Shown here: positions 1 to 64,000 of the stretch, in pieces | Position numbering within the stretch: position 1 is the first letter of the stretch | Layout: each line of letters starts with the position of its first letter | Origin: a virus | Lineage: Duplodnaviria; Caudoviricetes | DNA: 64,000 bases | Virus record (IMG/VR): IMGVR_UViG_3300032319_001025 | Span: 32,001 to 96,000 of that record | Strand: one strand, 5' to 3' | Position numbers and translations under genes: made by a program | The notes under the pieces: model-generated | Seen by the model: only the letters and a program-made list of their open reading frames with translations | The model's database searches: none | What the model was told of the DNA's origin: nothing

Positions 1-11
1 ATCTATTAGGT

Positions 12-974
12 ATGGCCATTATACCTACAGACATACTCGTTAAAACAGCACTAGAAGCTGGTTTAAATGACCTTAGAAAGAATAATTTCATTTTAGATGA
101 CGTAATAGCTGGACTAGCTACAGATACGCTGTCTAAAACCGAATACGGCTACAAAGAGATTCATGCCTATAAGCAATGGTTTTTAAACAATAAAATACCA
201 GTTTATTTAGATTTTAGGGTAGATTCGCCCGAAATGCCATGTATTACAATAACAAGCTCACCCAGAGCTGAATTAATACCTAGAACTTCATTAGGTGATA
301 CTTTAGGCGGTCCAGAAGACATAAGCACTGAAAAAGTCTCAATAAATCCTATCAAAGTGTATGAAAATTTTACACCGTTTGAATATGATAAAACTACTGG
401 TAAGGTTACTTTTCCAAGTGGCATAACTACAGAATATGCAGTAGTAGGTCAATTTTTAGTTTCATCTAGAACTGGAAAAGCTTATCAAATACTTGAAATT
501 ATTGATAATTCTACTTTTAAAATTAAAGCAAACGTGAACGAAGATTTTACTGATGCTTATGTAGTTCCGCCAGTATCTGTATGGAATTTACAAAGAGAAG
601 TAACATTTGTATCTGAAACTGTTTATATTGGAGTTCATACTCAGTCAGATCCTGTACAAAATCAATGGCTTCACGATACTATTTGGTATATACTTTTAAG
701 ATGTAAAGAAGTTTATTTTGAAGGAAGAGGATTTGAATTAAGTACCATGCAATCAGATGCCATGTATTTAAATCCAAATTTTAAAGAAACTGATCGTATT
801 TTTAGTAGAAACATAACTCTTTCTGGACAGATTGAAATTAATTTTATTAAATATGCAGCACCAAAATTACAAGACGTTCGTGGTGTCATTAGAATTGCAG
901 ATGGTCCTAAAACTCCACCAGGTGTAAATCCTAAAGATTATTCACCTACCTGGAAAATGGAACAAGACGATTAA
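12..974 (+). CDS. Putative virion neck / tail-completion (tail terminator-like) protein
   Basis: 320-aa ORF upstream of the tail module, with a mixed alpha/beta composition like myovirus neck proteins; no diagnostic motif, so the call rests on position. Confidence 0.4.
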   Translation: MAIIPTDILVKTALEAGLNDLRKNNFILDDVIAGLATDTLSKTEYGYKEIHAYKQWFLNNKIPVYLDFRVDSPEMPCITITSSPRAELIPRTSLGDTLGGPEDISTEKVSINPIKVYENFTPFEYDKTTGKVTFPSGITTEYAVVGQFLVSSRTGKAYQILEIIDNSTFKIKANVNEDFTDAYVVPPVSVWNLQREVTFVSETVYIGVHTQSDPVQNQWLHDTIWYILLRCKEVYFEGRGFELSTMQSDAMYLNPNFKETDRIFSRNITLSGQIEINFIKYAAPKLQDVRGVIRIADGPKTPPGVNPKDYSPTWKMEQDD

Positions 975-984
975 TGGTTTTAAA

Positions 985-3582
985 ATGGACCCAAAAGATA
1001 AAAAAACACCAGTAGCTTCAGCCGTTGTTATTAGGCATAGTGAGTTTCCAGAACTTATATTGCACGGCAAAAGAAGAGACATTAATGAATGGAGTATTCC
1101 AGGTGGGCACGTACATAAACATGAATCTTTAAAAGACGCTGCAGTTAGAGAAACTAAAGAAGAAACTGGTTTGCAATTAGATCCAAACGATTTAGAACAT
1201 ATTGGCACAGAGCACTACAATACAAAAGAAGATAAACACTTAACGGTCCATCTGTTCGTATGTAAAAAACCTTACCATCATGAGAGCATGGATTTTACTG
1301 GTGATAAAGATGAAGAATTTAAAGAATTAAAATTTATTAATCCATTAGAGCACGATGACTTATATCAGCCAAATGGAGAAAATATTGTAACCACCTACCT
1401 TAAAGGCGAGCTTAAAAAACCTGAAATTAGTAAATCAGAAGAATTAGATAAAGGCGTAATGAAAAGGCTTTTTCCGTTTAATCCAAAAAAAGACGTTAAA
1501 ACTGAAGATAAATCAGATTTAAGGCTTTGGCAAACTTATGGTAATTATGGATATAGCGGAGAAACAATTGATGATATTGATGATGTAAAATATGTTAGAG
1601 AAGGTTTAAGCGAAATTAATCAAAATGCTAAAATGCGAGCACTTAATAAATTAACAGGGATTGCAAAAACCAAAATAAATCCTGAAACAAAAGAAAGAGA
1701 ATTCTTATTACACAGAGGAGTGAGTTCTTCAGAGTTTAAAGATTCTACCGATGGAAAGCATGCTTATCATCAAAATAAAACATCTTGGATGCCATTTTCT
1801 GATTTAGCTGAAAAATACAGGGATTCACATTATTCAACTAGTGGCAGGATAGATCGTAAAAAATCAAAAAAAGATAGTGGTAAAGTAATATCCGCTTGGA
1901 TTAGCGAAAAAAACATCCACCATATTCCTAAAATGTACGGAGCAATTCACACTCCTACATCCCATGGTTTTAATGAATATCAAGAAGAAAATGAAATAAT
2001 TGTAAATCCTCACAAATCAGCTTTAGCAACTTCAGAAGAAATAAGAGGAAAAAATGATATCTTGCGCAACAAATTAAAAGATAATTATTTAAAAAATATT
2101 TCAAAACAATTTCAAAAACCCCAAAAACTAGCAGCAACTGAAAAATCAGAACTTAAAAATTTAGAAATTTATCAATTTTTTCACAATATTTCCAATAACT
2201 TAATTAAAGTTGAGGTTAAAGATAAAAATAATTTGCAAGTAGCTGAAGCAAGCTTTAAAATAGAACTAGACAGCCTAATTGTGCCAGAAAGCTTACAGAT
2301 TGACCGTAAACATGATCAAGCAGGCTTGCAAAAAGAAATGTACATTTATGCTGACGAGGTTTTAACTTTAAATAAGCAGGAGTTAGAAAAGATGTCTCAG
2401 CCAGCTTTAAGATTTAAAAAACTAACAAAATTGCCAACAAGACCTGAGCAGGACGTTAAATTAATTAACCCTGAGCCACTTAAGGTGCCTTCACGTACAA
2501 AAGAAGAAAAAGATATAGAAGAACTTTCTGGCGGCCCTAGAACAATATCTAGACAATCCCTAGAAAATAAGAAAATAGCTAATAAAATTTTAATGATGCA
2601 CCCAGAGGCAAGTAAATCACCAAAAGAAAAAAGAGAATCGGAAAGAAAGGCTTTGGAAGCGCATATTGGTGGAGGCGAAGACGTTATTTCACCTGAAGGT
2701 ACATTTACAACATCTGGATATACCTCTGGTTTTGGAGATTTACCAGTAAGTCAGCCTTATGAAGTTAAAAAACCGTGGCCTACATCCGAAGGTAATGTAA
2801 CTCAAGAGCACGAAGCAACTCATCATTTATTAAACCATTTAAGATTCAAATATGGCGAAAATACAAAAAATAGAGTTGTCGATCATCTTTTAAACGTACA
2901 TTTGCATCCAAATGAAAGAGAAGCAATAGAAAAACTTATTAGATCTAAACCTTCATATAGAGATTTACCAGAAGGCGAATTTAATGAAGAGGTACTAACC
3001 CATCTTAGAGATTTATTAGTAAGTAAAAGAAAAAGAGAAGATCATAACTCATTAAAAATGCAACAGCCTAAATATTGGCAACCTATTGATTATAAAAGGC
3101 TTAAATCATCATGGAAACAGTTAACAGGTCATGCCAAAAGAATGACGGAAAAAGACCTAAATAAGCTTATGGGCAAAAATGAAGGCCAAATTGATTTTGA
3201 AAAGCTTTTTAAGGCTAAAAAACTTAAAACCAAGCAATTTAAGCGTTTTTATCTGGATAGAAAAAAAGATCATAGCGGCAACACTGGAAGTGGAATAGTT
3301 GCAGTAGGGGTACAGTTTCCTGGCGGTAAATGTATAGTCAATTGGATGACCGATACACCATCATTTAATTTTTATGATTCTTTGGATGATATTAAAGAAG
3401 TTCACGGGCATGATGGAGATACAGAGATTAACTTCATGGATGATTTTAACAAAACTGAAGAAATGAAAAAGTTTGAAGATATTCATGAGAAATTAGCTTC
3501 TCGGTCTAAATATCTTAGAAAAGATCCTTTGCATAAGTTGCCGTTTTTATTTTTAAATAAAAGATTCATGGGAAAAGATTAG
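985..3582 (+). CDS. Multi-domain polyprotein: Nudix hydrolase + ADP-ribosyltransferase-like + degenerate GNAT + HExxH zincin-like + small conserved phage domain
   Basis: Nudix box GGHVHKHESLKDAAVRETKEETGL; ART R-S-E triad LLHRG / TSW / EENEIIV; GNAT-like QIDRKHDQAGLQKEMYIYAD; EHEATHH; C-terminal RFYLDRKKDHSGNTGSGIVAVG...HGHDGDT module. Linkers ISKSEELDKG, KLAATEKSELK, ELEKMS, LMGKNE, LFKAK, FNKTE. Confidence 0.75.
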   Translation: MDPKDKKTPVASAVVIRHSEFPELILHGKRRDINEWSIPGGHVHKHESLKDAAVRETKEETGLQLDPNDLEHIGTEHYNTKEDKHLTVHLFVCKKPYHHESMDFTGDKDEEFKELKFINPLEHDDLYQPNGENIVTTYLKGELKKPEISKSEELDKGVMKRLFPFNPKKDVKTEDKSDLRLWQTYGNYGYSGETIDDIDDVKYVREGLSEINQNAKMRALNKLTGIAKTKINPETKEREFLLHRGVSSSEFKDSTDGKHAYHQNKTSWMPFSDLAEKYRDSHYSTSGRIDRKKSKKDSGKVISAWISEKNIHHIPKMYGAIHTPTSHGFNEYQEENEIIVNPHKSALATSEEIRGKNDILRNKLKDNYLKNISKQFQKPQKLAATEKSELKNLEIYQFFHNISNNLIKVEVKDKNNLQVAEASFKIELDSLIVPESLQIDRKHDQAGLQKEMYIYADEVLTLNKQELEKMSQPALRFKKLTKLPTRPEQDVKLINPEPLKVPSRTKEEKDIEELSGGPRTISRQSLENKKIANKILMMHPEASKSPKEKRESERKALEAHIGGGEDVISPEGTFTTSGYTSGFGDLPVSQPYEVKKPWPTSEGNVTQEHEATHHLLNHLRFKYGENTKNRVVDHLLNVHLHPNEREAIEKLIRSKPSYRDLPEGEFNEEVLTHLRDLLVSKRKREDHNSLKMQQPKYWQPIDYKRLKSSWKQLTGHAKRMTEKDLNKLMGKNEGQIDFEKLFKAKKLKTKQFKRFYLDRKKDHSGNTGSGIVAVGVQFPGGKCIVNWMTDTPSFNFYDSLDDIKEVHGHDGDTEINFMDDFNKTEEMKKFEDIHEKLASRSKYLRKDPLHKLPFLFLNKRFMGKD

Positions 3583-3590
3583 GTTTTTTT

Positions 3591-6500
3591 ATGCCAAAAA
3601 TTTTACATGGAATTTTTAGCAAGCTGGATAAATACTCCAATGACGTACAAACAAAAGCGGAAAAGTATATAAAATCTCCAGAGTTCAATGAAAAAACCTA
3701 TTTAAACCTTCTATCTGGAAAATATAACGATGATATTGCTAGAATTATAGAGGTTTTACCAAGCGTCAAAAAAAGTAAATACAACACAAAAAGCAATAAC
3801 GATAAAATAATTTCAAATGTTTTAAATTTTAAACAGAAGGATGATGCCGATTTTTTTTGGAAAGCTGGATATATTGAATATTTTTTACGGCACTTAAAAC
3901 ATTCTACAGAATCTGTAAATAAAATTATTAACTTCGTTAAGAATAAAAAAAAAATACCAACAGAGGAAAAAACCAATTTACTCCGATCCCTAAACAAAAG
4001 TTCTGAAATTAAAAAAACAAATATTAAAGATATAATAGATACCGTACCTAATGACCCAACTGGTGCATCTGTTATAAATTTATTTATAAATCACCCATCC
4101 GTAGATTCTAAAATTTTTAACGAAGTATTAAAAAAGTTTGATTTTAACAGTAATCGACTTCCAGGTGGAGTTTTAACTTCTAAATTCTTAACTTCTGAAG
4201 CTGCATTAAAAATTTTAAATGATACTGATACTATAGGTGATTCGAATGAATTAGATAAACTTTTGAGCAAATTACCTAAAAGTGCCAGAAACGATTATAT
4301 ACATTCAAAACTTGGGATTACTGGAGGTTCTAAATCTCCATCGCCAGAGGAATATGAAACTGATTGGTTTCATGGCCCAGAAAGAGATGAAATTACCGCC
4401 AGAACAATTTCTGAATCAAAATACTTAACTCCAGAAGCTATTAATCATATTAAAAAACACGGCGGTTTTGGTGAAAAATATGGATTATTTAGTAATGAAC
4501 ATGTAGATCCAAAACATGCAGCAGAAATGGCAGCAAAATGGGCCAATGATGAAGATGGTTACGAAGAATCTGATTTTAAAGAAAGACTTAAAGAAGATAA
4601 TCAAGATAACGTTTGGGATAATTATTCTGATGATGCAAGAGAAAAAGTTCAAGAAGAATACCCAATTTCTAAATACTTAAGAGATATCGGCGACGATGAA
4701 GTTTCCAGAACTCTTTTTGATAAAGATCATGATGAATGGAAAAAAGATTGGATCAAAGAAAACAAAGATTTGACAGGCCCAAATCCTGATTTTAATCCAG
4801 AAGAACCAGAAAGCGAAGATAATCCAAAAAATATTACATTTAATGAAGATGAATATGATATTAAATATCCAGTAGAAGATCATCCGAATTATAGTGATTA
4901 CGATTCGGAAGCAGAGGAAGCTTTTGAAAACGCAAAAAATCATGCGGATCTTGAACCGTTTTACGATGGTTATGATGAATCAATAAACGAAAACGTTAGC
5001 GATGCTGTTTCTGATTTATTTGATGACGAATTAGATAATTGGACTGAGCACGATCATTTTTTACCAGAACACGTTAGAGATAAATTAAAAGATCCGTTAA
5101 AAGGTAAAGAAAATCCTACAGAAAAAGATCTTGAAGAAGCTATTTATCATCCGTTAAAAATAGTTAGGGACCATGCCGCTAAACACGAAAAATTATCACC
5201 TAGACTTATCAATAAAGTTTTAGAAGAAGGTGACAAAAAAGCAAAAATGTCCGTATTAGAGAATCCTAATATCACATCGCAGCAGTTAATGAATGTAATC
5301 AAAAAAGATGATGATAAGGAAACCGTATCAAAAGCACTTCGGAATTTTAAAATAACCCCAGAGCATGTTCAAGAAGCTATCAATAGGCACAATGAAAATA
5401 GCGAAATAATGAATGCAGCTTTTAAATCCCATGCCGCAAATGATGAACACGTAAAAAACTATTTAAATATAGCTAAAAGTTCTAAAACACCTTACTATAA
5501 TGATCTAAGCCCAATTGTTAATTCTAAATTCAATTTGTCCCCAGAAGATGTTAACTTTATTTATAATAAATTTAATGAGCAGGGCAGGTATAATGATCTG
5601 TCTAAGCTGGTTTCGCATCATAATTCAACAAAAGATATTATCGAACAATCATTAAAACATCATGACTATAAAGTAAAAGAATCAGCAAAAAAAATGATGG
5701 ACAGGAAGTTCCCACAATCCGCAGATCCTGTAAATGTAAAAATGGGAACTCATCCTTTAAGGGTATTGAGAGATATAGTGTCTGAACAAGGTGGTACTAC
5801 CACAAAAGGCAAATTAAAAAATTTAGGCATAAATCCAGATAAATTTAATACACTGTTTAAGCCTAATGGCACAATTTCATCAGACGATATACAAAAAGTA
5901 ATTGATTCTGCTCCGAGTAAAAATTATAATACTTCTCATGATAAATGGACTGGAGCGCAAAGGCACTCAGCAGACCCATCTGATGTGTTTCAGCTTAATT
6001 ACACTCAAGAACATTTAAATGAAATGCAAAAAGAAGGTGTTCTAGACACTTTCCAAAAAATACATGAAGTTGCAATGAGATCTGGGCATCCAGTAAAAAA
6101 TAATACTATTGGATGGGTAAGATATACAGGAAGTCCAGAAGAAGGATTTCATATTGACGAAATTCAATCAGATTTAGGTAAGTCTATTATTAATCAAACT
6201 ATCCAACAGGCTAAAAACGCTGTACAAAACAACCAAATGACCACAGAACAAGCTGAAACAGCCGTAGAAAATGCTAAAAATAAATTTCCAGAAGACCATT
6301 TAAAGAAAATAAATAAGATACTCTTTGAAGATAAACATCCAAGTGAGATAATACACGAAGCTTTTAAAGAATATATGAGAGGTAAAGGTTTTGAAAAAAC
6401 CCCAATACATATATGGCAGCCAGAATCTAAAGCCCCAATATCAGGCATGCGTCAATCTACTAAAATATCCGCAAGTGATGCTAAAACTGCTTTAAACTCT

Positions 6501-7292
6501 GCTAAAAAAGATAGAATGGATGATGAAGCGAAAGCTTTAATTTCTTGGGGGCAAAAAAACAAATTAGCCCCAGCATCTTTTAAAGATATTACGCATGAGC
6601 ATTTAGATCAAATTGCTGAAAAATATTCAGATTTTGCAAATGCACACAGAGAGCAGCATAATTCTGATCCAGAATTACCAGTTCAGTTGCCCGTACACAT
6701 GATTGAAGGTTATGGTAAAATTCCTAAAGCTATGGGTTATAAAGAATCTTTTTATGGTAAGCTGCCTACTCAAAGTAATGAGGAATATAAAATTAAACCA
6801 GAAATAAATCAATCTGCAGCCCCGACATACGAAGATGTAATTAGAAAGAACGAAGGACAACCAACTATTTTACATCATTATAGTAGACACCAAGATCTAA
6901 AAGAACTAGACCCTAAAAAAGAGGGTATGGGTGTTAGAGGAGATCATACAAAAAGATTTTTACCATATCAAATAAAAAACTTTCCACATGTAACATTTTA
7001 TTACATAAATGATACTCCAGAGCAAATAGTTAAAGATGCAGCTAAGTCAAAATACACCGTAAAACTAGAGCCACATCAAAAACTATATAACTTGCATACA
7101 GATCCTGAAGGTTTAGGAAGGCAGGCGATTGCAGAAAACCAAGGTGCATGGAATTATGAAAAAATCTTTAATAAAATTAAAAATGCTGGATACCATGGTA
7201 TAACTGCAATAGGCTCTGAACATCCAATTATTGGAAATACCGTAATGCTATTTCATCCTCAAGCGATACATGAGGAGAAAAAATTAGTATGA
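3591..7292 (+). CDS. Large polyvalent protein: helical HEAT/LRV-like repeats, acidic tract, EIQSD domain, C-terminal ART-like module
   Basis: Repeats such as HAAKHEKLSPRLINKVL / SVLENPNITSQQLMNVI / KALRNFKITPEHVQEAI; GWVRY...FHIDEIQSD motif; after the VIRKNE linker a domain with LHHYS...FYY...KIKNAGYHGI that resembles polyvalent-protein ART modules. Confidence 0.55.
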   Translation: MPKILHGIFSKLDKYSNDVQTKAEKYIKSPEFNEKTYLNLLSGKYNDDIARIIEVLPSVKKSKYNTKSNNDKIISNVLNFKQKDDADFFWKAGYIEYFLRHLKHSTESVNKIINFVKNKKKIPTEEKTNLLRSLNKSSEIKKTNIKDIIDTVPNDPTGASVINLFINHPSVDSKIFNEVLKKFDFNSNRLPGGVLTSKFLTSEAALKILNDTDTIGDSNELDKLLSKLPKSARNDYIHSKLGITGGSKSPSPEEYETDWFHGPERDEITARTISESKYLTPEAINHIKKHGGFGEKYGLFSNEHVDPKHAAEMAAKWANDEDGYEESDFKERLKEDNQDNVWDNYSDDAREKVQEEYPISKYLRDIGDDEVSRTLFDKDHDEWKKDWIKENKDLTGPNPDFNPEEPESEDNPKNITFNEDEYDIKYPVEDHPNYSDYDSEAEEAFENAKNHADLEPFYDGYDESINENVSDAVSDLFDDELDNWTEHDHFLPEHVRDKLKDPLKGKENPTEKDLEEAIYHPLKIVRDHAAKHEKLSPRLINKVLEEGDKKAKMSVLENPNITSQQLMNVIKKDDDKETVSKALRNFKITPEHVQEAINRHNENSEIMNAAFKSHAANDEHVKNYLNIAKSSKTPYYNDLSPIVNSKFNLSPEDVNFIYNKFNEQGRYNDLSKLVSHHNSTKDIIEQSLKHHDYKVKESAKKMMDRKFPQSADPVNVKMGTHPLRVLRDIVSEQGGTTTKGKLKNLGINPDKFNTLFKPNGTISSDDIQKVIDSAPSKNYNTSHDKWTGAQRHSADPSDVFQLNYTQEHLNEMQKEGVLDTFQKIHEVAMRSGHPVKNNTIGWVRYTGSPEEGFHIDEIQSDLGKSIINQTIQQAKNAVQNNQMTTEQAETAVENAKNKFPEDHLKKINKILFEDKHPSEIIHEAFKEYMRGKGFEKTPIHIWQPESKAPISGMRQSTKISASDAKTALNSAKKDRMDDEAKALISWGQKNKLAPASFKDITHEHLDQIAEKYSDFANAHREQHNSDPELPVQLPVHMIEGYGKIPKAMGYKESFYGKLPTQSNEEYKIKPEINQSAAPTYEDVIRKNEGQPTILHHYSRHQDLKELDPKKEGMGVRGDHTKRFLPYQIKNFPHVTFYYINDTPEQIVKDAAKSKYTVKLEPHQKLYNLHTDPEGLGRQAIAENQGAWNYEKIFNKIKNAGYHGITAIGSEHPIIGNTVMLFHPQAIHEEKKLV

Positions 7293-8353
7293 AAAATTTG
7301 ATTAAACAGCCGCATTTGATTTTTTCAATGGAAAATCCTAGATATCAGGTAACCCAAAAAGATATAAATCATGGACAAGCTTTAAATATGCTTAAAGATT
7401 TAGGCGAGAATACTATTGATTCTAATGGAAAATATGGATCGGAAGAGCCATCAATTATAGTTTCTAACCCTAAAAACGTTAAAGATATAATCAAGCTTGC
7501 TAGAGATGCTGGACAAGAATCTATTATTTACTCAGATGGAAAAAGACATAAAATGATATATTTAAACGGTCCCCAAGCTGGACAAACGGTTAATGGGGAA
7601 GGTACGGTTTTCTACAATCAGAAACCAAATGATAACTACACACATTTTAAAGATCAAAACGGTAAAGATATTTATTTTACTCATAATTTTGATTTTGGTA
7701 AATCAGAGAAATTGCAAAAAACTTCTAAAATTAATTTGAATCCAGAACATGGGAAAATTATCGCAAATGCATACGAAAAAATGAAACATGATCCAAATGA
7801 TCCTAAAGTTAAAGAGGCGTATGGTGCGCTAATTAATGAAACAAAAAAACAATTTAAAGATATGTTAAATTCTGGGTTTAAATTTTCTAAAATTAAACCC
7901 GAACAGTCCAATCCATATGGCACATCAAAAGATGTACATGAAGATATAGAAAAAAATAAACATTTATGGTTTTTTCCAACAGAACAGGGATTTGGTCAAG
8001 AGGGACAAACTAAAAATCATCCAATGCTAGAATCAACTGAATTTCAATTTGAAGGTAAACCTTTATTAGCTAATGATCTGTTTAGAATAGTTCACGATTA
8101 TCGCGGTCATTATTTAGGAGGTAAAAGCTCGTTCGGACCTAAAGGAGAGCATCAAGCTTATCTTACACATAAAAAAGATTTTAGCCCTTTAGCTCAAAAA
8201 GCTTTGGCTACAGAAACTATGGGTCAAAATAATTGGGTAAATTTTGGACCATATGGAGAAAAAAACAGAAAAAACCCCGAAAACACTACATACGCAGAAC
8301 AAAAATCGGGGCTTCTTCCTGACGAAATAATAAATGGGAGATGGCACGAATGA
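7289..8353 (+). CDS. Two-module protein: N-terminal T3-type SAM lyase-like domain + C-terminal NDLFRxVHDxxGH domain
   Basis: LIFSMEN...NHGQALNML...GKYGSEEPSIIV...LARDAGQESIIY...MIYLNG...NYT matches the motif order of T3 SAMase (GCY..EE..V, Q-D-C-V-L). Linker FGKSEKLQKTS, then FRIVHDYRGH...GEHQAY...ETMGQN, a possible metal-binding domain. Confidence 0.6.
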   Translation: MKNLIKQPHLIFSMENPRYQVTQKDINHGQALNMLKDLGENTIDSNGKYGSEEPSIIVSNPKNVKDIIKLARDAGQESIIYSDGKRHKMIYLNGPQAGQTVNGEGTVFYNQKPNDNYTHFKDQNGKDIYFTHNFDFGKSEKLQKTSKINLNPEHGKIIANAYEKMKHDPNDPKVKEAYGALINETKKQFKDMLNSGFKFSKIKPEQSNPYGTSKDVHEDIEKNKHLWFFPTEQGFGQEGQTKNHPMLESTEFQFEGKPLLANDLFRIVHDYRGHYLGGKSSFGPKGEHQAYLTHKKDFSPLAQKALATETMGQNNWVNFGPYGEKNRKNPENTTYAEQKSGLLPDEIINGRWHE

Positions 8354-9783
8354 ATCATAAACATTACAGAAGGATACTGCTCGACTCTTTTGATGAAAAT
8401 TCTTTGCAAAAAGGTTCAAAAGGCGATTGGCAAAAAGAAGGGTACAAAATACATCATGTTGGAGATCCTAAAAGTAGTTTTGACGTTATTGCAGTTTCCC
8501 CAAAAGGAGAAACCATCGGTAAGGTAAATATTGGAAGATACGAAACAAAAACAAAACCAAATCTAGTGGCTTCTAACCCAATTGTACATAAAGATCACAG
8601 ACGTAAAGGTATCGCATCTGCTATGTATCAATATGCAGAAAAAGTATCTGGTGGAGTAATGAAACCAGATGTAGGATTAACTTTATCGGCAAAACAAATG
8701 TGGGCTAAACCAAATAGACCTTTTGGCGGTAAACGTAAATATTTTCAACATTTAATATCTAAATCAGAATTAAAGAAGGCACCATTTATTCATGAACACA
8801 ATGCTTTTGCAGCAAGTAATATAGGTCCTTATATCGGAGAAGATTCAGAATTAGAATCTGTTACCAATCATAAAGGTTACAAGGTTTATAAATATAAAGA
8901 CGGCGATTATCATTATTTTGCTATACATAAAGATAACGATCCCAAAAAAGAAGTACTTTCATCAGCTACCGTATCTTCTTATTACGATCCTGAAGATCCA
9001 AATTTTGACGAAAATGAAGGGTTGCCTTATATTGAACATGCAGCAACGTTATCAGAACACCAAGGTAAAGGCATGGGAACAGCCATTCATGAGGCTGCAA
9101 CAAAACATTTTGGAACATTATTAAGCAGTACCGCGCTTTCTCCAGGAAGCGACGCAACTTGGAAAAAGATGCGTGCAAATAAAAACATAAAATTAAAAAT
9201 TGGAAGAGGTGAATCAAGTCCCTATATAGCTAAATGGATTAAAAAGCCCAAAATTAACAAAACAGAAGATTTAAATCAACTAGCTAAAGGTTTTGAAGAA
9301 TTATTTGGTTTTTTGGCTAAAGCAAAAAAGAATATTATATATATAGCTACCGATGGAGATAATATCGGTGCTTCAGTTGAAAGGGCCGCTCTATCTAACG
9401 ATATTAAAGAAATTAAAAAACAAGATAAAATTATTAAAAGAGGTAATCAAACCGTAAGAAAGTGGATTAAAAAACGCAAAGGTTCAATTTATATTGACGG
9501 TGGCGATGATATTTCTTTTACTATTCATAAAAAATATTTAGATGAAATCGAAGAACTAAGGAATAAATATCATGAGGCTACTGGATATACAATCACAGTT
9601 GGAATAGGTGATAGTATATCAGAAGCCGCTCATGCCATGGTTTATGGTAAATTAAAAGGCAAAAACCAAGTAAATAGATGGACATCAGAAATAGAATCTA
9701 TTATTTCTCAGCATGATAAAAAACCTGAATCCGCAGAAGAAAAATATCAAAAAGAAGGTCTTTTGGTTCCCAAAAAGATATAA
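8341..9783 (+). CDS. Polyprotein: two GNAT acetyltransferase domains + C-terminal mCpol (minimal CRISPR polymerase / GGDEF-like nucleotide cyclase)
   Basis: GNAT motif A twice (VHKDHRRKGIASAMY; EHQGKGMGTAIH). mCpol pattern YIATDGDNIG...IDGGDD...TITVGIG...EA..A...GKLKGKN. The real start may be the ATG at 8350. Confidence 0.8.
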   Translation: MARMNHKHYRRILLDSFDENSLQKGSKGDWQKEGYKIHHVGDPKSSFDVIAVSPKGETIGKVNIGRYETKTKPNLVASNPIVHKDHRRKGIASAMYQYAEKVSGGVMKPDVGLTLSAKQMWAKPNRPFGGKRKYFQHLISKSELKKAPFIHEHNAFAASNIGPYIGEDSELESVTNHKGYKVYKYKDGDYHYFAIHKDNDPKKEVLSSATVSSYYDPEDPNFDENEGLPYIEHAATLSEHQGKGMGTAIHEAATKHFGTLLSSTALSPGSDATWKKMRANKNIKLKIGRGESSPYIAKWIKKPKINKTEDLNQLAKGFEELFGFLAKAKKNIIYIATDGDNIGASVERAALSNDIKEIKKQDKIIKRGNQTVRKWIKKRKGSIYIDGGDDISFTIHKKYLDEIEELRNKYHEATGYTITVGIGDSISEAAHAMVYGKLKGKNQVNRWTSEIESIISQHDKKPESAEEKYQKEGLLVPKKI

Positions 9784-9823
9784 CTAATTAAATATATTCA
9801 ATTATTTGCGTCTTTTTGTTATG

Positions 9824-9832
9824 ACTTAATCT
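9824..9832 (+). promoter_or_regulatory. Candidate late promoter motif ACTTAATCT
   Basis: Intergenic, 34 nt before the ATG at 9867. Confidence 0.65.
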
Positions 9833-9866
9833 TTTAAGTAGGCATTATTAAAAGAGTTTTAATAAA

Positions 9867-11018
9867 ATGGCAAAACTAACAAAAACAGATTATTTTGATG
9901 CTTTGTGGAATTTGTATCAAGAAAACAAAAAAAAGGCATCTATGCCACCACACGTTGGCGGCGAAGAACAGAAATATGTTGTTCATGTTGGTGGTCAAGC
10001 AATAACCGAACCCAAAACATACAAGCAAATTATTCAAGACCATGGCGACATTAAAAGATTAGAAGCATCTGGAGCAAGAGTTCTCCCCCATGTGCCAAAA
10101 ACAACACCAAAACCGCCACCATTGCCTAAACAAACAAAGACAATGGGCAAAAACCAAGATATTAAAATACCTAAAAAAGAATTTATTAAAGAGCACAAGC
10201 GCTTAATTGATGTTCTCGAGTCTCCTTCCCATAAAGATGACGTACAGGAAGCTAAAAAACAAAGAAAAGAATTAAAAGAAATCAACAAATCAGATAAATA
10301 CTTTCAAAATTTAAAAAAGGGCTACGCACAAAAAAAACTTCCAGTAGATCCAAATAAAGAATCTCAAATGAATGCCATGTTAATAGATAAATGGCAAAAT
10401 GAACAATATACGCCAACTAGAGCATTAATTAAACCATTAACTGGAAATTTAAGGCAAAGAGCGTTAAATAGACTAGCTGGTACAACAAAAGTCAGAAAAG
10501 CAAAAGACGGCAAAAGAGAGTTTTTATTGTATCGAGGTGTTAGCGATTCTGAAAAAGATAGCGCATTAGATAACAACGTTTTAAATTATCCAGAAAACCA
10601 ATACACTTCATGGACACCACATCAGGGAATAGCTGGTAGATTTGCAAATAGCAGAATGGGTCATATTATTGGCGCATGGATTCATGAAAATGATATACAA
10701 CATTACCCTAAAATGGTTGGAAATGTATATGAAAGGCATAAAGGAAAGCCTATTAAATCCGCAAATGATTATGCTGGAGAAGATGAAATTATAGTTAGAC
10801 ATACTAGACCGCATGAAGGGCACGTAACGCATTCATTTTCTACGGATTCAAATTTTATAAAATATAACACTAAAAGTCCGATTAAAAACGAAATTAAACC
10901 AGAAAGATTGGTTGCATCAGAAGAAAAAAAGAACAACGAAGACTTCTTAAAAGAAGAAATATTGGATTTTTCCGATGAAGAAACCCTAGAGCACTCTACT
11001 AACAAGTGGAGTAAATAA
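9867..11018 (+). CDS. Polyprotein with ADP-ribosyltransferase-like domain
   Basis: REFLLYRGVS / YTSWTP / GAWIHE / GEDEIIV, clearly paralogous to the ART domain of 985..3582. Linkers INKSDKYFQNLKKG and RLVASE. Confidence 0.7.
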   Translation: MAKLTKTDYFDALWNLYQENKKKASMPPHVGGEEQKYVVHVGGQAITEPKTYKQIIQDHGDIKRLEASGARVLPHVPKTTPKPPPLPKQTKTMGKNQDIKIPKKEFIKEHKRLIDVLESPSHKDDVQEAKKQRKELKEINKSDKYFQNLKKGYAQKKLPVDPNKESQMNAMLIDKWQNEQYTPTRALIKPLTGNLRQRALNRLAGTTKVRKAKDGKREFLLYRGVSDSEKDSALDNNVLNYPENQYTSWTPHQGIAGRFANSRMGHIIGAWIHENDIQHYPKMVGNVYERHKGKPIKSANDYAGEDEIIVRHTRPHEGHVTHSFSTDSNFIKYNTKSPIKNEIKPERLVASEEKKNNEDFLKEEILDFSDEETLEHSTNKWSK

Positions 11019-13774
11019 TGCCTGTTTTAACTCCAGAACAACACGAAAAGGAAATGCACTTAGCAGCTAGTTCTGGCGACTGGGATAAAGCTATAAAACA
11101 CGCAAAATCCCAACCTAAAAATTGGTCGGCTTTTGATAAATTACCCCAATATGAAATCCCCCCAGAAGCTTTTGAAAAAGTAATTAATTCGGTTCCAAAA
11201 AATGATAGGGCTAATTTTTATTTTGAGCTTGCAAGCAACCTTCATCCAAATTTAACTCATGATCAATTAGATTTTTTAGGCAGCAAAACTGGAAATGACA
11301 TTTACGCACAAGATTCAATAAAAAACCACCCTAATTGGAATCCTAAAGAATCAAAGAAAAATTTAGGTGAAAAGTCAGCATCTGATTTTTGGTTAAGCTA
11401 CGAAAGAAGAGTAGAGCCGCATCATTTTGCTACAATTAAGTCTATATTTTCTGGCAAACCAGAAGAAATAACAGATCATAGAGGTAAAACTGGAAACAGC
11501 CATTTAGGAAGTATTCAGAATGGAAGGCTATACGAAAAAGAAAGTAATATAGCCGCAAACGGACCTAAATTTTATGGCGATCAATTTTTATCAAACCTTA
11601 AAGACGTACATCCATATTTATTAGATCATGCAAAAAAAGTTCAAGACGCTATAATGCAGGATGAAAATATAGAAAAAAGAATTATAAACGGAAAACCTCA
11701 CATTAAACTTTATAGAGGTGTTGGAGGGTCTTACGCTAAAAGAATAGCAAAATCTTCAAAATATGATCCAAAAAATCATTCAGTTGAAAACAAAAAGTTT
11801 AAAATAAAATCAGCCCCCTTTAGTTCATGGTCTACTGAAAAAGAAGTAGCGGATAATTTTGCTAAATCCAGAACTAACATTACTGGAACTATAGGTCCAG
11901 CAAAACCAGGAGAATCTATAACACTATCTTCGTGGATTCCAGTAGAAAACATTTTACATTCGGGCTTTCATAGAATTCATACAGGTCAAGAACATGCACA
12001 TCCACATGAATCAGAAATAATAGTATCTCATCCAACAGGATACATGAATTTAAATTCAAAAGATTTACACCTCGTTAATACACTTAAAGACCCCTATTCA
12101 AGCGAAATTGAAAAAGTTTCAACAAGAGGCATTATCCCACAAAAACTGGCTGCATCAGAAAAAGAATATTTTAATGATTTGTTAGAAAAAAACCTCAGAT
12201 CTAAAATTGCTGCAGCAGCTCTAGGAGCATCTTTATTATCTACGCCAGCAAACATAAAAGAAATAAAACGACCATTAAATCAAATTCAAGAAAAACAAAC
12301 TCAATTACATCCAGATTTAGTTGATATTTCAGCAATTGAGAGTAATTACGGAAAAAACAAACAACATAAAAAAGTTTTAACTGGCGTTAACATGGGACAT
12401 AAAGCCGCTGGAGCTACTGGCTTAATGCCATTAACCATTAAAGAAACTATTAAAAGAAATAAAAACTTATCCGATAGATACCCACAAACCATTTCAATGG
12501 ATCACGATCAGTTAACTGATTTTATTAATAAAAACCCAAACATTGAAAACAAAATAGCTAATGCACATTATAAAAAACTTTTAAAGGTTTTTAGTAATAA
12601 CAAAAATAAAGCGATTTTTGCCTGGAGGAACGGCATTTCCGCAGCCAAAAACGCTTCACAAGAAGAAATAAATAACAATCCCTATGTAATAGCAGTAAAT
12701 AAAGCAAAAATAAACATAAATAAATCAGATAAATACTTTAAAAGTCTTAAAAAAACAAATACTAAGATTAATCAACCAAATAAAATAAATAAAAAATTTA
12801 TAGCTGTTATTAATAAAGGCACGTTATCAGATGGAAAATATAATCCTTCCCCTTTATATTATGTGGGCGATGGCAATCACATGACAGAACCATATAAAGC
12901 TATGGCTTTTGATTCAATAGAGCAAGGTAGAAAAGAAATTGAAAATTCTTGGAAAAAAAGATCTCAAAATGAAGAATATAAAAGAACGGCACCACATCCT
13001 TTTGACATTAGCTTTATAGAAGATCCAAGGCCAGGAAAATGGAACGAAGATGAAAGTTATTATGAAGATGAAAGCGGTAATCCAATTTTAGACAGTAAAG
13101 GCAATGTCATACACGCAAAAATGCCAAAACTAGAATTTAACGAACCTAATTCTATTATGGTGCATGTGGAAGACCCTTCAGATCAAAAAGAGCTAAAGCA
13201 AAAACAAAAATTAGCTTCAAGCTTAAAAAGCCAGGGCAAAAAAGTAGATTTAGTATATCCCAAAATGCCAGAACAAAAGGTAAAAATACAATCATACAAA
13301 GAAGCAATGAAAGAAATAGCAGAGCAGGAAGCAAAACAAAAATTAAAAGATTACGGATATGATGATGAAGGAGTAAAACAAGCTATTCAAACATCAGGAG
13401 AAAAAACAAACGTTATTCCAGAAAAATTAGCAGCATCTGAGCTTTATTTTAAAAATCTTAAAAAATCAAATGAAAACAAACAATTATTAAATAAATGGAA
13501 AAAATATTTTAAATCAAAAATCAAAAAAACTGACGGCATTACAACTACTACAATGCCAAGAGGACAAAGCCCTGGTCAAACAGGCCCATCATTAAATGGA
13601 ACATCAATTAAAGAACAGCCCAGAGGCCCGATTGGAACAATTAGGCCGTCAAAGGATTTACAGCAGATTTCACAGTCTTTTACGGGCAATTTGGGACAAC
13701 CTGGTATATCAGCAGCTGCATCAAATCTTAGAAGATTTTTGGGTAAATCTAAAGGTTTAAATAAAAAACAATAA
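11018..13774 (+). CDS. Polyprotein: ADP-ribosyltransferase-like + lytic transglycosylase (SLT/lysozyme-like) + unknown module
   Basis: KLYRGVG / FSSWST / HESEIIV triad. SLT motifs ISAIESNYG...AAGATGLMP...AW.NG. Linkers KLAASEKEYFNDLLEKN, INKSDKYFKSLKKT, KLAASELYFKNLKKS. Confidence 0.7.
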   Translation: MPVLTPEQHEKEMHLAASSGDWDKAIKHAKSQPKNWSAFDKLPQYEIPPEAFEKVINSVPKNDRANFYFELASNLHPNLTHDQLDFLGSKTGNDIYAQDSIKNHPNWNPKESKKNLGEKSASDFWLSYERRVEPHHFATIKSIFSGKPEEITDHRGKTGNSHLGSIQNGRLYEKESNIAANGPKFYGDQFLSNLKDVHPYLLDHAKKVQDAIMQDENIEKRIINGKPHIKLYRGVGGSYAKRIAKSSKYDPKNHSVENKKFKIKSAPFSSWSTEKEVADNFAKSRTNITGTIGPAKPGESITLSSWIPVENILHSGFHRIHTGQEHAHPHESEIIVSHPTGYMNLNSKDLHLVNTLKDPYSSEIEKVSTRGIIPQKLAASEKEYFNDLLEKNLRSKIAAAALGASLLSTPANIKEIKRPLNQIQEKQTQLHPDLVDISAIESNYGKNKQHKKVLTGVNMGHKAAGATGLMPLTIKETIKRNKNLSDRYPQTISMDHDQLTDFINKNPNIENKIANAHYKKLLKVFSNNKNKAIFAWRNGISAAKNASQEEINNNPYVIAVNKAKININKSDKYFKSLKKTNTKINQPNKINKKFIAVINKGTLSDGKYNPSPLYYVGDGNHMTEPYKAMAFDSIEQGRKEIENSWKKRSQNEEYKRTAPHPFDISFIEDPRPGKWNEDESYYEDESGNPILDSKGNVIHAKMPKLEFNEPNSIMVHVEDPSDQKELKQKQKLASSLKSQGKKVDLVYPKMPEQKVKIQSYKEAMKEIAEQEAKQKLKDYGYDDEGVKQAIQTSGEKTNVIPEKLAASELYFKNLKKSNENKQLLNKWKKYFKSKIKKTDGITTTTMPRGQSPGQTGPSLNGTSIKEQPRGPIGTIRPSKDLQQISQSFTGNLGQPGISAAASNLRRFLGKSKGLNKKQ

Positions 13775-13836
13775 TAAAATATATAACTAGTTGAATTAAT
13801 TAAATAAAATTAATCAAAAAAGCATTATTTTATATT

Positions 13837-13845
13837 ACTTAATCT
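13837..13845 (+). promoter_or_regulatory. Candidate late promoter motif ACTTAATCT
   Basis: Intergenic, before the ATG at 13863. Confidence 0.65.
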
Positions 13846-13862
13846 ATCAAATAGAGGTAATT

Positions 13863-15845
13863 ATGTCTAAGTCCTTATTAGAACAGGCTCAGGAATTATT
13901 AAAAAGCATTGAAAACAATCCAGAAGCATTAAAAGCTTTTCAAGAGCTTGTAAAAGCACGCGCAGAAGAATCAAAGCACATTGAAATGGAAATGTCACCA
14001 GACCAAGAAAAGAAAAAACGCATTGATGAATTGTCCAAAAAAATTAAAGCTTGCATGGAAAAAATGCAAAAAGAATCAATGGATAAAGACGACAAGCCAC
14101 ATTTACCAGGAACTCCAGAAGATAAAGCTCATGATGTTGTCGAAGAAGGCGAAAGTGTTAAAGAAGCCATTCACGGATTAAAAGATAAAAGTGAAGATTC
14201 TAAAAAAGAAATGCTTTCACATTTAAGATCTTTAAAAGATAAATCCCAGCTTAGAAGCCCAGAAAACAGGGAAGCTGGTAAAGAACCTCATGAAAAAGCT
14301 GAAACTGGACACGAAAAAGGTGTTCATCAAGCAGATTACAGCACAACTTATATAAAAGATAATAAAATTCAGCACGGTATTTCAACTGCTGGAATTAGAG
14401 CAAGAGAAGCCTCTAAACCCCGTTCTTTTAAAGAATATGAAGAATCACCTAAAGCAGCAAAGGCGGGTCACGAAAGAGTATTAGAAGAAATTAAACAACA
14501 GCCTAAACCCAACCTTCCTAAAACTGAAAAAGCTGAAACAGAAAAATCTGTACACGGAGTTCCAGGAAAAAATAGGCCGTTACATTCACGTGGCATACAC
14601 GAAACTGTAAGTCAAAGCAGCTCAGAGTTTGGCGGCGAAGCAAAAGAAAAAAGCCTTGCTGGATTAAAAGTAAGACGTGGAGATACTGCAGGAGCAAAGA
14701 AGGCACATAAAGAAATTGTTTCCGAGCAGAAAAAAATGCCTGTTGCAAAATTACCAAAAGCTGAAACAGAAAAAAATGAAACTTATTACAGAAATTTAGT
14801 TAAAAATACTTTAGAAAAACAACTAATGTCTCCACCGTTCGGAATGAGCGAAATGGAAAAAGAAGAAGACCCAAGAGAAATGGTTGAATCAAGTTTAATG
14901 GCAATTCACAGAAAAGCTAATTATTTGCAAAAATTGCTTCATGAAGTTTGCGAATGTAAAGAAGTGCCAGCTTGGGTTCAAGATAAGCTTTCTTCTGCTA
15001 AAACGCATATGACCGATGTAATGGATTTTATTGCATCTCAAGCAGGAAAAGGTAGTCATCATGAAGAGCAAGAAATGCACCCAGCCGAAACTGCAGAAAT
15101 TGTAGTAACTAAATCTGAATTAGAAAAAGCCAAAATTGACGAAGGTAAACAACTAGGAAGCAAAATAGCAGCAAGACAAGAAAGAAATATTAGGGACGTA
15201 ATTACAACTAAAACCCCTTCTGGACAAAAAACAAGGACAGCAAGATCTTCTGCAAGAAGAGAAAAAGAACTAGAAGAAGGTAAAAAGCCAGAATCTCTCT
15301 TATCTGCTTTAAAAGAGCATGCGGAAAGAAGGAAAGGCGAAAAAATTGTAGGAAAACCTAAAACACTAGAAAATATTAGCGGTAGAGACATTAGAGGCAA
15401 GTCTGCTGAACAAAGAGCTGGCGTACACATGCATTCTGGTTCAATGGCAGGTAAAGAAATGCCAATTGGAGTTTCTGCACCAGTTTTTGCAGATAAAAAA
15501 GGTAAAGCTTATCCTATTGGTGGATTATTCGGTGAAAATAAATATTCTTCTAAAGTTAGACATGAAGAAGTAATGGAAGGCTTAAAAAACATTAAGCCAA
15601 GTTTACCTAAGTCCGAAATGAAAAAAGAACAGCTCGAGCCAGCTCCGAAACCACAAAGCAAACCTAAAATGATTGCACCGCCTGCTAGTGGTGCTGGTGC
15701 AAGCGATGGGGGTCATGGCAACTGGAAAGGCGACGGAAAAGGCCCGAAAATGAAAAAACCAGTAAAATTTAACTATAAAATTGCAAAAGCTGAAAAAGTA
15801 CAATATTATTCAAATTTAGTTAAATCTTTATTAGATAAAAAGTAA
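13863..15845 (+). CDS. Charged, repeat-containing putative head-internal / scaffold-like protein
   Basis: K/E-rich; three internal repeats GxH...H.E(V/I)..E.K..P..LPK(T/A/S)E; a module with VPAWVQDKLS; termini paralogous to 23768..24490. Confidence 0.5.
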   Translation: MSKSLLEQAQELLKSIENNPEALKAFQELVKARAEESKHIEMEMSPDQEKKKRIDELSKKIKACMEKMQKESMDKDDKPHLPGTPEDKAHDVVEEGESVKEAIHGLKDKSEDSKKEMLSHLRSLKDKSQLRSPENREAGKEPHEKAETGHEKGVHQADYSTTYIKDNKIQHGISTAGIRAREASKPRSFKEYEESPKAAKAGHERVLEEIKQQPKPNLPKTEKAETEKSVHGVPGKNRPLHSRGIHETVSQSSSEFGGEAKEKSLAGLKVRRGDTAGAKKAHKEIVSEQKKMPVAKLPKAETEKNETYYRNLVKNTLEKQLMSPPFGMSEMEKEEDPREMVESSLMAIHRKANYLQKLLHEVCECKEVPAWVQDKLSSAKTHMTDVMDFIASQAGKGSHHEEQEMHPAETAEIVVTKSELEKAKIDEGKQLGSKIAARQERNIRDVITTKTPSGQKTRTARSSARREKELEEGKKPESLLSALKEHAERRKGEKIVGKPKTLENISGRDIRGKSAEQRAGVHMHSGSMAGKEMPIGVSAPVFADKKGKAYPIGGLFGENKYSSKVRHEEVMEGLKNIKPSLPKSEMKKEQLEPAPKPQSKPKMIAPPASGAGASDGGHGNWKGDGKGPKMKKPVKFNYKIAKAEKVQYYSNLVKSLLDKK

Positions 15846-15846
15846 T

Positions 15847-16089
15847 ATGTCTAAAAAAGACAAAAAGTACAATACTTTTGAAGATTCGGCAAAAAGAACC
15901 GAATTCAAGAAAAATATTGAATACAAAGAGCCTATGCTTCAGCTTAATTTTGATGCATGGTTCACCAAGGTTGCTAACGAAAGAAAGTTTAACAGCAATC
16001 TTAAAGAAGCTCTAAAACTTCATTTTGAAGTTAACGGGTTTATGGAAAATAAAAAGTTTGATGAAGGATTAAAACACTTCGGCTTTTAA
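15847..16089 (+). CDS. Small hypothetical protein upstream of the sheath
   Basis: 80-aa ORF tightly coupled to the previous gene. Confidence 0.6.
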   Translation: MSKKDKKYNTFEDSAKRTEFKKNIEYKEPMLQLNFDAWFTKVANERKFNSNLKEALKLHFEVNGFMENKKFDEGLKHFGF

Positions 16090-16110
16090 AAAGAGCAAGA
16101 AAATCAAATA

Positions 16111-16119
16111 ACTTAATCT
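16111..16119 (+). promoter_or_regulatory. Candidate late promoter motif ACTTAATCT
   Basis: Upstream of the sheath gene. Confidence 0.7.
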
Positions 16120-16149
16120 TATACTATAAGATATAGGGAGTATTTAAAA

Positions 16150-18960
16150 ATGGCTCAATCATATACTACAGATAGCGGAATAACATTAAAGATTCCAGGT
16201 ACTTATGTAGAACAACAAGTCCGTTCAAATCAAGGCGGGGTTGCTACTGCTGGAATCGTCACCCTAATTGGTGAAGCTAACGAAGGTCCAGATTATACTC
16301 AAGAATCAGATTTAGATGCAAATTTATTTTCTCCTAGTGACATCGCCTCTGTCATAGTTAAATACGGTTCTGGACGAATTGTAGATGCTTTTAGAGCTAT
16401 TGTAGCCGCAGCTAATGATCCAGCTATTGTAGGTTCTGTTTCTGGTGTTAAAATTGTAAAAGTTAATGCTTCTTCTACTGCTGAAGCTATGTTGGCTCGA
16501 GCTGGTTTTGGTGATTATGCCACAATGTCGGCAAGAAGAGCTGGTGCCCCTGGAAACTTGATTAAATATTTAAATAGCGTAGCAACCGCTGAATTAGCAC
16601 CAACAACAGGTGCATTTTCTTATGTTCCGCATTATAGCGCATCGGCTGTTTCATTTAATTTAAGACAGAACGGATCTGCAGTAGACTCAAATTCTATCGC
16701 TAGTTTAACCGATGGACCTACCTTTGCCTCAACTATTGAAAACATTGCTTTAGGTACTCTGGCTTCTGGCGGAACCCTTAAAAAACCTTTAACTAGCTCT
16801 GTAGGTAACATCTCAGTTGCTGTAGTTGATGCCGGAACAAGTTTAATCGCCATTACAATGCCTGGTTCTATCGCTTCGGCAAATTTACCTTCGGTCGGAG
16901 ATTCTCTAGTTATCCCAAAAACTGGTGATTTTGGTGCCGCTGCTGATTCCGATATTATCGGTGCTGCTGATGCTAACAGAGGCGCATACATAGTTACTGA
17001 CGTTGTTAACGGAACCACAACTGCTATTATTACGGCAAAAAGATTAAACGCACCTTCAGGTGCTCCATCTGTAGCTGCAGTATTAGCTACTCCAATTTCT
17101 TCTGATGAATCGGTTCTTTGCTACACTCAAGTAGAAGTTAAAAATATTACTGGAATGGATAGACAATCTACCGTTGGATTATCTGGCGTGACATTCAATA
17201 CTACATCTAATTCTAACGGCACTTTTGTAATGTCGTTGAGCACTTCTTGGGCAGCTCAACCAAAAGCTGGTGATTATGTTAAAGTAGCTTCCCCGTTTGC
17301 TGGAGTTGCTGCTGGTCTTTATCAGGTAACAACATCTACTTCAAGTTCTTTTACTTGTTCCAGACTTTCAAACGGTTCTTCTGGAGCAACAGGTTCTCAA
17401 TTAGTTGCTGGTCCAATTTCTCAAGGTGCTCAACCTTTTACTGTTTTAAAACCTGCAATTGACGGTTTAGGTAAGAGCATGGAAATTGTTTCCGAGCCTT
17501 CATCGATTTGTAAAAACCCTGCTACTGGTGCTGCAGCTGCTTTTGCTACAGGAAAACCTCTGCTAGTTTCTGGTGCAGAATATAAAGTTTCTACTACTAT
17601 TAGCCGTAGCAACACTACAGATACTTTTAAATCTGGCGGAAGCGTAATTGCAAGCTTTGGTTGCATTGAAGAACTAGCTGATATGGTAGTAGGTTCTTCA
17701 GATATTAAATTTAGAATTAATGGTTCAGAAATCTTTGCTTGTGCTTACGATCAATTCCCAACAATAAAAGATGTTGTTGATTTTGCTAACAGCCAAACAG
17801 GATTTTCTGGCGCAGTTACTACTTCTAGCTTTAATTTAACTGCTTCTAGCAGCTTGGATAGAGGCACATTTAAATTAAGCGCATCGTCGGCTTCTTCTAA
17901 GCCAGCTCGAGTTAAAAAGGATGCGATTGAATTTCAAACAAATGCGAGCGGCGGCTCTTTAGCAACCGTTTCTTTGGCTGGAGTTCAATCTGGTCTTCCA
18001 GAAGCTATGGATTTAGCACAGTTTTTAACTGGTGGAGCTAAAGGCGGTAGCACTGGAGCTAATTGGGTATCAGCAATTGATGCATGCCAAGGAGTTATTA
18101 CAAACTTCATGGTTCCGTTGATCAGTAAAGATGCATCTGCCGATATTTTAACTGGAGATACAGAATCAACTTCTACCTATACAGTTGATGCTGTCAATGC
18201 TTATTTAAAATCTCATGTTGTTGACATGAGTTCTTTAAAAGCTCGTAAAAATCGTTCAGCTATTGTTTCAAAAAGCGGCACTTATGAAGAACAAAAGCAA
18301 GCTGCTTCATCTTTAGCAAGCTATAGAGTGTCAATGGCTTTCCAAGATGTTAAAGCTATAAGCGGAAGCGGTACAATCGTCCAATATCAACCTTGGATGG
18401 CTGCAATTATCGCTGCAGGAATGCAAGCTGCTGCTGGATACAGAGGTATCGTTAAAAAGTTTGCTAACATTAGCGGTATCGTTAAACCCGAAAAAGACTT
18501 TGACACTAAAATACCTTCTAACCTAGAAGATGCTTTAACTGCAGGTCTTTTAATTCTTGAGCCAGTTCAAACTGGTGGATTTAGATGGGTTTCAGACCAA
18601 ACAACTTATTCTGCTGATAATAATTTTGTGTACAACAGTCTACAAGCTGTTTATATCGCAGATATTATGGCTCTTACATTAATTCAAAATTTTGATAGAG
18701 CTATTGTTGGTAAGTCTGTCGCTGAAATTAGTGCTCAAATTGCATTAGTTTTCTTAGAAAGCGAAATGTTTAACTTCTTAAGATTAAAATTCATAGCTCC
18801 ATCTGATGATGCTCCAAAAGGCTATAAAAATGCCAAAGTTACACTTAAAGGTGGAGTAATGAGCATATATCTAGAAGCTAAGCTAGCTGGACTAATTTAT
18901 TTCGTGCCTATACAGTTCGAAATCAGTCAAGTTGAACAAACAGCTACACAAGCTCAATAA
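16150..18960 (+). CDS. Contractile tail sheath protein with large insertion domains
   Basis: N-terminal IPGTYVEQ and LIGEANEGP; C-terminal LTGGAKGG...GFRWVSDQTTY...NFVYNSLQ; GGGAG RBS. Confidence 0.9.
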   Translation: MAQSYTTDSGITLKIPGTYVEQQVRSNQGGVATAGIVTLIGEANEGPDYTQESDLDANLFSPSDIASVIVKYGSGRIVDAFRAIVAAANDPAIVGSVSGVKIVKVNASSTAEAMLARAGFGDYATMSARRAGAPGNLIKYLNSVATAELAPTTGAFSYVPHYSASAVSFNLRQNGSAVDSNSIASLTDGPTFASTIENIALGTLASGGTLKKPLTSSVGNISVAVVDAGTSLIAITMPGSIASANLPSVGDSLVIPKTGDFGAAADSDIIGAADANRGAYIVTDVVNGTTTAIITAKRLNAPSGAPSVAAVLATPISSDESVLCYTQVEVKNITGMDRQSTVGLSGVTFNTTSNSNGTFVMSLSTSWAAQPKAGDYVKVASPFAGVAAGLYQVTTSTSSSFTCSRLSNGSSGATGSQLVAGPISQGAQPFTVLKPAIDGLGKSMEIVSEPSSICKNPATGAAAAFATGKPLLVSGAEYKVSTTISRSNTTDTFKSGGSVIASFGCIEELADMVVGSSDIKFRINGSEIFACAYDQFPTIKDVVDFANSQTGFSGAVTTSSFNLTASSSLDRGTFKLSASSASSKPARVKKDAIEFQTNASGGSLATVSLAGVQSGLPEAMDLAQFLTGGAKGGSTGANWVSAIDACQGVITNFMVPLISKDASADILTGDTESTSTYTVDAVNAYLKSHVVDMSSLKARKNRSAIVSKSGTYEEQKQAASSLASYRVSMAFQDVKAISGSGTIVQYQPWMAAIIAAGMQAAAGYRGIVKKFANISGIVKPEKDFDTKIPSNLEDALTAGLLILEPVQTGGFRWVSDQTTYSADNNFVYNSLQAVYIADIMALTLIQNFDRAIVGKSVAEISAQIALVFLESEMFNFLRLKFIAPSDDAPKGYKNAKVTLKGGVMSIYLEAKLAGLIYFVPIQFEISQVEQTATQAQ

Positions 18961-18976
18961 AATCAACTATTTATAT

Positions 18977-19008
18977 AAAACGCAAGATTTTATATCTTGC
19001 GTTTTTTT
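18977..19008 (+). terminator. Rho-independent terminator after the sheath gene
   Basis: AAAACGCAAGAT-TTTAT-ATCTTGCGTTTT hairpin followed by a T run. Confidence 0.85.
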
Positions 19009-19009
19009 A

Positions 19010-19037
19010 TTGCTTTTTATTCATAAGTGTGTATAAT
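19010..19037 (+). promoter_or_regulatory. Sigma70-like promoter for the endonuclease gene
   Basis: TTGCTT-16 nt-TATAAT, 15 nt before the ATG at 19053. Confidence 0.5.
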
Positions 19038-19052
19038 AACTATATGTAATTT

Positions 19053-20480
19053 ATGAAAAAAAGTAAAAAATCAATTTTAATTTCTCAAAAAAAAACTTGG
19101 CCAGCTGAAAAAACTCTTCAAAAGATCCAAGAAAAATACCCTGAAATTATCTCAATAGATAAATCTACTTACATTAATACAAAATTTAAAGCTCTTTTTA
19201 CAGATAAAGATTTTGGCGATTTTTGGGCAACCCCTAACAGACTTTTAAAAGGTGGTAAACATCCGAGCAGGTCTTATAAAAATATGCAAATTTCTTTAGA
19301 AGAAATTAAAAAAAGACTTCCACCAGAAGTGACAATAATTGAAAATACATATTTAGGCACTAAAAAAGTAGCTACTTTTATAGATAAAGATTATGGAGAG
19401 TTTACAAAAATAGTTGAATATGTTTTAGTATCTAGATATCCTCACCCCAAAAGATTATCAGACAAAAAAAAGAAGCACAAACTAATTCATCCAGATGAAA
19501 TTCAATCCAGATTGGATTCCATGGGAGCAGGTATAAAAATCAAAAAAGAAACCTATACTAAAATGCATTCACGTGCCATTTTTATTGACCCTAAGTTTGG
19601 TGAATGGGAAGCATTACCTTACAATGTTATTTTCAATCAAACTCGTCACCCAAAACATAAAAATAATCCTTTAATAGAGCAAAAGATATGCGATTTTTTA
19701 AAATTAAAAAATATAAATTTTAAGAGGAACCAAAAAATAATAAAAAAAGATGGTTATCCATTAGAAATAGATGTTTACCTGCCAGACTACAATATTGGAA
19801 TAGAAACAAACGGTCTGTATTGGCATTGTGAATTAAAAAAAGGTAAATATTTTCATAAAGAAAAACATGAACTAGCAGAATCTCAAGGTATCAAGCTAAT
19901 ATCTTTTTTTGAAGATGAAATTAATTTTAAATTTGATTTAATCTGTTCAATTTTATCTAGTAAGCTCAATATAATTGAAAACAAAATTAATGCTAGAAAT
20001 TGTGAAATTGTTAAAGTTAACTTTAAGGAAGCTAAAGTTTTTTGCAACGAAAATCATTTAATGGGGTTTAGAAGTTCTTTTTTAAATATCGGCCTTAAAA
20101 AAGACGGTAAACTAGTACAATTAATCACTTTTGGAAAAAACAAAAAATATGGCGTTGAATTAGTAAGATTTTGCACTGTAAAAAATTCATCTGTTGTGGG
20201 TGGGTTTTCTAAATTAATAAAATATGCCCAAATTAAACTTAAAGAGCTAGGATACAATTCAATTATGTCTTATGCAGATAAAAGAATAAGCAATGGTCAG
20301 GTTTATATAAAAAATGACTTTAAATTGGACGGTATTACTCCGCCAGATATGTTTTGGACAGATAAAGAGGTTAGGCTATCAAGAAGGGCATCCTGGGGCA
20401 AAAAAGACGATCAAATGAGGCTGGAGGGTTACCATAAGATATTTGGCCCTGGTCATTATAGATTTATTAAATATATTTAG
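19053..20480 (+). CDS. Hef-like free-standing homing endonuclease (repeated DNA-binding units + Vsr/DUF559-like nuclease + Mom/GNAT-like C-terminus)
   Basis: Three N-terminal repeats TY.....A.F.D...G.(F/W)...P...HP; LEIDVYLPDYNIGIETNGLYWH; ELVRFC...VVGGFSKL...SYADKRIS. Confidence 0.75.
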   Translation: MKKSKKSILISQKKTWPAEKTLQKIQEKYPEIISIDKSTYINTKFKALFTDKDFGDFWATPNRLLKGGKHPSRSYKNMQISLEEIKKRLPPEVTIIENTYLGTKKVATFIDKDYGEFTKIVEYVLVSRYPHPKRLSDKKKKHKLIHPDEIQSRLDSMGAGIKIKKETYTKMHSRAIFIDPKFGEWEALPYNVIFNQTRHPKHKNNPLIEQKICDFLKLKNINFKRNQKIIKKDGYPLEIDVYLPDYNIGIETNGLYWHCELKKGKYFHKEKHELAESQGIKLISFFEDEINFKFDLICSILSSKLNIIENKINARNCEIVKVNFKEAKVFCNENHLMGFRSSFLNIGLKKDGKLVQLITFGKNKKYGVELVRFCTVKNSSVVGGFSKLIKYAQIKLKELGYNSIMSYADKRISNGQVYIKNDFKLDGITPPDMFWTDKEVRLSRRASWGKKDDQMRLEGYHKIFGPGHYRFIKYI

Positions 20481-20483
20481 TAC

Positions 20484-20512
20484 TTGCCTTAAAAATACCA
20501 TACCTGTATAAT
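20484..20512 (+). promoter_or_regulatory. Sigma70-like promoter
   Basis: TTGCCT-17 nt-TATAAT. Confidence 0.6.
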
Positions 20513-20518
20513 TACATA

Positions 20519-20620
20519 ATGAACAGCGACAAGTTAGAATCATTAATTTGGCTTTTAGTGGTTTTATTTATAGGCTTATATTTAAGCGTAGATAAACTAA
20601 TGAAAGTCTTTAATTTTTAG
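20519..20620 (+). CDS. Small membrane peptide (33 aa, not in the ORF track)
   Basis: MNSDKLESLIWLLVVLFIGLYLSVDKLMKVFNF, 6 nt downstream of the promoter -10 box. Confidence 0.45.
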   Translation: MNSDKLESLIWLLVVLFIGLYLSVDKLMKVFNF

Positions 20621-20630
20621 AGAAACAAAA

Positions 20631-20831
20631 ATGTGTATTATTTGTCTCGAATATAAAAAAGGTCTTTTAAACAAAGAAGAAGCGAAACGCAACGTTGGAG
20701 AACTCATAGACGCTACCCTAGAAGATATTGTATCCAAAAGAGAAGATAGAATGAGTGAAGAAGAGTTTCATCATTTGCTTGAATTAGCTGATGAACTTAT
20801 GGGAAGAGACCCAAATTCGGACATGGATTAA
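20631..20831 (+). CDS. Small hypothetical protein (MCIIC start)
   Basis: 66-aa ORF with an N-terminal CxxC. Confidence 0.6.
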   Translation: MCIICLEYKKGLLNKEEAKRNVGELIDATLEDIVSKREDRMSEEEFHHLLELADELMGRDPNSDMD

Positions 20832-21305
20832 ATGAATAAATTTTTTGTATTAATCTTATTAATAACATCTGGATGCTCTAGCCTTGTCAGAAGCGGACCA
20901 GCTACTATTAATTTTAATAGCTCTGTAGATGGTTTATTGGAACCTCAAATTACAGATTTTATATTAGAATTAAACAGTAATCTAAATAAAGATGCTTTTA
21001 GATTTGGTAGAACTATTTCTGGAAGAAAAATTATAATAAGCTATACGGATAAGCAAAATGGAAGAATAGCGGGTTTTGCTAGATCATCTGCACCATACTG
21101 CGAAGTTACTATTTATCCAACGGCTATAAAAAGCGATATACTTAAAACAACTGTATGGCATGAGTTAGGTCATTGCGTTGGCTTACATCATAATGGAGTT
21201 AGCGGAGAAATAATGTCAGAAATTGCTTTACCGTTTAAAGTTTATAAAGAAGATAAAATAGATAGATTTTTAAAAGATTTTAACAAGGCTGTAGAAGACT
21301 TGTAG
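20832..21305 (+). CDS. Matrixin-family (M10-like) metalloprotease lipoprotein
   Basis: Signal peptide with lipobox TSGC; HELGHCVGLHH zinc motif; Met-turn (IMS). Confidence 0.85.
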   Translation: MNKFFVLILLITSGCSSLVRSGPATINFNSSVDGLLEPQITDFILELNSNLNKDAFRFGRTISGRKIIISYTDKQNGRIAGFARSSAPYCEVTIYPTAIKSDILKTTVWHELGHCVGLHHNGVSGEIMSEIALPFKVYKEDKIDRFLKDFNKAVEDL

Positions 21306-21359
21306 TAAATAGTTGCTATTTAGAATAAATAGCTGGTGAGCCGCCCCTAAAGGAATAAA

Positions 21360-21527
21360 ATGATGTTACGTTCAGCCATATTTTTAATATGTATGTCAGG
21401 TTTGTTAATGTCATTTAAAACCTGCTTTGCTTTTAAGCAGTGCAATACTGGAAGCTTATTGGTAATTTCTTTAGCTTATACAAGCCTTTTATATATATAC
21501 TTGCCTAAGAACGGTCGAAAAAAATAA
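21360..21527 (+). CDS. Small membrane protein (55 aa, not in the ORF track)
   Basis: AAGGAA RBS; MMLRSAIFLICMSGLLMSF..., two hydrophobic stretches. Confidence 0.45.
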   Translation: MMLRSAIFLICMSGLLMSFKTCFAFKQCNTGSLLVISLAYTSLLYIYLPKNGRKK

Positions 21528-21529
21528 TA

Positions 21530-21904
21530 TTAGTTTTGAAGAAGTTCTTTTAAAACAGAAGCCCTGTTCTTTTTATCTAGAGTTTTGATAAACAAATTAA
21601 TAGTTTCATTTAGTTTGGGGATTTTATTGCTAGTTTGAGCTAATCTAATTAACATCTCTGTTTTTGTTGGCATATCTGTCGTTTTTAAATATGACCTTAA
21701 ATCATCTTGAGCTTCTAATTTGCACCCATGTTTATCAGCAAATAAAATAAACAATTCATTTTTATCTTTTTTGCTAACTGAAGATAGGTTTTCTTCTAAA
21801 ATAACTTTGTCATTTTCATAGTTATTATCAGATTGTACGCAATAAGAAAATGTTTTTGCGGAAATTAATAAAGGTAATATTAATGTTAAAAGTTTTTTAT
21901 TCAT
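21530..21904 (-). CDS. Secreted hypothetical protein
   Basis: Signal peptide MNKKLLTLILPLLISAKTFS. Confidence 0.6.
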   Translation of the reverse strand: MNKKLLTLILPLLISAKTFSYCVQSDNNYENDKVILEENLSSVSKKDKNELFILFADKHGCKLEAQDDLRSYLKTTDMPTKTEMLIRLAQTSNKIPKLNETINLFIKTLDKKNRASVLKELLQN

Positions 21905-21912
21905 AATTTGCC

Positions 21913-22218
21913 CTAGTCATTAACTATAGAATAGCCATATAATTTTTTAGCATACTCTAATTCTTTATTAAATTCCATAGAAACTTTAAATAGCCTACCT
22001 TTAGGGCATCTGTCAAAGTAATCCATATTTCCTATAAAAGCAGATCCAGTTGCATCGTTTTCATCTTTGAATTTTAAATGTACTGGCCTATCTAAAGGTG
22101 ATAGCTTCTCTTTGATCTGATCAAGAGAAAACCATCCGTCTTTGCACTCACATGAATATGATACAGACACAAATAATACCTCTTCTTTCATTTCTTTTCC
22201 GCAATCAGTACATTTCAT
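21913..22218 (-). CDS. Zn-ribbon protein, paralog of 58837..59106
   Basis: MKCxxC...LFxSVxYxC...DGWxS...KEK..PLD is shared by both. Confidence 0.65.
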   Translation of the reverse strand: MKCTDCGKEMKEEVLFVSVSYSCECKDGWFSLDQIKEKLSPLDRPVHLKFKDENDATGSAFIGNMDYFDRCPKGRLFKVSMEFNKELEYAKKLYGYSIVND

Positions 22219-22222
22219 ATTA

Positions 22223-22429
22223 TTATGTATTTTTAACTATAATTAAATCGTTTTCTTTGCCTACAATTTCAGGCATATACACAAAACAAAGCTCGTCAAA
22301 ATGCTGCTTACACATTAAAAGGTGCCCTGAATTTTTTTTTGGATACCATTTATGAGTTATTTTTTCCTTACACTCTTTTCGGTAGCATTTTAAACTAACT
22401 TTATTTTTTGGTTTTTCTTTTAAACTCAT
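22223..22429 (-). CDS. Small Cys/His zinc-finger-like protein
   Basis: CYRKEC...CKQH. Confidence 0.5.
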   Translation of the reverse strand: MSLKEKPKNKVSLKCYRKECKEKITHKWYPKKNSGHLLMCKQHFDELCFVYMPEIVGKENDLIIVKNT

Positions 22430-22587
22430 AATAGCATCTTTTTGTTATCCAAATAAAACCAATATTAAAAAGTATTAAAATCTTACATCCACAGAAACAA
22501 CTGATAAACTTATAATGTAAAAAATAAACTTCATCTAAATTGGGAAATTCCCATATTCGTTTTATATGTAATCTCCCAATCCACATT

Positions 22588-22764
22588 TTACTTAACTTTT
22601 TTACTTTTTTTAACTTTAACTTTTTTAATATATTTACTCGCAACAGATTTCATTACTATTTCAATCCAATCATTAGGGGCTTCTTGATAAAGATCTCCTA
22701 GTGCAAGTTTAAATCTTTCAATCGCATACTTTCTTCTGTAAAGTTCGCTCATTCCATCTGACAT
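22588..22764 (-). CDS. Small basic hypothetical protein (58 aa, not in the ORF track)
   Basis: AAGGAG RBS; MSDGMSELYRRKYAIERFKLAL...; lies downstream of a sigma70-like promoter. Confidence 0.55.
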   Translation of the reverse strand: MSDGMSELYRRKYAIERFKLALGDLYQEAPNDWIEIVMKSVASKYIKKVKVKKSKKVK

Positions 22765-22815
22765 CGTTTTCTCCTTAAATTATTGAATTTATTGGTGGCT
22801 TAAACTTATAAAATC

Positions 22816-22845
22816 ATTATCTCACACGCATGCAATTTTAGTCAA
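22816..22845 (-). promoter_or_regulatory. Sigma70-like promoter
   Basis: TTGACT-18 nt-GATAAT with an extended TG. Confidence 0.5.
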
Positions 22846-22882
22846 TCTGGTTTTTAAATTTTCTATGTTAATCTTATAATCT

Positions 22883-23716
22883 ATGGCTGATGATTTTTAC
22901 AAAGCTAGAACTGCCGAAGAATGCTTTAAAGTTTTAGGAATTAAACCTACCCAGGATTTAAAAGAAATTAAAAAAGCTTATAGAGAGCTTGCTAAAAAAT
23001 ATCACCCAGATGTTAATCCTACAGAAAAAAACAAGTTTTACGAAGTTCACTGGGCATACGAAATGCTTACTAATTTTGATTTTAAGCAAAAACAAATCAG
23101 AGATTTTACAAACCTTAATGTAAACATATACTTCACTATAACTTTTGAAGAGGGTTTTTTCGGAAAAGAACTAGCTCTTAACATGAATCCTAGCATGATG
23201 AAATTAGATAAATCGGATGGAACTAGTGAAATTTTAATTGAAAAATTCAATTTTACAGTAGATCCAGGCACATCTGGCAACAAAACTTACACTTTTAAAG
23301 GTAAGGGTATTAAAAAAGGTAGTGATATTGGTAGTTTATTTATTAATTTAGCAGTTAACCCACATCCTAACTACAGAATAGAGGGACCAGATGTTTATTC
23401 TGTAGCTAAAGTACCCCTAATAAAAATGATTAAAGGGGGCAAGGAAGAGGTTATGACCCTGTATGGCATAAGAACCATTAAAATACCCGCAGGAACTAAT
23501 CCTGGAGAGCTTATAGCGGTTAAAAAGTGTGGTGTATCTAAGGTCGGTAAACATTATTTTGAAATACAACCTGTTTTTCCAGGCAGAGAGGGTATGCAGT
23601 CTGACAACCAATGGAACGCATTAAATATTGACTGGAATTTAGACGCTGAATCAGAGGAAGACGCTGAACTTAATAGCTTAAAAAACATATTTGAAGATAG
23701 AAATAAACCTAAATAG
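22883..23716 (+). CDS. DnaJ / CbpA-like co-chaperone
   Basis: J domain (IKKAYRELAKKYHPD) plus DnaJ C-terminal domain; no zinc finger. Confidence 0.9.
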   Translation: MADDFYKARTAEECFKVLGIKPTQDLKEIKKAYRELAKKYHPDVNPTEKNKFYEVHWAYEMLTNFDFKQKQIRDFTNLNVNIYFTITFEEGFFGKELALNMNPSMMKLDKSDGTSEILIEKFNFTVDPGTSGNKTYTFKGKGIKKGSDIGSLFINLAVNPHPNYRIEGPDVYSVAKVPLIKMIKGGKEEVMTLYGIRTIKIPAGTNPGELIAVKKCGVSKVGKHYFEIQPVFPGREGMQSDNQWNALNIDWNLDAESEEDAELNSLKNIFEDRNKPK

Positions 23717-23742
23717 TTGTAATTATTATATTATTTAAATAA

Positions 23743-23751
23743 TCTTAATCT
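23743..23751 (+). promoter_or_regulatory. Candidate late promoter motif TCTTAATCT
   Basis: Upstream of 23768. Confidence 0.6.
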
Positions 23752-23767
23752 TTAATTAGAGATACAT

Positions 23768-24490
23768 ATGTCTAAATCATTGATAGAACAAGCAAAAGAA
23801 CTTTTAAAGCAACTAGAGCAAGACCCGTCTGCCTTGAATAAATTTGAAAAAGACGCTTATTTTCAAGAATTAAAAAAAGCTAAAATTTACGATTTTAAAA
23901 CCAAAAAAAAGATAGCTGAATTACCAACTAATTCAACTTCAAAAGAAGCGCAGCCGATTGTTCGAGAAGGCGAAAAAGGTATAACAAACAGAAAACATTT
24001 AAGAGAGAAATATTCTCCAGATATCATGCCAGAAAAACAAAATGTTCCAGGCGGAGAAGAAGTGACTAAAGCAGAAAAATCTAAAAAACCTTTTCACGGA
24101 TATAATCCTAAAAAACACGCTAAAACTGGCGGGCTAAACGATAAATACAGGAAGAAATTAAATAGAGAAACTGGATCAAAATTAAAAAGACCCAGCAAAG
24201 ATAAAAAAAATTCGAGACATAAATCTTTTTGCGCCAGAATGAAAGGCGTTAAAGGACCTACTTCTAAAGAAGGGAAGCTTACCCCTAAAGGAGCGGCGCT
24301 TAAACGCTGGAATTGCTCTAAAAATGAACACACTGACGAAAAAATGTGCAAAAAAGATAGATGCTGGAAAGGTTATGAACCAACACCAGGCAAAAAACCT
24401 TATGAAAAAGGTTCTTGTAGGCCGATTAAAAAATCGCATGAATATTATTACAATTTAGTTAAATCTGTTTTGGAAAAAAACTATAATTAG
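23768..24490 (+). CDS. Putative head-cargo polyprotein (basic SFCARM module + CWKGY module); termini paralogous to 13863..15845
   Basis: MSKSLIEQAKELLKQLE; GGLN...RHKSFCARMKG...ALKRWNC; CWKGYEPTPGKKPYEKGSC; YYYNLVKSVLEK. Confidence 0.55.
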   Translation: MSKSLIEQAKELLKQLEQDPSALNKFEKDAYFQELKKAKIYDFKTKKKIAELPTNSTSKEAQPIVREGEKGITNRKHLREKYSPDIMPEKQNVPGGEEVTKAEKSKKPFHGYNPKKHAKTGGLNDKYRKKLNRETGSKLKRPSKDKKNSRHKSFCARMKGVKGPTSKEGKLTPKGAALKRWNCSKNEHTDEKMCKKDRCWKGYEPTPGKKPYEKGSCRPIKKSHEYYYNLVKSVLEKNYN

Positions 24491-24634
24491 ATATACAATT
24501 ATGTCTAATTCAATATATAGAAGCCCTAAATATAGCTTGAAAGATTTTTTAAATGAAAACAAAACAGCATAGTTAACACTTAACTATTTAATTTTATTAA
24601 GTTTTTTAATAGTAAAAATAAGACGTTCAAACTG

Positions 24635-24643
24635 TCTTAATCT
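24635..24643 (+). promoter_or_regulatory. Candidate late promoter motif TCTTAATCT
   Basis: Upstream of the tail tube gene. Confidence 0.65.
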
Positions 24644-24671
24644 TGTATGTAATACTTTTTAGGAGAAGAAA

Positions 24672-25133
24672 ATGGCAAAAGCTAAAATAATGACTGGGGC
24701 GCGGGCCAAAGTTCTTATTAATAATCAAGAGGTTGGCCTATTCACTAATTGTACCTGGTCCATGACTCAAGGTAAAGTTCCAGCGTTTATTCTTGGAAGA
24801 TTTAGTCCAGTTGAAATTACTCCAATTGACCAAGATGCCGTTCGTTTAAGCCTTTCTGGATTTAGAGTTGTAGGCTCTGGTCCATACGCCGTAGCAAGCG
24901 CTACTCAGCTTAAAGATTTACTTAATGAAGAAGACTTTGCTGTAGCTATTGTTGATAGACAATCAGGCGAAAGAATTTTTACTGCAGTTGGTTGTAGGGT
25001 TCTTGGATGGTCTTCGGGGGTTTCTTCAAGAGGGATATCTGATGTTAGATTAGATATTATGGGCCTTAAGGGTGAGGACGAAACTAGCAGCAAAAACGGT
25101 GGCGATGACGAGCCAGGAGCAGCTAGCTTTTAA
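24672..25133 (+). CDS. Tail tube protein
   Basis: 153 aa; KIMTGARAKVLIN...ILGRFSPVEI...; AGGAG RBS; followed by a terminator. Confidence 0.8.
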   Translation: MAKAKIMTGARAKVLINNQEVGLFTNCTWSMTQGKVPAFILGRFSPVEITPIDQDAVRLSLSGFRVVGSGPYAVASATQLKDLLNEEDFAVAIVDRQSGERIFTAVGCRVLGWSSGVSSRGISDVRLDIMGLKGEDETSSKNGGDDEPGAASF

Positions 25134-25161
25134 TATTTAAAATTTTGCAGACCTCTTGCCG

Positions 25162-25204
25162 AACCCTTGGTAGAATAGATTATCCCTATTTAACCAGGGG
25201 TTTT
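25162..25204. terminator. Probable bidirectional terminator between convergent genes
   Basis: AACCCTTGGT...ACCAGGGGTT stem followed by Ts. Confidence 0.55.
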
Positions 25205-25210
25205 GTATTT

Positions 25211-25525
25211 TTACCAATCCAAAGATATGCTTATCAAGTTACTGGTAACAATACCAATTCCAGTAGAAATTAGATTGTTTTTAGAAGGTTTCTCACTTAA
25301 AAGTTCAGAAGTTATTGCTGGACCTAAAATTAAAACGTTGCTTACAAAAATTCTTCCATTAGTACCTAAACCTATTTCCGACAGCCCTCTAGACATTGCT
25401 TGAGATATGAAAATAGTTGTAGCTATTCTTAATTTTTGATTGTTTGTAAAAGAATATGGTTCATCAGCTTTTAAAGTGGTTGAACCAATGAAAAATGCAA
25501 TTAAAAATAATACAATTTTATTCAT
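25211..25525 (-). CDS. Secreted / membrane hypothetical protein
   Basis: Signal peptide and hydrophobic segments. Confidence 0.55.
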   Translation of the reverse strand: MNKIVLFLIAFFIGSTTLKADEPYSFTNNQKLRIATTIFISQAMSRGLSEIGLGTNGRIFVSNVLILGPAITSELLSEKPSKNNLISTGIGIVTSNLISISLDW

Positions 25526-25847
25526 CTTTTTTAACTTTATAAAAATTAATCACATTGTTTGGTTTTTCTGAATCTTCCCCGTCTTCATCATCCTCTGGTT
25601 CAAATTTCTCAGAACTTTCTTTAAGTTCGGTCATACCAGCTATGTTTACATATGGTATGTACATATTAAAAGAATTATAATTTCCGTTTTTGTCTTTAAA
25701 AAAAGTTTTTAAAAAATAAAAATTATCACCGATTTCAACGATTCTTGCCATTATTCCAGCAAAAGAAAGCTCGTAATCAACTGGACTAATAATGGGTGTA
25801 TAAAAAGTTATAAGGTGATATTTTTTTTCTCGCTTTTTTTGAGACAT
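25518..25847 (-). CDS. Hypothetical protein
   Basis: 109-aa ORF overlapping the next gene; acidic tail. Confidence 0.6.
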   Translation of the reverse strand: MSQKKREKKYHLITFYTPIISPVDYELSFAGIMARIVEIGDNFYFLKTFFKDKNGNYNSFNMYIPYVNIAGMTELKESSEKFEPEDDEDGEDSEKPNNVINFYKVKKDE

Positions 25848-25859
25848 ATAGGGCCTTTC

Positions 25860-25904
25860 GACTTAAGGTGCCAGGATATAAATCCTATGTTGGCACCTTA
25901 AGTC
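25860..25904. repeat. Perfect 14-bp inverted repeat with a 17-nt loop
   Basis: GACTTAAGGTGCCA (25860-25873) and TGGCACCTTAAGTC (25891-25904). Confidence 0.9.
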
Positions 25905-25910
25905 TTTGGT

Positions 25911-26150
25911 TTAAGCTTTTAAAAAATAAACTAAACCGTGAATTGCTAAAGTCATTATCGCCAAATCTGCTACGACAGAAACGATAAAAAACATACTGTA
26001 CATAGTTTTTTTAAAAGTTCCTTTGGTTTTAATTAAAAATTTAAAAAGTTCAACAGATTTTGGAACTACGGCAAAAAAATACATTACTAACAATATTCCA
26101 GTGACCGCAACAAGTTGATGTTGAGCTATTATATCTGATAATGATTTCAT
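25911..26150 (-). CDS. Small two-TM membrane protein
   Basis: Two hydrophobic helices; GGAG RBS; upstream TTGTTT-17-TAAAAT promoter (26168-26196). Confidence 0.6.
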   Translation of the reverse strand: MKSLSDIIAQHQLVAVTGILLVMYFFAVVPKSVELFKFLIKTKGTFKKTMYSMFFIVSVVADLAIMTLAIHGLVYFLKA

Positions 26151-26197
26151 ATTTGCTCCATTGTTCTATTTTACCAGTACAAATAAAATAAAACAAT

Positions 26198-27349
26198 TTA
26201 TATTTTTAATTTTATTATCTTTTCCCATGGAAAATTTTTTGGCACAAACGGTCCCCATGCAGCCGCAGATTTATAAGTCCACTCCCTGTTGGGGTTTGTC
26301 ATATCAAATTTTTTAATAATTTCTGATGGTTTTAATGGAAAATTAGCTTTAATAACATTAATTAAATTAACGTTATTGTTTTTTTGTGTTCCAAATGTAT
26401 CTACTGATATAGATACAGGCTCTTCGTAACCCATAATATATGAATATTGAATCAAAGCTTTACTACAAAGACCGTTTGCCACTAAATTTTTTGCCGCATA
26501 TCTGGCAGCATATGCACCTGTTCTATCTAGTTTTGTAGCATCTTTTCCAGAAAATGCACCGCCGCCATGAGAACCGTGTCCACCGTAGGTGTCCGAAATT
26601 ATTTTTCTACCAGTCACGCCGCAGTCAGCTTCAGGTCCACCAAGACAAAATATGCCATCGGGTGGATTTACTGTAATAATAGTGTTTTTATTAAGTTTAA
26701 ATTCTTTAACAAAAACTTCTGGAAATATTTTTTTGTGAAGAAAATTTAACAATTTTTCTGGATTTTGTGATAAATCCCATATTGAAACGGACACATGCTC
26801 TATACCCGCGTAATTGCCGTCATTGTCGTATTTTATTGTAACTTGAGTTTTTCCGTCGGGCATTAAATTTTTTAATTCTTTCCAGTAAACAGAATAATAA
26901 AGCCTATTTGAAAGTTCTTTTGCAAGCATGTGAGATGCGGGAACAAAAAAAGATGTTTCGTCGGTTGCATAACCAAAAACCGTTCCTTGGTCACCTGCTT
27001 TAATAGATTCCTGGTCATTTCCAACACTTTTATTAATTTGTTCTGATTGATTATTAATTATTTTAATTATGTTTAAATTATTAGGTTTAAAACTTGTTGG
27101 ATTAGAGTTGTCGTATCCAATATCATAAATGGTATCTTTAACAATTTCTTCCAAGTTTAATTCATCTAAAGATACTCCAGATATTTCTCCTGCCAGTACA
27201 ACGTTATTATTTTTAACTAAAGTTTCTACTGCGACTCTAGCATTTTTATTAAAAATTAAACATTTATCTAATATTGCATCAGATATTTGATCCGCAATTT
27301 TATCTGGATGACCTGGTAAAACACTTTCTGATGTAAAATACTTGCTCAT
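26198..27349 (-). CDS. metK: S-adenosylmethionine synthetase
   Basis: FTSESV..GHPDK; AGDQG; DGKTQV; GVTGRKI; GGGAFSGKDATKLDR. Confidence 0.97.
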   Translation of the reverse strand: MSKYFTSESVLPGHPDKIADQISDAILDKCLIFNKNARVAVETLVKNNNVVLAGEISGVSLDELNLEEIVKDTIYDIGYDNSNPTSFKPNNLNIIKIINNQSEQINKSVGNDQESIKAGDQGTVFGYATDETSFFVPASHMLAKELSNRLYYSVYWKELKNLMPDGKTQVTIKYDNDGNYAGIEHVSVSIWDLSQNPEKLLNFLHKKIFPEVFVKEFKLNKNTIITVNPPDGIFCLGGPEADCGVTGRKIISDTYGGHGSHGGGAFSGKDATKLDRTGAYAARYAAKNLVANGLCSKALIQYSYIMGYEEPVSISVDTFGTQKNNNVNLINVIKANFPLKPSEIIKKFDMTNPNREWTYKSAAAWGPFVPKNFPWEKIIKLKI

Positions 27350-27351
27350 TT

Positions 27352-27993
27352 TTACTCCATTATTGAAATACAGGTTCCTTTATTGCCAAATTTCTTCTTA
27401 AATTCATCAATTTGCTGTTTTGTTGGATTAAAAATTGCAAGAGAACTTGGGAACGGTGCAAAATCTTTAGCCCCTTGAAATTTTAACCTGCCCTTAAAAT
27501 TAAAAATAATTGTAGATTTTGGAAAAATTACTTCTTGCCAAAGTTTTGTTTCTGTTCTAGATGGCACCAAAGCAACAGCGGGTATATTATGTTTCAAACT
27601 TTCATTGGCGACCTTTTCAACTAATTTATAACATATTTTACTGGGAGAATAGGGTGGATTAATGTATAATGCCGATTCTTGTTTAGCATCCCAGTTTTCA
27701 CCCATTTCTTTTGAAACGAATTTTTTGCATAAAGTATCTTTTTTAGTAGCTGCGCAATCTAATGAAAAATTAAAAATTGAATTTAATTCATTAAACAGTT
27801 CAATCGGGGTTCCCCATGAATCATTTTTTTTGGAAAAGTGTATTCTTAGCTTTAGGTTTTTTACAAATGCATCTTTCCAAGTAAAACCGTTTTTTTCTAA
27901 TAAATCAGTAGCTTCCAATAATCTTTTTTTGGCTTCTTCTGGATTAGAAGAGCTAGCAACATTTAAGAGTTCAATAAGTTTAGATGAAAGCAT
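27352..27993 (-). CDS. Phage N6-adenine DNA methyltransferase (Dam-like) with an extra N-terminal helical domain
   Basis: WGTPIELF...FSLDCAA...INPPYS...LVPSRTET...GRLKF...APFPS. Start moved to the ATG at 27993, which has a GGAG RBS. Confidence 0.9.
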   Translation of the reverse strand: MLSSKLIELLNVASSSNPEEAKKRLLEATDLLEKNGFTWKDAFVKNLKLRIHFSKKNDSWGTPIELFNELNSIFNFSLDCAATKKDTLCKKFVSKEMGENWDAKQESALYINPPYSPSKICYKLVEKVANESLKHNIPAVALVPSRTETKLWQEVIFPKSTIIFNFKGRLKFQGAKDFAPFPSSLAIFNPTKQQIDEFKKKFGNKGTCISIME

Positions 27994-27994
27994 T

Positions 27995-28351
27995 TTATCT
28001 CCTATCGCCGCCCCATCTTGGGTTACCCATCCATTTTTCAACATGCAGATCGTCATAATACCAATTTGGCTTAGACATTGCATAGTCTACGTATTTGGTT
28101 AATCCAAGAGATTTAACCACCGATTCAGCCCATTTATGTCCTGCAGCAGACCAAACTATAATAATTTGGCCTTGCCTTTTATGTCTTTTAATCGCCTCTA
28201 CATTAAAATCTATTACGCAAACATCTGTTTTAAAACCATAACAATCTATAACAGCTTTTGTTTTATATTTGCTTTTCTGTTCAGGATCTTGGCTTATTAA
28301 TGTATCGTCAACATCAAAGCATACAACTTTATCAGAATTTATGGTTTTCAT
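27995..28351 (-). CDS. HAD-superfamily phosphatase
   Basis: FDVDDTL (DxDxT); WSAAG; K; YYDD. Confidence 0.8.
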   Translation of the reverse strand: MKTINSDKVVCFDVDDTLISQDPEQKSKYKTKAVIDCYGFKTDVCVIDFNVEAIKRHKRQGQIIIVWSAAGHKWAESVVKSLGLTKYVDYAMSKPNWYYDDLHVEKWMGNPRWGGDRR

Positions 28352-29502
28352 TAGAACACCAAATAAATAAAATCTACTGACAATTCTTTTGCTACGCCAG
28401 AAGAAAGAGATAAATTACCAGATGGTTTATAAATTGGTTTGACATTTTTAATCATTTTTGATGACTTCCTTAAAGGTGGACACAAAGTAACCGTGGCAAA
28501 AATTTTATTATCTTTAATAGATAAAAAGGCATCACCAATTTGTGTATCATCGTTTTTTTCTTTAACATATGGAAAAATTTTAACTGGATTACTAAAAAAT
28601 ACTTTAAAATCGTCTTTTCCCTCAGATGTTTTCTTTCTTCTGATATTGCTTAAATCTAACAAAAGAATCTCAGTTTTTTCTAAATTTGGTTTTTTGCTAG
28701 ATTTGCTTTTTTGTTCACCCTCATTTGAGTTTTCAAAGGTTTCAGCTTGCTTTTGTTTTGTTGCATTTTTAATTAATATATCTCTATTTTTTTCACTTAA
28801 ACTATCAATATGTTTACCAATTAAATCTGTGGCAACTTTTGGAATTAAACCTCTAAAAATTTCTTTAACTTGAGTTTCAGATAAACCGTTTAAATTTGTT
28901 AGAATTAAATTTTGAACGTTTTGATCAAGGCCGTGCAAATGTGAAAGGCAGTATAGAATATCGTATTTATGTTGATTACTTAAATGGTCTAGATACTTTA
29001 TTATTACTTTTTGAACATCAATGTTAGAACCATGATGGACGGTTAAATCTGTCAGTAAATAATATTTGTTTTCTGGATTTAAAGTATAGATATGTTTTCC
29101 AATCAATTCTCTAATTGTTTTTATGTCGCCATGATGAAAAGCAAAATCTCTTAATGTCCAGATTTTGTCTTCTTCGGGAAGTTTGTTTACATATTTATCT
29201 AGTAAATTTAAAGTTTTCGGATCTTCGCCGTAGCTGTCCATTAAACTATCCAAAACGTAACCTCTAGCAACTTCATCAAGTTCTTCTAATCTTTTAATAA
29301 TAACATTTTGAGCTTCTGGTTCATTACCATGCTTTTTAACTAATTCAAAAGTGGATTTTGGATATCTTGAATCTGCAAGATCTAAAGAAACTTGCGATTT
29401 GACTTCTTTAATTTCTTTATTTTCAGAAGGCTTAGCTTTGGGTTTTGATTTTAAACCTAATTTGGACAAAAGCTTTAGAATTTTCATTTTTTTTAACCTC
29501 AT
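28351..29502 (-). CDS. Protein with five 33-aa helical tandem repeats
   Basis: (H/Y)G recurs every 33 aa from residue 58; upstream TTGAAT-17-GATAAT promoter (29509-29537). Confidence 0.7.
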   Translation of the reverse strand: MRLKKMKILKLLSKLGLKSKPKAKPSENKEIKEVKSQVSLDLADSRYPKSTFELVKKHGNEPEAQNVIIKRLEELDEVARGYVLDSLMDSYGEDPKTLNLLDKYVNKLPEEDKIWTLRDFAFHHGDIKTIRELIGKHIYTLNPENKYYLLTDLTVHHGSNIDVQKVIIKYLDHLSNQHKYDILYCLSHLHGLDQNVQNLILTNLNGLSETQVKEIFRGLIPKVATDLIGKHIDSLSEKNRDILIKNATKQKQAETFENSNEGEQKSKSSKKPNLEKTEILLLDLSNIRRKKTSEGKDDFKVFFSNPVKIFPYVKEKNDDTQIGDAFLSIKDNKIFATVTLCPPLRKSSKMIKNVKPIYKPSGNLSLSSGVAKELSVDFIYLVF

Positions 29503-29542
29503 TTTAAAATTATCCCATGAAATAAAAAATAATTCAATATCG

Positions 29543-29911
29543 CTATTTTTTTACGCTAAAACCAGGTTCTATTTTGTTTCCGATTAAATACCGCTCCAGC
29601 GCTGAAAACAAAAGATAATCCCTCATATACTCTTGCGATTCTTTGTCTACACCTTTCTGAAGAAAAATATCGTGCGCTATTGTTCTTATTTTTAAAAAAT
29701 CGTGCCTGTCTAGGCTTTTCTTTGCTGGTTTATCTTTACCGCTATTTTCTAAAGTTAGAATGTAAATCCAATCATTTGTAGAATGATCGTAAAAAGTAAG
29801 AGTATTTAAATTAATTAAAGTGACTTCGCCTTTTTGAGCCATATCCCAATCTTCTTTGCGAAGATCTTTCAGCTTTTTAGTTCTGTTTTTGGCCACTACA
29901 AGATAACTCAT
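29543..29911 (-). CDS. Hypothetical protein
   Basis: 122-aa ORF with GAGG RBS. Confidence 0.6.
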   Translation of the reverse strand: MSYLVVAKNRTKKLKDLRKEDWDMAQKGEVTLINLNTLTFYDHSTNDWIYILTLENSGKDKPAKKSLDRHDFLKIRTIAHDIFLQKGVDKESQEYMRDYLLFSALERYLIGNKIEPGFSVKK

Positions 29912-30042
29912 TTAAACCTCTTTAACCATTTTAGACCATTATCAATTAAAAATTGTTTATATGGTTTGTTGTATTTTTTTGCTGTCTGATAAAGTTTAAA
30001 ATCAGAATATGGCACGTAAATTCTAATTTGTTTTTTAATCAT
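29908..30042 (-). CDS. Possible ribbon-helix-helix DNA-binding protein (44 aa, not in the ORF track)
   Basis: MIKKQIRIYVPYSDFKLYQTAKKYNKPYKQFLIDNGLKWLKRFK; ATGA overlap with the next gene. Confidence 0.45.
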   Translation of the reverse strand: MIKKQIRIYVPYSDFKLYQTAKKYNKPYKQFLIDNGLKWLKRFK

Positions 30043-30198
30043 AACAACAACTTAATTGATTATTTATTAATTTGTTTTATTATAAATCGGTAAATTAAAA
30101 AAATCCATGTTTATTTTTACTTTTATTAGAAAGAAATTTTGTTGAACAATGGTTTAAAAAATGATAATTTATACCCAATACAGATATTGGAGGATTAA

Positions 30199-30624
30199 AT
30201 GGATAAAAACGAAGCAAAATCAAAAGTACGTAATATTAAACGTTATCCTAATCGCAAGCTGTATGATATTGAGCTTTCATCTTATATAACTCTTGATAAA
30301 GTTGAAGAACTTGTAAAACAAGGGTATGATGTTAAAGTTATTAATAATTCTGATCAAAAAGATATTACTGCAGACACTTTAATTCAGTTGATTTTTGAAA
30401 AACAAAAAAAATCTAAAAATACACCCTCAGTTGATACACTGAAAAAAATTATAATGCAGGGGGATGGTGGTTTTGTTAAAGCTGTTTCGGGAGAAGTTAG
30501 CGACAGACAAGCTGCTGTTAGCGCAGAAGCAAGTGCTCGTTCTGCTGCTGAAGGTGTTTTAACTTCTGCTGTTTCGGGGGAACTACGCGTAAAACAAGAC
30601 ATTTTTAATATGGATGAGTTTTAA
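30199..30624 (+). CDS. PhaR-like (PHA synthesis regulator) N-terminal DNA-binding domain protein
   Basis: IKRYPNRKLYD...SSYITL..VEELVKQG.DVKV...DIT..TL.Q; GGAGG RBS. Confidence 0.85.
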   Translation: MDKNEAKSKVRNIKRYPNRKLYDIELSSYITLDKVEELVKQGYDVKVINNSDQKDITADTLIQLIFEKQKKSKNTPSVDTLKKIIMQGDGGFVKAVSGEVSDRQAAVSAEASARSAAEGVLTSAVSGELRVKQDIFNMDEF

Positions 30625-30871
30625 TATGTACAGAGTATACATGGCTGGTAAAAATCAATTTTCATTAATTGATACAAAAGAAAACGAATATTTATTAAAA
30701 AGCGTTAGTTTCAATGATTTGTATAAATATTTGTATATTACAAAATCTTTTTCAAAGGATGAATTAATTAAGGGTTTTGATGGTTTACTGGATAATAGTC
30801 ATAATACCATAGAATTTGGAAATATGGGTACATTTTTGTACACAAAATTTACAGATTTTTACGACGTATGA
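30614..30871 (+). CDS. Hypothetical protein
   Basis: 85-aa ORF coupled to the PhaR-like gene. Confidence 0.55.
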   Translation: MSFNMYRVYMAGKNQFSLIDTKENEYLLKSVSFNDLYKYLYITKSFSKDELIKGFDGLLDNSHNTIEFGNMGTFLYTKFTDFYDV

Positions 30872-30879
30872 CTTAATCT
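30871..30879 (+). promoter_or_regulatory. Candidate late promoter motif ACTTAATCT
   Basis: Upstream of the holin candidate ATG at 30906. Confidence 0.6.
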
Positions 30880-30905
30880 TTTATGGGTATTATTTTTGTG
30901 CCCAT

Positions 30906-31514
30906 ATGAAACTAGATTTATCAAGCTTAAGAACGCTATCTGAGACTTTTTCTTTTACTATACTTTTGCTTTTTATGATTTATGAAAAAGTAAAAGACCG
31001 CATAAAAGTCAAAGAATACAATAACCTAACCCTTTTTCTTAAAAAAAACGAACAAATTCAAGAAAAATTAACAGAGGTTAGGGTTGTTTTAGGAGCCGAC
31101 AGGGTTAAGCTTTTTCAGTTTCATAACGGTGACCATTATATTAATGGAGATTCTGCGTTAAAATGCTCTATAACGCATTTATCGCTAAAGGCAGGGGTAT
31201 CATACCCCCAAAACGCTTTATCGTGCTACAGTAACATTATAATCAGTAGTTTAGCCCAATATATACCACCTGTAATCAAAGATAACGACTTTTTTAGTAA
31301 AGTTGATGATTTGCAAGACGATGACTGGAAAAAAATTAAAGCTTTAAACGGAACAAAGACAGTTTTAATAAAGCGTGTAGGTTCTGAACCACATATCGGT
31401 GGATTTGTAATGATTACTTGGCATGACGAAGTTAGCAAGCCAAATTCCGAACAAATTCATGTAATTGAAAAAACTTTAGATTCTTTATCGTTGATTTTAA
31501 GATCTAGAAAGTAG
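30906..31514 (+). CDS. Putative holin: one N-terminal TM + GAF-like domain (T4 T-like architecture)
   Basis: TM FSFTILLLFMIY followed by LGADRVKLFQFHNG. Start moved to 30906, downstream of the late motif at 30871. Confidence 0.55.
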   Translation: MKLDLSSLRTLSETFSFTILLLFMIYEKVKDRIKVKEYNNLTLFLKKNEQIQEKLTEVRVVLGADRVKLFQFHNGDHYINGDSALKCSITHLSLKAGVSYPQNALSCYSNIIISSLAQYIPPVIKDNDFFSKVDDLQDDDWKKIKALNGTKTVLIKRVGSEPHIGGFVMITWHDEVSKPNSEQIHVIEKTLDSLSLILRSRK

Positions 31515-31520
31515 GTAAAA

Positions 31521-31751
31521 ATGTTACCAATTTTTAAATGCAGAAGGTCTATGGTAGCTATCTTTGCTATAGCGTGCCTGTTTACTTTGGGTTTTTTTAA
31601 AGGTGTCATGGTTGCGGAAGCTATAGCTACTGTAGCTTTAGGTGTTGCTGGAGCAAATTCAGCGGAAGGTATCTTTAGTAAAAAGCCTAATCAAGAAAAA
31701 GAAGTTAAAAAGCTTGCTGAAGAAAACCAAAAACCAACTAAAAAATCTTAG
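31521..31751 (+). CDS. Small two-TM protein (possible holin or lysis accessory)
   Basis: Two hydrophobic helices and a charged C-terminus; follows the GAF holin candidate. Confidence 0.45.
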   Translation: MLPIFKCRRSMVAIFAIACLFTLGFFKGVMVAEAIATVALGVAGANSAEGIFSKKPNQEKEVKKLAEENQKPTKKS

Positions 31752-32194
31752 TTTTTAGCCTTTGCCTTTTTCTTTTTCCTGCTAATCTTTTCCTGACTGA
31801 CTTCTTCTTGTTTTGAAAATTCTTTATTTAAAACAATAACTTTATTAAAGTCTTGCTCAACTTGTCTTACAGATACGGTTTCATAAGCATGCAGTTCTAC
31901 TATTGGTATTTCTGGTTGAATTTCAAGTGCTTGCGAGTTAGTGTTAAAAACATATATAACTATAGCTTCATCTTTAAAATAAACGCCAGAAAGAACAAGC
32001 CCAGAAGATACCATGCTCTCGCATAATTGTGCGTGCCAATTAATTTGGCCGCCAGCCATTACAAGAATAGGATTGTCAATGGTAATTTTATGAAGTCCAG
32101 ACTTCACTATTAATTTTTTGTCAAACGAAAGACTAAAATTACTAAAAACATCCTTATCTATTCTTTTTGTTTTTTTAACAATAACCTGCCGCAT
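31748..32194 (-). CDS. Hypothetical protein, possibly a degenerate dUTPase-like fold
   Basis: SGLVLSGVY...IVIYVFN.....LEI....PIVEL resembles the dUTPase C-terminal half; catalytic motifs are absent. Confidence 0.3.
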   Translation of the reverse strand: MRQVIVKKTKRIDKDVFSNFSLSFDKKLIVKSGLHKITIDNPILVMAGGQINWHAQLCESMVSSGLVLSGVYFKDEAIVIYVFNTNSQALEIQPEIPIVELHAYETVSVRQVEQDFNKVIVLNKEFSKQEEVSQEKISRKKKKAKAKN

Positions 32195-32195
32195 T

Positions 32196-32636
32196 TTATC
32201 CTACTTTCAATGCCTTGGAAATTTCATCTGCGGAATATAAATGCATTTTAGATTCACTAAGTAAACTTTTTAATTGTGGAAAAAACTCTTCTATCAATTG
32301 CACATCTTCTGAGTCTAAACCGTAATTTCTTCCACCTTCGTAAGTATGAAGTGCTTCTAACATAAAGTTAATTCCGTGATCGGTAAAATAAAACAATTTG
32401 CTTTTAGCTCTTTCAACTGTTGTATAAGTTGGCAAAGGTCCAGACAATTCTTCGAAAGAATTAAAAAGTCTAGTAAAATCTTTATATTTTAATTCGAGTT
32501 TTACTGTATCAGGATCGCTAGCTATTTTATTCATTATTTCTTTAGTTTTATACTTAACCATGTTTTTAAGCAATAGTTTCAAAACTAATTGTTCATGAGG
32601 AATTAATGAAGCTACATGATATTTTTTGTCTGACAC
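32196..32636 (-). CDS. Hypothetical protein
   Basis: 146-aa ORF with GTG start and GAGG RBS. Confidence 0.6.
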   Translation of the reverse strand: MSDKKYHVASLIPHEQLVLKLLLKNMVKYKTKEIMNKIASDPDTVKLELKYKDFTRLFNSFEELSGPLPTYTTVERAKSKLFYFTDHGINFMLEALHTYEGGRNYGLDSEDVQLIEEFFPQLKSLLSESKMHLYSADEISKALKVG

Positions 32637-32808
32637 TTGAACCTCGTATTTTTACTTATTATTAATAAATATACCAAAAAAGTCAACAGTTACAAAAATT
32701 TACACAATAAAAATATTATTGTATTATATATAAGATTATGATAGAATATACACTGTTGTACAAATATTTAATAAAAACAATAACTTAGGGTTTTTAAAAA
32801 GGCTAGAA

Positions 32809-33003
32809 ATGAAAATTTTAAATTTAAGAATTTTATTAGCATTTTTAAGCGCTGGTTACGCAGTTGCTGGTTTGGGCGTTTTTTTAACTTCTTTAATTTA
32901 TATGGATTTTAAGATAAGTATTGCAACTTTAGCAGCTTTGTTAATTTATGCGTTTTTTGTAAACGATACCATTAGGCTTTACAAAGAAAGCCAAAAACAG
33001 TAG
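32809..33003 (+). CDS. Small two-TM membrane protein
   Basis: Two hydrophobic helices. Confidence 0.55.
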   Translation: MKILNLRILLAFLSAGYAVAGLGVFLTSLIYMDFKISIATLAALLIYAFFVNDTIRLYKESQKQ

Positions 33004-33028
33004 TATATTAGCATAATAAGGAGATATC

Positions 33029-33421
33029 ATGGAAAAGTTTGTCCAGTTTAGCGTTTCTGAAAAAGGTGAAAATAGCGGCAGAGATTATTCTGGAGTTTTT
33101 AAAGTTAAAACTCTTTTAACAAGATCTGATATGTTTTTGTCCGACCAAAGACGCAGGGATATTTTAGGACCCAACGGAGAAACAGCTTTAGATGCTTTGA
33201 AAGCAGAAGCATTCATGCTAGGTCAGTTATATGTAAGAATCGTCGAGGCCCCCAAATTTTGGAGCGAATCAAATTTTGGACTAGAGCTAGAGGACGTGAA
33301 CGTTATTAGTGCATTATTTAGCAAGTGCATGGAAATTGAAAATGAAAGAAAAACTGGTTTGTCAAAAAAAGCTGATGATGCTAAACAATCTTTAATTAAA
33401 AAAGATGAAACAAAAGAATAA
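33029..33421 (+). CDS. Putative tail assembly chaperone
   Basis: Two genes upstream of the tape measure; LYVRIVEAPKFW; AAGGAG RBS. Confidence 0.6.
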   Translation: MEKFVQFSVSEKGENSGRDYSGVFKVKTLLTRSDMFLSDQRRRDILGPNGETALDALKAEAFMLGQLYVRIVEAPKFWSESNFGLELEDVNVISALFSKCMEIENERKTGLSKKADDAKQSLIKKDETKE

Positions 33422-33427
33422 TGAAAA

Positions 33428-33865
33428 GTGGATTCAAAAACTTTAAAAGCTATTCAAATATTGGCTATTAACGCCATTGAAAACCCTTCATATGAAGACC
33501 AGTTTAGATTTATTTGTAGATGGTTTTCGAAAACATTTTCTATACCATTAAACAAAGTAGACGAGTTCCTTGAAGAAGAAATATTACAAGCCTGGTTCGA
33601 AGAGCGTTTTAAGGAGATGCTGGATAGTGGCGATGATGAGCAGCGCAAAGCTTATGAAGAAATAAGGCAAAATATTTTATACGAAGAAGAACTAAAAACT
33701 GCAGAAGATGAGGACGAAGAGTGGGTAAAAGAAATGCAGCGTCAAGTTGAAGAAGATCAAAAAAAGCAACAATCTCAAAGCCTTCCTGAAGAACTTAATC
33801 TATTAGACATACCAGAACAAGGCGATTTAAGCGATTTGTCATTTATTGATGACATTGAAAGCTAA
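33428..33865 (+). CDS. Putative second tail assembly chaperone (acidic)
   Basis: RWFSKTFSIPL motif; immediately upstream of the tape measure. Confidence 0.5.
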   Translation: MDSKTLKAIQILAINAIENPSYEDQFRFICRWFSKTFSIPLNKVDEFLEEEILQAWFEERFKEMLDSGDDEQRKAYEEIRQNILYEEELKTAEDEDEEWVKEMQRQVEEDQKKQQSQSLPEELNLLDIPEQGDLSDLSFIDDIES

Positions 33866-33888
33866 TAGTCTATTAATTTTAATTACTT

Positions 33889-35883
33889 ATGCCTAATGAA
33901 CATAGTATAATTATTAATCTAACTCTTGATGCGCAAAAATCTCAAGAAGTTTTAAAAACTTTTAAAGAGTTTAATGATAGTTTTAAAGGTTTAAGCATAT
34001 CTTTAGATGAGCTTGACAAAAAAGGTCTAAACACGTTTGACAAGCTTTTAAATATTCTAAGTTCTTCCAGAACAGGCGACGCAACTAAAAAAGTTCAAGA
34101 ATTAAGTAGTGCATTAAAAGATCTTTTTGTTTCTGCTGGTGGCATAGCAGGTGTAAGCGGCGCAGATGGTGAGCAAAGAGAGGACAAGGACAAGGACAAG
34201 GACAAGGACAAGGACAAGGACAAGGACAAGGACAGCCAAGGGTCTGCAAAAGGTGGTCCAAATCAATTTCCAGGCGGAATGTCATCTTTACTAAGGATGA
34301 TGGGATTAGGTCCTGTTTCGGGTATGATGCTTGGTGGCGCTGCAGCAATGGCTGCCGCTCCAATGTTAATAAGTCAAACATCTGGACTTGTAAATTATTA
34401 TAGAACTATAGAATCTATTGTAACGGCTGGATCCCAAGACGTTCTAAGAAGACCTTATAGAGAGGCAATATCTGGAGATATAACTTTAGAACTATTAAGA
34501 AGCTCTAAAGTAGGAATTGGCACTGAAAGAGCCAAAATTTTAGAAGACATTAAAATGGGTCAAGGCGACCTTACAAAACAATATAATGAAGCTTTTCAAG
34601 CCGCAATAACTCAAGGATCGCCATTAGCTGCATTTCAAGCCATGTTTAATATACGTGGCGATGCATTAATGAATGCATTAGTTGGATATGCAAGACAGGG
34701 GCAAGAAATTGATGTAGCAAGATACGGTGAAGCAGGAAGATACGCTGGAATGGAACAAGCTCTTTACCAACCTTTTAACAGAACTTTTCAGCTTTATGGA
34801 TACGGAGCAACAAAAAATATTTTAAGGGCTTTCCAAGGAGCTGGAAGAACTCAAGAAGAAGTTTTGGCTGCTCAACAATACGCTGCAGCAGCTGGATTAG
34901 GAATTACAGGAATTAACGTTGAAAATACAGCGCTGGCTAGAAGGTTTGGATTTTCTGGTACAGCCGAACAAGCAGTTGCAATGTTTGGAGACCCTAGAAC
35001 TACAGGAACAAGAAACGCTTTGTTTGGCGCAATTAATATGATGATGGGAGGACCAGTAGGCGCGCCTGGAACAGAGCTTTTTTCTGATTTGGCTGCTCAA
35101 AGAATGATGCAGTTTTTACCGTATGGAAACGTTCAAGTATCTCAAGCTTTAGCACCTCTTACCGCTGCTGCTGGATATTTAGAAACGTCAGGTCTTACGC
35201 CAGGCCAGCAAGCTGCTCAACAACAAAGAGTATCTGGATATCTTGAATCTCAAACTCAAAAAGGCGGAGTTGCTGATATAGCTGGCGTTAAAACTTTATT
35301 TAATTTAGGTATTAAAAATCAAGCTCAAGCAGAATATGTATTAGATCTTTTTAGAAAAGGAAGATCAAGCGATGCTATTAAATATTTGAAAAATTTAGGT
35401 ATTACTACAACAGTCGAAGAATTAAGAGAAAGCGAAGCTGAAATACTGAAGCCTCTTGTAAGATCCGCTTACGCTCCTTATGGAGATACATCAAAAATGA
35501 CTGTATCGCCTCTTACCTTTGCGACAGTAAAAGGAGGGGCTACAGCTGAAAGAGAAGCTGAAGCAATATCAGCTGCAACTTTTGGAATTGAAACTCCAGA
35601 AACCGCTGCGGTAGCTGGTAGAGCAATTGCCCCAGGCACAGAAGTTGGTATGGCGGCTTTTAAGCAAGTAATGGATGCTGTTAAATTAGCGGATCAAAGA
35701 GGAATTAATGTTGTTCAGTTTTTGGTAAACGCTTACGCTACAATGTCAAAAGAGCTAAGCTCTCAACTTGAAACTTTACCAAGCGGATCGCCTAAAAATT
35801 TTAGCGGAACAAATCAAAAACAGCTATTACCAAAGGGCGCATCTAAAGGTTCTGAAGATATTTTGCAAAAACGTGGTAAATAA
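33889..35883 (+). CDS. Tape measure protein
   Basis: Ala/Gly/Gln-rich helical protein between the chaperones and the baseplate hub. Confidence 0.7.
   Translation: MPNEHSIIINLTLDAQKSQEVLKTFKEFNDSFKGLSISLDELDKKGLNTFDKLLNILSSSRTGDATKKVQELSSALKDLFVSAGGIAGVSGADGEQREDKDKDKDKDKDKDKDKDSQGSAKGGPNQFPGGMSSLLRMMGLGPVSGMMLGGAAAMAAAPMLISQTSGLVNYYRTIESIVTAGSQDVLRRPYREAISGDITLELLRSSKVGIGTERAKILEDIKMGQGDLTKQYNEAFQAAITQGSPLAAFQAMFNIRGDALMNALVGYARQGQEIDVARYGEAGRYAGMEQALYQPFNRTFQLYGYGATKNILRAFQGAGRTQEEVLAAQQYAAAAGLGITGINVENTALARRFGFSGTAEQAVAMFGDPRTTGTRNALFGAINMMMGGPVGAPGTELFSDLAAQRMMQFLPYGNVQVSQALAPLTAAAGYLETSGLTPGQQAAQQQRVSGYLESQTQKGGVADIAGVKTLFNLGIKNQAQAEYVLDLFRKGRSSDAIKYLKNLGITTTVEELRESEAEILKPLVRSAYAPYGDTSKMTVSPLTFATVKGGATAEREAEAISAATFGIETPETAAVAGRAIAPGTEVGMAAFKQVMDAVKLADQRGINVVQFLVNAYATMSKELSSQLETLPSGSPKNFSGTNQKQLLPKGASKGSEDILQKRGK
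34183..34230 (+). repeat. Perfect hexanucleotide tandem repeat (GACAAG)x8 encoding (DK)8
   Basis: Read directly from the sequence. Confidence 0.97.
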
Positions 35884-37832
35884 TGAATTCACCAGTTTAC
35901 GAAATTAAAATGTCATCATCCGATTCGCATCAAACAAGCCCATCTTGGATGGTTTGTTTTGTTAGAAACAGCGAAGTTTCTATATCATCATCTTTGCCAA
36001 GTTTTCAAAATGCTTCCCAGAGAGGCTCTTTTAAAAATGATTTTATTGTTACCAAAAACGATTGTGTATCTATCAATATAACAAATTCTAAAAGTTCACC
36101 ATCTAAAAACTGTTCATTGGGAATGAAAGTTACAGACATTAATTATCAAAATGCGATAGCTGCTGGTGATTGGGTATTTGTTTGGATTAATAACAATGAA
36201 GAAAAAATAAACGAACTTTACGATATTTTATCTGGGTCAAAATTTGAAAATTTTAAAACTTTAACAGATGTAGGTTCTGGGTTAAAATTTTTTGGTAGGG
36301 TGCTAAGCGTATCAAGTTCTACAAACATATCTTCTAATGGTATTAAAACGGTATTTCAAACTATAAATTGTCAATCTTTTTTAGAATTAATGTCCTCTAT
36401 TTATTTTGCCTATACCTTAACAAGCCTTGCAAGTTTAAAAAATACTCAAGAAAATATTGCTTTTGATTTAAGAAAACAAACTATATTTAAAAATGCATCA
36501 GATGACTTTTTTAATACAGTTGCCGTTGGAAACGGTATCATAGGAAGACCTATAGATTTAGTAACTTCAGATTTTTTACTTTTTTTATTGGGATATCCAA
36601 ATTTTCTTGGTGAAACTCAAATATCTTTCTCAGAACCTATAAAGTTACCAAATTTTGTTTGTCAGGTTTTGGGAAGAGAAAATGCAAAAGAGGTATGGGA
36701 AATATACAGTATAATATCTGGTATACAAAAATATAAATCAGGAATTGCAAATAATTCTACAGATCTGATGGTTCCAGAAAACATTACTAAAGGCAGTAAT
36801 AACGTTTTATATTTAACAGATACCAGAACTTTAACAGAATATACATTTCAAAGACCTCCGATATGGACAAATGAAACATTATGGAACGTTTTAAGTCAAT
36901 TCCATGACAGTATGGTAAATGAAATGTTTTCAAGCTTGAGAATAAATCCAGAAGGTCAAATAGGGCCAGTTTTTACTGTACGCGAAAAACCTTTTAGTAC
37001 TGGATTAATAAATTTTATAGAAAAGGGTTCTCTACAGATTGGAATTAATTCTAGTCCAATACAAAAAAATACATCGATTTCATCTTCTAATCCATTTAAT
37101 AATGAAAACGATCAAAAAATTAATAATCAGTTGGATGAATCCCTAACAAAAAAAAGAACAATGTTTTATAATTTACCAAGATGGAAAATGCCGTTGAGTA
37201 TGGTAAAAAACTTAAATACTTATACATCAGATGGGGATAGGATTAATTTTGTTCAGGTTTGGGGGAGAAACGGCTCTGACTTAGCCTCTTCTTTAAATCC
37301 TGAAAGTAAAATTTCTTCTAGCATAACTAACTATAATTTTGTTGAAGACAGAAAAGATATACAAAAAAATGGGTTGAGGGCCGATGTATCCGTAACAAAC
37401 TTCCCTTTATTGCTTCAAACAAACGTTAATTTTTATACAGTGTGCGCCAAAAAAAGAGCAGATTGGTTATTCAATGGCCACTTAAAATTATCTGGAACTG
37501 TAAGCTGCTTCGGAATACAAGATCCTATAGCAGAAGGTGACAACATTGAAATAGACGGGGTTCTATACCATATAGAATCTGTTAATCATAATTGTTCCAT
37601 TTCTCCTGGCGGGATTAAAACTTTTAGTACAAATATTCAATTAACAAATGGATTAATTTCGAGGTTCTTAAATGATAGCCAGCCTCCCATATATCCATTA
37701 CAATTAGGTTTAACTCCAGAACAAAATAATATTAGTTTTAATAATAATGAAACTATTTCAAGTAAATTTATAAAAGAAAATCCAGGCACAATAATTCAAG
37801 ATAACGCAATATTAAGAATAGACGAGGAATAA
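35883..37832 (+). CDS. Baseplate hub / tail-associated protein
   Basis: Follows the tape measure; KFFGRV...; C-terminal SGTV...IAEGDNI...YHIESVNH, typical of hub (gp27/gpD-like) proteins. Confidence 0.65.
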   Translation: MNSPVYEIKMSSSDSHQTSPSWMVCFVRNSEVSISSSLPSFQNASQRGSFKNDFIVTKNDCVSINITNSKSSPSKNCSLGMKVTDINYQNAIAAGDWVFVWINNNEEKINELYDILSGSKFENFKTLTDVGSGLKFFGRVLSVSSSTNISSNGIKTVFQTINCQSFLELMSSIYFAYTLTSLASLKNTQENIAFDLRKQTIFKNASDDFFNTVAVGNGIIGRPIDLVTSDFLLFLLGYPNFLGETQISFSEPIKLPNFVCQVLGRENAKEVWEIYSIISGIQKYKSGIANNSTDLMVPENITKGSNNVLYLTDTRTLTEYTFQRPPIWTNETLWNVLSQFHDSMVNEMFSSLRINPEGQIGPVFTVREKPFSTGLINFIEKGSLQIGINSSPIQKNTSISSSNPFNNENDQKINNQLDESLTKKRTMFYNLPRWKMPLSMVKNLNTYTSDGDRINFVQVWGRNGSDLASSLNPESKISSSITNYNFVEDRKDIQKNGLRADVSVTNFPLLLQTNVNFYTVCAKKRADWLFNGHLKLSGTVSCFGIQDPIAEGDNIEIDGVLYHIESVNHNCSISPGGIKTFSTNIQLTNGLISRFLNDSQPPIYPLQLGLTPEQNNISFNNNETISSKFIKENPGTIIQDNAILRIDEE

Positions 37833-37844
37833 AAAGAGGTATTT

Positions 37845-38588
37845 ATGGAAGGCTTAGAATTAGGAAAGCTTTTGTTGGGGCAAGTAATAGAGGTACTGCC
37901 GCCAAGTGATGAAAGAAATTTTTATAAATATCAGCACGTTTATAAAGTAAAATTAAAGTTAGATCTTTTTGCCCAAACAAACTATTATTGCATTAAAACT
38001 GATGCATTTGGTTCTACAGTTAATTTTAAAGATGAAATATTAGATGTTGGTGCTAAAGTTTTTGTTACATTCTTAAATGAAGATTTTAGTTTTGGTATTA
38101 TTTTGGGCGCTAGCAGGTTCTTCCCTTCACCAACAGATTCCAGCTTAGGAAAACATACAAAAACCGTATTTAATGATGTAGAAGAACATGTATCTAAAGA
38201 AGGTAATTATTCTGTAAAATCGCTAACTACAGGGGTAAATGTTCAAGTAAATACTAAAAGTATAGTATTAGATGATGCATCTGGAGATAAAATTACAATA
38301 GATAAAGAAAATAAAAAAATAACTATACAGTGTGAAACATGGAGTGTAGAAGTTAAAGGTAATGCAACTATAAATGTTTCTAAAAATGCTGAAATTACAG
38401 CCAAAAACATAAACGTAACTGCAAACGGCAATACTAATTTAACTTCTTCTGGGGTGACGCAAGTAACAGCTTCATTAGTGCAGATAAACGGCGGATCTGG
38501 CGGCGTTATGACAGATAATTTAAACCCTGTTGTAGATTTTATAACTGGAGTTCCATCAATTGGTGTTCCAAACGTTAGATCTGGTTGA
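37845..38588 (+). CDS. Baseplate central spike (gpV/gp5-like)
   Basis: N-terminal OB-like region followed by beta-helix repeats (VEVKGNATINVSKNAEITAKNINVTANGN). Confidence 0.75.
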   Translation: MEGLELGKLLLGQVIEVLPPSDERNFYKYQHVYKVKLKLDLFAQTNYYCIKTDAFGSTVNFKDEILDVGAKVFVTFLNEDFSFGIILGASRFFPSPTDSSLGKHTKTVFNDVEEHVSKEGNYSVKSLTTGVNVQVNTKSIVLDDASGDKITIDKENKKITIQCETWSVEVKGNATINVSKNAEITAKNINVTANGNTNLTSSGVTQVTASLVQINGGSGGVMTDNLNPVVDFITGVPSIGVPNVRSG

Positions 38589-38594
38589 TTTTTT

Positions 38595-39278
38595 ATGCCA
38601 ATAATTGGTACTAAATTAGGTATTTTGATTAGGAAAAAAATGATAGAGAACATTTCTGCACTTAGCGGAAAAAGCCCCTCTGACCAACCTAATCCTGAAT
38701 ATTTTAATAATTTTTGTATTGGTCTTGGTAACGGTATAGCTAAAGAAACGCATTTAATTGTTTTTAAAACCGTTGATACTGGATTAATTAATCCTTTAGG
38801 CGGTACTGGTATCGGAACTGGAAAGGGCATTAAATTTAATAGTGATTACATGGTCAAAACGGCATACGAAAAGATACGTTCGGAAGTGATAAGGATGTTT
38901 GGGCATACAACCCATGCTCCATATCCGCCGCCAGCAAAAAATTCTGGCGAATATCTTGTGGCTATTTTAAAAGCTATAGCAGATTCCATAAAAGAGGTAT
39001 ATTCAACAGATTTAATTTTAAATTCAGTTCATTATCCAGTTTGTACTGGTATAGGTTTTATAAAAGAAGGCGGTTTTAGCGGCTTAGTAGAAATAAATAT
39101 AAAAAATTCAATAATTTCAATAATTCCGTCATTTAAAGGTGAGTTTTGGCCAAACTTTGCTGAAATTATTGCAAGCTCTTACGTTGATGCAGTACATAAT
39201 CATTCAACAGCTAAAGTCGTAATAGTAGGTGCTGGTGCGGCACCAGGTAAAGGCACTGGATTTGGTAAAGTAACTTAA
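38595..39278 (+). CDS. Putative baseplate structural protein
   Basis: Position; internal duplication ending in G.G.G.G. Confidence 0.45.
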   Translation: MPIIGTKLGILIRKKMIENISALSGKSPSDQPNPEYFNNFCIGLGNGIAKETHLIVFKTVDTGLINPLGGTGIGTGKGIKFNSDYMVKTAYEKIRSEVIRMFGHTTHAPYPPPAKNSGEYLVAILKAIADSIKEVYSTDLILNSVHYPVCTGIGFIKEGGFSGLVEINIKNSIISIIPSFKGEFWPNFAEIIASSYVDAVHNHSTAKVVIVGAGAAPGKGTGFGKVT

Positions 39279-39300
39279 TTTTATTAATATAGAGACATTT

Positions 39301-41886
39301 ATGAGCAATATTTATAACAGTGAAAATCCTATACCACTTGAAAGTGAACAAACGCAATCAGCCGCGCCTTTTATACAAGATCCGCAGGTTCCAACTGACA
39401 ATATCGACAAAGTATTAAATATTGAAAATGAAATAACTGAAAAAACATTAGTTAGCGATCTTTTTTACAATTTTGCATCAATAGACGGTTTAGACTTTAG
39501 AAAAATATATCCATATAGTTTTGTAATTTATGATGAAGAATCTGGTAGTGGCAGAGAAATATTTCTACCACTTCCGCCAAGCGCATTTACAATGGATATA
39601 CCATCCGCAACTCAATTAACGGTTACTTTAGGCGGTATAGTAGAGGAAAGCAACGGGGCACCATTAAGAACCATTAATATATCTGGAAGCACTGGAATAA
39701 TAAACTCCAAAGATTTTATATTGCCAATAGAGCAGGATGGTTTTTTAAAGCCAGACCCAGCAGGAGACAATAGGACCAGCGATTCGCCCGATGGTTCATC
39801 GTCAGATTTTTTAAGTCTTGCAACTGATTATGCAATTAAAACCGCTGTAGGAACAGCTTCTGGTGCTCTTTCTAACACATTAGGCCAACTTCAAAGCACA
39901 TATAATTCTATTGCAAACGCAATTCAAAAAACAGTTAGACCCTTTGGTGGTTCAATAAATTTTTATCCATTAAACAAGTCTGATAATGACATTCAGAAAA
40001 AAACTGGATTTTATTGGTTTCATTCATTATTGAGATTTTTTGAATATTATCTACATATTAAAAAAACTGAAGAAGGTAAGAAAATACGTTTAATCTTTAA
40101 CGTTTATAAAGATAGGCAGTTTTTTTATGTTACTATTAATAATTTTAGATGGCAAAAAATACCAGGTAGCATAGAGTACAACTACTCTATCAGTTTGACT
40201 GCATGGAAAAAGGTTCAGCCTAATACAATTAAACAAGGCGATTCTATTGTACCTGTATCCTCAAGCTTTAATATTTTTGACACTTTAAGACAAGGAATAA
40301 CAGGGGTCCGACAGATTGTTTTATCTTTGCAGAAAGTTTTTTATGCGGCTAATCAAGATATTTATGAGAACGTTCTAGTACCACTCAGCGAAATCAATCT
40401 TTTGATTAAAGACAAGGCTGGTTTATCTAAAACGTGTGGCGATTTCTTTGATCAATTTGAAAATGGATCGTTTAAAAATTCTGTTTCTAGATATGTCAAA
40501 TCAAATGAAGTTTTGTACAATGAATTAATTCAGGTAAGTACTAAAACTAATTATGTTTATGGCAGCCCTCAATCAAATAGTACCGCTTCTTTAGATAAAG
40601 ATAATAAAAATCTAAGCTCTAGCCAATCTCAAACCAATATTTTACCAGAGGACATGATTAAAAATCCTTATAAATATTGGAATTTTTATGATGAAATTCC
40701 CATAGATTCCTTACAGTTAGATCAAAAAACGAGAAGTGCGATTAATTCTAAGGTAAACGCTGTAAGAAGTTTTACTATTTATGACTTAAAGAAAAGGAAA
40801 GAAAAATTAGAATTATTTTCTAAAACTTTTTCCGAATCTGCTGTTAAAGACAAGGGCCTTAACCTGAATGAAGTCTCTCTATCTGCGCAGCTTAATAGCT
40901 TAATAATGATTTGTGACGTTTTAATTAACTATTACAAGAATCAGCCTAAAAACGTATCAAACGATTATTATAATTATTATGTAGATTATGCGGTTTCTAA
41001 TGGTCTAGATTTAACCAAAGCAAGATCTAAATTTTTTGTACCATTTCCAGTCGGAGTCACATTAGAATCTTTAGCGGTTCAATATTTAAAAGATGCTGGC
41101 AGATGGCTAGAAATAGCCGCCTTAAACGGACTAAAAGCACCTTATGTAGATGAAGAAGGCTTTGATTTATATTTAAAATCTAACGGCAATCAATCAACTA
41201 TACTGTTATCTACTAGAGAAAACTTATATGTTGGTCAAGTTGTTACGATTTCATCTGACACGGAGCAAAACAAAAAAATTAAAATCAAAGAGATAACAGA
41301 ATTTTCAAAAAATGAGTATCTAATATCATTTGAAGGGGAACTGGATTTATCAATATATAAGCTGCCTGATAATGCTAAAATACATGCTTATTTACCAAAT
41401 ACTGTAAATTCAGATATGTTGATAGCAATACCTTCAAACTCTACACCAATTAATCAAAACCAAGTAAACTTAGGTCCTGGGCTTGATCAATTAAATAGTG
41501 TTGCTCAAATGTCCAAGATAGATTTGCTATTAACTAATAATGGTGACATAGCATTAACTCCTGGCGGTGATATTAGAAGAGCGACGGGATTTACAAATCT
41601 TTCTCAGGCAGCAAAAATAAAGCTATTAACAAGACAGGGTTCAATGTTACATAGACCTAATTTTGGTAACCCTCTACAGGATGGGATATCAATAGCTAAT
41701 TTTGATGCAAAAAAATATTTATCTCAACTAAATCAAACATTTGGTCAAGATCAAAGATTTACTGGTATATTATTTAGTAATATAAAAGTTGCAGGCCCAG
41801 CCGTTGACGTAACCTTGTTGATAGGTACAAGTAATGCTGGTGTCAACCTGCCAATTACTACAACGGTTCCAATTAGCAATGTTTAA
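39301..41886 (+). CDS. Baseplate protein: tube-initiator-like N-terminus, LysM-like segment, gp25/gpW-like C-terminus
   Basis: TLESLAVQYLKDAGRWLEIAALNGL (LysM-like); LLTRQGSMLHRPNFG (gp25-like). Confidence 0.7.
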   Translation: MSNIYNSENPIPLESEQTQSAAPFIQDPQVPTDNIDKVLNIENEITEKTLVSDLFYNFASIDGLDFRKIYPYSFVIYDEESGSGREIFLPLPPSAFTMDIPSATQLTVTLGGIVEESNGAPLRTINISGSTGIINSKDFILPIEQDGFLKPDPAGDNRTSDSPDGSSSDFLSLATDYAIKTAVGTASGALSNTLGQLQSTYNSIANAIQKTVRPFGGSINFYPLNKSDNDIQKKTGFYWFHSLLRFFEYYLHIKKTEEGKKIRLIFNVYKDRQFFYVTINNFRWQKIPGSIEYNYSISLTAWKKVQPNTIKQGDSIVPVSSSFNIFDTLRQGITGVRQIVLSLQKVFYAANQDIYENVLVPLSEINLLIKDKAGLSKTCGDFFDQFENGSFKNSVSRYVKSNEVLYNELIQVSTKTNYVYGSPQSNSTASLDKDNKNLSSSQSQTNILPEDMIKNPYKYWNFYDEIPIDSLQLDQKTRSAINSKVNAVRSFTIYDLKKRKEKLELFSKTFSESAVKDKGLNLNEVSLSAQLNSLIMICDVLINYYKNQPKNVSNDYYNYYVDYAVSNGLDLTKARSKFFVPFPVGVTLESLAVQYLKDAGRWLEIAALNGLKAPYVDEEGFDLYLKSNGNQSTILLSTRENLYVGQVVTISSDTEQNKKIKIKEITEFSKNEYLISFEGELDLSIYKLPDNAKIHAYLPNTVNSDMLIAIPSNSTPINQNQVNLGPGLDQLNSVAQMSKIDLLLTNNGDIALTPGGDIRRATGFTNLSQAAKIKLLTRQGSMLHRPNFGNPLQDGISIANFDAKKYLSQLNQTFGQDQRFTGILFSNIKVAGPAVDVTLLIGTSNAGVNLPITTTVPISNV

Positions 41887-41916
41887 ATTGTTGATTTAAT
41901 TGTTTTTTTTGGTTTA

Positions 41917-41925
41917 ACTTAATAT
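41917..41925 (+). promoter_or_regulatory. Candidate late promoter variant ACTTAATAT
   Basis: Upstream of the gpJ-like gene. Confidence 0.45.
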
Positions 41926-41958
41926 ATTAAATATAAGTACAATTTATTTAGGAAGTAG

Positions 41959-44900
41959 ATGGCTAATTTACCTCAACTTGTTACGAGAGAACAGCTAATA
42001 GGTCTTATTGTTGATTCAATGCTTTCCAGGCTTGAAGACGTAAACGATCTAAATCCAGGCTCAACTCTTAGTCAGATTGCTGAATCAGTCGGTCAGGTTA
42101 TGTACAAACCTTATGCCGATGTTATCAGTATGGTTGACGCTTTATCTGTTGATAGAGCGATTGGCGAAGCTCTACAGCGGCTAGCATTAGATAAGAATGT
42201 ACCAATTTTTCCAGCACTGCCTTCTTCTGGTAACATTAATATAACCGATTTAACATTTAGCAAAATTCAAAGCAGCGTCTACTCTGGTCAGCCAGCTCCT
42301 GTTGCTGGTTCTTTAGTGGTATATGTTTCTGACGCATCGCAGTTTTTATCTTCTGGTACTATATATATAGGAAGAGGTACTGACAATTCGGAAGGTCCTC
42401 TAGCTTATACATCCATAACTCCACAATCTGGTGGAACATATTATGCCATAAATCTAAGCCCGACTTCTCCAACTGTTAAATTTCATAATATTGGCGAAAC
42501 TGTAGTTATGGGGCAGGGCGGCAATAGAACTATTCCTGCTGGAACAATAGTTCAAACACCTCAAGGGCAATTAAGCACTAGCGTTTCGTTTTTTACTACT
42601 TTGCCAGCAACAATACTAGATGGTGAAGTAACCGTTGAGAACATACCAGTAGTATCGCAACAAACTGGAACTATTGGAAACGTGCCAAAAAATGCGATTC
42701 AATTAGTATTAAATTTAGGATTCTCTGCGTCATCCACAAATCCATTACCGTTTACTAATGGTAGAGATGCTGATTCGGACGAAAACATCAGGCAAAGAAT
42801 TAAAGATTACGAACAGTTAAAAGCTAAAGGTACTTCTGAATCAATAAGAGCCGCAAGCTTAAACATTACATCGCCAGATGAACTTAAAACCACCACATCA
42901 AGTAGCGTTGTTAATTATTCTGACACCAGTGCAGCACTTGTATTTGATGATGGCACAGGATATGAACCTATCTTTACTGGCGTTGGACTCGAGACTGTTG
43001 TAGCAGAAGCTCTGGGCGGAGAAACTAATTTACAATTAAGAAACATCCCAATAGCTCAAGCCAGATTAAAAACAGACGTAGGGTATCCGTATAGTGTTCC
43101 AGACTTGTACAGCTTAAGTGTTTCTGTTAATGGCGTTGCAACGACGCATCAATTTAAAAGTTCCGATTTTAAAGTAGCAACTGCAGCTACAGCATTAGAA
43201 GTTGCTTCATCAATTAACGCAAATGCTAATATAAACTTTTCCGCTAATACTTCAGATGGCGGCAAAAATGTTGTTATCTTTCCGAAAGATCCAACATTAA
43301 ACAATATAAAGGTCAATACCTTATCAAGCAATGACGCAAACTCATATTTAAAATTCCCAACAGACAATGAAGAGTTTACGTTAAGGCTTTATAAAAACGA
43401 TGAGCTTTTATATCAAGATGGTTTACCAGCCCAGCTTTATACCAAATCTAAATCTCTGTGGTCAACTGGTATTATACCTAATGATACATTGATATATAAT
43501 GTTGACAGCACACAAGATATTACAGTAACGCTGACAAATATAAATTTTCAAAGAATTAATCCTACATCTACAGTAAACTCAACTGAAAGCATTGATATCT
43601 GGGTTGAAGTATTTAATAGCTTGATGCCTGGAGTAACAGCTTCGGTTGATGGAGATAAAATAAAATTTGCTAGTAACAAAGGGCTAAATGATTTAGCCAG
43701 AATAGAAATTGTTGGCGGTACATTAGCAAGCAAGATCTTTGACACAAGTGCAGCATTGATATCAGAAGGTCAAAGTTCCGATTACACATTAAATAGAAAT
43801 ACTTCGCAGGTAGGTCTCTCAGTAAGCGTACAAGAGGGAGATTCTATTACAGCAGGCTCTAAATTTACAAGAGCTAAGATTTTAAGTACAAGCTTGCCTA
43901 ATGGTGTATCAACTAGTGGAAACTTATGGTTTATTTTAGATGGAGGCGCTGAAGTAATTCCAAGCGGTATTAGGGGTACAACACAAATTAAGTTTACTTT
44001 GTCTGGAACCACAGTAACTCTTAATGGCAGAAACATACTCAACACATCTATAGCTGAAGGTTTTGAAAGCGTTAAAGCTGGCGACTGGATACTCGTTTGG
44101 ACAAATGGTTCAGATGGTCTACAAACTAATCCTGGATTCTGGCGAATTGAAACAGCAGAGACTGGTCAGCTTACTTTTAGTAATGCTTTAGGTGCTACAA
44201 CTGGATGGATAACGAATCCACCAATTAATAAGATTTTATTTACTAGAAGTCTAGCACCAATTCAAAAGGTTTCTTACACAGGGCCAGCAACTTTAGCTTC
44301 TTTAGAATCTCAAATCAGAAGTCAGCTTTTAGGTTCAAATGTAGATGCTGTTGGTAGCAAGCTTAGAATATCAACTGCTACATTAGATAGCACTGGAGAA
44401 ATACTTTGCATAGCTGCAGATGAGAGCGCAGCGTCATTATTGTTAACTACTGGAACTGTAATCAAAAATACAACTTCACATGTAGGCTTTAATATAACAG
44501 ATGATTTAAATTACGGTATACCTTCCTTTACTCATGATACTTTATCAGCTTTAAATTTAGCTACTTCTGAATTTACTCCAACATTAGACTACATAGATTT
44601 AAATGGCGATACTTTTGATTACATAGAATTTTTAGATAAATTTAATACTGCGAACGAATCTAACGTATCTGAATCAAACAAGAATAGAAGAATTTTTGTT
44701 AAGAATTACGACAGTTTAACTGGCGCTGTAACTGGTTTAATTCCAAATTACATGCAGACTGGCCAAAGCATCCCTCAAGTTAGTGATAGATTCTTTTTAA
44801 GGAAGTCATATCAATTTGATTGTGAAGACACAGTTAATGTTACGATTGATGGGAACTCTGAAACTAAATACTATTCTTTACCAGTTTCAAGGAACTTGCT

Positions 44901-47900
44901 AGTTAGCAACGCAATAGTCCCAACCACGACATCTTTTAGTGCTGACGATGCTCAATCCGATTTAACTTTAAATGATGTAAATTCGTTTAACGGTTTTGAC
45001 TTTGCAGATTTCAAAGTTTGGAGAAAAGCCCATTACAATATTACAAATATAATAACTGGGCTAGATATTAATGTTCATTCTGCTAGCTTTGGTCCATCTG
45101 GCAATCTAACAAGATTCGGATTTTTATATCCAACAGATACCACTCAAACAAGTTTATCGTACACTATTGATGTAAGCGATACTGTAGATATCGGAATCGT
45201 TTTACCCGTTAAAGATTTAAGATTACCCACGTGGGATGGCACCAGTGCATTTACTGTCTCAGTATTGCCTGGTGTCAACGGTGAAGAATACGTAACCTAT
45301 CAATACAGAGTTGGAACCCAACCTAGTTTTGTTACCACATCTAATGTTAGCACAGATGATATAGTAATGATAAGCGGGTATTCAGATTTATTAAATAATA
45401 ATAAAGATTTAACCGCAATTGTAACTTCCGTTACACCAACATCTTTTACTATTAAACGACAAATAGGTTCAGCTACAAGCGATGCTTTAGCTTTTGATTC
45501 AATCGATATTGACGGAACTGTATCGGGCGGATTTCCATCTGGCAAAATCACTTTGACATATAGCGGCACACATAATATATCAACTGGTAACAGAATCGGT
45601 CTATATGATACAACAGCATTATCATTAAACCCGACTTCAAGACCAGCTAATAGTACGTATTTCGTATCAAGTGTTTCAGGCTCTACAATCATTGTGCCTA
45701 TCAATACATCTATTCCAGGCGGTACAATAACAAGTGCTACATTAAACGGTGCGACATTTAAAGTTTACACAAATGTCACTAACTTAGCCGCTGGTGATTT
45801 AATTAAGTTTAGAAATATTGGTGCAAGCTTTTCAAATAAAATTTATCAAGTTTCAAACGTTGGTGTAGGATACTTTGAATGTACAATAAATAACACTGCT
45901 GGAACTTTTAGTATTGTTGCTGCAACACGTTATGATTTCCAATCTTACGGTGCAGACGTAACCAATGCTTCAACGATTTCATCCGTATCGAGGTCTGGAT
46001 CAACAGTAACGGTAACGTTATCTGCCGCACCGCCATACACACCATCAACTGGTGATTTAGTACAAATATCTGGATTAAACGTTCAGGATTGGAGTAGTGT
46101 CACAACTTATGTTATAGGCGATGTCATAGAGTATAACTCTTTATTGTACAAATCACTGCAAAATGCAAACCTAAATAATCCACCAGACATAAGCCCAACC
46201 TTCTGGACCTTGACGGATGAAAATCTTGAGGGCGTATTCATAGTAACAAATACTGGCCCGTTAACATTTACCTATAAGTATAGGTCAACTGCTGGATCTT
46301 CTTCTGCTACTGGCGGAACAGCTACAAAAATGAAATCTGTAGCTAAGCTTGCTAGATGTATTGGCGGAAGCTCGAGTTACTTACAAATCATGTCAGTAGG
46401 CGCTACAGCGCAAGAAATTATTGACTATGTAGCTAATAATATTAGCGATATCATTTCTATTACAAATGTTACTGGCGGTAGCACAAGCGCAACTGTTTCA
46501 GTAAGTACTGAAAACTCTTCACAATACTTAACTGGTAATATAACAAACTATAGAACAACCAAAAGCTCACGAAAAGTTGTTTTTACTACTTCTGCAGTAG
46601 TACCAAAAGGAAGCACAATAACTGTTTCTGGCATTTCATCGGATTATAATAAGACTTATACAGTATTAGATAGCGTTGCTTCTGGCGGCGGAAGCTTGAT
46701 AACTTGCCAGTCAGAGAAAACAGCAGCTACAACTGGAAACAATGCGGTTGCTGGTACATATCTTGGAACCTTACCGTATGTAATGTTATATGACGGTGCA
46801 AATAGCATTTCGACTAGCGATTTAACAATTAACCCACAATTCAATTTAAAACAAGCTTGGACCGATGCTCCTGAAATTGGCGAAGAGCTTTGTATTGTCG
46901 CAGCGAATAAAGAACATCTATATCGTTTTTGGAATAGACTAATTGTTAGCGGTATTAAAAACGTAGCAAACGTAGAAAACCCAAAATATAATGAAGAGTT
47001 ACAAATCTCTAGTCAAAAATTAGGTACTGAAGGCTCGGTTGAAGTTTTAAGCGGAACAGCTAATTCAGCAACTGTAGCTTTAGTCGGTTCTGGCAAATCG
47101 CAAAACAATAGATTGGGCCTAATAACTATCCCATATCAATTGCGTCAAGGTTTAGTACCAGGAAACTGGATATCGTTAAGCCAAACAATTCAAGAGAAAA
47201 AGACAAACGGCTTTGATGATACAACTGTAATTAGTGTTTCAACTACATCTTCTATAGCTACTGTATCTATTGCATCTGGTTCTGGACAATTTATAACAAA
47301 ACGCAGTACTAGTATAAATAATACTACAGTCTTTAAAGTTGAGCGTCACGGTAATTTCACAGCTTTCGTTAAAATTGATGGAACCTCACCTGCATTATAT
47401 ACCGCAGGGGTTCAAGAAGGCGACTGGGTAAGAATCGCAAACGTTTTACCTCAAACATGGAATATCGGAAAATCATATATAGTTGGAAATAAAGTAAAAT
47501 ATGGTATTTCTGAAACAAGATATGTATCTATCCAAAATGGTTCTGGACAACAGCCAGACATTTCGCCAGCCTATTGGAAACAATATAGCGATTATTCAGT
47601 AAACCTATCTTATTCTACTGGTGATTACGTTCTTTATAGCGGAAGGTTATGGATTGCTTTAGCTTCTAGTACGCCAGCTTCCCCAGTTATTCCAGGAAAT
47701 GACGCAACGGTTTGGAAGAACTTTGAGTTTGATGTTGGTAATGCTGGTGTATATCAAGTTGTTAGAGTTTACAATCAAGATACCTTCTGGGTAGAAGGTG
47801 ATTTGGTTGAAGAAGTCACTCAAATACTAGACCCAGCGGATATGACTTTTTATAGTTATGATTCAATAATGCCTGGAGATATCTTAGTTGTATCTGGTGA

Positions 47901-48663
47901 CGTATTGGGTCAAAAAAATATTGGCCAGTATGAAGTTCTAGATGATGCAGTTGATGGCTCATCTTTGTTCCCATCTGCTTCAACTGTTTATACAAAAGCA
48001 TTTACCGAAAACGCATCTTTAAAACCATTAAGCAATAAGACTGATCAATTCTTCTTTTTAGAAAAAACACCAGTCAAGCTTTACAAAAAGATTTTATCTG
48101 TCGGACCCGCTGAAGGCAGTTTAGCTAACGTGCTAGTAGACTCGCCTGAGTTAATAACAAGACTGACAAGCTCGAGCGGTGCTTATCTGACAATGCTAAA
48201 CAAGCTTAACTACGATACCAATATACACCATGGTATTGATGGCTATCAGTATTACACTGGCTTGATGCAAGAAGTCAACAAAGTAATATACGGCGATCCA
48301 ACTTCTGTGATCCAATATCCTGGATATAAAGCTGCTGGTGCTAACGTTGATATTAAACCTGCTATTATCAAAAAGATAACAATGTCGTTGAGCGTCAGAA
48401 TTAAAACCGATCTCACATATTCAGAAGTTCAAGATTCTGTTAAAGCCGCTGTAGCTGGATATATTGCAACTCTAGGTGTTGGTGAAAGCGTATCTTTATC
48501 TGGAGTTATAGCTACAGCAACAAACTTAGAAGGAATCGTATCGGTTGTTATAACTGACCCCACATTTGCTTTGGGTAGCGATTTAATTAAAGTTAACCCT
48601 GATGAGAAAGCTTTAGTAATTAATCCAGCCACGGATATAACTGTTACCATAACAGGTACTTAA
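41959..48663 (+). CDS. Giant baseplate wedge protein (gpJ/gp6-like) with inserted beta-rich and carbohydrate-binding-like modules
   Basis: N-terminal DLNPGS...FTNGRDADSDENIRQRI; C-terminal YKAAGANVDI...YIATLGVGESV; three W..Y..GD.V.Y....Y...P...W repeats. Confidence 0.85.
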   Translation: MANLPQLVTREQLIGLIVDSMLSRLEDVNDLNPGSTLSQIAESVGQVMYKPYADVISMVDALSVDRAIGEALQRLALDKNVPIFPALPSSGNINITDLTFSKIQSSVYSGQPAPVAGSLVVYVSDASQFLSSGTIYIGRGTDNSEGPLAYTSITPQSGGTYYAINLSPTSPTVKFHNIGETVVMGQGGNRTIPAGTIVQTPQGQLSTSVSFFTTLPATILDGEVTVENIPVVSQQTGTIGNVPKNAIQLVLNLGFSASSTNPLPFTNGRDADSDENIRQRIKDYEQLKAKGTSESIRAASLNITSPDELKTTTSSSVVNYSDTSAALVFDDGTGYEPIFTGVGLETVVAEALGGETNLQLRNIPIAQARLKTDVGYPYSVPDLYSLSVSVNGVATTHQFKSSDFKVATAATALEVASSINANANINFSANTSDGGKNVVIFPKDPTLNNIKVNTLSSNDANSYLKFPTDNEEFTLRLYKNDELLYQDGLPAQLYTKSKSLWSTGIIPNDTLIYNVDSTQDITVTLTNINFQRINPTSTVNSTESIDIWVEVFNSLMPGVTASVDGDKIKFASNKGLNDLARIEIVGGTLASKIFDTSAALISEGQSSDYTLNRNTSQVGLSVSVQEGDSITAGSKFTRAKILSTSLPNGVSTSGNLWFILDGGAEVIPSGIRGTTQIKFTLSGTTVTLNGRNILNTSIAEGFESVKAGDWILVWTNGSDGLQTNPGFWRIETAETGQLTFSNALGATTGWITNPPINKILFTRSLAPIQKVSYTGPATLASLESQIRSQLLGSNVDAVGSKLRISTATLDSTGEILCIAADESAASLLLTTGTVIKNTTSHVGFNITDDLNYGIPSFTHDTLSALNLATSEFTPTLDYIDLNGDTFDYIEFLDKFNTANESNVSESNKNRRIFVKNYDSLTGAVTGLIPNYMQTGQSIPQVSDRFFLRKSYQFDCEDTVNVTIDGNSETKYYSLPVSRNLLVSNAIVPTTTSFSADDAQSDLTLNDVNSFNGFDFADFKVWRKAHYNITNIITGLDINVHSASFGPSGNLTRFGFLYPTDTTQTSLSYTIDVSDTVDIGIVLPVKDLRLPTWDGTSAFTVSVLPGVNGEEYVTYQYRVGTQPSFVTTSNVSTDDIVMISGYSDLLNNNKDLTAIVTSVTPTSFTIKRQIGSATSDALAFDSIDIDGTVSGGFPSGKITLTYSGTHNISTGNRIGLYDTTALSLNPTSRPANSTYFVSSVSGSTIIVPINTSIPGGTITSATLNGATFKVYTNVTNLAAGDLIKFRNIGASFSNKIYQVSNVGVGYFECTINNTAGTFSIVAATRYDFQSYGADVTNASTISSVSRSGSTVTVTLSAAPPYTPSTGDLVQISGLNVQDWSSVTTYVIGDVIEYNSLLYKSLQNANLNNPPDISPTFWTLTDENLEGVFIVTNTGPLTFTYKYRSTAGSSSATGGTATKMKSVAKLARCIGGSSSYLQIMSVGATAQEIIDYVANNISDIISITNVTGGSTSATVSVSTENSSQYLTGNITNYRTTKSSRKVVFTTSAVVPKGSTITVSGISSDYNKTYTVLDSVASGGGSLITCQSEKTAATTGNNAVAGTYLGTLPYVMLYDGANSISTSDLTINPQFNLKQAWTDAPEIGEELCIVAANKEHLYRFWNRLIVSGIKNVANVENPKYNEELQISSQKLGTEGSVEVLSGTANSATVALVGSGKSQNNRLGLITIPYQLRQGLVPGNWISLSQTIQEKKTNGFDDTTVISVSTTSSIATVSIASGSGQFITKRSTSINNTTVFKVERHGNFTAFVKIDGTSPALYTAGVQEGDWVRIANVLPQTWNIGKSYIVGNKVKYGISETRYVSIQNGSGQQPDISPAYWKQYSDYSVNLSYSTGDYVLYSGRLWIALASSTPASPVIPGNDATVWKNFEFDVGNAGVYQVVRVYNQDTFWVEGDLVEEVTQILDPADMTFYSYDSIMPGDILVVSGDVLGQKNIGQYEVLDDAVDGSSLFPSASTVYTKAFTENASLKPLSNKTDQFFFLEKTPVKLYKKILSVGPAEGSLANVLVDSPELITRLTSSSGAYLTMLNKLNYDTNIHHGIDGYQYYTGLMQEVNKVIYGDPTSVIQYPGYKAAGANVDIKPAIIKKITMSLSVRIKTDLTYSEVQDSVKAAVAGYIATLGVGESVSLSGVIATATNLEGIVSVVITDPTFALGSDLIKVNPDEKALVINPATDITVTITGT

Positions 48664-48664
48664 A

Positions 48665-51055
48665 ATGGATAACACTAAATTATTTAGGCAGTATTTATCC
48701 AACTACATAGATGGACCAAATATTAATGCCATTCTTTATGCTTTTGGCGAAGCATATAATATTTTAGAACAGAACGGCGTAGCAGTAACAGATCAGCTAA
48801 CAATATCGACAGCTTCCGAAAGATACCTTGATAGATTATTAAGCGACTTAGCTATTACTAGACCGCCAGAGCTTGGTATTTCTGATTACTATTTTAGAAA
48901 AATAGGTATAAACATAACGGCATCTAAACAGATAACCAGTTCGTTACATTCAATACTGGAAATATTTTATGGTCCTGATTTTGTGCGGGGCAGCACGATC
49001 TGTACAAAAAGCGAACCATATGATCTATCAGGAAATCCAGATTTAAGTCTTATATTTGAAGACGGCGAAGTTAGAACGCTAGTGTTTTATTCAGCTAATT
49101 TTAGTAACGTGTTTCAAGCTACAGCTCAAGAAGTAGCTAACGTTATTAATGTTTGGATTAAAAATCAAAATTTAAACGCTTATGCAACTGTTGAAACAGA
49201 TTTTGACACAGGATTAAAATATGTAAAACTATACGGTGGAGCAAAAGGACCTTATAGTTTGATTCAAGTTTGGGGCGGAAGAGCACAATCGATATTAGAG
49301 TTTCCAACGATGCGTGATACTAAACTGGCACCGTTAAATACTACGACTTGGCAGATAACTAAAAATAACGAAACAACTATTAGAGTTAGATGGGACGGCG
49401 GACCGAAACCTAGCTTAGATAAAGTACTTATTGATGATAGAGTTTTAATTTATGGCACACCGTTTCAAAATGCTAATTCCGAATTAATAGGTTCGTTCAC
49501 TATAACGAACGTTAGCCCTCCTCAGAGCATTCCTAACGCAGATTCTGGATGGTTTGAATTCAAAGCTGTTTTACAAGATTTAAAAAACTCAACCCCTAAT
49601 GCATATCCACCACCAAATAGCCCTGGAAATATATATAGTTACACAGTAAATCAAACTGTTTACGATGATTTAAAGTTCTTTTTAGCTAGAAAAAATACGC
49701 CTTATTCAACAAAAAGATATGCTTTAGCTTTTGAACCTGCGGCCAACCTACTTAAAATATATTTACCAGCCACAACAACGATATTAGAAAGAGATTTGAT
49801 TGGTGCATCTCATTTGCACATGCTATATAACTATAGCGACTTTGATGGAACGTTTGGCGATCTATTAGATGATAATAAGAAAATTGAAATACTGAACACT
49901 TATTCTATTAGATACTATCAAGGAAGAGCTGACAACTCAGCTACTGGCGGAACGGTTACGTTACCTGGACCTACAGTTTTAAACATTTCTGAAATTTACA
50001 GAGAAAACGGTTATGTAACTATTATAACCGAAACCCCTCATGGACTTATTGGCGAAAATGAATGGCAAAACGGGATAGACTACACTGCTGGAACAATTAA
50101 GGTTTATAATAATTTTAATTGGTTAGCGTTACAAAACAGCGGGCCGTCATATGGTGGATCTAAACAGCCTGACGCAAATAGTCTTTTTTGGCAACAACAA
50201 GAGCCTACTAAAAACTATACAACAAGTACAATAATAGTAAATGCAACTGGTTTAATAGTTGACGATCCAGTAAATTCATTTTTAGGACCCTACACATTTG
50301 ATTCGCAGAGCAATTACACGTTAGCTAGTGGTACTGGTTTTATAAGATCGAAAATAAACGCTGGCGAAATTAAAACTAATATTTTAGTAACTGGAGGGTT
50401 TTCCCAGCCTGAAGGTTATTTAATGTTCGACCTTAATGAAAACTCTCAAGAAGGTCCTGTAAAGTATTTATACAGTCAGCAACAAAAATCTAATATTATC
50501 ACTAACATAGTTAACATTTCAAGAATTACAAATAAAGTAACTGTAACAACCAACGCTCCTCATAATGCAGTTCCTGGCTCTCAAGTAGTGATAAGCGGTA
50601 CTACTACTTTTAATGGTGTTTGGACTGTAACAAATGTACCGTCATCTAATGTTTATGATTTTGTACATACTTCATCTGGAAGTGCTATTGAGACATCTGG
50701 AGTAAGCACCACGTTAATTGAAGAGAACACTTATTTGTTAACTTTAGAATCAGGCTATCAGTTTAAAGAAACCCATAACATATTATCAGATTTAGACATT
50801 GTATCTAATCCGCAAGCTTATGTACCTAATATAGACGGCTCTGATTATTGTGCATATCTTACAGGCTCAGCCGATGCAAGAATATATTGTGAAACGTTAT
50901 TAAGAAGAATAATAGCCGCAGGTATAAAACTAGAAGTTATTGTAATCTATCCAAGTGATTTAGGTTTAGGCAATGAAGGCGATGGCACATCGCAATATCA
51001 AGCTGCACCAATATCAGAAGCGGCTACATACGTATGGGCATCTAGCTCAACTTAA
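48665..51055 (+). CDS. Baseplate wedge protein (gpI/gp7-like)
   Basis: ISTASERYLDRL...RP..GISD..FR; C-terminal IIAAGIKLEV; follows gpJ. Confidence 0.65.
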   Translation: MDNTKLFRQYLSNYIDGPNINAILYAFGEAYNILEQNGVAVTDQLTISTASERYLDRLLSDLAITRPPELGISDYYFRKIGINITASKQITSSLHSILEIFYGPDFVRGSTICTKSEPYDLSGNPDLSLIFEDGEVRTLVFYSANFSNVFQATAQEVANVINVWIKNQNLNAYATVETDFDTGLKYVKLYGGAKGPYSLIQVWGGRAQSILEFPTMRDTKLAPLNTTTWQITKNNETTIRVRWDGGPKPSLDKVLIDDRVLIYGTPFQNANSELIGSFTITNVSPPQSIPNADSGWFEFKAVLQDLKNSTPNAYPPPNSPGNIYSYTVNQTVYDDLKFFLARKNTPYSTKRYALAFEPAANLLKIYLPATTTILERDLIGASHLHMLYNYSDFDGTFGDLLDDNKKIEILNTYSIRYYQGRADNSATGGTVTLPGPTVLNISEIYRENGYVTIITETPHGLIGENEWQNGIDYTAGTIKVYNNFNWLALQNSGPSYGGSKQPDANSLFWQQQEPTKNYTTSTIIVNATGLIVDDPVNSFLGPYTFDSQSNYTLASGTGFIRSKINAGEIKTNILVTGGFSQPEGYLMFDLNENSQEGPVKYLYSQQQKSNIITNIVNISRITNKVTVTTNAPHNAVPGSQVVISGTTTFNGVWTVTNVPSSNVYDFVHTSSGSAIETSGVSTTLIEENTYLLTLESGYQFKETHNILSDLDIVSNPQAYVPNIDGSDYCAYLTGSADARIYCETLLRRIIAAGIKLEVIVIYPSDLGLGNEGDGTSQYQAAPISEAATYVWASSST

Positions 51056-51064
51056 AGGTTTTTT

Positions 51065-51511
51065 ATGATCAGTAAAATTATAACAGGACCGTCACTACTA
51101 ATAAAAATAAAACCAGAAAACGGTTTTGAACAAACTATTGGGTATGCTACAGATTTGCAATTAAATGTTGCACAGGGTCAAAAAGAAATCTTTGGTGTTG
51201 ATAGTCCATTTCCATTTGAAATAGCTCAAGGTGCCGCCCCTTCTTTGGTTCGCGGGACCATGGCTGTATACGTTTTAAAAGGTACGAACTTAGAAACCAT
51301 AGGGCTAGTTCCATATAGAAGCGATGATTCTAAAGAAACTATATCCCCAAATTCTAAGTACATTGATATCAATATATATGATAGAGCTTCTAAAACTTTA
51401 ATATATGGTATTAAAAACTGCAAAGTTTCCTCATATACAATTTCTGTGTCAACTAGAAATGTTTTGCGATGTTCGCTTACATTTAGTGGTATATTATTAG
51501 AGCCAGGATAA
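51065..51511 (+). CDS. Tail-tube paralog
   Basis: SKIITGPSLLIKI...IFGVDSPFPFEI parallels 24672..25133. Confidence 0.6.
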   Translation: MISKIITGPSLLIKIKPENGFEQTIGYATDLQLNVAQGQKEIFGVDSPFPFEIAQGAAPSLVRGTMAVYVLKGTNLETIGLVPYRSDDSKETISPNSKYIDINIYDRASKTLIYGIKNCKVSSYTISVSTRNVLRCSLTFSGILLEPG

Positions 51512-51541
51512 CTTATTGATTTTGCTATTTTTTTAATAATA

Positions 51542-51550
51542 ACTTAATCT
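51542..51550 (+). promoter_or_regulatory. Candidate late promoter motif ACTTAATCT
   Basis: Upstream of the fibre gene at 51571. Confidence 0.65.
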
Positions 51551-51570
51551 GATAAGTAAATACACAATTT

Positions 51571-54500
51571 ATGTCGGTTAAACGAAGATTAAAATTTTAC
51601 AGCGGTATTCGTCTTGATATACCACATATTCGTTCGCTAGAATCATCTGTATCTTATGATTTCGATTCGGCTTTGCGTGGTGTTATAACTGGCATATCTA
51701 GTCCATATGTTGTTAGAGGTTTTGATTTTGTTAATGCAACTGGACTACAAGCATCCAATCTTCAAATCAATGTTGCAAATAGCGTTATCTTACATAGCAC
51801 CGCTAGTGAAAGCGGTACAATCTTACAAGTACCTTCAACAGAATCAGTTCAAACATTAAATGCTTTAAACTCTAATGTTATCGGATCATTTCAAAATGGC
51901 GTAATCAACTACGTAGCTTTAGATTACAGAAGAGTTACTGACGAAAACTCAATCGATCAAACTGCTGGATGGTCACCCTCTGAAAAAATAGAGTTTCAAA
52001 GAACAGTGCCCATTTCTTCGGTGCTTGAATATAAGTTTGTAATTACAACTTCTGGCTTCGGCAACCTTTTACCTTTATATATAGTCGGCGTTGATTCAAA
52101 TGGATTTGTAACTTTTGTCACAAACTCTAAGCCTTCTCTATTTAGACTTGGTTCAGGTGGAGCTAATCCTAATCCGTTTAATTCTTTTGCTTTTGGAAAC
52201 CTAACCAATCCACAATCAGGCAACAGAAGAGAATATATTTACACTGGTTCAAGCACTACAAATCCTGTAAGTGTTTCTCCTGGTGATGATGCTAATGCTT
52301 TTGATTATGGTGACTGGTCTATTCATTCATTAAAAGAATGGATGGATGCAGTAATGACCAGGTTTAAAGAAATAACTGGTTCTGCATATTGGTACATAGA
52401 TAGCAACTTACCTTATGGTCCTGCAAGTTCTTTAAGTTTAGCTAACGTTTGGTTTGATTCTGGCGCTGGATCAGTAATGACTGGTGCTGGAAATATTGCA
52501 TACAATTATGTATTGCAAGCTGACTTAGCTTCTGGTTGGTCAACAGGTGTAACGTCTGGTGATTCGTATATTAAAGGTTCTTTGTCTGGTGCTACTGCTG
52601 TATTAAACTCTGTAATAAGCGATGCGACTTACGATTATTTATTAGTAACTGATGTTATAGGTAGTTTTGATTACGGCACTCCAGAACCTATCGTTAATAG
52701 AAGAATATTTAGACATAATTCGAGCTTATTTAATTTAACTACTTTCACTAGTGGCGGCTCGAGATATGCAATTTATCAAAGAATTCCAGTTTCAACTGCG
52801 ACTACTGTTGCAGCTACATTAGCTTCTGGACCTGGAACAGATGAGTATACAGTTACTTCAGCAGGCCATGGTTTATCTAATGGTAATATAGTTTGCATTA
52901 TAAACGGTACAAATAAAAAAGTAGTTTACGTACAAAATGCTGCGGCCAATACCTTCACTTTTAAAACGAAATACTTAAATGGTGTTGCAGTAGGTGCAAT
53001 TACACTGGCTAAAGTAACAGCTCAAGTAGACCAAAGCAAACATCCTTTTAAGTATAACTACACTTCTGGTGCAAGTTTTGATTTAGAAGTTAAAGACGCT
53101 AGCCCAGAAGCATATAATACATTTGACATATCTGCAAGTGCTTATTCTCCAGTTGATTTTGTTTACTCAATTGGTTCTAGTAGTTTGCCTGCACCTATTG
53201 ATGGTTCCGGCCCTATTATTTTTGATGGTGAAGTAACAAGTTCAAATGTTTCACCAGTTGGTGATTTGCCAGCAGGCGCTACATCTAATCCATATAACGG
53301 CCCAGTAAGTTGGGATAGCGACATATACATTAAAGGTATTGTAGGCAATAGATATTTTAAAGTACCTTCAACTGCTACCGCAGACCCTGCTGGAACTGCT
53401 GACATTTACGGAGCTGGCACTGCTTACTTAGAAAATGGTGAAGTAGCCTATATAGTTTTAGATAGAAATCAACCCGTAAGTAGCAGTCAATTGTTTTCAT
53501 GTGTTGCTGGCGGCCCAATAGTCGGATCTTCTACGCCAGTTGATTCTAGTGGTAATCCATTAGTAGCTGGCGACTTTGTTAAGTTTGCAAACGAAAGCGA
53601 TCAATACTGGCTAAAAATTGACAGTATTATAGGAAATACAATAACTGTAGTAAACGACAGCGGCGGAGCAGTTTCAACATTACAAAGACCTGCTAATAGC
53701 GGAGTTCTTTTGTATTCTAAAGGTTCTTACAGTACTGTTTATGTTGCACCACATTGGCAAGTAAATGCTAGCATTGATACTTACTGGTTAGCAGTTAGAA
53801 GAGACTTCTCTGGTGTTTCAAAAGTTTACTTTAGAGCATTAGAATTACAGCCTGGTGAATCAAGAACTATAAATGATAATCAATCAAATAATATTTTGAT
53901 TTATACTGGAGCTGGAACTGAAGCCGCTACCTCGCCTAACTATAGTCAAATAGATAACGGCCAATGGAGTAAAACCCAAACTCTAAAACTTCAATCATCA
54001 AACGCTATTGATACTTACAGCAAGCAAATAAGCTTTGTTGCAGCACCAAATCTTGGCTTCCAAAAAGAAGATAAACTCCAAGATGCTTCGGGCAATTTAT
54101 ATACTATTGAATCACTATTAACTAGTAAGACTGTTATAGTTAAAGAAGACGTTTCTGCATTAGTTAGTGGTGCGACCATAACTTATTATAGAATTAACTA
54201 CGCTATTGGCGAATCAGATAATTTGACACTAGCTGCTAGAAAAGAAGACAGGGAACTTGCAAAAGTTAATACTGAACTTTCAAGACCTGTATACGATGAA
54301 TCTGTCTATGTTCAAGACATGCCTTTAACTCTAAATCCAGGTAAAAATCTTAAGTCTGGAAGTTTTGTATATATTGGTACTCAAAATGCTCCAACCGCAC
54401 TAGCTTGGGTATTGTATGGTACTAGTGCTCAAACAGAAACTATTGAAGGTTCTTCAATAACAATGCCTGGAGGTTCTGTTTTTGGTGCAGGTAATTCATT

Positions 54501-55557
54501 AGTTCATATTTATAGCTCTGGTACAAATGGTGGATTTACTCACGGCTCTACAGTTTATCAAAATGGCGTGGCAATAGGTACTGTTAATAATGTTGCAAAT
54601 CCTGATTTTACAGCCCCTGCCATTTTAGCAACAAACTCTGTTGAAATGGTTTTACCGCCAAATAGAAGAACACAGGTTGTTAATGGCTCTACTTACTTAA
54701 CTTGGCCATCTAATTCGTTCTACAGTAAAGGCGATAGCTATTTATCTGGAGAAGATTTATTAGTTATTGCTAACGATAGCATTAGAGAAGCTAATATTGA
54801 CTATACTGAGACATTTGGCGGACCTAAAGCTAAAATTAGGATTGATAGAGACTTACCAGCCAATACAAGAATCAGGTTTAGGTCTTTAGGAACAGTTGGT
54901 TCTCCAGTTCACTCGAGCGGTGCTGGTATTATCGATTTACAATCTTCTTATAGTGCTGGCAACACAATTAATACATCTCTTTCAAACCCAGTTACTGTTA
55001 CAGCGACTGGAGCTGATACCGCTATTTCATTGACTGGTAATTTAGAAATCAATGGTGGCGGAACTAACGGTATATTTGGTAACACCGATCAAAATTTTGT
55101 AATTGGCGATGAAACAAATAAGCCAGCAGAATCTTGGACAGCTAAAGAATTTGTAAAAACTCATGCAAACTGGGCTAGCTCAGCGTGGTCTAATAAAACA
55201 GCGGTTCAAGTAACAACTAACAGTTCTCCTACTATTGTAACAGGTTCTGGTATTACAGTTAACACCAGTACAGTTGTTAGAGTTTGCATGACTGCTGTTG
55301 GCAGATCGAATACCAGTACTGGATATGCCTCGTTTAGAATTGAAGGTATGTTTAAACGAGAAGCTGGAAACGTTGTAGCAATTGGTTCGCCGATTAGTAC
55401 TATTATAGGTCAAGAAAATGATGGTACTTCCACCTCATTTATTTTTGGCGTTATGAATCCCGATACAATTTACGGTATATTAATTGGTAATCCATCTGTT
55501 CAGTTTAACTGGGCAACAACTATTGAATGGCAAGCAGTTAAAGATAGTGCTCCTTAA
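51571..55557 (+). CDS. Tail fibre / baseplate-attached structural protein
   Basis: 1328 aa, Ser/Thr/Gly-rich beta composition; position. Confidence 0.65.
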   Translation: MSVKRRLKFYSGIRLDIPHIRSLESSVSYDFDSALRGVITGISSPYVVRGFDFVNATGLQASNLQINVANSVILHSTASESGTILQVPSTESVQTLNALNSNVIGSFQNGVINYVALDYRRVTDENSIDQTAGWSPSEKIEFQRTVPISSVLEYKFVITTSGFGNLLPLYIVGVDSNGFVTFVTNSKPSLFRLGSGGANPNPFNSFAFGNLTNPQSGNRREYIYTGSSTTNPVSVSPGDDANAFDYGDWSIHSLKEWMDAVMTRFKEITGSAYWYIDSNLPYGPASSLSLANVWFDSGAGSVMTGAGNIAYNYVLQADLASGWSTGVTSGDSYIKGSLSGATAVLNSVISDATYDYLLVTDVIGSFDYGTPEPIVNRRIFRHNSSLFNLTTFTSGGSRYAIYQRIPVSTATTVAATLASGPGTDEYTVTSAGHGLSNGNIVCIINGTNKKVVYVQNAAANTFTFKTKYLNGVAVGAITLAKVTAQVDQSKHPFKYNYTSGASFDLEVKDASPEAYNTFDISASAYSPVDFVYSIGSSSLPAPIDGSGPIIFDGEVTSSNVSPVGDLPAGATSNPYNGPVSWDSDIYIKGIVGNRYFKVPSTATADPAGTADIYGAGTAYLENGEVAYIVLDRNQPVSSSQLFSCVAGGPIVGSSTPVDSSGNPLVAGDFVKFANESDQYWLKIDSIIGNTITVVNDSGGAVSTLQRPANSGVLLYSKGSYSTVYVAPHWQVNASIDTYWLAVRRDFSGVSKVYFRALELQPGESRTINDNQSNNILIYTGAGTEAATSPNYSQIDNGQWSKTQTLKLQSSNAIDTYSKQISFVAAPNLGFQKEDKLQDASGNLYTIESLLTSKTVIVKEDVSALVSGATITYYRINYAIGESDNLTLAARKEDRELAKVNTELSRPVYDESVYVQDMPLTLNPGKNLKSGSFVYIGTQNAPTALAWVLYGTSAQTETIEGSSITMPGGSVFGAGNSLVHIYSSGTNGGFTHGSTVYQNGVAIGTVNNVANPDFTAPAILATNSVEMVLPPNRRTQVVNGSTYLTWPSNSFYSKGDSYLSGEDLLVIANDSIREANIDYTETFGGPKAKIRIDRDLPANTRIRFRSLGTVGSPVHSSGAGIIDLQSSYSAGNTINTSLSNPVTVTATGADTAISLTGNLEINGGGTNGIFGNTDQNFVIGDETNKPAESWTAKEFVKTHANWASSAWSNKTAVQVTTNSSPTIVTGSGITVNTSTVVRVCMTAVGRSNTSTGYASFRIEGMFKREAGNVVAIGSPISTIIGQENDGTSTSFIFGVMNPDTIYGILIGNPSVQFNWATTIEWQAVKDSAP

Positions 55558-55566
55558 TAGGTATTT

Positions 55567-56724
55567 ATGGGTATTTTAAGTAAAATTAAAGGTTTTATAA
55601 AGTTATCAGAAGTTGCAGCTGATAGTGCTCAAACTTTATTGGATACCTCTGTAAACCAAGATGCTAATACCGTTATTATTCAAACCGCAAGCGCACTTGA
55701 AGATGCTTTAAGAAAACAAAGCTTATTGTTACTTTCTACTGGAAATGTAACTTGGGCATCTAACAAAATTACACCAGATGTTGGTGTAGATATGACTGTT
55801 AAGCTTTTTCAAAACTCTAACGGTCAAACTATCAACTTAAATTTAAGCTATGCAAATTTCTCATCTGGAGTTTCATTGCCAAACGATGGGGACGTTCTTT
55901 ATTTAGAATTAAACCGAAGCCTATTAACATCTGGAACTATTAGTATATATAATGGTGGTGGAAGCACTGGACAAAGAGCTGTGGTAGGCTCTGGAATGCC
56001 GCCTTTGGTAAACAATCAATCTGGCGGATTTCAAGGCACTATCTGTATTCCTATTGCTGTTAGACAAGGAACTAATCTTTGGTGGGTGCCTAGTAATTTT
56101 TATTGGGCTACAGGAACTGTTGGTACTTTAGGCACACCTGGTTCTACTACTGCTGTTCCAGTGGGTAGTGTTTTTTCTTTTGCTGGTTCCGTAACACCTA
56201 CAGGGTATCTACTCTGTAATGGCGATATTATACCCAACGGAGTTGGTACGGTTCAAGGAGTAACTGCAAACTGGAGTGCTTTATACGCAGTTATTGGCTC
56301 TACATACGGAGTAGCAGGGCAATTACCTGATATGCGAAGAAGAGTCGCTATGGGTGCTGGTGGCTCAGGAACTGGGACTATCGGGAACGCTATTGGTAAT
56401 ACAGGTGGCGAAGAAAACCACACTTTAACTGCTTCTGAATTAGCCAGTCATACCCATACTGGTAGCAATCAATATGTAAGAGTTGGGCCAAACAATGTTT
56501 CGCCGCCAACACCAGGACAGACATTTCTTCAATACGGTTCTGTTCCTACATGGACAGCAAACTGGTACAATAGTGGCGGTGGTGGTGGAACTGGCTCTCC
56601 TAGTGATAAGGGTGTTTTTGTTCAGGGCGCATCGGATGATTACACTCAAAAACTACCAAATGGAGCTTCTGGGCATAATAACATTCAACCTTCTTTAGTT
56701 TTAAATTATATTATTAAGGCTTAA
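55567..56724 (+). CDS. Tail fibre protein with tail-collar domain
   Basis: VPVGSVFSFAG...PTGYLLCNG...LPDMRRRV...GGEENHTLT...HNNIQPSLVLNYIIKA. Confidence 0.9.
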   Translation: MGILSKIKGFIKLSEVAADSAQTLLDTSVNQDANTVIIQTASALEDALRKQSLLLLSTGNVTWASNKITPDVGVDMTVKLFQNSNGQTINLNLSYANFSSGVSLPNDGDVLYLELNRSLLTSGTISIYNGGGSTGQRAVVGSGMPPLVNNQSGGFQGTICIPIAVRQGTNLWWVPSNFYWATGTVGTLGTPGSTTAVPVGSVFSFAGSVTPTGYLLCNGDIIPNGVGTVQGVTANWSALYAVIGSTYGVAGQLPDMRRRVAMGAGGSGTGTIGNAIGNTGGEENHTLTASELASHTHTGSNQYVRVGPNNVSPPTPGQTFLQYGSVPTWTANWYNSGGGGGTGSPSDKGVFVQGASDDYTQKLPNGASGHNNIQPSLVLNYIIKA

Positions 56725-56726
56725 TT

Positions 56727-57716
56727 ATGGCAGAGATTAAAACAGAAAAAATTAGAGTTGGTTCAGGAGATTTAACTTCCAGTACTTATTCTACTATTTC
56801 TTCAGGGACTGCTGCGCCTAGCGGTGGAAATGACGGGGATATTTATTTTAGGGTATCAAATTCAAGTTCGGATATTTATTTTAAGCGTGGTGGATCTTGG
56901 CTTTCTATATCTACAAATTTTGCTACATCAACATTAAATAATCTTATTGCACCAACTGCTATCAATGCCAGTTTATTATTTGGTTTTGATGGCGGTGCAG
57001 ATATCGGTGCTTCTGGGGCAAGCAGACCTAATAATGTTTATGTTAAAAACAGTATTAACTTGAATAGCTTAACTGCAAGTTCTTTATTGCAAACTGATGG
57101 GTCTAAAAACTTAGCGTCACTAGCAAATGGTACAAATGGTCAAATAATGACCATAGCATCTGGTGTACCATCATGGCAAAATCCTCCTGCTACTGCTGTT
57201 CCAACTGGTTCTGTAATAACATATGCTGGTACTAGTGCTCCTACTGGTTGGTTATTATGTAATGGAAATACAGTTCCGAATGGAGTAGGTACTGTTCAGG
57301 GTGTAACTGCAGATTTTAGTGCTTTATATGCAGTAGTTGGATCTACTTACGGTGCTGCTGGTAAATTACCGAATTGCCAAGGCGTATTTGTTCGGGGTAA
57401 CGGCACTCAAACTATAGGGGCCAAAACTTACACAGGAACACTTGGTACTTATCAAAACGATACTACGGCCATAAATGGAATAAGCATGGCAAGCGACGGA
57501 GATCATTTCCATCAAATTTTATGGAACACTTCTTTAGGCGGGCCAGCAAGAAACGGTCAAGTTGTAACTAACGTCGCAAATACACAATATGTAAACTCAG
57601 GAATCCCCGACAACACAAATATTATCGCAAATGCGGGAATCCACACCCATACCTTAACAGGAGATTCTGAAACTAGAGCGGCAAATCTTGCTTTAAACTA
57701 TATCATTAAATACTAG
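56727..57716 (+). CDS. Tail fibre protein with tail-collar domain
   Basis: VPTGSVITYAG...PTGWLLCNG...LPNCQGVFVRG...ETRAANLALNYIIKY. Confidence 0.9.
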   Translation: MAEIKTEKIRVGSGDLTSSTYSTISSGTAAPSGGNDGDIYFRVSNSSSDIYFKRGGSWLSISTNFATSTLNNLIAPTAINASLLFGFDGGADIGASGASRPNNVYVKNSINLNSLTASSLLQTDGSKNLASLANGTNGQIMTIASGVPSWQNPPATAVPTGSVITYAGTSAPTGWLLCNGNTVPNGVGTVQGVTADFSALYAVVGSTYGAAGKLPNCQGVFVRGNGTQTIGAKTYTGTLGTYQNDTTAINGISMASDGDHFHQILWNTSLGGPARNGQVVTNVANTQYVNSGIPDNTNIIANAGIHTHTLTGDSETRAANLALNYIIKY

Positions 57717-57719
57717 TTT

Positions 57720-58166
57720 ATGATCAGCAAAGACGAAATTTTAATGGGTAGAGATAAGCAATATCCTGATGAATACACTGAAGAAATATCCAATAACGTT
57801 GATCAGTTATTAGAAATAATGAATCAAGTCCGTAAAGCTTATAATAAGCCTATGATAGTAGCCTCTGGCTGGAGACCTTCCGCAATTAATGAAGGAACAT
57901 CTAACGCAGCTAAGAATTCTAATCATTTAAAAGGTCTTGCAGTAGATATTAAAGATACGGATGGAAGTCTTTGGAAATGGGTCCTAATGAATTTAGGGCT
58001 AATGAAAAAATTAGGGATATATTTTGAAGACAAGAGATGGACCCCAACTTGGGTTCATTTTCAAATTGTACCACCTAAGTCTAAAAAAAGAATCTACGTA
58101 CCTTCAACCGCACCTGCTAAAGCTGAGGATATTTGGGACGGGAAATACGATCCAAAATATAATTAG
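57720..58166 (+). CDS. Peptidase M15-family endolysin
   Basis: SGWR...N...SNHLKGLAVDI...WVHFQ zinc ligands. Confidence 0.85.
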   Translation: MISKDEILMGRDKQYPDEYTEEISNNVDQLLEIMNQVRKAYNKPMIVASGWRPSAINEGTSNAAKNSNHLKGLAVDIKDTDGSLWKWVLMNLGLMKKLGIYFEDKRWTPTWVHFQIVPPKSKKRIYVPSTAPAKAEDIWDGKYDPKYN

Positions 58167-58168
58167 CT

Positions 58169-58387
58169 ATGTATCGAACAATCGAAAGCTGTCGAGCTGT
58201 CATCCAAAAATATTTGGGTAGATATGGAACTTTGGCACCGCATGAAGCCGAAGAACTAGAAAGAGCCTACCAGGAAATAAAGGATATACAGAAAAATTGT
58301 ACACATAGTTTTAACGAGTTTACATGCTTTTCATCTAAAATAATGCAGTGTAAATATTGTATGCTTAAAATGGATGATTACGGCTGA
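58169..58387 (+). CDS. Small hypothetical protein with C-terminal Cys/His cluster
   Basis: CTH...CKYC. Confidence 0.5.
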   Translation: MYRTIESCRAVIQKYLGRYGTLAPHEAEELERAYQEIKDIQKNCTHSFNEFTCFSSKIMQCKYCMLKMDDYG

Positions 58388-58614
58388 TATTTAATATTCA
58401 GTTTCTTTTCTATTACTTTAAGTCTTGCTTCAATCAATTCAGCCCTAATTCTTTTGATTATCATCCATCGATGGTTAAAATCCATTTCCTCTTGGATTTT
58501 TCTTATATTATATAAAGCTGTTATATTAAATAACACCGAAATCAATAAGCCAATATATAAAAAGTTGCTTCCTATCCTAGTTCCTTTAACCTTCTTGTTC
58601 TTTTTATTTGACAT
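58378..58614 (-). CDS. Small single-TM protein
   Basis: Hydrophobic helix followed by a coiled coil. Confidence 0.55.
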   Translation of the reverse strand: MSNKKNKKVKGTRIGSNFLYIGLLISVLFNITALYNIRKIQEEMDFNHRWMIIKRIRAELIEARLKVIEKKLNIKYQP

Positions 58615-58622
58615 TTTTTAAA

Positions 58623-58847
58623 TCAATCCTGCTGATCGTTTTCTCTTTCTTTAATTACTGATTTTTCAACACCCCTTAAAGCTCTTAGCTCAATTGAAGA
58701 TAATACAAAATCCCAAGTTCCTTTTGGCATATCTTTTGGACGTTTTTCCACCGCTTCTCTGCAGTATCCAGCTATCTCTTCCAAACAAGATTGAAGTTCT
58801 TTTACTAGTTCTTTATTAGTCATTTTAACTCCATATTTAATCTTCAT
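58623..58847 (-). CDS. Hypothetical protein
   Basis: Part of the tightly packed - strand operon; the start is probably at the internal MTNK. Confidence 0.5.
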   Translation of the reverse strand: MKIKYGVKMTNKELVKELQSCLEEIAGYCREAVEKRPKDMPKGTWDFVLSSIELRALRGVEKSVIKERENDQQD

Positions 58848-59106
58848 AAACCATTCTGAATTTTAAATCTTCTTCGTATTCAAAATGATTAAAATTGTCT
58901 ATTCTAAGCCTACCAGAGCTATTGCTTTTATTGATATATTCTACTAATACCGATTTATCTAACGGATGATGTTTTTCTTTAAATTCTTTCCATGAATACC
59001 AGCCGTCGGCTTCTTTTAATCCGCAATACAAGCTTTGACATTCGTATTTAACACTAGTAAACAATGCATCTACTTTCATTTGAGATGAACATATTTGGCA
59101 TTTCAT
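58837..59106 (-). CDS. Zn-ribbon protein, paralog of 21913..22218
   Basis: Shared motifs; GAGG RBS. Confidence 0.65.
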   Translation of the reverse strand: MKCQICSSQMKVDALFTSVKYECQSLYCGLKEADGWYSWKEFKEKHHPLDKSVLVEYINKSNSSGRLRIDNFNHFEYEEDLKFRMVYED

Positions 59107-59126
59107 AAATACCTCAATATATACTT

Positions 59127-59321
59127 CTATTTATTGTAATCCAGCCATTCATAAACCCATGGCTTTTTCCAACTTTTATCAACTTCAAATCTTCCTAAAA
59201 CTATACTAAGAGCATCTTTATATATGTCTTCTGTGTAAGGAACATTGTTTTCTTTGCAGTATTCCATAGCCAATTCTTGGGTCAGGTCCTCAATAGATTC
59301 AGTGATTTTACCGTTAGCCAT
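59127..59321 (-). CDS. Hypothetical protein
   Basis: GGAG RBS. Confidence 0.55.
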   Translation of the reverse strand: MANGKITESIEDLTQELAMEYCKENNVPYTEDIYKDALSIVLGRFEVDKSWKKPWVYEWLDYNK

Positions 59322-59332
59322 ATACTACTCCG

Positions 59333-59503
59333 TTAATTCATTCTAGGCTCAGAATCTTTGTAAAGACCTTCTTTTACGCTTCTCGGTAGAGACTCAAAAT
59401 TATAATAAAACAAAAAATAACTAAAAACACTTTAGTTTTAAAAATCATTGATTATTTTGTGATCTAATTCATACCAATTTGTTTTTTTAACTTTTATTGC
59501 CAT
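59333..59503 (-). pseudogene. Possible disrupted small gene
   Basis: The ATG overlaps the upstream stop; a 57-codon frame fills the gap but has two internal TAA codons. Confidence 0.3.
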
Positions 59504-59754
59504 AAGGCCTCTTCAACTTTTACTTTTAAATTTCCTGCGCACACACCTTGGTGCCATACGGCGTATAACGCTTCTTTTATTTTTTCGTTTTCTTTTAAAA
59601 GCCGTTCTGCAAGTTCTGTGTCTTTTTGACCTTGTTCGTAGCCAGCCTCAAACATGGCAATTTCACATCCGGTTGGCGCTTTTAAAGTTGGAAAAAATTT
59701 AGCCAGACTGTTTTGCCAAAATTCAACAGCTTTATTTTTTACGTCGTTTTCCAT
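59494..59754 (-). CDS. Hypothetical protein
   Basis: 86-aa ORF in the operon. Confidence 0.55.
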   Translation of the reverse strand: MENDVKNKAVEFWQNSLAKFFPTLKAPTGCEIAMFEAGYEQGQKDTELAERLLKENEKIKEALYAVWHQGVCAGNLKVKVEEALWQ

Positions 59755-60151
59755 GTTTTAACCCTTTTTTAAAAGTTTTTTGTTTTTTATTAATTTTATG
59801 TTTTTTACTTAAAACTTTTTTAAGCGTTAAAAACAGGTTTTTTAAGTCCCATTTTAATGTAACAAGCGGGGCATAAAACAAATTAATAGTTTTGTTTATA
59901 AAGCCAGTCTTTAACATAAAAGGGTTATAAAACCTAGAAAGACCATTTTTTGCTTGCCACATGCCAACAAGCAAACCTTGAACATTTTTAGGGTTGCTAT
60001 AAAAGCAATCGCTTTTATTATTTTTAAAAATAGATTTTAATTGACTCCAAAATTCATCGCTAGTTAAAAACTCGTTTTCTTCTTTGTGGGCCAAATAAAT
60101 GCCGGTATATTTGTATATGTAACTTTTTAATTTTAAAATTACTTTTTTCAT
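59732..60151 (-). CDS. Hypothetical basic protein
   Basis: 139-aa ORF in the operon. Confidence 0.55.
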   Translation of the reverse strand: MKKVILKLKSYIYKYTGIYLAHKEENEFLTSDEFWSQLKSIFKNNKSDCFYSNPKNVQGLLVGMWQAKNGLSRFYNPFMLKTGFINKTINLFYAPLVTLKWDLKNLFLTLKKVLSKKHKINKKQKTFKKGLKHGKRRKK

Positions 60152-60207
60152 TATTATAACTTCCTGTTTACTTTATAATGAACAGCTTGTTACAGTGAAC
60201 AGTGGTT

Positions 60208-60954
60208 TCATCTGTTTTCCATATTTTTTAATAGTTTACCGCTAAGTACGGCTGTTGCTTGTGATGTGCCAGTTAAAGGTTTACCGTTTTGATCTTCTAC
60301 CCTCTCGCCTAAAGCCCAGTTTGTAACTGCGTGACCATAGTTAGAATGGCCCATTTTCTTACCTTCTGCGCTTAAGCTGCCAACTACGTAAAGGTTTTTA
60401 TTAGGCTTTAAACAAGCTGGAAAAAAGTTACATTTTTCATCTAAATTTGAACCATTGTTACCAGCAGCCACTACAACCTTGATATTTGAACTAAGAGCTT
60501 TCTTAACAACTTGATCTTCGCTAAGGCTGTAGCTTTCACCGCCACCACTAAAATTTATTAGGGCAGCTTTTAATTCAATTGCGTATTCAATTCCTTGAAG
60601 TTCTTTTCTTAAGTTACTAGAGAAAAAAAGTGATGTGGACAAATAATATTTAACTGAAAGAATACAGTATTTTTTCTTGTTAAAGCTTTTAATGATTTGC
60701 CAAGCAACGTTAGTTCCGTGACCGTTATAGTCAAAAAGACCTTCTCCAGTGTAATCTCTGTGACCATTAACACAAAGGTAAGGTGTAACTTTATTATCTT
60801 TAAAGTTAATACCAGTATCAAGAACTACAACTGGGATTCTTTTGTCGGTAAATTTTGACAGATAAAGCATTTCGGTTGCTTGATCGTTATCAAAAGCAAA
60901 TGAAACATTGGTTAATGTTAGGATTATTAGTAATGCTAATTTAACGTTTCCCAT
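60208..60954 (-). CDS. Secreted subtilisin-like (S8) serine protease
   Basis: VLDTG, NGHGT, AAGN, GTSQAT catalytic motifs; signal peptide MGNVKLALLIILTLTNVSFA from the ATG at 60954. Confidence 0.92.
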   Translation of the reverse strand: MGNVKLALLIILTLTNVSFAFDNDQATEMLYLSKFTDKRIPVVVLDTGINFKDNKVTPYLCVNGHRDYTGEGLFDYNGHGTNVAWQIIKSFNKKKYCILSVKYYLSTSLFFSSNLRKELQGIEYAIELKAALINFSGGGESYSLSEDQVVKKALSSNIKVVVAAGNNGSNLDEKCNFFPACLKPNKNLYVVGSLSAEGKKMGHSNYGHAVTNWALGERVEDQNGKPLTGTSQATAVLSGKLLKNMENR

Positions 60955-61501
60955 TCTTAAGTCCCTTCCTGAGTATGAATATATCATACAGGGACTTTTT
61001 AACAATTTCAAGTGGGAAAGGCAGCGATTTTTTAAGTAAATCTACGATTTTATTAACTTTTTTAAGACTTCTAGACTCTACTTCAATAAATACCCTCTTA
61101 TCGTTAACTACTTGATATACGCTGACATTTGTATCAAACCTGTCTAAAAATAATACAGTATATCTTTTCTTTAAGTTTTTCGGCTTCTTACCGTATTCTG
61201 CTGTTTTAAGCTTAATAGCTTGGTCTACATCAATCACATCTAGGTCGATTTCTAGTCTATCTAGATTATCGCCTTTATCGCACTTTTTAACGGTCATTTG
61301 ACCTTTGCCTTTTTTACTCTTCTCCATTTGTCTTACTCGGACAAAATCTACTGCTGGAGCTGGCCAATAATAATCAGTTCTTTCATCAGTAATAGTATGA
61401 ATAGGTTTAAATAGGTTTCTGCAAAAGTCGTCAATCTTCTTTAAACTATTGCAACCTTTAACTAGTAGCTTTACTTCTATTTCCCTATTCTTGTATCCCA
61501 T
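60941..61501 (-). CDS. CYTH / triphosphate-tunnel metalloenzyme (class IV adenylyl cyclase-like)
   Basis: REIEVK (ExExK); DYY; VRVR; TVK; RLEI; KKR; FIEVE. Confidence 0.85.
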   Translation of the reverse strand: MGYKNREIEVKLLVKGCNSLKKIDDFCRNLFKPIHTITDERTDYYWPAPAVDFVRVRQMEKSKKGKGQMTVKKCDKGDNLDRLEIDLDVIDVDQAIKLKTAEYGKKPKNLKKRYTVLFLDRFDTNVSVYQVVNDKRVFIEVESRSLKKVNKIVDLLKKSLPFPLEIVKKSLYDIFILRKGLKNGKR

Positions 61502-61709
61502 TAACAACCTTCTCTAGTTCAGCCATTGTAGCTTTAAGTTTTGTTAATTTTTTACTTAAATCATTATTGATTGCAATTAATTTCTTATAATTATTAATAG
61601 CATTAGAATAGTTATATTTAACAATATCGTCTTTTAATCCATGGGCAAAGGTACGGGCTATTTCAATATCCTGAGTTACTTCTCCAATTTGTGATACTAG
61701 TTTATCCAT
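61485..61709 (-). CDS. Small coiled-coil protein
   Basis: Heptad pattern. Confidence 0.5.
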   Translation of the reverse strand: MDKLVSQIGEVTQDIEIARTFAHGLKDDIVKYNYSNAINNYKKLIAINNDLSKKLTKLKATMAELEKVVNGIQE

Positions 61710-61712
61710 AAG

Positions 61713-61931
61713 TTAGTCAAACTTTTCAATTTCTTTTGTTTCAGCAAAAATTTTTTCACCATTTTTAAAAAACATATGAAAATCAAACGTATTTGGATAA
61801 TGCTTTAATAGCCAATAAGCTTCTTTTCTAATAGATTTCGGTATTTTTGGGGTTTTCTTAGGGTCTATTAGGTTTAATAGAAACCTTCGTGTATTTAATA
61901 TTGCATTTGTTCTTTCATCAGGTAAAGTCAT
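61713..61931 (-). CDS. BPSL0761-like conserved phage protein
   Basis: MTLPDERT.A...R.FL..L......P.IPK.IR.EA..LLKHYP. Confidence 0.75.
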   Translation of the reverse strand: MTLPDERTNAILNTRRFLLNLIDPKKTPKIPKSIRKEAYWLLKHYPNTFDFHMFFKNGEKIFAETKEIEKFD

Positions 61932-61995
61932 AATAAACTCCTTTAACTGGTATAATTATTGCACAATAAATCTTTATTGTAAAGATATTAGGTTT

Positions 61996-62265
61996 TTATG
62001 CCTGACCGTCTTCAACTGCCCCTCTTTCTTGTTTGCAGTTTTCGCAAGGGCATGAGTTTTTATAGTTTTTATCTAGAATTTCTGGATGAATCAGGTTTGC
62101 AATACCTTTTGTAATAAAAAGTATGGGTACTGTAATTAATCCAGCAGTAGCGGATATGATTGAGGTTAAAGTTCTTTTTACAAAAACAATTGGTAAAACC
62201 AAAAAAACCCCAAACAATTCAATTGATGCCGCTATAATCTCTCTTGTTTTCAATGTATTATTCAT
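61996..62265 (-). CDS. Small membrane protein with C-terminal CxCxxC
   Basis: Two hydrophobic segments; CPCENC. Confidence 0.55.
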   Translation of the reverse strand: MNNTLKTREIIAASIELFGVFLVLPIVFVKRTLTSIISATAGLITVPILFITKGIANLIHPEILDKNYKNSCPCENCKQERGAVEDGQA

Positions 62266-62437
62266 TTCTTACTTTCCCAGTTATTAAAGAACCATTTATT
62301 AAATTGATTCAGGGTCATCCTGCTCAAGCCAACAAAATGATTTTTATAGTCTCTGTATAGATTATTTTTAAATTCCACCTTTAATTCGTTTTGCTTTTTA
62401 GCATGTTTTTTAATTGTTTCTTTAGACTTTTTCATTA

Positions 62438-62653
62438 CTACTTTCTATACAATTTCTTAGTTGAGCTGACCTCTGGAGTAGCGTTTACATTAGCGTCAAA
62501 TGCCTTAACATTTGATACGTTTTTGTTCTTGTCTGTAAAACTAAACATCATGCCAGTATGATCGGGAGAATAATCAATATCAACAGATTCTGAAACAGAA
62601 TTAGTTTTAATGTACTCAAGGGCAAGTTCTAGATCTTTTAGTTTAATTCTCAT
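62438..62653 (-). CDS. Hypothetical protein
   Basis: 71-aa ORF in the operon. Confidence 0.55.
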   Translation of the reverse strand: MRIKLKDLELALEYIKTNSVSESVDIDYSPDHTGMMFSFTDKNKNVSNVKAFDANVNATPEVSSTKKLYRK

Positions 62654-62680
62654 TGTCTTTTCTTTCTTTTAAATCCTTTT

Positions 62681-62920
62681 TCATACTATAATCCACCACT
62701 CTTCTTTATTCCTCATTAAAATTGGCACCCTATCACTTTTTGCTCCTGCACCGTCTTCTTCGCAAATCTGACCGTCTATTAATTGTAAATAGTGTTCTCC
62801 ACTTTCATCATTGTAACATGAATTTTGAAGTTTATTGCCATTCAAAAAAGCTTGCATAACCTCTTTTGGGTTTTTAAGGGGCTTTGATTTCCATGTCATG
62901 CTATAATTTCCCTTTTTCAC
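62681..62920 (-). CDS. Hypothetical protein
   Basis: The start is probably at the internal MTWK. Confidence 0.5.
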   Translation of the reverse strand: MKKGNYSMTWKSKPLKNPKEVMQAFLNGNKLQNSCYNDESGEHYLQLIDGQICEEDGAGAKSDRVPILMRNKEEWWIIV

Positions 62921-63254
62921 CTTTTACTTCAAGTTCTGTTACATAGAATTGCTTAAAAGGTGATTTTACCAAATTATATTCTCTTATTAATATTTCTAAT
63001 TCACCAAATTCCGAATAATCTAAATTTATTTTTTTACCACTATTAAAAGAAAATGTTAAACCATTTCCGTCGTTTTCTAAACTTGCAGCCATTTTACCTT
63101 TTACCTTATTTGTCCATTTATTGTCAAGCTTAGAGTAAAAAAGTTTTAAAATGTAATGATGCGGAAAATTTTCTTTGCCGCCAAAGGTGTTAATTATTTT
63201 TTCTTTTAATGAATAAATTGAGTCAGTGTTATCTTTTAAATATTTTTTAACCAT
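62901..63254 (-). CDS. Hypothetical protein
   Basis: 117-aa ORF in the operon. Confidence 0.55.
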   Translation of the reverse strand: MVKKYLKDNTDSIYSLKEKIINTFGGKENFPHHYILKLFYSKLDNKWTNKVKGKMAASLENDGNGLTFSFNSGKKINLDYSEFGELEILIREYNLVKSPFKQFYVTELEVKGEKGKL

Positions 63255-63255
63255 A

Positions 63256-63477
63256 TTAACTATCCTTATTATAGTTTATTCCTCGTTTTATAGCTTCAAT
63301 TACTTGTTTTTTTACAACTTTTTTGTGTATTCTAAACTTTTTAGATTTAATTTCTTTAAGAAAATATTTTTCTACCCACAAAGGTATTTGAAAAATAGGC
63401 TCGCCTTCTGGTGCAACAATATAAAATCTTCCAGGCGTTTCTTCCCCGTACTTATTTTTATAATTATTTGGGTTCAT
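63256..63477 (-). CDS. Hypothetical protein
   Basis: 73-aa ORF in the operon. Confidence 0.5.
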   Translation of the reverse strand: MNPNNYKNKYGEETPGRFYIVAPEGEPIFQIPLWVEKYFLKEIKSKKFRIHKKVVKKQVIEAIKRGINYNKDS

Positions 63478-63487
63478 TTTTTATTAA

Positions 63488-64000
63488 TTAGTCTCCTTGA
63501 AGCAAATCCTCATCATCCATTCTAAAATCTGGATAATCAGTATCTTTAATTTCCTGGACTAAATTTTTAATAGATTCTGCACTAGCCATCTGCTGTTCTT
63601 CAACATGAACAATATTGTCTTTTTTATGCTTCATTATATCAGCTGGCGAAAACTTTTGTAAAGATTCTATATTAGCAATCTTATTAGCTGCTGCGTAAGC
63701 ATCAGCCTCTTTTGAAGACTTAGTATATACTGAACCGCATTTAAGGCCCAATCCGTGAGTTCTGCATTGCTCGAGTTTAGTTTCTGAAACGAAAGCGTTA
63801 CCAGTTTGAGACAGCCTGCTCTTAGAAATATAGAACTTAATGATTTTGCTTTCTTTATTATCAACCGACCTATTGATAGTTATTACGTTATCGGCACCCT
63901 GAACAATATTGTATGCTTCTGCAACATCTTCCATCTCGAGCATTCTATCTAAATCTCCACGGTTAATTTTGGCACCTTCTCTGTTAGCTTGAACTGGGAA
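63488..64000 (-). CDS. DnaB-like replicative helicase, C-terminal part (5' end lies outside the window)
   Basis: The frame stays open to the window edge: FPVQANREG...EDVAEAYNIVQGADNVITINR...ISKSR (SF4 motifs H3/H4). Confidence 0.85.
   Translation of the reverse strand, partial: FPVQANREGAKINRGDLDRMLEMEDVAEAYNIVQGADNVITINRSVDNKESKIIKFYISKSRLSQTGNAFVSETKLEQCRTHGLGLKCGSVYTKSSKEADAYAAANKIANIESLQKFSPADIMKHKKDNIVHVEEQQMASAESIKNLVQEIKDTDYPDFRMDDEDLLQGD

Follow-up and report, generated by a model that had tools for sequence, protein, structure and literature searches.

The window analysed here is a 64,000-nucleotide stretch of an uncultured 144-kb relative of Myxococcus phage Mx1. Seven open reading frames (ORF1 to ORF7, 985-15845) follow one another on its plus strand, abutting or overlapping in the ORF list and its translations, and are tightly packed, with a conserved structural gene on one side and the tail sheath on the other. 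The structural gene, directly upstream (12..974, plus strand), is neck-like, with a weak phrog_1000 match. Its product is 93% identical in the relative L007 and 33% identical to that of the syntenic Mx1 gene, and as a query it recovers close relatives only (L007 among viral contigs; L008 and L009, which are one contig, among metagenomes). On the 3' side, an 80-aa ORF is followed by the sheath gene (16150..18960, plus strand; phrog_279, E 1.8e-23), which closes the block downstream. A Megablast search of 50,697 phage records with the block as query gave no match. The Mx1-like clade comprises more than 1,500 capsid homologues, with genomes of about 135-175 kb and GC contents of 31-66%. The first-pass annotation of this DNA had described the seven consecutive genes, together with 23768-24490, as strings of unrelated domains, a description that the reading frames and the Pfam, fold and motif evidence bear out: at least two unrelated domains share a polypeptide in ORF1 (Nudix, ART and more), ORF3 (a SAM-lyase fold with a second domain) and ORF4 (two GNATs and mCpol).

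All of the window's genes and linkers described below lie on the plus strand. ORF1 (865 aa; 985..3582), assigned from Pfam and PHROG matches and from ART paralogy with ORF5 and ORF6, consists of a Nudix domain (aa 1-147), ART-1 (158-381), a small module (392-458), an HExxH module (465-727), a phrog_7499 module (734-820) and a tail. The linker between Nudix and ART-1 (aa 148-157, 1426..1455) reads I-S-K-S-E and then L-D-K-G, and within it the collinear block shared with L007 stops at window position 1443. The block restarts at 2136, in the linker after ART-1 (aa 382-391, 2128..2157; L-A-A-T-E-K-S-E). A candidate site at aa 729-733 (3169..3183; M-G-K-N-E) has K-K-S-E at the equivalent place in L007, and directly behind a further site at aa 821-825 (3445..3459; F-N-K-T-E) L007 carries the C-module of ORF2 as a fusion. 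ORF2 (1233 aa; 3591..7292), which reached no Pfam or PHROG family, has a site-free N-part of 1083 aa, one linker (aa 1084-1088, 6840..6854; I-R-K-N-E) and a C-module of 145 aa that is shuffled among relatives; an L007 block begins in this linker at 6852, and HSP ends cluster at aa 1080-1090. ORF3 (354 aa; 7289..8353) joins its T3-type SAM-lyase-fold module (aa 1-134) to a C-module (152-330, phrog_3170) through a linker at aa 136-146 (7694..7726; starting F-G-K-S-E), with an L007 junction at 7708. K138 of this linker is shared by at least 90% of 14 homologues with differing downstream modules and is the sole conserved residue of the variable junction.

ORF4 (480 aa; 8341..9783) encodes GNAT-1, a weak GNAT-2 and mCpol, with a linker recognised by its motif at aa 138-148 (8752..8784; starting L-I-S-K-S-E) and another before mCpol at aa 305-317 (9253..9291; starting I-N-K-T-E), where an L007 block begins at 9267; this second linker is exactly the point at which L007 has its SAM-lyase-like module attached to mCpol. 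ORF5 (383 aa; 9867..11018) has an N-module, a disordered Pro-rich stretch and ART-2. Its linker at aa 139-152 (10281..10322; I-N-K-S-D, then Y-F-x-N-L-K-K-G) contains the start of an L007 block at 10289, aa 145-149 hold 85 HSP ends, and a linker variant, L-V-A-S-E, follows ART-2 at aa 348-352 (10908..10922). ORF6 (918 aa; 11018..13774) is made up of an N-module, ART-3, a hydrophobic segment, a putative SLT-like module, a further module and a tail. Its linkers lie at aa 376-392 (12143..12193; K-L-A-A-S-E, then Y-F-x-D-L; an L007 block begins at 12162) and, by motif, at aa 567-580 (12716..12757; I-N-K-S-D, then Y-F-K-S-L-K-K) and aa 803-817 (13424..13468; starting K-L-A-A-S-E-L-Y-F). ORF7 (660 aa; 13863..15845), the conserved gene directly 5' of the sheath, encodes a low-complexity, Lys/Glu-rich product with five motif sites (14514-14528, 14751-14765, 15105-15119, 15603-15617 and 15780-15794). 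L007 is without its middle part, and its position is that of a 560-aa Mx1 protein that precedes the sheath and carries a SAM-lyase-like module. ORF8 (240 aa; 23768..24490) has a DUF6321 module and one motif site (24062-24076), and its N- and C-terminal peptides are common to ORF7.

Several of the domain calls first made from the letters, namely Nudix, three R-S-E ARTs, GNATs, SAM-lyase-like and mCpol, are upheld by Pfam, folds or motifs. The Nudix domain of ORF1 matches PF00293 at 61.5 bits, and in ORF4 GNAT-1 and mCpol reach 34.4 and 70.1 bits in Pfam; GNAT-2 is weak (E 0.0037, under the Pfam cut-off). The third GNAT and the possible fourth ART of the first list, the latter at the C-terminus of ORF2, stay candidates within the block; another clear GNAT, the third, is encoded beyond the window (L002:4670-5206). 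The SAM-lyase-like module of ORF3 matched PF23780 with E 1.3e-4 and 22.4 bits, under the 28-bit cut-off. The top Foldseek match of the ORF3 AlphaFold model in the PDB was the T3 SAM lyase 8bb1_E (E 6.8e-4, probability 1.00); chains of 7ock, a MAT-SAMH complex, came next. As modelled, the N-module of ORF3 is a T3-type SAM-lyase fold, and its activity is only predicted. Among 26 aligned ART sequences R223, W249, E305 and E307 never vary and at least 90% have S248, and the R-S-E signature, including E-x-E, is present in all three ART copies of the window. The AlphaFold model of ORF5 has an ART core at 190-320 with pLDDT above 90, and its best 50 matches in VIA-align all belong to the ART superfamily (Z 5.0-6.8), including Tpt1, diphtheria toxin, Rhs ARTs, ExoS and iota toxin. 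Foldseek E-values for this model were weak (best 8.7e-3), and a PDB sequence-profile search with the ART returned a single match, the Listeria ART Lmo0066 at E 0.91, and none with a deeper profile. The SLT-like call for ORF6 found no Pfam and no PDB sequence-profile match, its E-S motif being kept in 7 homologues, and the HExxH module (ORF1 aa 465-727) matched no Pfam family. In Pfam and PHROGs together, the ART, SLT-like and HExxH modules, the ORF2 N-part and ORF7 are all without a family. A profile search with the ART module recovered 436 proteins, mostly of 600-2900 aa; K-S-E occurs 244 times in the best 149 of these, against 68.5 expected.

The core of the linkers is hydrophobic-x-K-[S/T]-E. 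Expectations for it were taken from composition-matched shuffles within each protein. On this basis the core occurs 9 times in the cargo proteins against 1.5 expected (z 5.8, 6-fold), 5 times against 0.4 in the portal, gp7-like protein, protease, scaffold and MCP (z 7.1, 12-fold), and 8 times against 7.2 in the rest of the proteome (35,436 residues; z 0.3). Since the motif stands at chance level outside the cargo and head proteins, it is no by-product of a Lys-rich proteome, the background against which its enrichment was to be checked. In the longer list of linkers first drawn up, ELEKMS, SLQKGS, FLAKAK and LLEKN are each weak alone. Linkers with Ala for Lys (L-A-A-S-E, L-V-A-S-E) occur several times, and may be uncut or cut elsewhere. 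The expectation that linkers would fall in disordered segments held for ORF3, where the linker is the sole long low-confidence coil of the AlphaFold model (137-150, pLDDT below 50) between two confident domains, and failed for ORF5, where the linker at aa 139-152 is modelled within a long helix, not coil, with a dip in pLDDT to 53. A Y-F-x-N-L extension after the site is cargo-only in the phage's own genome (11 against 0.5 expected) and follows sites in its own lineage only. The Y-F-x-N-L helix was also considered as a general capsid-targeting tag and rejected, wider polyproteins having 23 against 18.3 expected and related loci showing no enrichment.

The first-pass annotation had further proposed that modules are gained and lost at the linkers, and comparison of module order in related phages agrees with this, the swaps breaking at linkers. 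All of the collinear-block ends relative to L007 (8/8) fall on linkers. A site is no more than 8 aa away from 376 of 1047 internal HSP ends (null mean 94.7, null maximum 125), HSP ends from many homologues being non-independent observations.

The first-pass annotation had also suggested looking elsewhere in the genome for a prohead protease and for the motif in the capsid propeptide; a homologue of such proteases is encoded there, and the capsid protein carries a related site. The protease gene (L003:13774-14676; phrog_1028, E 1.8e-9) reached no Pfam family; its product has 31% identity to the SP-10 head maturation protease (BLASTP E 7e-13) and by sequence is a relative of Herelleviridae and HK97-type proteases. 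It contains 2 sites and the phage's own scaffold 4. In a clade set of 80 loci (GC 31-66%), the scaffold homologues of 71 related loci have 302 sites against 9.3 expected (4-13 each, 32-fold), with an identical site motif across all 71, and protease homologues have 70 against 8.1 (9-fold); TerL has 0 against 2.0. Ser is far commoner than Ala, Thr, Asn or Gly at P1' of the scaffold sites, and a hydrophobic residue stands second before the Lys in 89% of scaffold, 76% of protease and 71% of polyprotein sites. Behind the protease domain (about aa 1-165), 52 relatives have sites at about 170-200 and, further on, modules known from the window: GNAT, DUF6321-like (in at least 7 relatives), HExxH, mCpol/cyclase and the ORF3 C-module. 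In L010, with a 95% identical capsid protein, a GNAT sits precisely between the two sites of the protease, where the phage studied here has a 13-aa spacer.

The capsid protein, a homologue of SPO1 Gp6.1 and of the phi812 protein, has the N-terminal string L-[VMI]-K-[TA]-L-E-A-G, in which the Lys is invariant in the 47 homologues put in register; the same string is found in those listed that fall outside the register. The C-part of the protease repeats this N-arm peptide in SP-10, in Mx1 and in the phage itself. Leu, not Glu, follows the K-T/A of the capsid, so the site rule looks looser than the linker consensus. In the literature covered, no passage was found that states Lys-Ser cleavage of the capsid protein in Herelleviridae, and PDB chains were compared instead: 9row_B, a phi812-type capsid, has as its first residue the Ser that comes directly behind the homologous Lys in full-length 5lii_P. 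Taken with the invariant Lys, this favours the cut after Lys that had been suggested at first reading. Cutting after Lys by the prohead protease is supported by the scaffold sites, the protease fusions, the swaps at linkers and the invariant capsid L-V-K-T/A. We consider it probable (roughly 0.7), as far as sequences can tell, that the block is a beads-on-a-string capsid cargo, probably loaded into the head, whose linkers are cut after Lys by the phage's own prohead protease.

It is unlikely that the chains are instead classical polyvalent proteins that stay uncleaved, with the shared peptide serving as a flexible, recombination-tolerant joint spread by duplication or gene conversion. Packaging without processing is indeed on record for some polyvalent proteins, N4 vRNAP among them (PMC5512222), the Y-F-x-N-L extension is lineage-specific and looks copied within the genome, and the ART paralogues of ORF1, ORF5 and ORF6 share their flanks as well, as if taking them along. 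However, uncleaved chains would leave unexplained the 32-fold scaffold and 9-fold post-protease enrichment across GC 31-66%, and the position of K138 as the one conserved residue of the ORF3 junction. It is more doubtful still that the prohead protease cuts the linkers after the Glu of K-S-E, in the manner of T4 and phiKZ. The Glu is nearly as conserved as the Lys in linker and scaffold sites, and the Ala-for-Lys variants retain S-E. Against this, the Glu two residues further on in the capsid site is Thr in 4 of the 47 registered sequences, and also where the phage's own protease repeats the peptide, while the Lys is invariant in the capsid; the scaffold sites of SP-10 are hydrophobic-x-K-S without Glu; the hydrophobic residue is P3 only when Lys is P1; and the mature phi812-type chain starts directly after the homologous Lys.

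That the products are not head cargo at all, and would be either non-virion late enzymes or cargo of the tail or neck, is improbable. The genes do lie between the neck-like gene and the sheath, with ORF7 as the conserved gene directly 5' of the latter, and among the polyproteins of the window no shared targeting peptide was found and none is fused to the protease. But in Mx1 and many relatives such modules adjoin the capsid gene or form part of a fusion with the prohead protease, which acts solely inside the prohead. Packaging in the prohead, as originally suggested, is favoured on sequence grounds by the recurrence of the window's modules as protease fusions in the 52 relatives. Cutting of the linkers by another enzyme, before packaging or after injection, is very improbable: the HExxH module of ORF1, for which zincin-like peptidases as a hub domain of polyvalent proteins give a precedent (PMC5512222), or a host Lys-specific protease might do so, but that module has no Pfam family and is itself fused as one more cargo to the prohead protease in L033 and L034, and scaffolds, the canonical substrates of prohead proteases, are saturated with the motif also in loci that showed no HExxH module.

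If the cargo reading is right, the recognition site of the prohead protease would read hydrophobic-x-Lys-Ser-Glu, with Thr, Ala, Asn or Gly as less frequent alternatives to Ser. The polyproteins would co-assemble into the prohead, a step that we infer for these free-standing chains, and would then be cleaved after Lys by the protease responsible for scaffold degradation and capsid-protein trimming. The freed Nudix, ARTs, GNATs, SAM-lyase-like protein, mCpol and others would remain in the head and most likely be delivered with the DNA; their ejection and an anti-defence role are likewise inferred. Because the same site brackets every module, modules could be inserted, deleted or swapped at the linkers with folding and processing intact, and such free exchange would produce a hypervariable block.

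Comparable systems share parts of this scheme. In T4, the internal proteins IPI-III and the R-S-E ART Alt are packaged in the head, cut by gp21 at a short motif and injected with the DNA; gp21 cuts after Glu (L/I-x-E) and removes one N-terminal capsid-targeting peptide from single-domain proteins. The cargo block resembles this in its hydrophobic P3, a short prohead-protease motif and an R-S-E ART among putative head proteins, and differs in its multi-module chains, in putative cuts between modules after Lys and in a protease of another family. Its hydrophobic-x-K-S/T-E sites are internal and repeated, and its proteins showed no N-terminal targeting peptide of the T4 type. In the phiKZ-like jumbo phages the protease is T4-like, with cleavage after Glu (S/A/G-x-E). 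The analogy to T4 and phiKZ drawn at the outset holds for function only, their proteases cutting after Glu and belonging to another family. The protease gp245 of the phiKZ-like phage SPN3US matures many ejection-destined head proteins at a consensus common to capsid and scaffold-like proteins (PMC10052503, PMC7411985). These phages mostly remove a propeptide, whereas the cargo block has strings of enzyme modules with proposed release. HK97 gp4 cuts gp5 at Lys103/Ser104, and HK97 and the Herelleviridae (phi812, SPO1, SP-10) resemble the phage studied here in the N-terminal place of the K-then-S/A site in the capsid protein. To our knowledge, the substrates in these phages are only capsid protein, scaffold, portal and protease, and no enzyme-cargo polyproteins have been described. 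In MuF (SPP1 gp7) fusions, effectors including ARTs enter the head on a MuF anchor, and release by cleavage is no feature; here, in contrast, the gp7-like gene (L003:12879-13718) stands alone, without cargo.

The closest concept is that of polyvalent proteins (Iyer et al., 2017; PMC5512222). Both combine unrelated effector domains (ART, GNAT, GGDEF/mCpol-type cyclase, peptidoglycan enzymes, HExxH) in one polypeptide, are encoded among virion genes, shuffle their domains combinatorially and are predicted to be delivered with DNA. Iyer, Burroughs, Anand, de Souza and Aravind predicted processing mainly by in-chain zincin peptidases, described no linkers (the word 'linker' occurs 0 times) and found assemblin-like peptidases to be rare and always C-terminal (PMC5512222); in the relatives examined here, the protease precedes the cargo in the chain. 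What is new relative to polyvalent proteins is a putative cleavage-site linker common to cargo and scaffold.

A wider reading, in which flanking hydrophobic-x-K/S-E sites would suffice throughout the clade for any domain to be packaged in the prohead, released by the maturation protease and injected, is tentative, and we would put it at somewhat under even odds. It would amount to a pre-made, quickly reshuffled cocktail of counter-defence enzymes, with the protease itself as one of the carriers: Nudix and SAM lyase would remove signals or cofactors, ARTs and GNATs would modify host proteins, and mCpol would act as a cyclase. Such a code would be a natural, portable route for foreign proteins into capsids, and site-bracketed modules such as the GNAT inside the L010 protease could serve as a blueprint for loading chosen proteins. 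The narrower reading of the block, if true, would give polyvalent proteins a maturation mechanism, with one protease and one short site for scaffold, capsid and all cargo, and would explain the mosaicism of cargo genes. It would also place many orphan modules, and hundreds of giant metagenomic proteins, in a first context, that of virion cargo. It predicts that Nudix, SAM-lyase, ART, GNAT and mCpol activities enter the cell ahead of any gene expression, which bears on how phages pre-empt signalling-based defences. Mx1, in which cargo modules adjoin the capsid gene, is cultivable, so the idea is directly testable.

The window belongs to a single contig of 144,013 bp (GC 33.7%), on which the seven ORFs of the candidate cargo block lie on the plus strand at 985-15845, with intergenic gaps of -13 to +88 bases. 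They are followed by an ORF of 80 aa and by the tail sheath gene (16150-18960, phrog_279). The head-assembly genes lie at the opposite contig end, beyond the window; they comprise TerL, portal and SPP1-gp7-like genes, a 300-aa prohead protease (L003:13774-14676, phrog_1028), an acidic scaffold-like protein (L003:15614-16561), and the major capsid protein (L003:16564-17973, phrog_752), L003 being another part of the same record. Among named phages, Myxococcus phage Mx1 is the closest (capsid identity 56%), and Herelleviridae such as SP-10 are far relatives. Directly 3' of the sheath gene, within the tail module, is a 475-aa HNH/homing-endonuclease-like ORF (19053-20480; phrog_3339, E 4.8e-72), and just 5' of ORF8 (23768-24490) a 277-aa protein (22883-23716) carries an N-terminal J-domain signature in which H-P-D follows a K-K-Y helix.

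The first-pass annotation had read the seven ORFs and ORF8 as strings of unrelated enzymes joined by related linkers, and the ORFs, the modules, and the linker enrichment confirmed that observation. From its list of modules, Nudix, three ADP-ribosyltransferases (ARTs), GNAT, SAM-lyase-like, and mCpol stood, while SLT-like, HExxH, and a fourth ART went unconfirmed. Pfam support was firm for Nudix, one GNAT, and mCpol; a second GNAT and the SAM-lyase family matched below cut-offs only. The AlphaFold model of ORF3 (14 homologues) has two confident domains, and its top PDB match was the T3 SAM lyase (8bb1_E, E 6.8e-4, prob 1.00). The three ART modules are mutual paralogues whose catalytic R, S, and E-x-E show little or no variation among 26 aligned homologues; the best 50 structural matches of the ORF5 model all belong to the ART superfamily, a uniform set with moderate scores (Z no higher than 6.8). 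No confirming match was found in Pfam for the SLT-like and HExxH modules, nor in a PDB profile search for the former. Between a linker and the putative SLT-like module, ORF6 has a hydrophobic Ala/Leu-rich segment (aa 393-413, window 12194-12256), a possible membrane or signal-like anchor of a cell-wall enzyme.

Linker counts were compared with shuffles preserving the composition of each protein, taking hydrophobic-x-K-[ST]-E as the core. The core was found 9 times in the cargo proteins (1.5 expected), 5 times in five head-assembly proteins (0.4 expected), and 3 times in the seven genes 5' of the cargo block (0.5 expected), but at chance in the 35,436 residues of the remaining proteome (8 observed, 7.2 expected). 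A Lys-rich background, the concern raised at first pass, therefore does not explain the enrichment. A linker extension, Y-F-x-N-L, occurs 11 times in the cargo against 0.5 expected; it was ruled out as a general feature, being peculiar to the lineage of this phage.

Comparison with a close relative (IMG/VR contig L007; neck-like protein 93% identical, sheath DNA 80% identical) bore out the proposal that changes in module order break at linkers. Its cargo block is rearranged, and all eight ends of collinear DNA blocks inside the cargo block coincide with linkers (window 1443, 2136, 6852, 7708, 9267, 10289, 10898, and 12162). There, K-S-E joins the SAM-lyase-like module straight to mCpol, and the ORF2 C-module is placed behind ORF1 at K-T-E. 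When the window proteins were aligned with all fetched relatives, 376 of 1047 internal alignment ends, which are mutually non-independent, lay within 8 residues of a site (null mean 94.7, maximum 125). The expectation of disordered linkers held in part: the ORF3 linker (residues 137-150) is modelled as coil and is the sole long stretch with pLDDT below 50, its Lys being conserved in 90% or more of 14 homologues with differing downstream modules, but the ORF5 linker is modelled within a long helix, with a dip in confidence.

The same sites mark the head-assembly proteins of relatives. In 80 IMG/VR loci (GC 31-66%), each taken around a capsid homologue, scaffold homologues contained 302 core sites (9.3 expected) and protease homologues 70 (8.1 expected); TerL homologues from these loci, taken for comparison, had none (2.0 expected). 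In every scaffold homologue, 4-13 sites fit h-x-K-[SATNG]-[ED] (h, hydrophobic), with Ser by far the commonest residue after Lys, and this residue set is identical to the S/T/A/G/N first noted in the linkers. A hydrophobic residue stands two before Lys in 89% of scaffold, 76% of protease, and 71% of polyprotein sites. C-terminal to the protease domain, 52 relatives have sites near residue 170-200 and, after these, variable modules, which are those of the window (GNAT, DUF6321-like, ORF3 C-module, HExxH module, cyclase) and also, as in Mx1, a kinase-like module. The clearest case is L010 (capsid protein 95% identical), in which a whole GNAT lies between the two protease sites that in the window phage enclose a 13-residue spacer. 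Since the prohead protease works inside the prohead, fusion of these modules to it would locate the module repertoire in the head. In many relatives, Nudix is encoded alone, by an ORF of about 130 aa that abuts or overlaps the protease polyprotein gene at its end (L027, L028, L032, L033, L040, L042-L045, L063, L066, L075, and others), unlike the window phage, in which it heads ORF1. The C-part of the protease repeats a capsid N-arm peptide (A-G-x-x-N-A-A-P-S ... G-S-A-L ... E-D) with the preceding Lys site in three distant phages, the present one (L003:13774-14676), Mx1 (L006:5003-8722), and SP-10 (L090:3506-4249), and may dock the protease in the shell by mimicry of the N-arm.

The head-cargo interpretation is thus supported by four independent comparative lines, and we give a probability of roughly 0.7 to the reading that these polyproteins are cargo of the capsid and that the prohead protease cuts them at the linkers. 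Polyvalent proteins were defined, and their virion delivery predicted, by Iyer et al. (2017; PMC5512222), who proposed processing by zincin peptidases, did not describe linkers, and stated that Alt-type ARTs are absent from genuine polyvalent proteins. Myovirus ARTs and Nudix proteins have been argued to be often head-packaged (Iyer et al., 2022), and ejected proteins of T4 (IPs, Alt) and SPN3US/phiKZ are matured by prohead protease (PMC9026906; PMC10052503). The literature searched yielded no description of enzyme polyproteins bracketed by sites for a Lys-specific prohead protease.

The T4 and SPN3US/phiKZ proteases cut after Glu, whereas a Lys-type cut is proposed here; they are of another lineage, and cutting after Glu is improbable in the present phage. 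The capsid N-terminus reads L-[VMI]-K-[TA]-L-E-A-G in all 47 in-register homologues, and the string recurs in other listed ones; its Lys is invariant, while the later Glu is Thr in 4 of the 47. The motif sought in the capsid is present as K-[TA], but followed by Leu rather than Glu. With the capsid profile, matches were obtained to SPO1 Gp6.1 (9vel) and to the phi812-type capsid protein, the latter deposited with 463 (5lii_P) and 439 residues (9row_B), and 9row_B starts at the Ser after the Lys homologous to K12 of the window phage's capsid protein. HK97 gp5 is cut at Lys103/Ser104. The invariant Lys, the start of 9row_B, and the HK97 precedent together favour a cut after Lys with a hydrophobic P3.

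ART polyproteins extend well beyond this phage. A profile of the ART module retrieved 436 proteins at E <= 0.001 from 1.84 billion representatives, mostly of 600-2900 residues and some with up to four ART copies. Among the best 149 of the 436, K-S-E occurs 244 times (68.5 expected, z 21) and is the most over-represented tripeptide apart from ART core motifs. The ten whose clusters were inspected come from metagenomes, several of them from contigs of 148-162 kb. At its start, the module has a conserved [ED]-L-x-K-G-[AS]-x-x-R-x-x-P-F-N, before which K-S-E or L-A-A-S-E usually stands; this peptide, seen in proteins P0002-P0150, lies outside the ART catalytic core and may serve for docking or as a second cut site (K then G). 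Mx1 has two sites in its portal and four in its scaffold, and its 1479-aa 'NUDIX' and 619-aa 'kinase' proteins carry sites too. A 733-aa protein encoded upstream of the window (L002:5353-7554, genome 25353-27554) contains about 13 tandem 26-residue repeats (unit N-L-H-P-E-x-Q-x-Q-L-A-Q-S-K-D-x-x-V-L-x-N-L-A), and L007 has several diverged copies of its gene. A conserved 426-aa structural-module protein (L002:9855-11135, genome 29855-31135) resembles by eye a 468-aa Mx1 protein whose N-terminus resembles the ORF4 mCpol module (BLASTP 3.3e-6); both carry sites in an acidic middle part.

What the first reader, a model, noticed from the sequence alone, without database searches (positions are those of the whole stretch)
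7289..7700. T3-type SAM lyase-like module in the cargo block of a phage that also encodes MetK and a Dam methylase
Seen: the motif order S...N.H...GxY..EE.S..V...LA....QES..Y matches T3 SAMase, and metK with an adenine MTase lies at 26198-27993. Known: T3 SAM lyase depletes SAM and counters type I R-M and BREX, and it also binds host MetK. Inference: a timed SAM switch, in which injected lyase disarms SAM-dependent defence first and phage MetK later restores SAM for methylating progeny DNA.
Basis: partly seen in the sequence, partly recalled or inferred. Interest (0 to 1): 0.8.

Follow-up and report, generated by a model that had tools for sequence, protein, structure and literature searches.

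The report
Phage cargo protein with SAM-lyase module
The first 137 residues of a late-made protein of a complete 144-kb uncultured phage are a relative of phage T3's enzyme that destroys the methyl donor SAM, here as a shuffled module among probable virion-packaged proteins; the proposed interplay with the phage's own SAM synthetase is untested and is absent from related phages.

Summary
Coordinates 7289-7700 are the N-terminal domain (about 137 aa) of a 354-aa ORF (7289..8353, +).

- **Active site:** the substrate-site residues line up with T3 (G47, Y49, E53, Q76, E77). They are 93-99% conserved in 146 diverged copies.
- **Pfam:** PF23780 is sub-threshold here (22.4 vs 28 bits), but relatives reach E 1.2e-9.
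- **Module behaviour:** the domain recurs at N-terminal, internal and C-terminal positions of proteins of 136-2570 aa. Here it is fused to a very conserved module with no solved-fold match.
- **Context:** the gene lies in a block of polyvalent proteins just upstream of the tail sheath, as in Myxococcus phage Mx1.
- **Novelty:** packaging and injection are inferred, not shown. A distant lyase relative was found by mass spectrometry in cyanophage S-CREM2 virions (2023), and this scan has noted similar cargo lyases in other genomes.
- **MetK and Dam:** both are real and form an adjacent cassette. MetK is absent from 9 of 9 near-complete lyase-bearing relatives, so the "timed SAM switch" is at most a special case of this phage.
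- **Substrate:** SAM versus SAM-AMP is open.

The parts
7289..8353 (+). ORF of 354 aa with two modules. Its start overlaps the stop of the upstream 1233-aa gene (ATGA). Its end overlaps the start of the downstream GNAT-GNAT-mCpol gene by 13 nt.
   Evidence: Single copy in the 144,013-bp genome.
7289..7699 (+). N-terminal T3-type SAM lyase-like domain (residues 1-137), with about 8 beta-strands and 2 main helices.
7427..7447 (+). G47-K-Y49-G-S-E52-E53: the Gly/Tyr of the SAM pocket, a minimal 3-residue 'T-loop', and the key Glu (equivalent to T3 E68 and Svi3-3 E69).
   Evidence: Alignment to T3. Conservation G 93%, Y 95%, E53 97%. The loop has 3-4 residues in 145 of 146 copies and 5 in one. Residue roles come from PMC7877911.
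7511..7522 (+). G75-Q76-E77-S78, the 'B-loop' Gln-Glu-Ser that binds the methionine moiety (equivalent to Svi3-3 Q104-E105-S106 and T3 Q94-D95).
   Evidence: Q 99%, E/D 98%, S 97% conserved. Roles from PMC7877911.
7700..7720 (+). Inter-module linker K138-S-E-K-L-Q-K144. This is a recurring K-[STA]-E motif after the lyase module and a candidate head-protease cut site (the cut is inferred).
   Evidence: K[STA]E lies within 40 aa after the domain in 60 of 114 relatives, against 6.8% of background windows. Stand-alone relative P0122 ends at ...KSEK.
7718..8350 (+). C-terminal module (residues 144-354) of unknown function. It is very conserved, rich in invariant His/Asp/Glu, and has no match to any solved fold.
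985..15845 (+). Surrounding block of large multi-module (polyvalent-type) genes on the same strand: NUDIX protein 985..3582, 1233-aa protein 3591..7292, GNAT-GNAT-mCpol 8341..9783, and others.
16150..19005 (+). Tail sheath gene (16150..18960) followed by the strongest + strand terminator-like hairpin found in 1-20000 (18977-19005). This is the likely end of the late transcription unit that contains the lyase gene.
   Evidence: phrog_279 E 1.8e-23. 37.5% identity to the Mx1 sheath. Terminator scan.
26198..27349 (-). Phage metK (SAM synthetase) with all three Pfam domains. This is context; a functional link to the lyase is not shown.
   Evidence: E 1.9e-52, 1.5e-31, 9e-25
27352..28083 (-). Dam-family N6-adenine DNA methyltransferase, ending 2 nt before the metK start, so the two form a Dam-MetK cassette. 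This is context.
   Evidence: PF05869 E 1.6e-19; phrog_111

Best explanation
ORF 7289..8353 encodes a two-module polyvalent-type protein. Residues 1-137 are a catalytically competent member of the phage S-adenosylmethionine lyase superfamily, of the T3 gp0.3 structural type. It most likely cleaves SAM to 5'-methylthioadenosine and homoserine lactone, using the conserved Gly47/Tyr49/Glu53/Gln76/Glu77 pocket. Unlike T3, where the lyase is the first early gene, this one is made late with the virion genes. It is probably loaded into the capsid with the neighbouring cargo proteins, possibly cut free at the K-S-E linker, and delivered with the DNA. SAM-dependent defences (type I R-M, BREX) would then be starved at the moment of entry. 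Homology, fold, site conservation and module behaviour are shown here. Activity on SAM, packaging, cleavage and injection are inferred. The adjacent Dam-MetK cassette is real, but its coupling to the lyase is not needed for the lyase's role.
Against: This protein scores below Pfam's gathering cut-off (22.4 vs 28 bits). Sequence profiles built here do not reach T3 or Svi3-3 in the PDB. The loop between Tyr49 and Glu53 is 3-4 residues, against 10-12 in characterised SAM and SAM-AMP lyases (PMC12255297). The pocket therefore differs, and the substrate could be another SAM derivative. No enzymatic, proteomic or expression data exist for this phage. No head protease was identified in the genome with PF03420, and that search's controls were silent too. 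A SAM lyase made late would coexist with the phage's own SAM-dependent Dam, which needs an explanation.
Confidence: 0.55

Rival explanations
1. Injected lyase collapses host SAM at entry. The phage's Dam-MetK cassette then rebuilds SAM for methylating progeny DNA, with the phage MetK insensitive to any lyase-mediated inhibition. It extends the best explanation rather than excluding it.
For: The lyase module, MetK and Dam all sit in one complete genome. Dam and MetK are adjacent on the opposite strand, away from the late block. The five lyase-bearing relatives checked lack both MetK and adenine methylases, so the two needs arise together only here. S-CREM2 also combines a virion lyase relative with a nearby Dam.
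Against: MetK is absent from 9 of 9 near-complete lyase-bearing relatives and from 5 fragments, so the lyase works without it. MetK is annotated in many other phages, none of which surfaced in the lyase-domain search. Its presence here is therefore explained by the neighbouring Dam alone. No timing data exist. T3 SAMase's MetK inhibition depends on residues found only in E. coli-like MetK (PMC8406200).
Confidence: 0.2
2. The module is a lyase for a SAM-derived signal rather than for SAM itself. The candidate is SAM-AMP, the type III CRISPR (CorA) second messenger, which would make this an injected anti-CRISPR of the AcrIIIB4 kind.
For: The same superfamily contains SAM-AMP-specific lyases, including a phage one fused to another domain (PMC12255297). 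[quoted passage not shown] A 69%-identical copy of the module is fused directly to an mCpol (Cas10-palm-like) domain (P0125). The downstream gene here ends in mCpol. Other fusion partners act on nucleotides (NUDIX, 2H, VTC).
Confidence: 0.15
3. The protein is not packaged. It is a cytoplasmic late enzyme, for example one that lowers SAM late in infection or blocks superinfecting phages, and its place among virion genes is incidental.
For: No proteomic evidence exists for this phage. No packaging signal or head protease was identified here. The promoter-like site count is no higher than in shuffled sequence, so transcription units are not resolved.
Against: The gene is embedded in, and overlaps, polyvalent-type genes between head/neck genes and the sheath, and this is conserved in Mx1. 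Both of its modules recur in MuF-, ART-PolyVal- and SLT-containing proteins. A distant lyase relative was found in S-CREM2 virions. Late cytoplasmic SAM depletion would work against the phage's own Dam.
Confidence: 0.12
4. The domain is a non-catalytic ligand binder or sponge of the PII-like kind, or a MetK-binding inhibitor only, that has kept the fold but not the lyase chemistry.
Against: The residues that matter for SAM lyase chemistry are near-invariant over 146 diverged copies. Such a pattern is typical of enzymes. Extra invariant polar residues (H9, S82, H87, H132) also suggest a working pocket.
Confidence: 0.05

Closest known systems
Bacteriophage T3 gp0.3 SAM lyase (SAMase; PDB 7OCK, 8BB1; Pfam PF23780)
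   Different: Only about 10-17% identity. The Tyr-to-Glu loop has 3-4 residues rather than about 10. It is a module of a larger late-gene protein, not a free-standing first early gene. It carries extra invariant His/Ser residues. MetK binding cannot be assumed, because the T3 interface is specific to enteric MetK.
Svi3-3 / Orf1 environmental phage SAM lyases (PDB 6ZM9, 6ZMG)
   Same: Same superfamily and the same conserved Gly, Tyr, Glu, Gln-Glu-Ser substrate-binding set (PMC7877911). Second-best structural match.
SAM-AMP lyases (C. botulinum CRISPR-associated enzyme; phage candidate AcrIIIB4, DAN18478)
   Same: Same superfamily and the same key Glu and Gln. The phage example is also fused to a second domain of unknown function (PMC12255297).
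   Different: Those enzymes superpose on the Svi3-3 type and have a 10-12 residue T-loop carrying AMP-stacking residues. No such loop exists here. Substrate preference is untested.
Synechococcus phage S-CREM2 gp6, 'SAM hydrolase (virion protein)'
   Same: N-terminal lyase-like region followed by a C-terminal extension. It was detected in purified virions (19 peptides), and its authors proposed entry with the DNA to counter R-M (PMC10665884). A Dam gene lies nearby.
   Different: Only weak similarity to this subfamily's profile and a longer, T3-like loop. Different C-terminal part. T4-like cyanophage background.
Polyvalent proteins of phages and conjugative elements (Iyer et al. 2017, PMC5512222)
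   Same: Disparate enzymatic modules are combined in variable order in proteins encoded beside virion genes. They are predicted to be injected early. The partner domains seen here (ART-PolyVal, SLT, NUDIX, GNAT, 2H) are typical of them.
   Different: In the text search of that paper, 'SAMase' and 'adenosylmethionine' each had no occurrence. Neither module here matches a Pfam LPD family. This protein has only two modules.

Membership tests
Phage S-adenosylmethionine lyase superfamily (Pfam PF23780; T3 gp0.3 type) | Sequence match to the family profile | tested here: inconclusive
   This protein scores E 1.3e-4 and 22.4 bits, below the 28-bit cut-off. Of its relatives found by phmmer, 37 of 65 match, with a best E of 1.2e-9. 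My own profiles did not reach T3 or Svi3-3 in the PDB.
Phage S-adenosylmethionine lyase superfamily (Pfam PF23780; T3 gp0.3 type) | T3 SAMase fold (antiparallel beta-strands in a barrel-like arrangement with two outer helices) | tested here: met
   [not shown]
Phage S-adenosylmethionine lyase superfamily (Pfam PF23780; T3 gp0.3 type) | Conserved substrate-site residues: Gly and Tyr (Svi3-3 G56, Y58), key Glu (E69; T3 E68), Gln-Glu/Asp (Q104-E105) | tested here: met
   G47, Y49, E53, Q76 and E77 align with T3 G55, Y57, E68, Q94 and D95. They are 93-99% conserved in 146 copies. This rests on sequence alignment, since no superposed coordinates were available.
Phage S-adenosylmethionine lyase superfamily (Pfam PF23780; T3 gp0.3 type) | T-loop of 10-12 residues between the Tyr strand and the Glu strand (a typical feature, not a defining one) | tested here: not met
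   3 residues here. Across the subfamily the count is 3 in 119 copies, 4 in 26 and 5 in one, out of 146. The reference length comes from PMC12255297.
Phage S-adenosylmethionine lyase superfamily (Pfam PF23780; T3 gp0.3 type) | Oligomer with the active site between subunits (dimer in T3, trimer in Svi3-3) | not testable with these tools
   Needs size-exclusion chromatography, cross-linking or an experimental structure.
Phage S-adenosylmethionine lyase superfamily (Pfam PF23780; T3 gp0.3 type) | Cleaves SAM to MTA + L-homoserine lactone | not testable with these tools
   A biochemical assay is required.
T3 gp0.3-like early anti-restriction gene (functional class) | First early gene, made from the entering genome | tested here: not met
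   The gene lies in a same-strand block of virion-associated genes ending at the tail sheath and its terminator. T3's gene sits right behind the early promoters.
T3 gp0.3-like early anti-restriction gene (functional class) | Binds and inhibits host MetK by filament formation | not testable with these tools
   The host is unknown. The T3 interface depends on residues restricted to enteric MetK.
Polyvalent proteins (Iyer et al. 2017) | Modules of unrelated activity that recur in many different domain orders and partners | tested here: met
   N-domain copies: 94 N-terminal, 21 internal, 20 C-terminal, 11 solo. Its partners are listed. C-domain copies: 48 solo, 56 C-terminal, 13 N-terminal, 3 internal. 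C-domain fold relatives occur in MuF and ART-PolyVal proteins.
Polyvalent proteins (Iyer et al. 2017) | Encoded beside virion morphogenesis genes | tested here: met
   The block 985-15845 lies directly upstream of the tail sheath. Phage Mx1 has the same layout.
Polyvalent proteins (Iyer et al. 2017) | Packaged in the particle and delivered with the DNA | not testable with these tools
   Needs virion proteomics and an injection assay. There is only an indirect precedent in S-CREM2.
SAM-AMP lyases (CRISPR type III-B associated / AcrIIIB4) | Svi3-3-like trimeric PII fold with a T-loop that carries AMP-contacting residues | tested here: inconclusive
   [not shown]
SAM-AMP lyases (CRISPR type III-B associated / AcrIIIB4) | Prefers SAM-AMP over SAM | not testable with these tools
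   A biochemical assay is required.

The most novel reading that the evidence does not exclude
This phage runs a two-phase SAM economy. A capsid-delivered, short-loop T3-type lyase wipes out host SAM (or a SAM-derived alarm signal such as SAM-AMP) within seconds of entry, before any phage gene is read. A Dam-MetK cassette expressed afterwards rebuilds a private SAM supply that methylates progeny DNA. The phage MetK would escape whatever the lyase does to the host enzyme.
Probability: 0.15. Interest if true: 0.7.

Novelty: new variant of a known kind. Interest (0 to 1): 0.45.

Why it matters
SAM lyases are a classic phage counter-defence against type I R-M and BREX, and their relatives are now linked to type III CRISPR signalling. 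They have been studied as free early genes. This locus belongs to a large, uncharacterised short-loop branch with at least 457 clusters at 50% identity. In that branch the enzyme is a swappable module of late, probably capsid-delivered proteins. If it is delivered as protein, defence would be disarmed before any transcription, and the module could serve as a compact tool for depleting SAM. The pairing with a phage Dam-MetK cassette makes this phage a natural test case for how a virus reconciles destroying and needing the same cofactor. The fused C-terminal module is widespread and strongly conserved and has no solved structural relative, so it is a worthwhile target in its own right.

Tried and rejected
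- **PDB by sequence.** A single-sequence search and two profile searches found no SAM lyase. hhalign of the domain profile against the T3 sequence was not significant. The link to T3 therefore rests on Pfam's broader profile and on structure.
- **Homodimer prediction.** Two copies of residues 1-137 with SAM riding along gave 'no answer' (score 0.00). This counts neither for nor against oligomerisation.
- **Stand-alone relatives.** A length-restricted search with the N-domain found only three short proteins. The exhaustive search was needed to see the family.
- **First related-loci attempt.** The call with alignment A4 failed for lack of a conserved stretch.
- **Head protease.** The T4-type family PF03420 was not found in the genome, but the controls were silent too, so the result is uninformative.
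- **NCBIfam.** Nothing for this ORF.
- **Sequencing runs.** Only the probable source metagenome holds the stretch, and no RNA holder is listed. Expression and habitat could not be addressed, and read laying was not used.
- **Promoters.** The sigma-70-like site count equals that of shuffled sequence, so it says nothing about timing.
- **Host.** Not determined. The closest cultured relative, Mx1, infects a high-GC Myxococcus, while this genome is 33.7% GC.
- **Rejected reading.** The idea that the lyase-MetK pairing is a conserved system was rejected.
Full report
**What is at the coordinates.** The window belongs to a complete 144,013-bp virus record with direct terminal repeats and 33.7% GC. 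Coordinates 7289-7700 are not a gene of their own. They encode the first 137 residues of a 354-aa ORF, 7289..8353 on the + strand. The ORF's start overlaps the stop of a 1233-aa gene. Its end overlaps the start of a GNAT-GNAT-mCpol gene.

**Is it a T3-type SAM lyase domain?**
- *Sequence.* Sequence alone is suggestive but sub-threshold.
  - Pfam PF23780 (S-AdoMet_lyase) matches residues 24-120 at E 1.3e-4 and 22.4 bits, against a 28-bit cut-off.
  - 9 of 15 full-length orthologues give the same sub-threshold hit.
  - In a wider set of 65 relatives, 37 match, with a best E of 1.2e-9.
  - My own profiles did not reach T3 or Svi3-3 in the PDB.
- *Structure.* Structure settles the fold.
  - The AlphaFold2 model of residues 1-146 is confident (pLDDT 88.7, pTM 0.83).
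  - Foldseek ranks T3 SAM lyase chains first, second and third.
  - The model's 8 strands and 2 main helices fit the published description of T3 SAMase.

**Is the active site kept?** Guo et al. (PMC7877911) identify Gly56, Tyr58, Glu69, Gln104 and Glu105 of Svi3-3 as the conserved SAM-binding set. They show that Svi3-3 E69Q and E69A nearly abolish activity, and that T3 E68Q retains 20-30% activity in vitro but fails to rescue in vivo. A MAFFT alignment of ten members of this subfamily with T3 gp0.3 pairs G47, Y49, E52/E53, Q76 and E77 with T3 G55, Y57, E67/E68, Q94 and D95. I extracted 146 domain copies from the 50%-identity representatives. In these copies the conservation is as follows:

| Residue | Conserved |
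|---|---|
| G47 | 93% |
| Y49 | 95% |
| E53 | 97% |
| Q76 | 99% |
| E/D77 | 98% |
| S78 | 97% |

This pattern argues for a working enzyme rather than a decayed fold. One clear difference is the loop between the Tyr and the Glu. It is 10-12 residues in characterised SAM and SAM-AMP lyases. Here it has 3 residues. Across the subfamily it has 3 in 119 copies, 4 in 26 and 5 in one. H9, S82, H87 and H132 are additional near-invariant residues of this branch.

**What kind of protein carries it?**
- *The lyase module.*
  - An exhaustive phmmer search of 1.84 billion representatives found 457 clusters at E <= 1e-3, in proteins of 136 to 2570 aa.
  - Among the 146 best, the module is N-terminal in 94, internal in 21, C-terminal in 20 and stand-alone in 11.
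  - Its partners include PI3/PI4-kinase-like, GNAT, DUF5661, VTC, 2H phosphoesterase, ART-PolyVal, SLT and mCpol domains.
  - This is the signature of polyvalent proteins (Iyer et al. 2017). A text search of that paper found no occurrence of 'SAMase' or 'adenosylmethionine'.
- *The linker.* A K-[STA]-E motif lies within 40 residues after the module in 60 of 114 relatives, against 6.8% of background windows. Here it is K138-S-E-K-L-Q-K. A stand-alone relative ends exactly there. The motif marks a cassette boundary. That it is a head-protease cut site is an inference.
- *The C-terminal module* (residues 144-354).
  - It matches phrog_3170 and is 60-85% identical to many phage proteins, both stand-alone and fused.
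  - It occurs in annotated 'large polyvalent protein' genes of cyanophages and in cluster-C-like mycobacteriophages.
  - It folds with pLDDT 93.9.
  - It has no solved structural relative.
  - In BFVD its fold recurs inside MuF, ART-PolyVal and NAT-containing phage proteins.

**Genomic context and delivery.** The gene sits in a same-strand run of large multi-module genes (985-15845). The run includes a NUDIX protein and a GNAT-GNAT-mCpol protein. It ends at the tail sheath (16150..18960) and at the strongest + strand terminator-like hairpin in the first 20 kb. The closest cultured phage is Myxococcus phage Mx1 (sheath 37.5% identical). Mx1 has the lyase-like module in the gene directly upstream of its sheath, downstream of a giant NUDIX protein and a kinase. 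Packaging and injection are therefore plausible, but only by context. There is one published experimental precedent. Cyanophage S-CREM2 gp6 is annotated as a SAM hydrolase and was detected in purified virions with 19 peptides. Its authors proposed that it enters with the DNA to counter restriction (PMC10665884). Its N-terminal region aligns weakly with this subfamily's profile, at the same G-x-Y, E and Q-D-S positions but with a long loop. Earlier notes of this scan report similar cargo-type lyase modules in several other genomes, so the theme is recurrent rather than unique.

**MetK, Dam and the 'SAM switch'.**
- *What is there.* MetK (26198..27349, -) and a Dam-family methylase (27352..28083, -) are genuine and adjacent.
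- *Comparison with relatives.* MetK is absent from all nine lyase-bearing relatives that are complete or at least 90% complete, and from five fragments. It is also absent from five further relatives that carry only the C-terminal module. Three adenine-methylase families are absent from the five relatives checked. The same searches ring on this genome.
- *MetK elsewhere.* MetK is annotated in many other phages, such as Streptococcus prophages and Faecalibacterium phages, none of which surfaced in the lyase-domain search.
- *Conclusions.* The lyase module does not need a phage MetK. The simplest reason for MetK here is to support the neighbouring Dam.
- *What remains open.* This phage does combine an enzyme that should destroy SAM with two that need or make it.
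- *MetK inhibition.* T3's inhibition of MetK depends on residues found only in enteric MetK and cannot be assumed.

**Substrate.** The superfamily now includes SAM-AMP-specific lyases, one of them from a phage and fused to another domain. Three observations keep a SAM-derivative substrate open:
- the near-absence of the T-loop;
- a 69%-identical copy of the module fused directly to mCpol (P0125);
- the mCpol domain in the next gene.

Against this, the fold is far closer to T3 SAMase than to the Svi3-3 type on which SAM-AMP lyases superpose. I put SAM at roughly 60%, a SAM derivative at 15%, and leave the remainder undecided or non-catalytic.

**Verdict.**
- The domain assignment is supported.
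- The cargo reading is supported by context and by one published precedent.
- The SAM-switch mechanism is untested and is not a conserved pairing.

This is a new variant of a known kind: a short-loop, module-type T3-like SAM lyase in a late polyvalent protein. Interest is moderate.

Noticed in passing
[not shown]
   Followed up: partly
window 8341-9783: The downstream gene encodes two GNAT domains followed by an mCpol (minimal CRISPR polymerase) domain (PF18182, E 2.7e-19), with no CARF or effector gene nearby. A relative, P0125, fuses the lyase module directly to mCpol.
   Followed up: partly
window 26198-28083 (- strand): Dam methylase and MetK form a tight two-gene cassette, with a 2-nt gap between the Dam stop and the metK start. 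It is followed upstream by a small HAD/NIF-like phosphatase ORF (27995..28351) that overlaps the Dam start.
   Followed up: partly
window 7700-7720; also residues 150 and 823 of ORF 985..3582: A K-[ST]-E-x-[LM]-x-K linker motif recurs at module boundaries. It is eightfold enriched just after the lyase module across relatives, and is a candidate maturation cut site after Glu.
   Followed up: partly
window 19053-20480: A 475-aa HNH/homing-endonuclease-like gene (phrog_3339, E 4.8e-72) lies directly after the tail sheath terminator.
   Followed up: no
window 22883-23716: A phage-encoded DnaJ-like co-chaperone with both the J domain and the DnaJ C-terminal domain.
   Followed up: no
L081 (Synechococcus phage S-CREM2) 838-3136: The virion-detected 'SAM hydrolase' gp6 lies two genes from a DNA adenine methylase (gp8). 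So lyase and Dam also coexist in a cultured phage.
   Followed up: no
L002 (Myxococcus phage Mx1) 13185-14864: Hypothetical protein WNM70344.1 carries the lyase-like module at residues 269-397 (E 2.3e-33 to this subfamily's profile), immediately upstream of the tail sheath. It is a cultured system in which packaging could be tested.
   Followed up: partly

Follow-up and report, generated by a model that had tools for sequence, protein, structure and literature searches.

In phage T4, the internal proteins and Alt are enzymes that are packaged, processed by the head protease and injected, following a route in which they are made late, loaded into the head, cut after Glu and expelled along with the DNA. 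The mCpol family is reportedly linked to polyvalent proteins in the text of its Pfam entry, and was reportedly defined by Burroughs et al. in 2015.

The closest described mCpol enzymes are the OptS/mCpol synthases of Panoptes (PMC12657218, PMC12657230; type II in PMC13577387), reported in 2025, with which bacteria guard their nucleotide-signalling immunity by means of a constitutively made decoy nucleotide. Published surveys list about 295 mCpol loci, and these systems are called rare. Polyvalent proteins (PMC5512222) are polypeptides of phages or conjugative elements in which two or more unrelated, mostly enzymatic domains are strung together; GNAT, NUDIX, ART-PolyVal, InPase and portal fusions are partners that they share with relatives of the mCpol module. 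Cyclic-nucleotide-generating GGDEF domains and RelA/SpoT domains were described in such proteins by Iyer et al. 2017 (PMC5512222), who proposed that they interfere with host responses using similar nucleotides. At the locus analyzed here, two GNAT modules and an mCpol domain are likewise joined in a single phage polypeptide.

Architecture of the mCpol-bearing gene

The window, i.e. the whole stretch of DNA analyzed, comprises 64,000 nucleotides (positions 32,001 to 96,000) of IMG/VR record IMGVR_UViG_3300032319_001025. This record is a complete virus genome of 144,013 bp with terminal repeats, and the mCpol gene within it is thus phage-encoded, as first annotated. Based on the ORF list and its translation, an ORF on the + strand (window 8341/8350-9783) contains modules in the order GNAT-GNAT-mCpol, with the features listed below (residues are numbered from the ATG at 8341).

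8341 to 9783, + strand: gene of the GNAT-GNAT-mCpol protein, 480 aa if the ATG at 8341 is used, 477 aa if the ATG at 8350 is used
8458 to 8646, + strand: GNAT module 1, Pfam-matched core at residues 40-102 (module about 25-140)
8761 to 8769, + strand: K-S-E, residues 141-143, first inter-module linker, candidate head-protease site (K[STN][ED] scan)
8833 to 9120, + strand: second GNAT-like module, divergent, residues ~165-260 (Acetyltransf_1 stretch and fold)
9259 to 9267, + strand: K-T-E, residues 307-309, second linker, where the mCpol module starts, candidate cut site (K[STN][ED] scan)
Residues 324-329, + strand: FLAKAK (translation)
9340 to 9675, + strand: mCpol (minimal CRISPR polymerase) domain (Cas10-palm/GGDEF-type), residues 334-445 (Pfam PF18182 and fold)
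9352 to 9369, + strand: DGDNIG, residues 338-343 (translation)
9352 to 9360, + strand: DGD, first metal-binding aspartate motif, residues 338-340, corresponding to KpOptS Asp6 (OptS alignment)
9424 to 9426, + strand: Asp362, aligned with KpOptS Ser30, which sets the choice of adenine versus guanine (ungapped HMMER alignment)
9499 to 9510, + strand: GGDD, beta-hairpin catalytic motif of Cas10/GGDEF type, residues 387-390 (translation)
Residues 421-423 and 436-442, + strand: GIG and GKLKGKN, respectively (translation)
9676 to 9780, + strand: C-terminal helical extension with the motif (T)PEEK-x4-GLL, here SAEEKYQKEGLL, residues 464-475

The ATG at 8350, rather than that at 8341, is the likely start, because its first letters overlap the upstream stop codon (ATGA) and GGGAG lies 9 nt ahead of it; the database copy of the identical protein (P0002) has 477 aa. 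GNAT module 1 was recognized by Acetyltransf_1 (E 2.9e-8) and Acetyltransf_7 (E 7.5e-8), carries the acetyl-CoA motif HRRKGIAS at residues 86-93 and was modelled with pLDDT values of 86-94 in the whole-protein model. The second GNAT-like module showed another Acetyltransf_1 stretch, a weak Acetyltransf_CG match at residues 224-256 and the motif HQGKGMGT (residues 240-247), and was modelled as beta-rich with pLDDT values of about 60-77. The helices of the C-terminal extension were modelled at about 77-90; their (T)PEEK-x4-GLL motif is kept in the closest clade, and longer proteins often add GK[ST]E right after it.

Identity, fold and catalytic residues of the mCpol domain

The initial annotation had described a DGDxIG...GGDD...TxGIG...GKN module (9331-9700, residues 331-453) directly after FLAKAK, and this module is present as claimed in the translation of 8341-9783 (+ strand), which reads ...FGFLAKAKKNIIYIATDGDNIG...IYIDGGDDISF...TITVGIGDS...YGKLKGKNQV.... 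The Pfam search suggested at that time was run and gave a match far beyond chance: residues 334-445 aligned with positions 1-112 of the 114 of PF18182 (E 2.7e-19; 70.1 bits, cut-off 26.4), and in the whole-genome scan the score was 73.6 bits (E 1.9e-21). A sequence search of the PDB with the mCpol module retrieved 9nwn and 9mnr. Residues 321-480 were modelled by AlphaFold2 with a mean pLDDT of 94.2, and structure comparison, in which a non-cyclase fold as best match would have spoken against the assignment, returned OptS/mCpol entries (9pd0, 9mnr, 9nwn) as the top six PDB fold matches (TM 0.80-0.84 on target, rmsd 2.2-3.1 A), and GGDEF cyclases after them. The domain can thus be identified as mCpol with near certainty.

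The bacterial synthases KpOptS and VnOptS (9mnr, 9pd0, 9nwn) belong to the same PF18182 family and share its minimal single-palm fold and equivalent metal-binding aspartates. D338 of the DGD motif aligned with OptS D6, and GGDD 387-390 lies on the hairpin that carries OptS D57; both D6 and D57 are needed for catalysis in KpOptS (PMC12657218). The phage module differs from OptS in several respects: identity is only ~20%, additional helices are present at both the N- and the C-terminus, the tail carries the clade-specific PEEK...GLL, and the module keeps the canonical GGDD, a motif nearly absent from Kp and Vn OptS (PMC12657218). Type III CRISPR-Cas Cas10 shares the GGDD motif and palm fold of its palm 2 with the module, and gave matches to Pfam Cas10-Cmr2_palm2 (E 2.4e-4, 21.7 bits, below the cut-off of 27) and to PDB entry 9arw (E 0.047); unlike Cas10, the domain stands alone, at about 115 residues, without HD, second palm, zinc-finger or D4 domains, crRNP partners or cas genes.

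The catalytic set described in the initial annotation as intact is indeed kept in this mCpol domain (DGD, GGDD, GKxxGKN). DGD, GGDD, GxG and GKxxGK are all present and are near-invariant among the 38 closest relatives; in the closest clade, G384 and G385 are invariant and D386 and D387 are conserved in at least 90% (P0002 numbering). In the wider set of 116 relatives, DGD was found in 87, GGDD in 37 and GGDE in 54. These patterns make it likely that the module is enzymatically active, and its look of a working copy suggests that the phage probably makes an immune-type nucleotide and that it may inject the enzyme responsible.

Self-association around a shared active site, as in OptS, was predicted by a homodimer model whose score (0.65, against 0.02 for the best control) may reflect likeness only, because OptS complexes are already solved. 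The mark set for this score was reached by 20 of 30 solved pairs of a single chain type and by 1 of 23 proteins solved as single chains; contact agreement was at least 65% and partner pLDDT at least 80 over the runs (n = 3). Asp362 and the residues adjoining GGDD fall within the predicted interface. At the position of Asp362, 27 of the 36 closest relatives have Ser and 6 have Asp.

Base choice bears on the possibility that the enzyme makes a housekeeping messenger (c-di-GMP- or c-di-AMP-like) and thereby alters motility, polysaccharide or receptor display, or osmotic state of the host. Asp362 occupies the base-selectivity position at which OptS has Ser for adenine, and, if GGDEF enzymes are a guide, Asp at this site would point to a preference for guanine. 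Moreover, GGDEF diguanylate cyclases, which are the next fold matches after OptS, belong to the same fold class (TM about 0.55-0.6), form dimers and are annotated in phage genomes, including those of Bacillus phages G and SP-15. The S30N swap in KpOptS indicates that Ser30 sets base choice (PMC12657218), and c-di-GMP signalling influences infection by N4 (Doherty et al.), which was counted in favour of such an effect on host physiology. However, both profile and fold say mCpol rather than GGDEF, the module being shorter than diguanylate cyclases, lacking an I-site and reading GGDD-I instead of GG[DE]EF; the majority of relatives have Ser instead of Asp at the selectivity position; and the NUDIX, SAM-lyase, ART and InPase fusion partners found among relatives are conflict-type domains. 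Hijacking of a housekeeping messenger was assigned a low probability.

Genomic context and search for partner genes

The phage is an Mx1-like myophage, an uncultured relative of Myxococcus phage Mx1. Two features of the window define the surroundings of the mCpol gene:

985 to 15845, + strand: block of seven co-directional late genes encoding multi-module proteins, with tight or overlapping spacing
16150 to 18960, + strand: tail sheath gene (PHROG 279 tail sheath, E 1.8e-23)

The block proteins measure, in order, 865, 1233, 354, 480, 383, 918 and 660 aa, with gaps of -13 to 88 nt between genes; the 865-aa protein contains NUDIX and the 354-aa protein gave a weak SAM-lyase-like match. The tail sheath, which is 37.5% identical over its full length to the annotated sheath of Mx1, marks the block as belonging to the virion gene region. 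The head genes (TerL, portal, protease and MCP by PHROG scans, and the scaffold-like protein) were located at 131-142 kb of the genome, about 34 kb from the mCpol block on the linear map, and the context of the block is therefore that of neck and tail genes, not head genes. Two genes upstream of the window (688 and 426 aa) had been considered as portal and scaffold, and were rejected on account of this placement of the head genes; the 688-aa protein had no family match. PDB sequence searches with three neighbouring proteins returned nothing useful, and a 284-aa neighbour protein fell in the protein atlas into viral clusters only, none of them named. Among 50,697 GenBank phages, no match was obtained by tblastn with the protein or by megablast with positions 7000-12000; Mx1 was reached via the sheath only, not via the mCpol protein. 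In a search of sequencing runs, no RNA run containing the stretch was listed, whereas one DNA run contains it and may be its source, which has no bearing on expression or habitat.

The initial annotation had also stated that neither cas genes nor an effector are found nearby. The first part was borne out by the Pfam and PHROG scans, which detected no cas-like neighbours, and the second holds as far as it was tested: SAVED and Cap15/S-2TMbeta receptors were not detected in the 144-kb genome, a weak negative that covers these families and in which control genomes gave no match either, and no membrane protein was predicted within about 12 kb of the gene. PADLOC matched the mCpol part alone of its CARF_HEPN_mCpol model. 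The locus thus differs from bacterial Panoptes, in that the synthase is here a phage-encoded module of a multi-enzyme late protein and no operon partner (S-2TMbeta/OptE, CARF-2TM or SAVED-2TM) was found, its neighbours being NUDIX, SAM-lyase-like and other multi-module proteins. Rather than on a bacterial or archaeal chromosome, often beside CBASS, it is found within the late virion-region block of a phage genome. Nor does it resemble a multidomain Cas10 in a cas operon with a CRISPR array, given the sub-threshold palm2 match and the size of the domain.

A phage-borne defence or superinfection exclusion system, in which the mCpol would signal to an unrecognized effector in phage or host, is extremely unlikely in this light. 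Characterized mCpol systems are all defence systems, the sole PADLOC match was to a defence model, and Iyer et al. (PMC5512222) also weighed action 'against rival elements'. Yet no SAVED or Cap15-type effector was detected (weak negatives) and no TM gene was predicted within about 12 kb, the gene sits inside the late block and not in a moron or defence island, and CARF, SAVED, HEPN or 2TM Pfam domains were found in 0 of the 103 closest relatives scanned.

Relatives and shuffling of the module

A search of a library of 1.8 billion proteins yielded 859 clusters (50% identity) related to the module. In the best ~40 of these representative clusters, the mCpol module lies inside proteins of 300-2900 aa, and a phage-type architecture was recognized in 103 of the 103 closest relatives scanned. 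Among the 38 closest, partner domains were NUDIX (11), DUF5661 (8), SAM-lyase (7), GNAT (6) and DUF3293 (4), with one occurrence each of InPase, ART-PolyVal, PI3/4-kinase and Portal_Mu, the last of these matched with E 8.7e-43. The module is thus shuffled among relatives. In the tree, the side that holds the window module has 42 rows, of which 38 represent internal modules (SH-aLRT 88).

Gene neighbourhoods were compared over nine IMG/VR loci. In a close relative (L004), the module is 83% identical and is preceded by a weak SAM-lyase-like match instead of the two GNATs. In another locus (L005), the mCpol protein is encoded between a tail-tube-initiator-like match, weak and below the Pfam cut-off (E 7.7e-5), and a baseplate-J protein. 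Together with the sheath gene at the end of the block and the Portal_Mu fusion, this neighbourhood provides the linkage to virion components seen in polyvalent proteins. In comparison with described polyvalent proteins, those of this phage are shorter and spread across seven neighbouring genes, show recurring K-[ST]-E motifs at their junctions, suggestive of processing by a protease, and belong to a lineage in which a conserved neck-module protein bears an mCpol(-like) domain as well.

Candidate processing and packaging

Only two K[STN][ED] sites occur in the GNAT-GNAT-mCpol protein, one at each disordered linker. K-S-E 141-143 adjoins a segment modelled as disordered (143-160), while K-T-E 307-309 comes after disordered residues 264-303 and opens the long helix ahead of the mCpol fold. 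Motifs of the K-S-E/K-T-E type flank mCpol modules in many unrelated fusions, and K-S-E-type motifs are also found in the scaffold-like protein and the head protease of this phage. A composite linker motif, defined post hoc after viewing the same proteins, occurs 7 times in the 4.9 kaa of the block and once in 38 kaa elsewhere. The enrichment of simple K-S-E was not significant, since 60 of 500 shuffles reached the observed count. Based on these motifs, the linkers would probably be cleaved by the head maturation protease. We lean slightly towards the view that the mCpol-bearing protein is virion cargo. The route proposed is that of the T4 internal proteins and Alt, to which there is no sequence relationship; the neighbours of the block are neck and sheath genes rather than head genes.

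Alternatively, an active mCpol could remain unpackaged, as a non-structural protein working late in the cytoplasm of the producing cell, where it might keep guard-type effectors inactive as nucleotide pools are drained by other phage proteins; it might instead time lysis or block superinfection. All evidence for activity fits this scenario equally, late co-expression with virion genes would bring the enzyme into the cytoplasm whether packaged or not, and the true head genes are distant on the linear map. Several observations point the other way, namely the relatives with the Mu-portal fusion and the domain set of polyvalent proteins, the position of the L005 protein between tail-tube-initiator-like (weak) and baseplate genes, and the linker motifs common to the scaffold-like protein and the protease; furthermore, an enzyme made only late would come too late against early-firing defences. 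We consider an unpackaged enzyme rather unlikely.

Possible action on host nucleotide signalling

Our preferred reading, held tentatively, is that the active mCpol is a cargo module of a late Mx1-like protein which is injected and acts on nucleotide-signalling immunity of the host. The protein would be made together with the virion genes and then loaded into the particle; its K-[ST]-E linkers would be cut by the head maturation protease, and the product would be released with the DNA into the next host, by a route akin to that of polyvalent proteins (Iyer et al.) and of the enzymes that T4 packages. Inside the cell, the module of ~170 residues would form a homodimer in which each protomer binds an NTP via metals held by DGD/GGDD, and a cyclic di- or oligonucleotide would be synthesized. 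As in OptS, no sensor domain is present, and synthesis would therefore probably be constitutive. The small number of copies carried by a virion might or might not yield enough product. Since neither sensor nor effector was recognized in the phage, the target of this nucleotide would be immunity of the host based on nucleotide signalling, either by re-supplying the inhibitory 'all is well' nucleotide watched by Panoptes-type guards, or by occupying or mis-triggering receptors of the CARF/SAVED/CBASS type. Tampering with immune signalling is possible on this evidence, if somewhat doubtful.

A specific suppression of Panoptes is improbable. The 'top-up' of the Panoptes decoy proposed in the initial annotation stays plausible as a mechanism, and given how Panoptes works a viral counter-move that supplies the signal makes sense; however, nothing found here points to it specifically, because identity to OptS is so low and the nearest relatives are phage-type proteins, not Panoptes synthases. 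A search of the phage genome for Tad2-like and AcrIII-1-like (STIV B116) families gave no match, and within these two families no sponge or ring nuclease was thus found on which to base the argument that this phage needs to silence Panoptes. If true, a re-supplied Panoptes inhibitory signal would be one version of the 'anti-anti-anti-defence' that the Panoptes paper explicitly foresees as undiscovered in phages, and it could free a phage to deploy sponges or nucleases against CBASS while the guard stays untriggered.

The claim that such an anti-defence strategy was undescribed was too strong, because Iyer et al. 2017 (PMC5512222) had already proposed GGDEF synthases as interference tools by the same logic, that of a nucleotide-making enzyme delivered at invasion against host responses. 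GGDEF and RelA/SpoT are the domains named in that work, whereas Cpol appears there only as the host CRISPR enzyme. In the literature searched, no mention was found of a phage-encoded mCpol, nor of a viral answer that consists of bringing an own synthase, for which the present locus and the numerous related ones offer concrete candidates. Should these enzymes be active and packaged, they would be the first immune-signal synthases delivered by a virion, and would add the forging of host signals to a polyvalent-protein concept built on the destruction of host molecules. Being small and modelled with high confidence, the module lends itself readily to testing, and the natural Ser/Asp variation at its base-selectivity position amounts to a built-in specificity experiment.

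Degenerate copies on the neck-module protein

In the sister group of the tree, a conserved neck-module protein of Mx1 type carries mCpol as its N-terminal domain. Catalytically dead mCpol-like domains occupy this N-terminal position in the present phage, in L004 and in Mx1 (hhalign probability 97-99%), with DGD replaced by NAT or SID and GGDD by SLYE or LGAV. Clearly, then, this lineage also uses the fold for something other than catalysis, and this, along with the predicted homodimer, would agree with a structural or oligomerizing role in which a virion protein relies on the palm for assembly or multimerization, with catalysis a by-product or missing altogether. Applied to the window module, such a role is very unlikely: its catalytic residues, like those of the whole clade, are near-invariant, which is not expected without selection on catalysis, while the dead copies show relaxed selection. 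The dead copies of Mx1 and of this phage offer a natural contrast for the role of the fold in the particle.

A broader proposal would have the whole Mx1-like lineage inject a virion-associated mCpol, either at the N-terminus of the neck protein or as protease-released cargo, and forge an immune nucleotide with it; we regard it as quite unlikely. In Mx1, the only cultured relative found, the degenerate mCpol-like domain is the only one, and mCpol activity is therefore dispensable in this phage group. Literature retrieved on the virion proteome of Mx1 concerned only the unrelated 'Mx1' of the interferon field. Apart from phage Mx1, which does not show this pattern, one putatively active mCpol copy per phage was observed in 6 of 6 records, five of which are fragments.

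An intact mCpol in a three-part late protein

The open frame at 8341-9783 of the window (+ strand, 480 codons by ORF listing and translation) encodes an intact mCpol (minimal CRISPR polymerase) within a modular late protein. The gene more likely starts at the ATG at 8350 than at 8341, since the former overlaps the TGA of the upstream 354-aa gene (ATGA, 8350-8353) and follows GGGAG at nine bases; translation of the two is probably coupled. An identical database copy has 477 aa. Every motif quoted in the initial annotation was found in the translated frame, and the Pfam profile it proposed to search with matched at full length.

Features of the mCpol protein (residues of the 480-codon frame)
40-102, +, best stretch of a GNAT acetyltransferase match (Pfam), with a second, divergent GNAT-like region also in the protein (Pfam)
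324-329, FLAKAK (translation, as for the other motifs)
334-445, +, full-length mCpol domain (Pfam E 2.7e-19; 70 bits vs cut-off 26.4)
338-343, DGDNIG
387-390, GGDD
421-423, GIG
436-442, GKLKGKN

In the whole-protein model (whose numbering runs 3 lower than that used here), two disordered stretches (~143-160 and ~264-303) divide the chain into three globular parts. Only two K-[STN]-[ED] sites occur in the protein, KSE at 141 and KTE at 307, one per disordered linker; in the model, KTE begins a long helix (307-330, including FLAKAK) that runs into mCpol strand 1. C-terminal to GKN, two helices are followed by the tail SAEEKYQKEGLL.

Fold and catalytic residues

The AlphaFold2 model of residues 321-480, with 116 relatives as input, had a mean pLDDT of 94.2. 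Its top matches in the PDB by Foldseek were the Panoptes synthases OptS/mCpol (9pd0, 9mnr and 9nwn; TM 0.80-0.84 on target, rmsd 2.2-3.1 Å), followed by GGDEF cyclases and Cas10; the non-cyclase fold that the initial annotation had named as contrary evidence was thus not the best match. The HMMER alignment to OptS, without gaps over the first half, placed D338 at OptS Asp6 and the GGDD hairpin at the Asp57 loop, and both Asp6 and Asp57 are required for OptS activity (PMC12657218). While the GGDEF-type motif is almost lost in OptS (Kp, Vn) according to its authors, the phage module retains a canonical GGDD. A structural role of the module was judged very unlikely.

Asp362 aligned with KpOptS Ser30, where an S-to-N swap flips the c-di-AMP : cGAMP ratio (PMC12657218). 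Of the 36 closest relatives, 27 have Ser at this position and six have Asp. Analogy with GGDEF enzymes hints weakly that an Asp at the base-selectivity position may make guanine the preferred base of the phage module. A hijack of housekeeping c-di-NMP signalling is regarded as rather unlikely.

The homodimer model scored 0.65 vs 0.02 for the best control, a score that may reflect likeness only, given the solved OptS oligomers; of 30 proteins solved as one-chain pairs, 20 attained the mark, as did 1 of 23 known as single chains. Contact agreement between runs was at least 65% (pLDDT at least 80), and the modelled interface takes in residues adjoining GGDD and Asp362.

Genome setting

The IMG/VR virus record, of which the window covers bases 32001-96000, has 144,013 bp with direct terminal repeats; it is estimated to be 100% complete and contains a single profile-detectable mCpol, that at 8341-9783 of the window. 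Seven same-strand genes (985-15845; gaps of -13 to 88 nt) together encode 4.9 kaa of multi-module protein, and the mCpol gene is number four among them.

Genes in and next to the seven-gene block (window coordinates)
985-3582, 865-aa protein with NUDIX at its head
7289-8353, 354-aa protein with a weak SAM-lyase-like start, preceding the mCpol gene
16150-18960, tail sheath (PHROG 279), at the end of the block
19053-20480, 475-aa HNH/homing-endonuclease-like gene (PHROG 3339, E 5e-72), directly after the sheath

Over its full length the sheath shares 37.5% identity with its counterpart in Myxococcus phage Mx1. No other cultured relative was found; Mx1 has a comparable stretch between capsid gene and sheath, with a 1479-aa 'NUDIX hydrolase' and a 'kinase' annotated. 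The head module (TerL, portal, maturation protease, acidic scaffold-like protein and MCP) was found at genome 131-142 kb, which ruled out portal and scaffold as the identity of those immediately before the window start.

Neither a SAVED nor a Cap15-type receptor domain was detected in the genome, a weak negative since control genomes gave no match either, and no TM-like protein occurs within ~12 kb of the mCpol gene; the PADLOC CARF_HEPN_mCpol model was matched in its mCpol part only. The module is therefore a predicted synthase without a recognisable cognate effector, in line with the initial annotation, which had seen none nearby. Phage-borne defence was considered highly improbable in this setting.

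The 865-aa protein had further matches: to PDC-S07, a candidate defence model of PADLOC (E 6.9e-8), in its NUDIX head; to a PHROG 'portal protein' family in its NUDIX-bearing part; and to the uncharacterised PHROG 7499 at its C-terminus. The 475-aa gene occupies the same place in the closely related IMG/VR contig L004.

Relatives of the module

Queried with the 160-residue module, an exhaustive HMMER search returned 859 representative clusters at E <=1e-3 (28 at E <=1e-30). The module belongs to a large clade that has conserved its catalytic residues and has been shuffled among enzyme domains of conflict type. GGDD was present in 37/116 aligned relatives and GGDE in 54/116. Two groups were split in the maximum-likelihood tree (SH-aLRT 88). 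On the side of the window (group 1) the module lies inside larger proteins, of up to 2933 aa, in 38 of 42 rows; on the other (group 2), 66 of 74 rows begin with it, in proteins of 300-730 aa that are devoid of further Pfam domains. Pfam partners in the 38 group-1 members were NUDIX (11), DUF5661 (8), SAM-lyase (7), GNAT (6) and DUF3293 (4), with InPase, ART-PolyVal, PI3/4-kinase and Portal_Mu (E 8.7e-43) once each, the same repertoire as that of polyvalent proteins (Iyer et al. 2017, PMC5512222). In contig L005, an mCpol protein of 841 aa has a baseplate-J protein on one side and a weak, below cut-off tail-tube-initiator-like match on the other.

In L004, otherwise collinear with the phage of the window, a 310-aa protein (9584-10516) carries an 83% identical mCpol module preceded by a weak SAM-lyase-like match, whereas in the window that domain is on the preceding gene (7289-8353) and two GNATs stand between it and mCpol. 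The same module with different partners in a collinear setting thus shows module exchange at the linker.

Two of the partners are uncharacterised families: DUF5661 (PF18905), present in 8/38 mCpol-bearing polyvalent-type proteins and in one relative of the neck protein described below, and DUF3293, found together with a SAM-lyase-like region (examples P0175, P0008, P0030 and P0037).

A second, degenerate copy in the neck region

Neck-region proteins headed by mCpol or an mCpol-like domain
L002:8956-10236 (genome 29855-31135, ~0.9-2.1 kb upstream of the window start), 426-aa protein
L007:9992-11344, 450-aa group-2 protein of an IMG/VR contig, N-terminal intact mCpol (Pfam E 1.5e-14)
L015:1456-2862 (OR576727.2 CDS 33963-35369, WNM70340.1), 468-aa 'hypothetical protein' of Mx1

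In profile-profile comparison, the first ~120 residues of the 426-aa protein were mCpol-like (probability 97.4% as a single sequence; 99.2% at E 3e-19 for the 18-member family). Its catalytic residues are lost (DGD to NAT, GGDD to SLYE, GKxxGK gone), as they are degenerate in all 17 database relatives; then come a middle rich in Gln and acidic residues, a conserved helix (NPEAFKQ) and a basic C-terminal domain. The L007 gene shares its flanking families, PHROG 1004 upstream and 16819 and 1000 downstream, and is its positional equivalent. At the start of the Mx1 protein the match to mCpol is sub-threshold (24.4 bits, E 4e-6) and the motifs are degenerate (SID, LGAV); its gene lies five genes upstream of the sheath, as do equivalents in uncultured relatives.

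The intact L007 protein and its degenerate equivalents therefore indicate, at sequence level, an ancestral mCpol-headed neck-module protein in this lineage, predicted to have kept its activity in many of the uncultured members and to have lost it in Mx1, L004 and the phage of the window. In the latter two, the sole predicted active mCpol is that of the multi-enzyme block. Exactly one detectable mCpol was present in each of five other viral contigs, which are fragments and hence only suggestive.

Proposed role and earlier work

We infer that the GNAT-GNAT-mCpol protein would be packaged into the virion, cut at its linkers and delivered together with DNA, whereupon the freed module would dimerise and constitutively make a cyclic nucleotide acting on host signalling; as a whole, this falls a little short of an even chance. 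The initial annotation had suggested that the module could top up the Panoptes nucleotide. The idea has its appeal, as that nucleotide inhibits the Panoptes toxin (Panoptes papers) and supplying it would disarm the guard; this analysis found no link between the module and either OptS products or a host that carries Panoptes, and we consider the idea improbable.

The initial annotation also knew of no earlier description of such a strategy. Its general kind was already known, since polyvalent proteins with GGDEF and RelA/SpoT were proposed to interfere with host nucleotide responses; mCpol is not named there (Iyer et al. 2017, PMC5512222). Neither a phage-encoded mCpol nor a synthase directed against Panoptes came up in text searches of the literature. 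Forms in phages or linked to virions go unmentioned in the Panoptes papers, whose survey covered ~295 loci and which describe mCpol systems as 'relatively rare'. The locus adds a dead neck-protein copy paired with a predicted active, putative cargo copy, and an Asp at the base-selectivity position.

Module boundaries and candidate cleavage motifs

K-S-E-type motifs precede the mCpol module in many different fusions. A (T)PEEK-x4-GLL tail, often followed by GK[ST]E, is conserved after the fold across unlike fusions (window 9733-9765; P0021-P0035); specific to the clade, it may mark a module boundary, serve as a docking peptide or belong to the enzyme.

Head genes carrying K-S-E
L013:13075-13977 (genome 137774-138676), head maturation protease (PHROG 1028), K-S-E twice near its end, close to the C-terminal third
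L013:14915-15862 (genome 139614-140561), 315-aa acidic scaffold-like protein preceding MCP, K-S-E three times

K-S-E also flanks modules of the multi-enzyme block, which fits, without proving, a candidate maturation-protease site. Plain K-S-E was not significantly enriched; a composite linker motif, defined post hoc, occurred in the block at 48 times its density elsewhere in the proteome. That the protein instead acts as a late cytoplasmic mCpol enzyme, unpackaged, is less probable but a real alternative to packaging and delivery.

The MCP N-terminus carries LVKTLE twice, and the protease tail resembles the AGxxNAAPS stretch that comes next in MCP.
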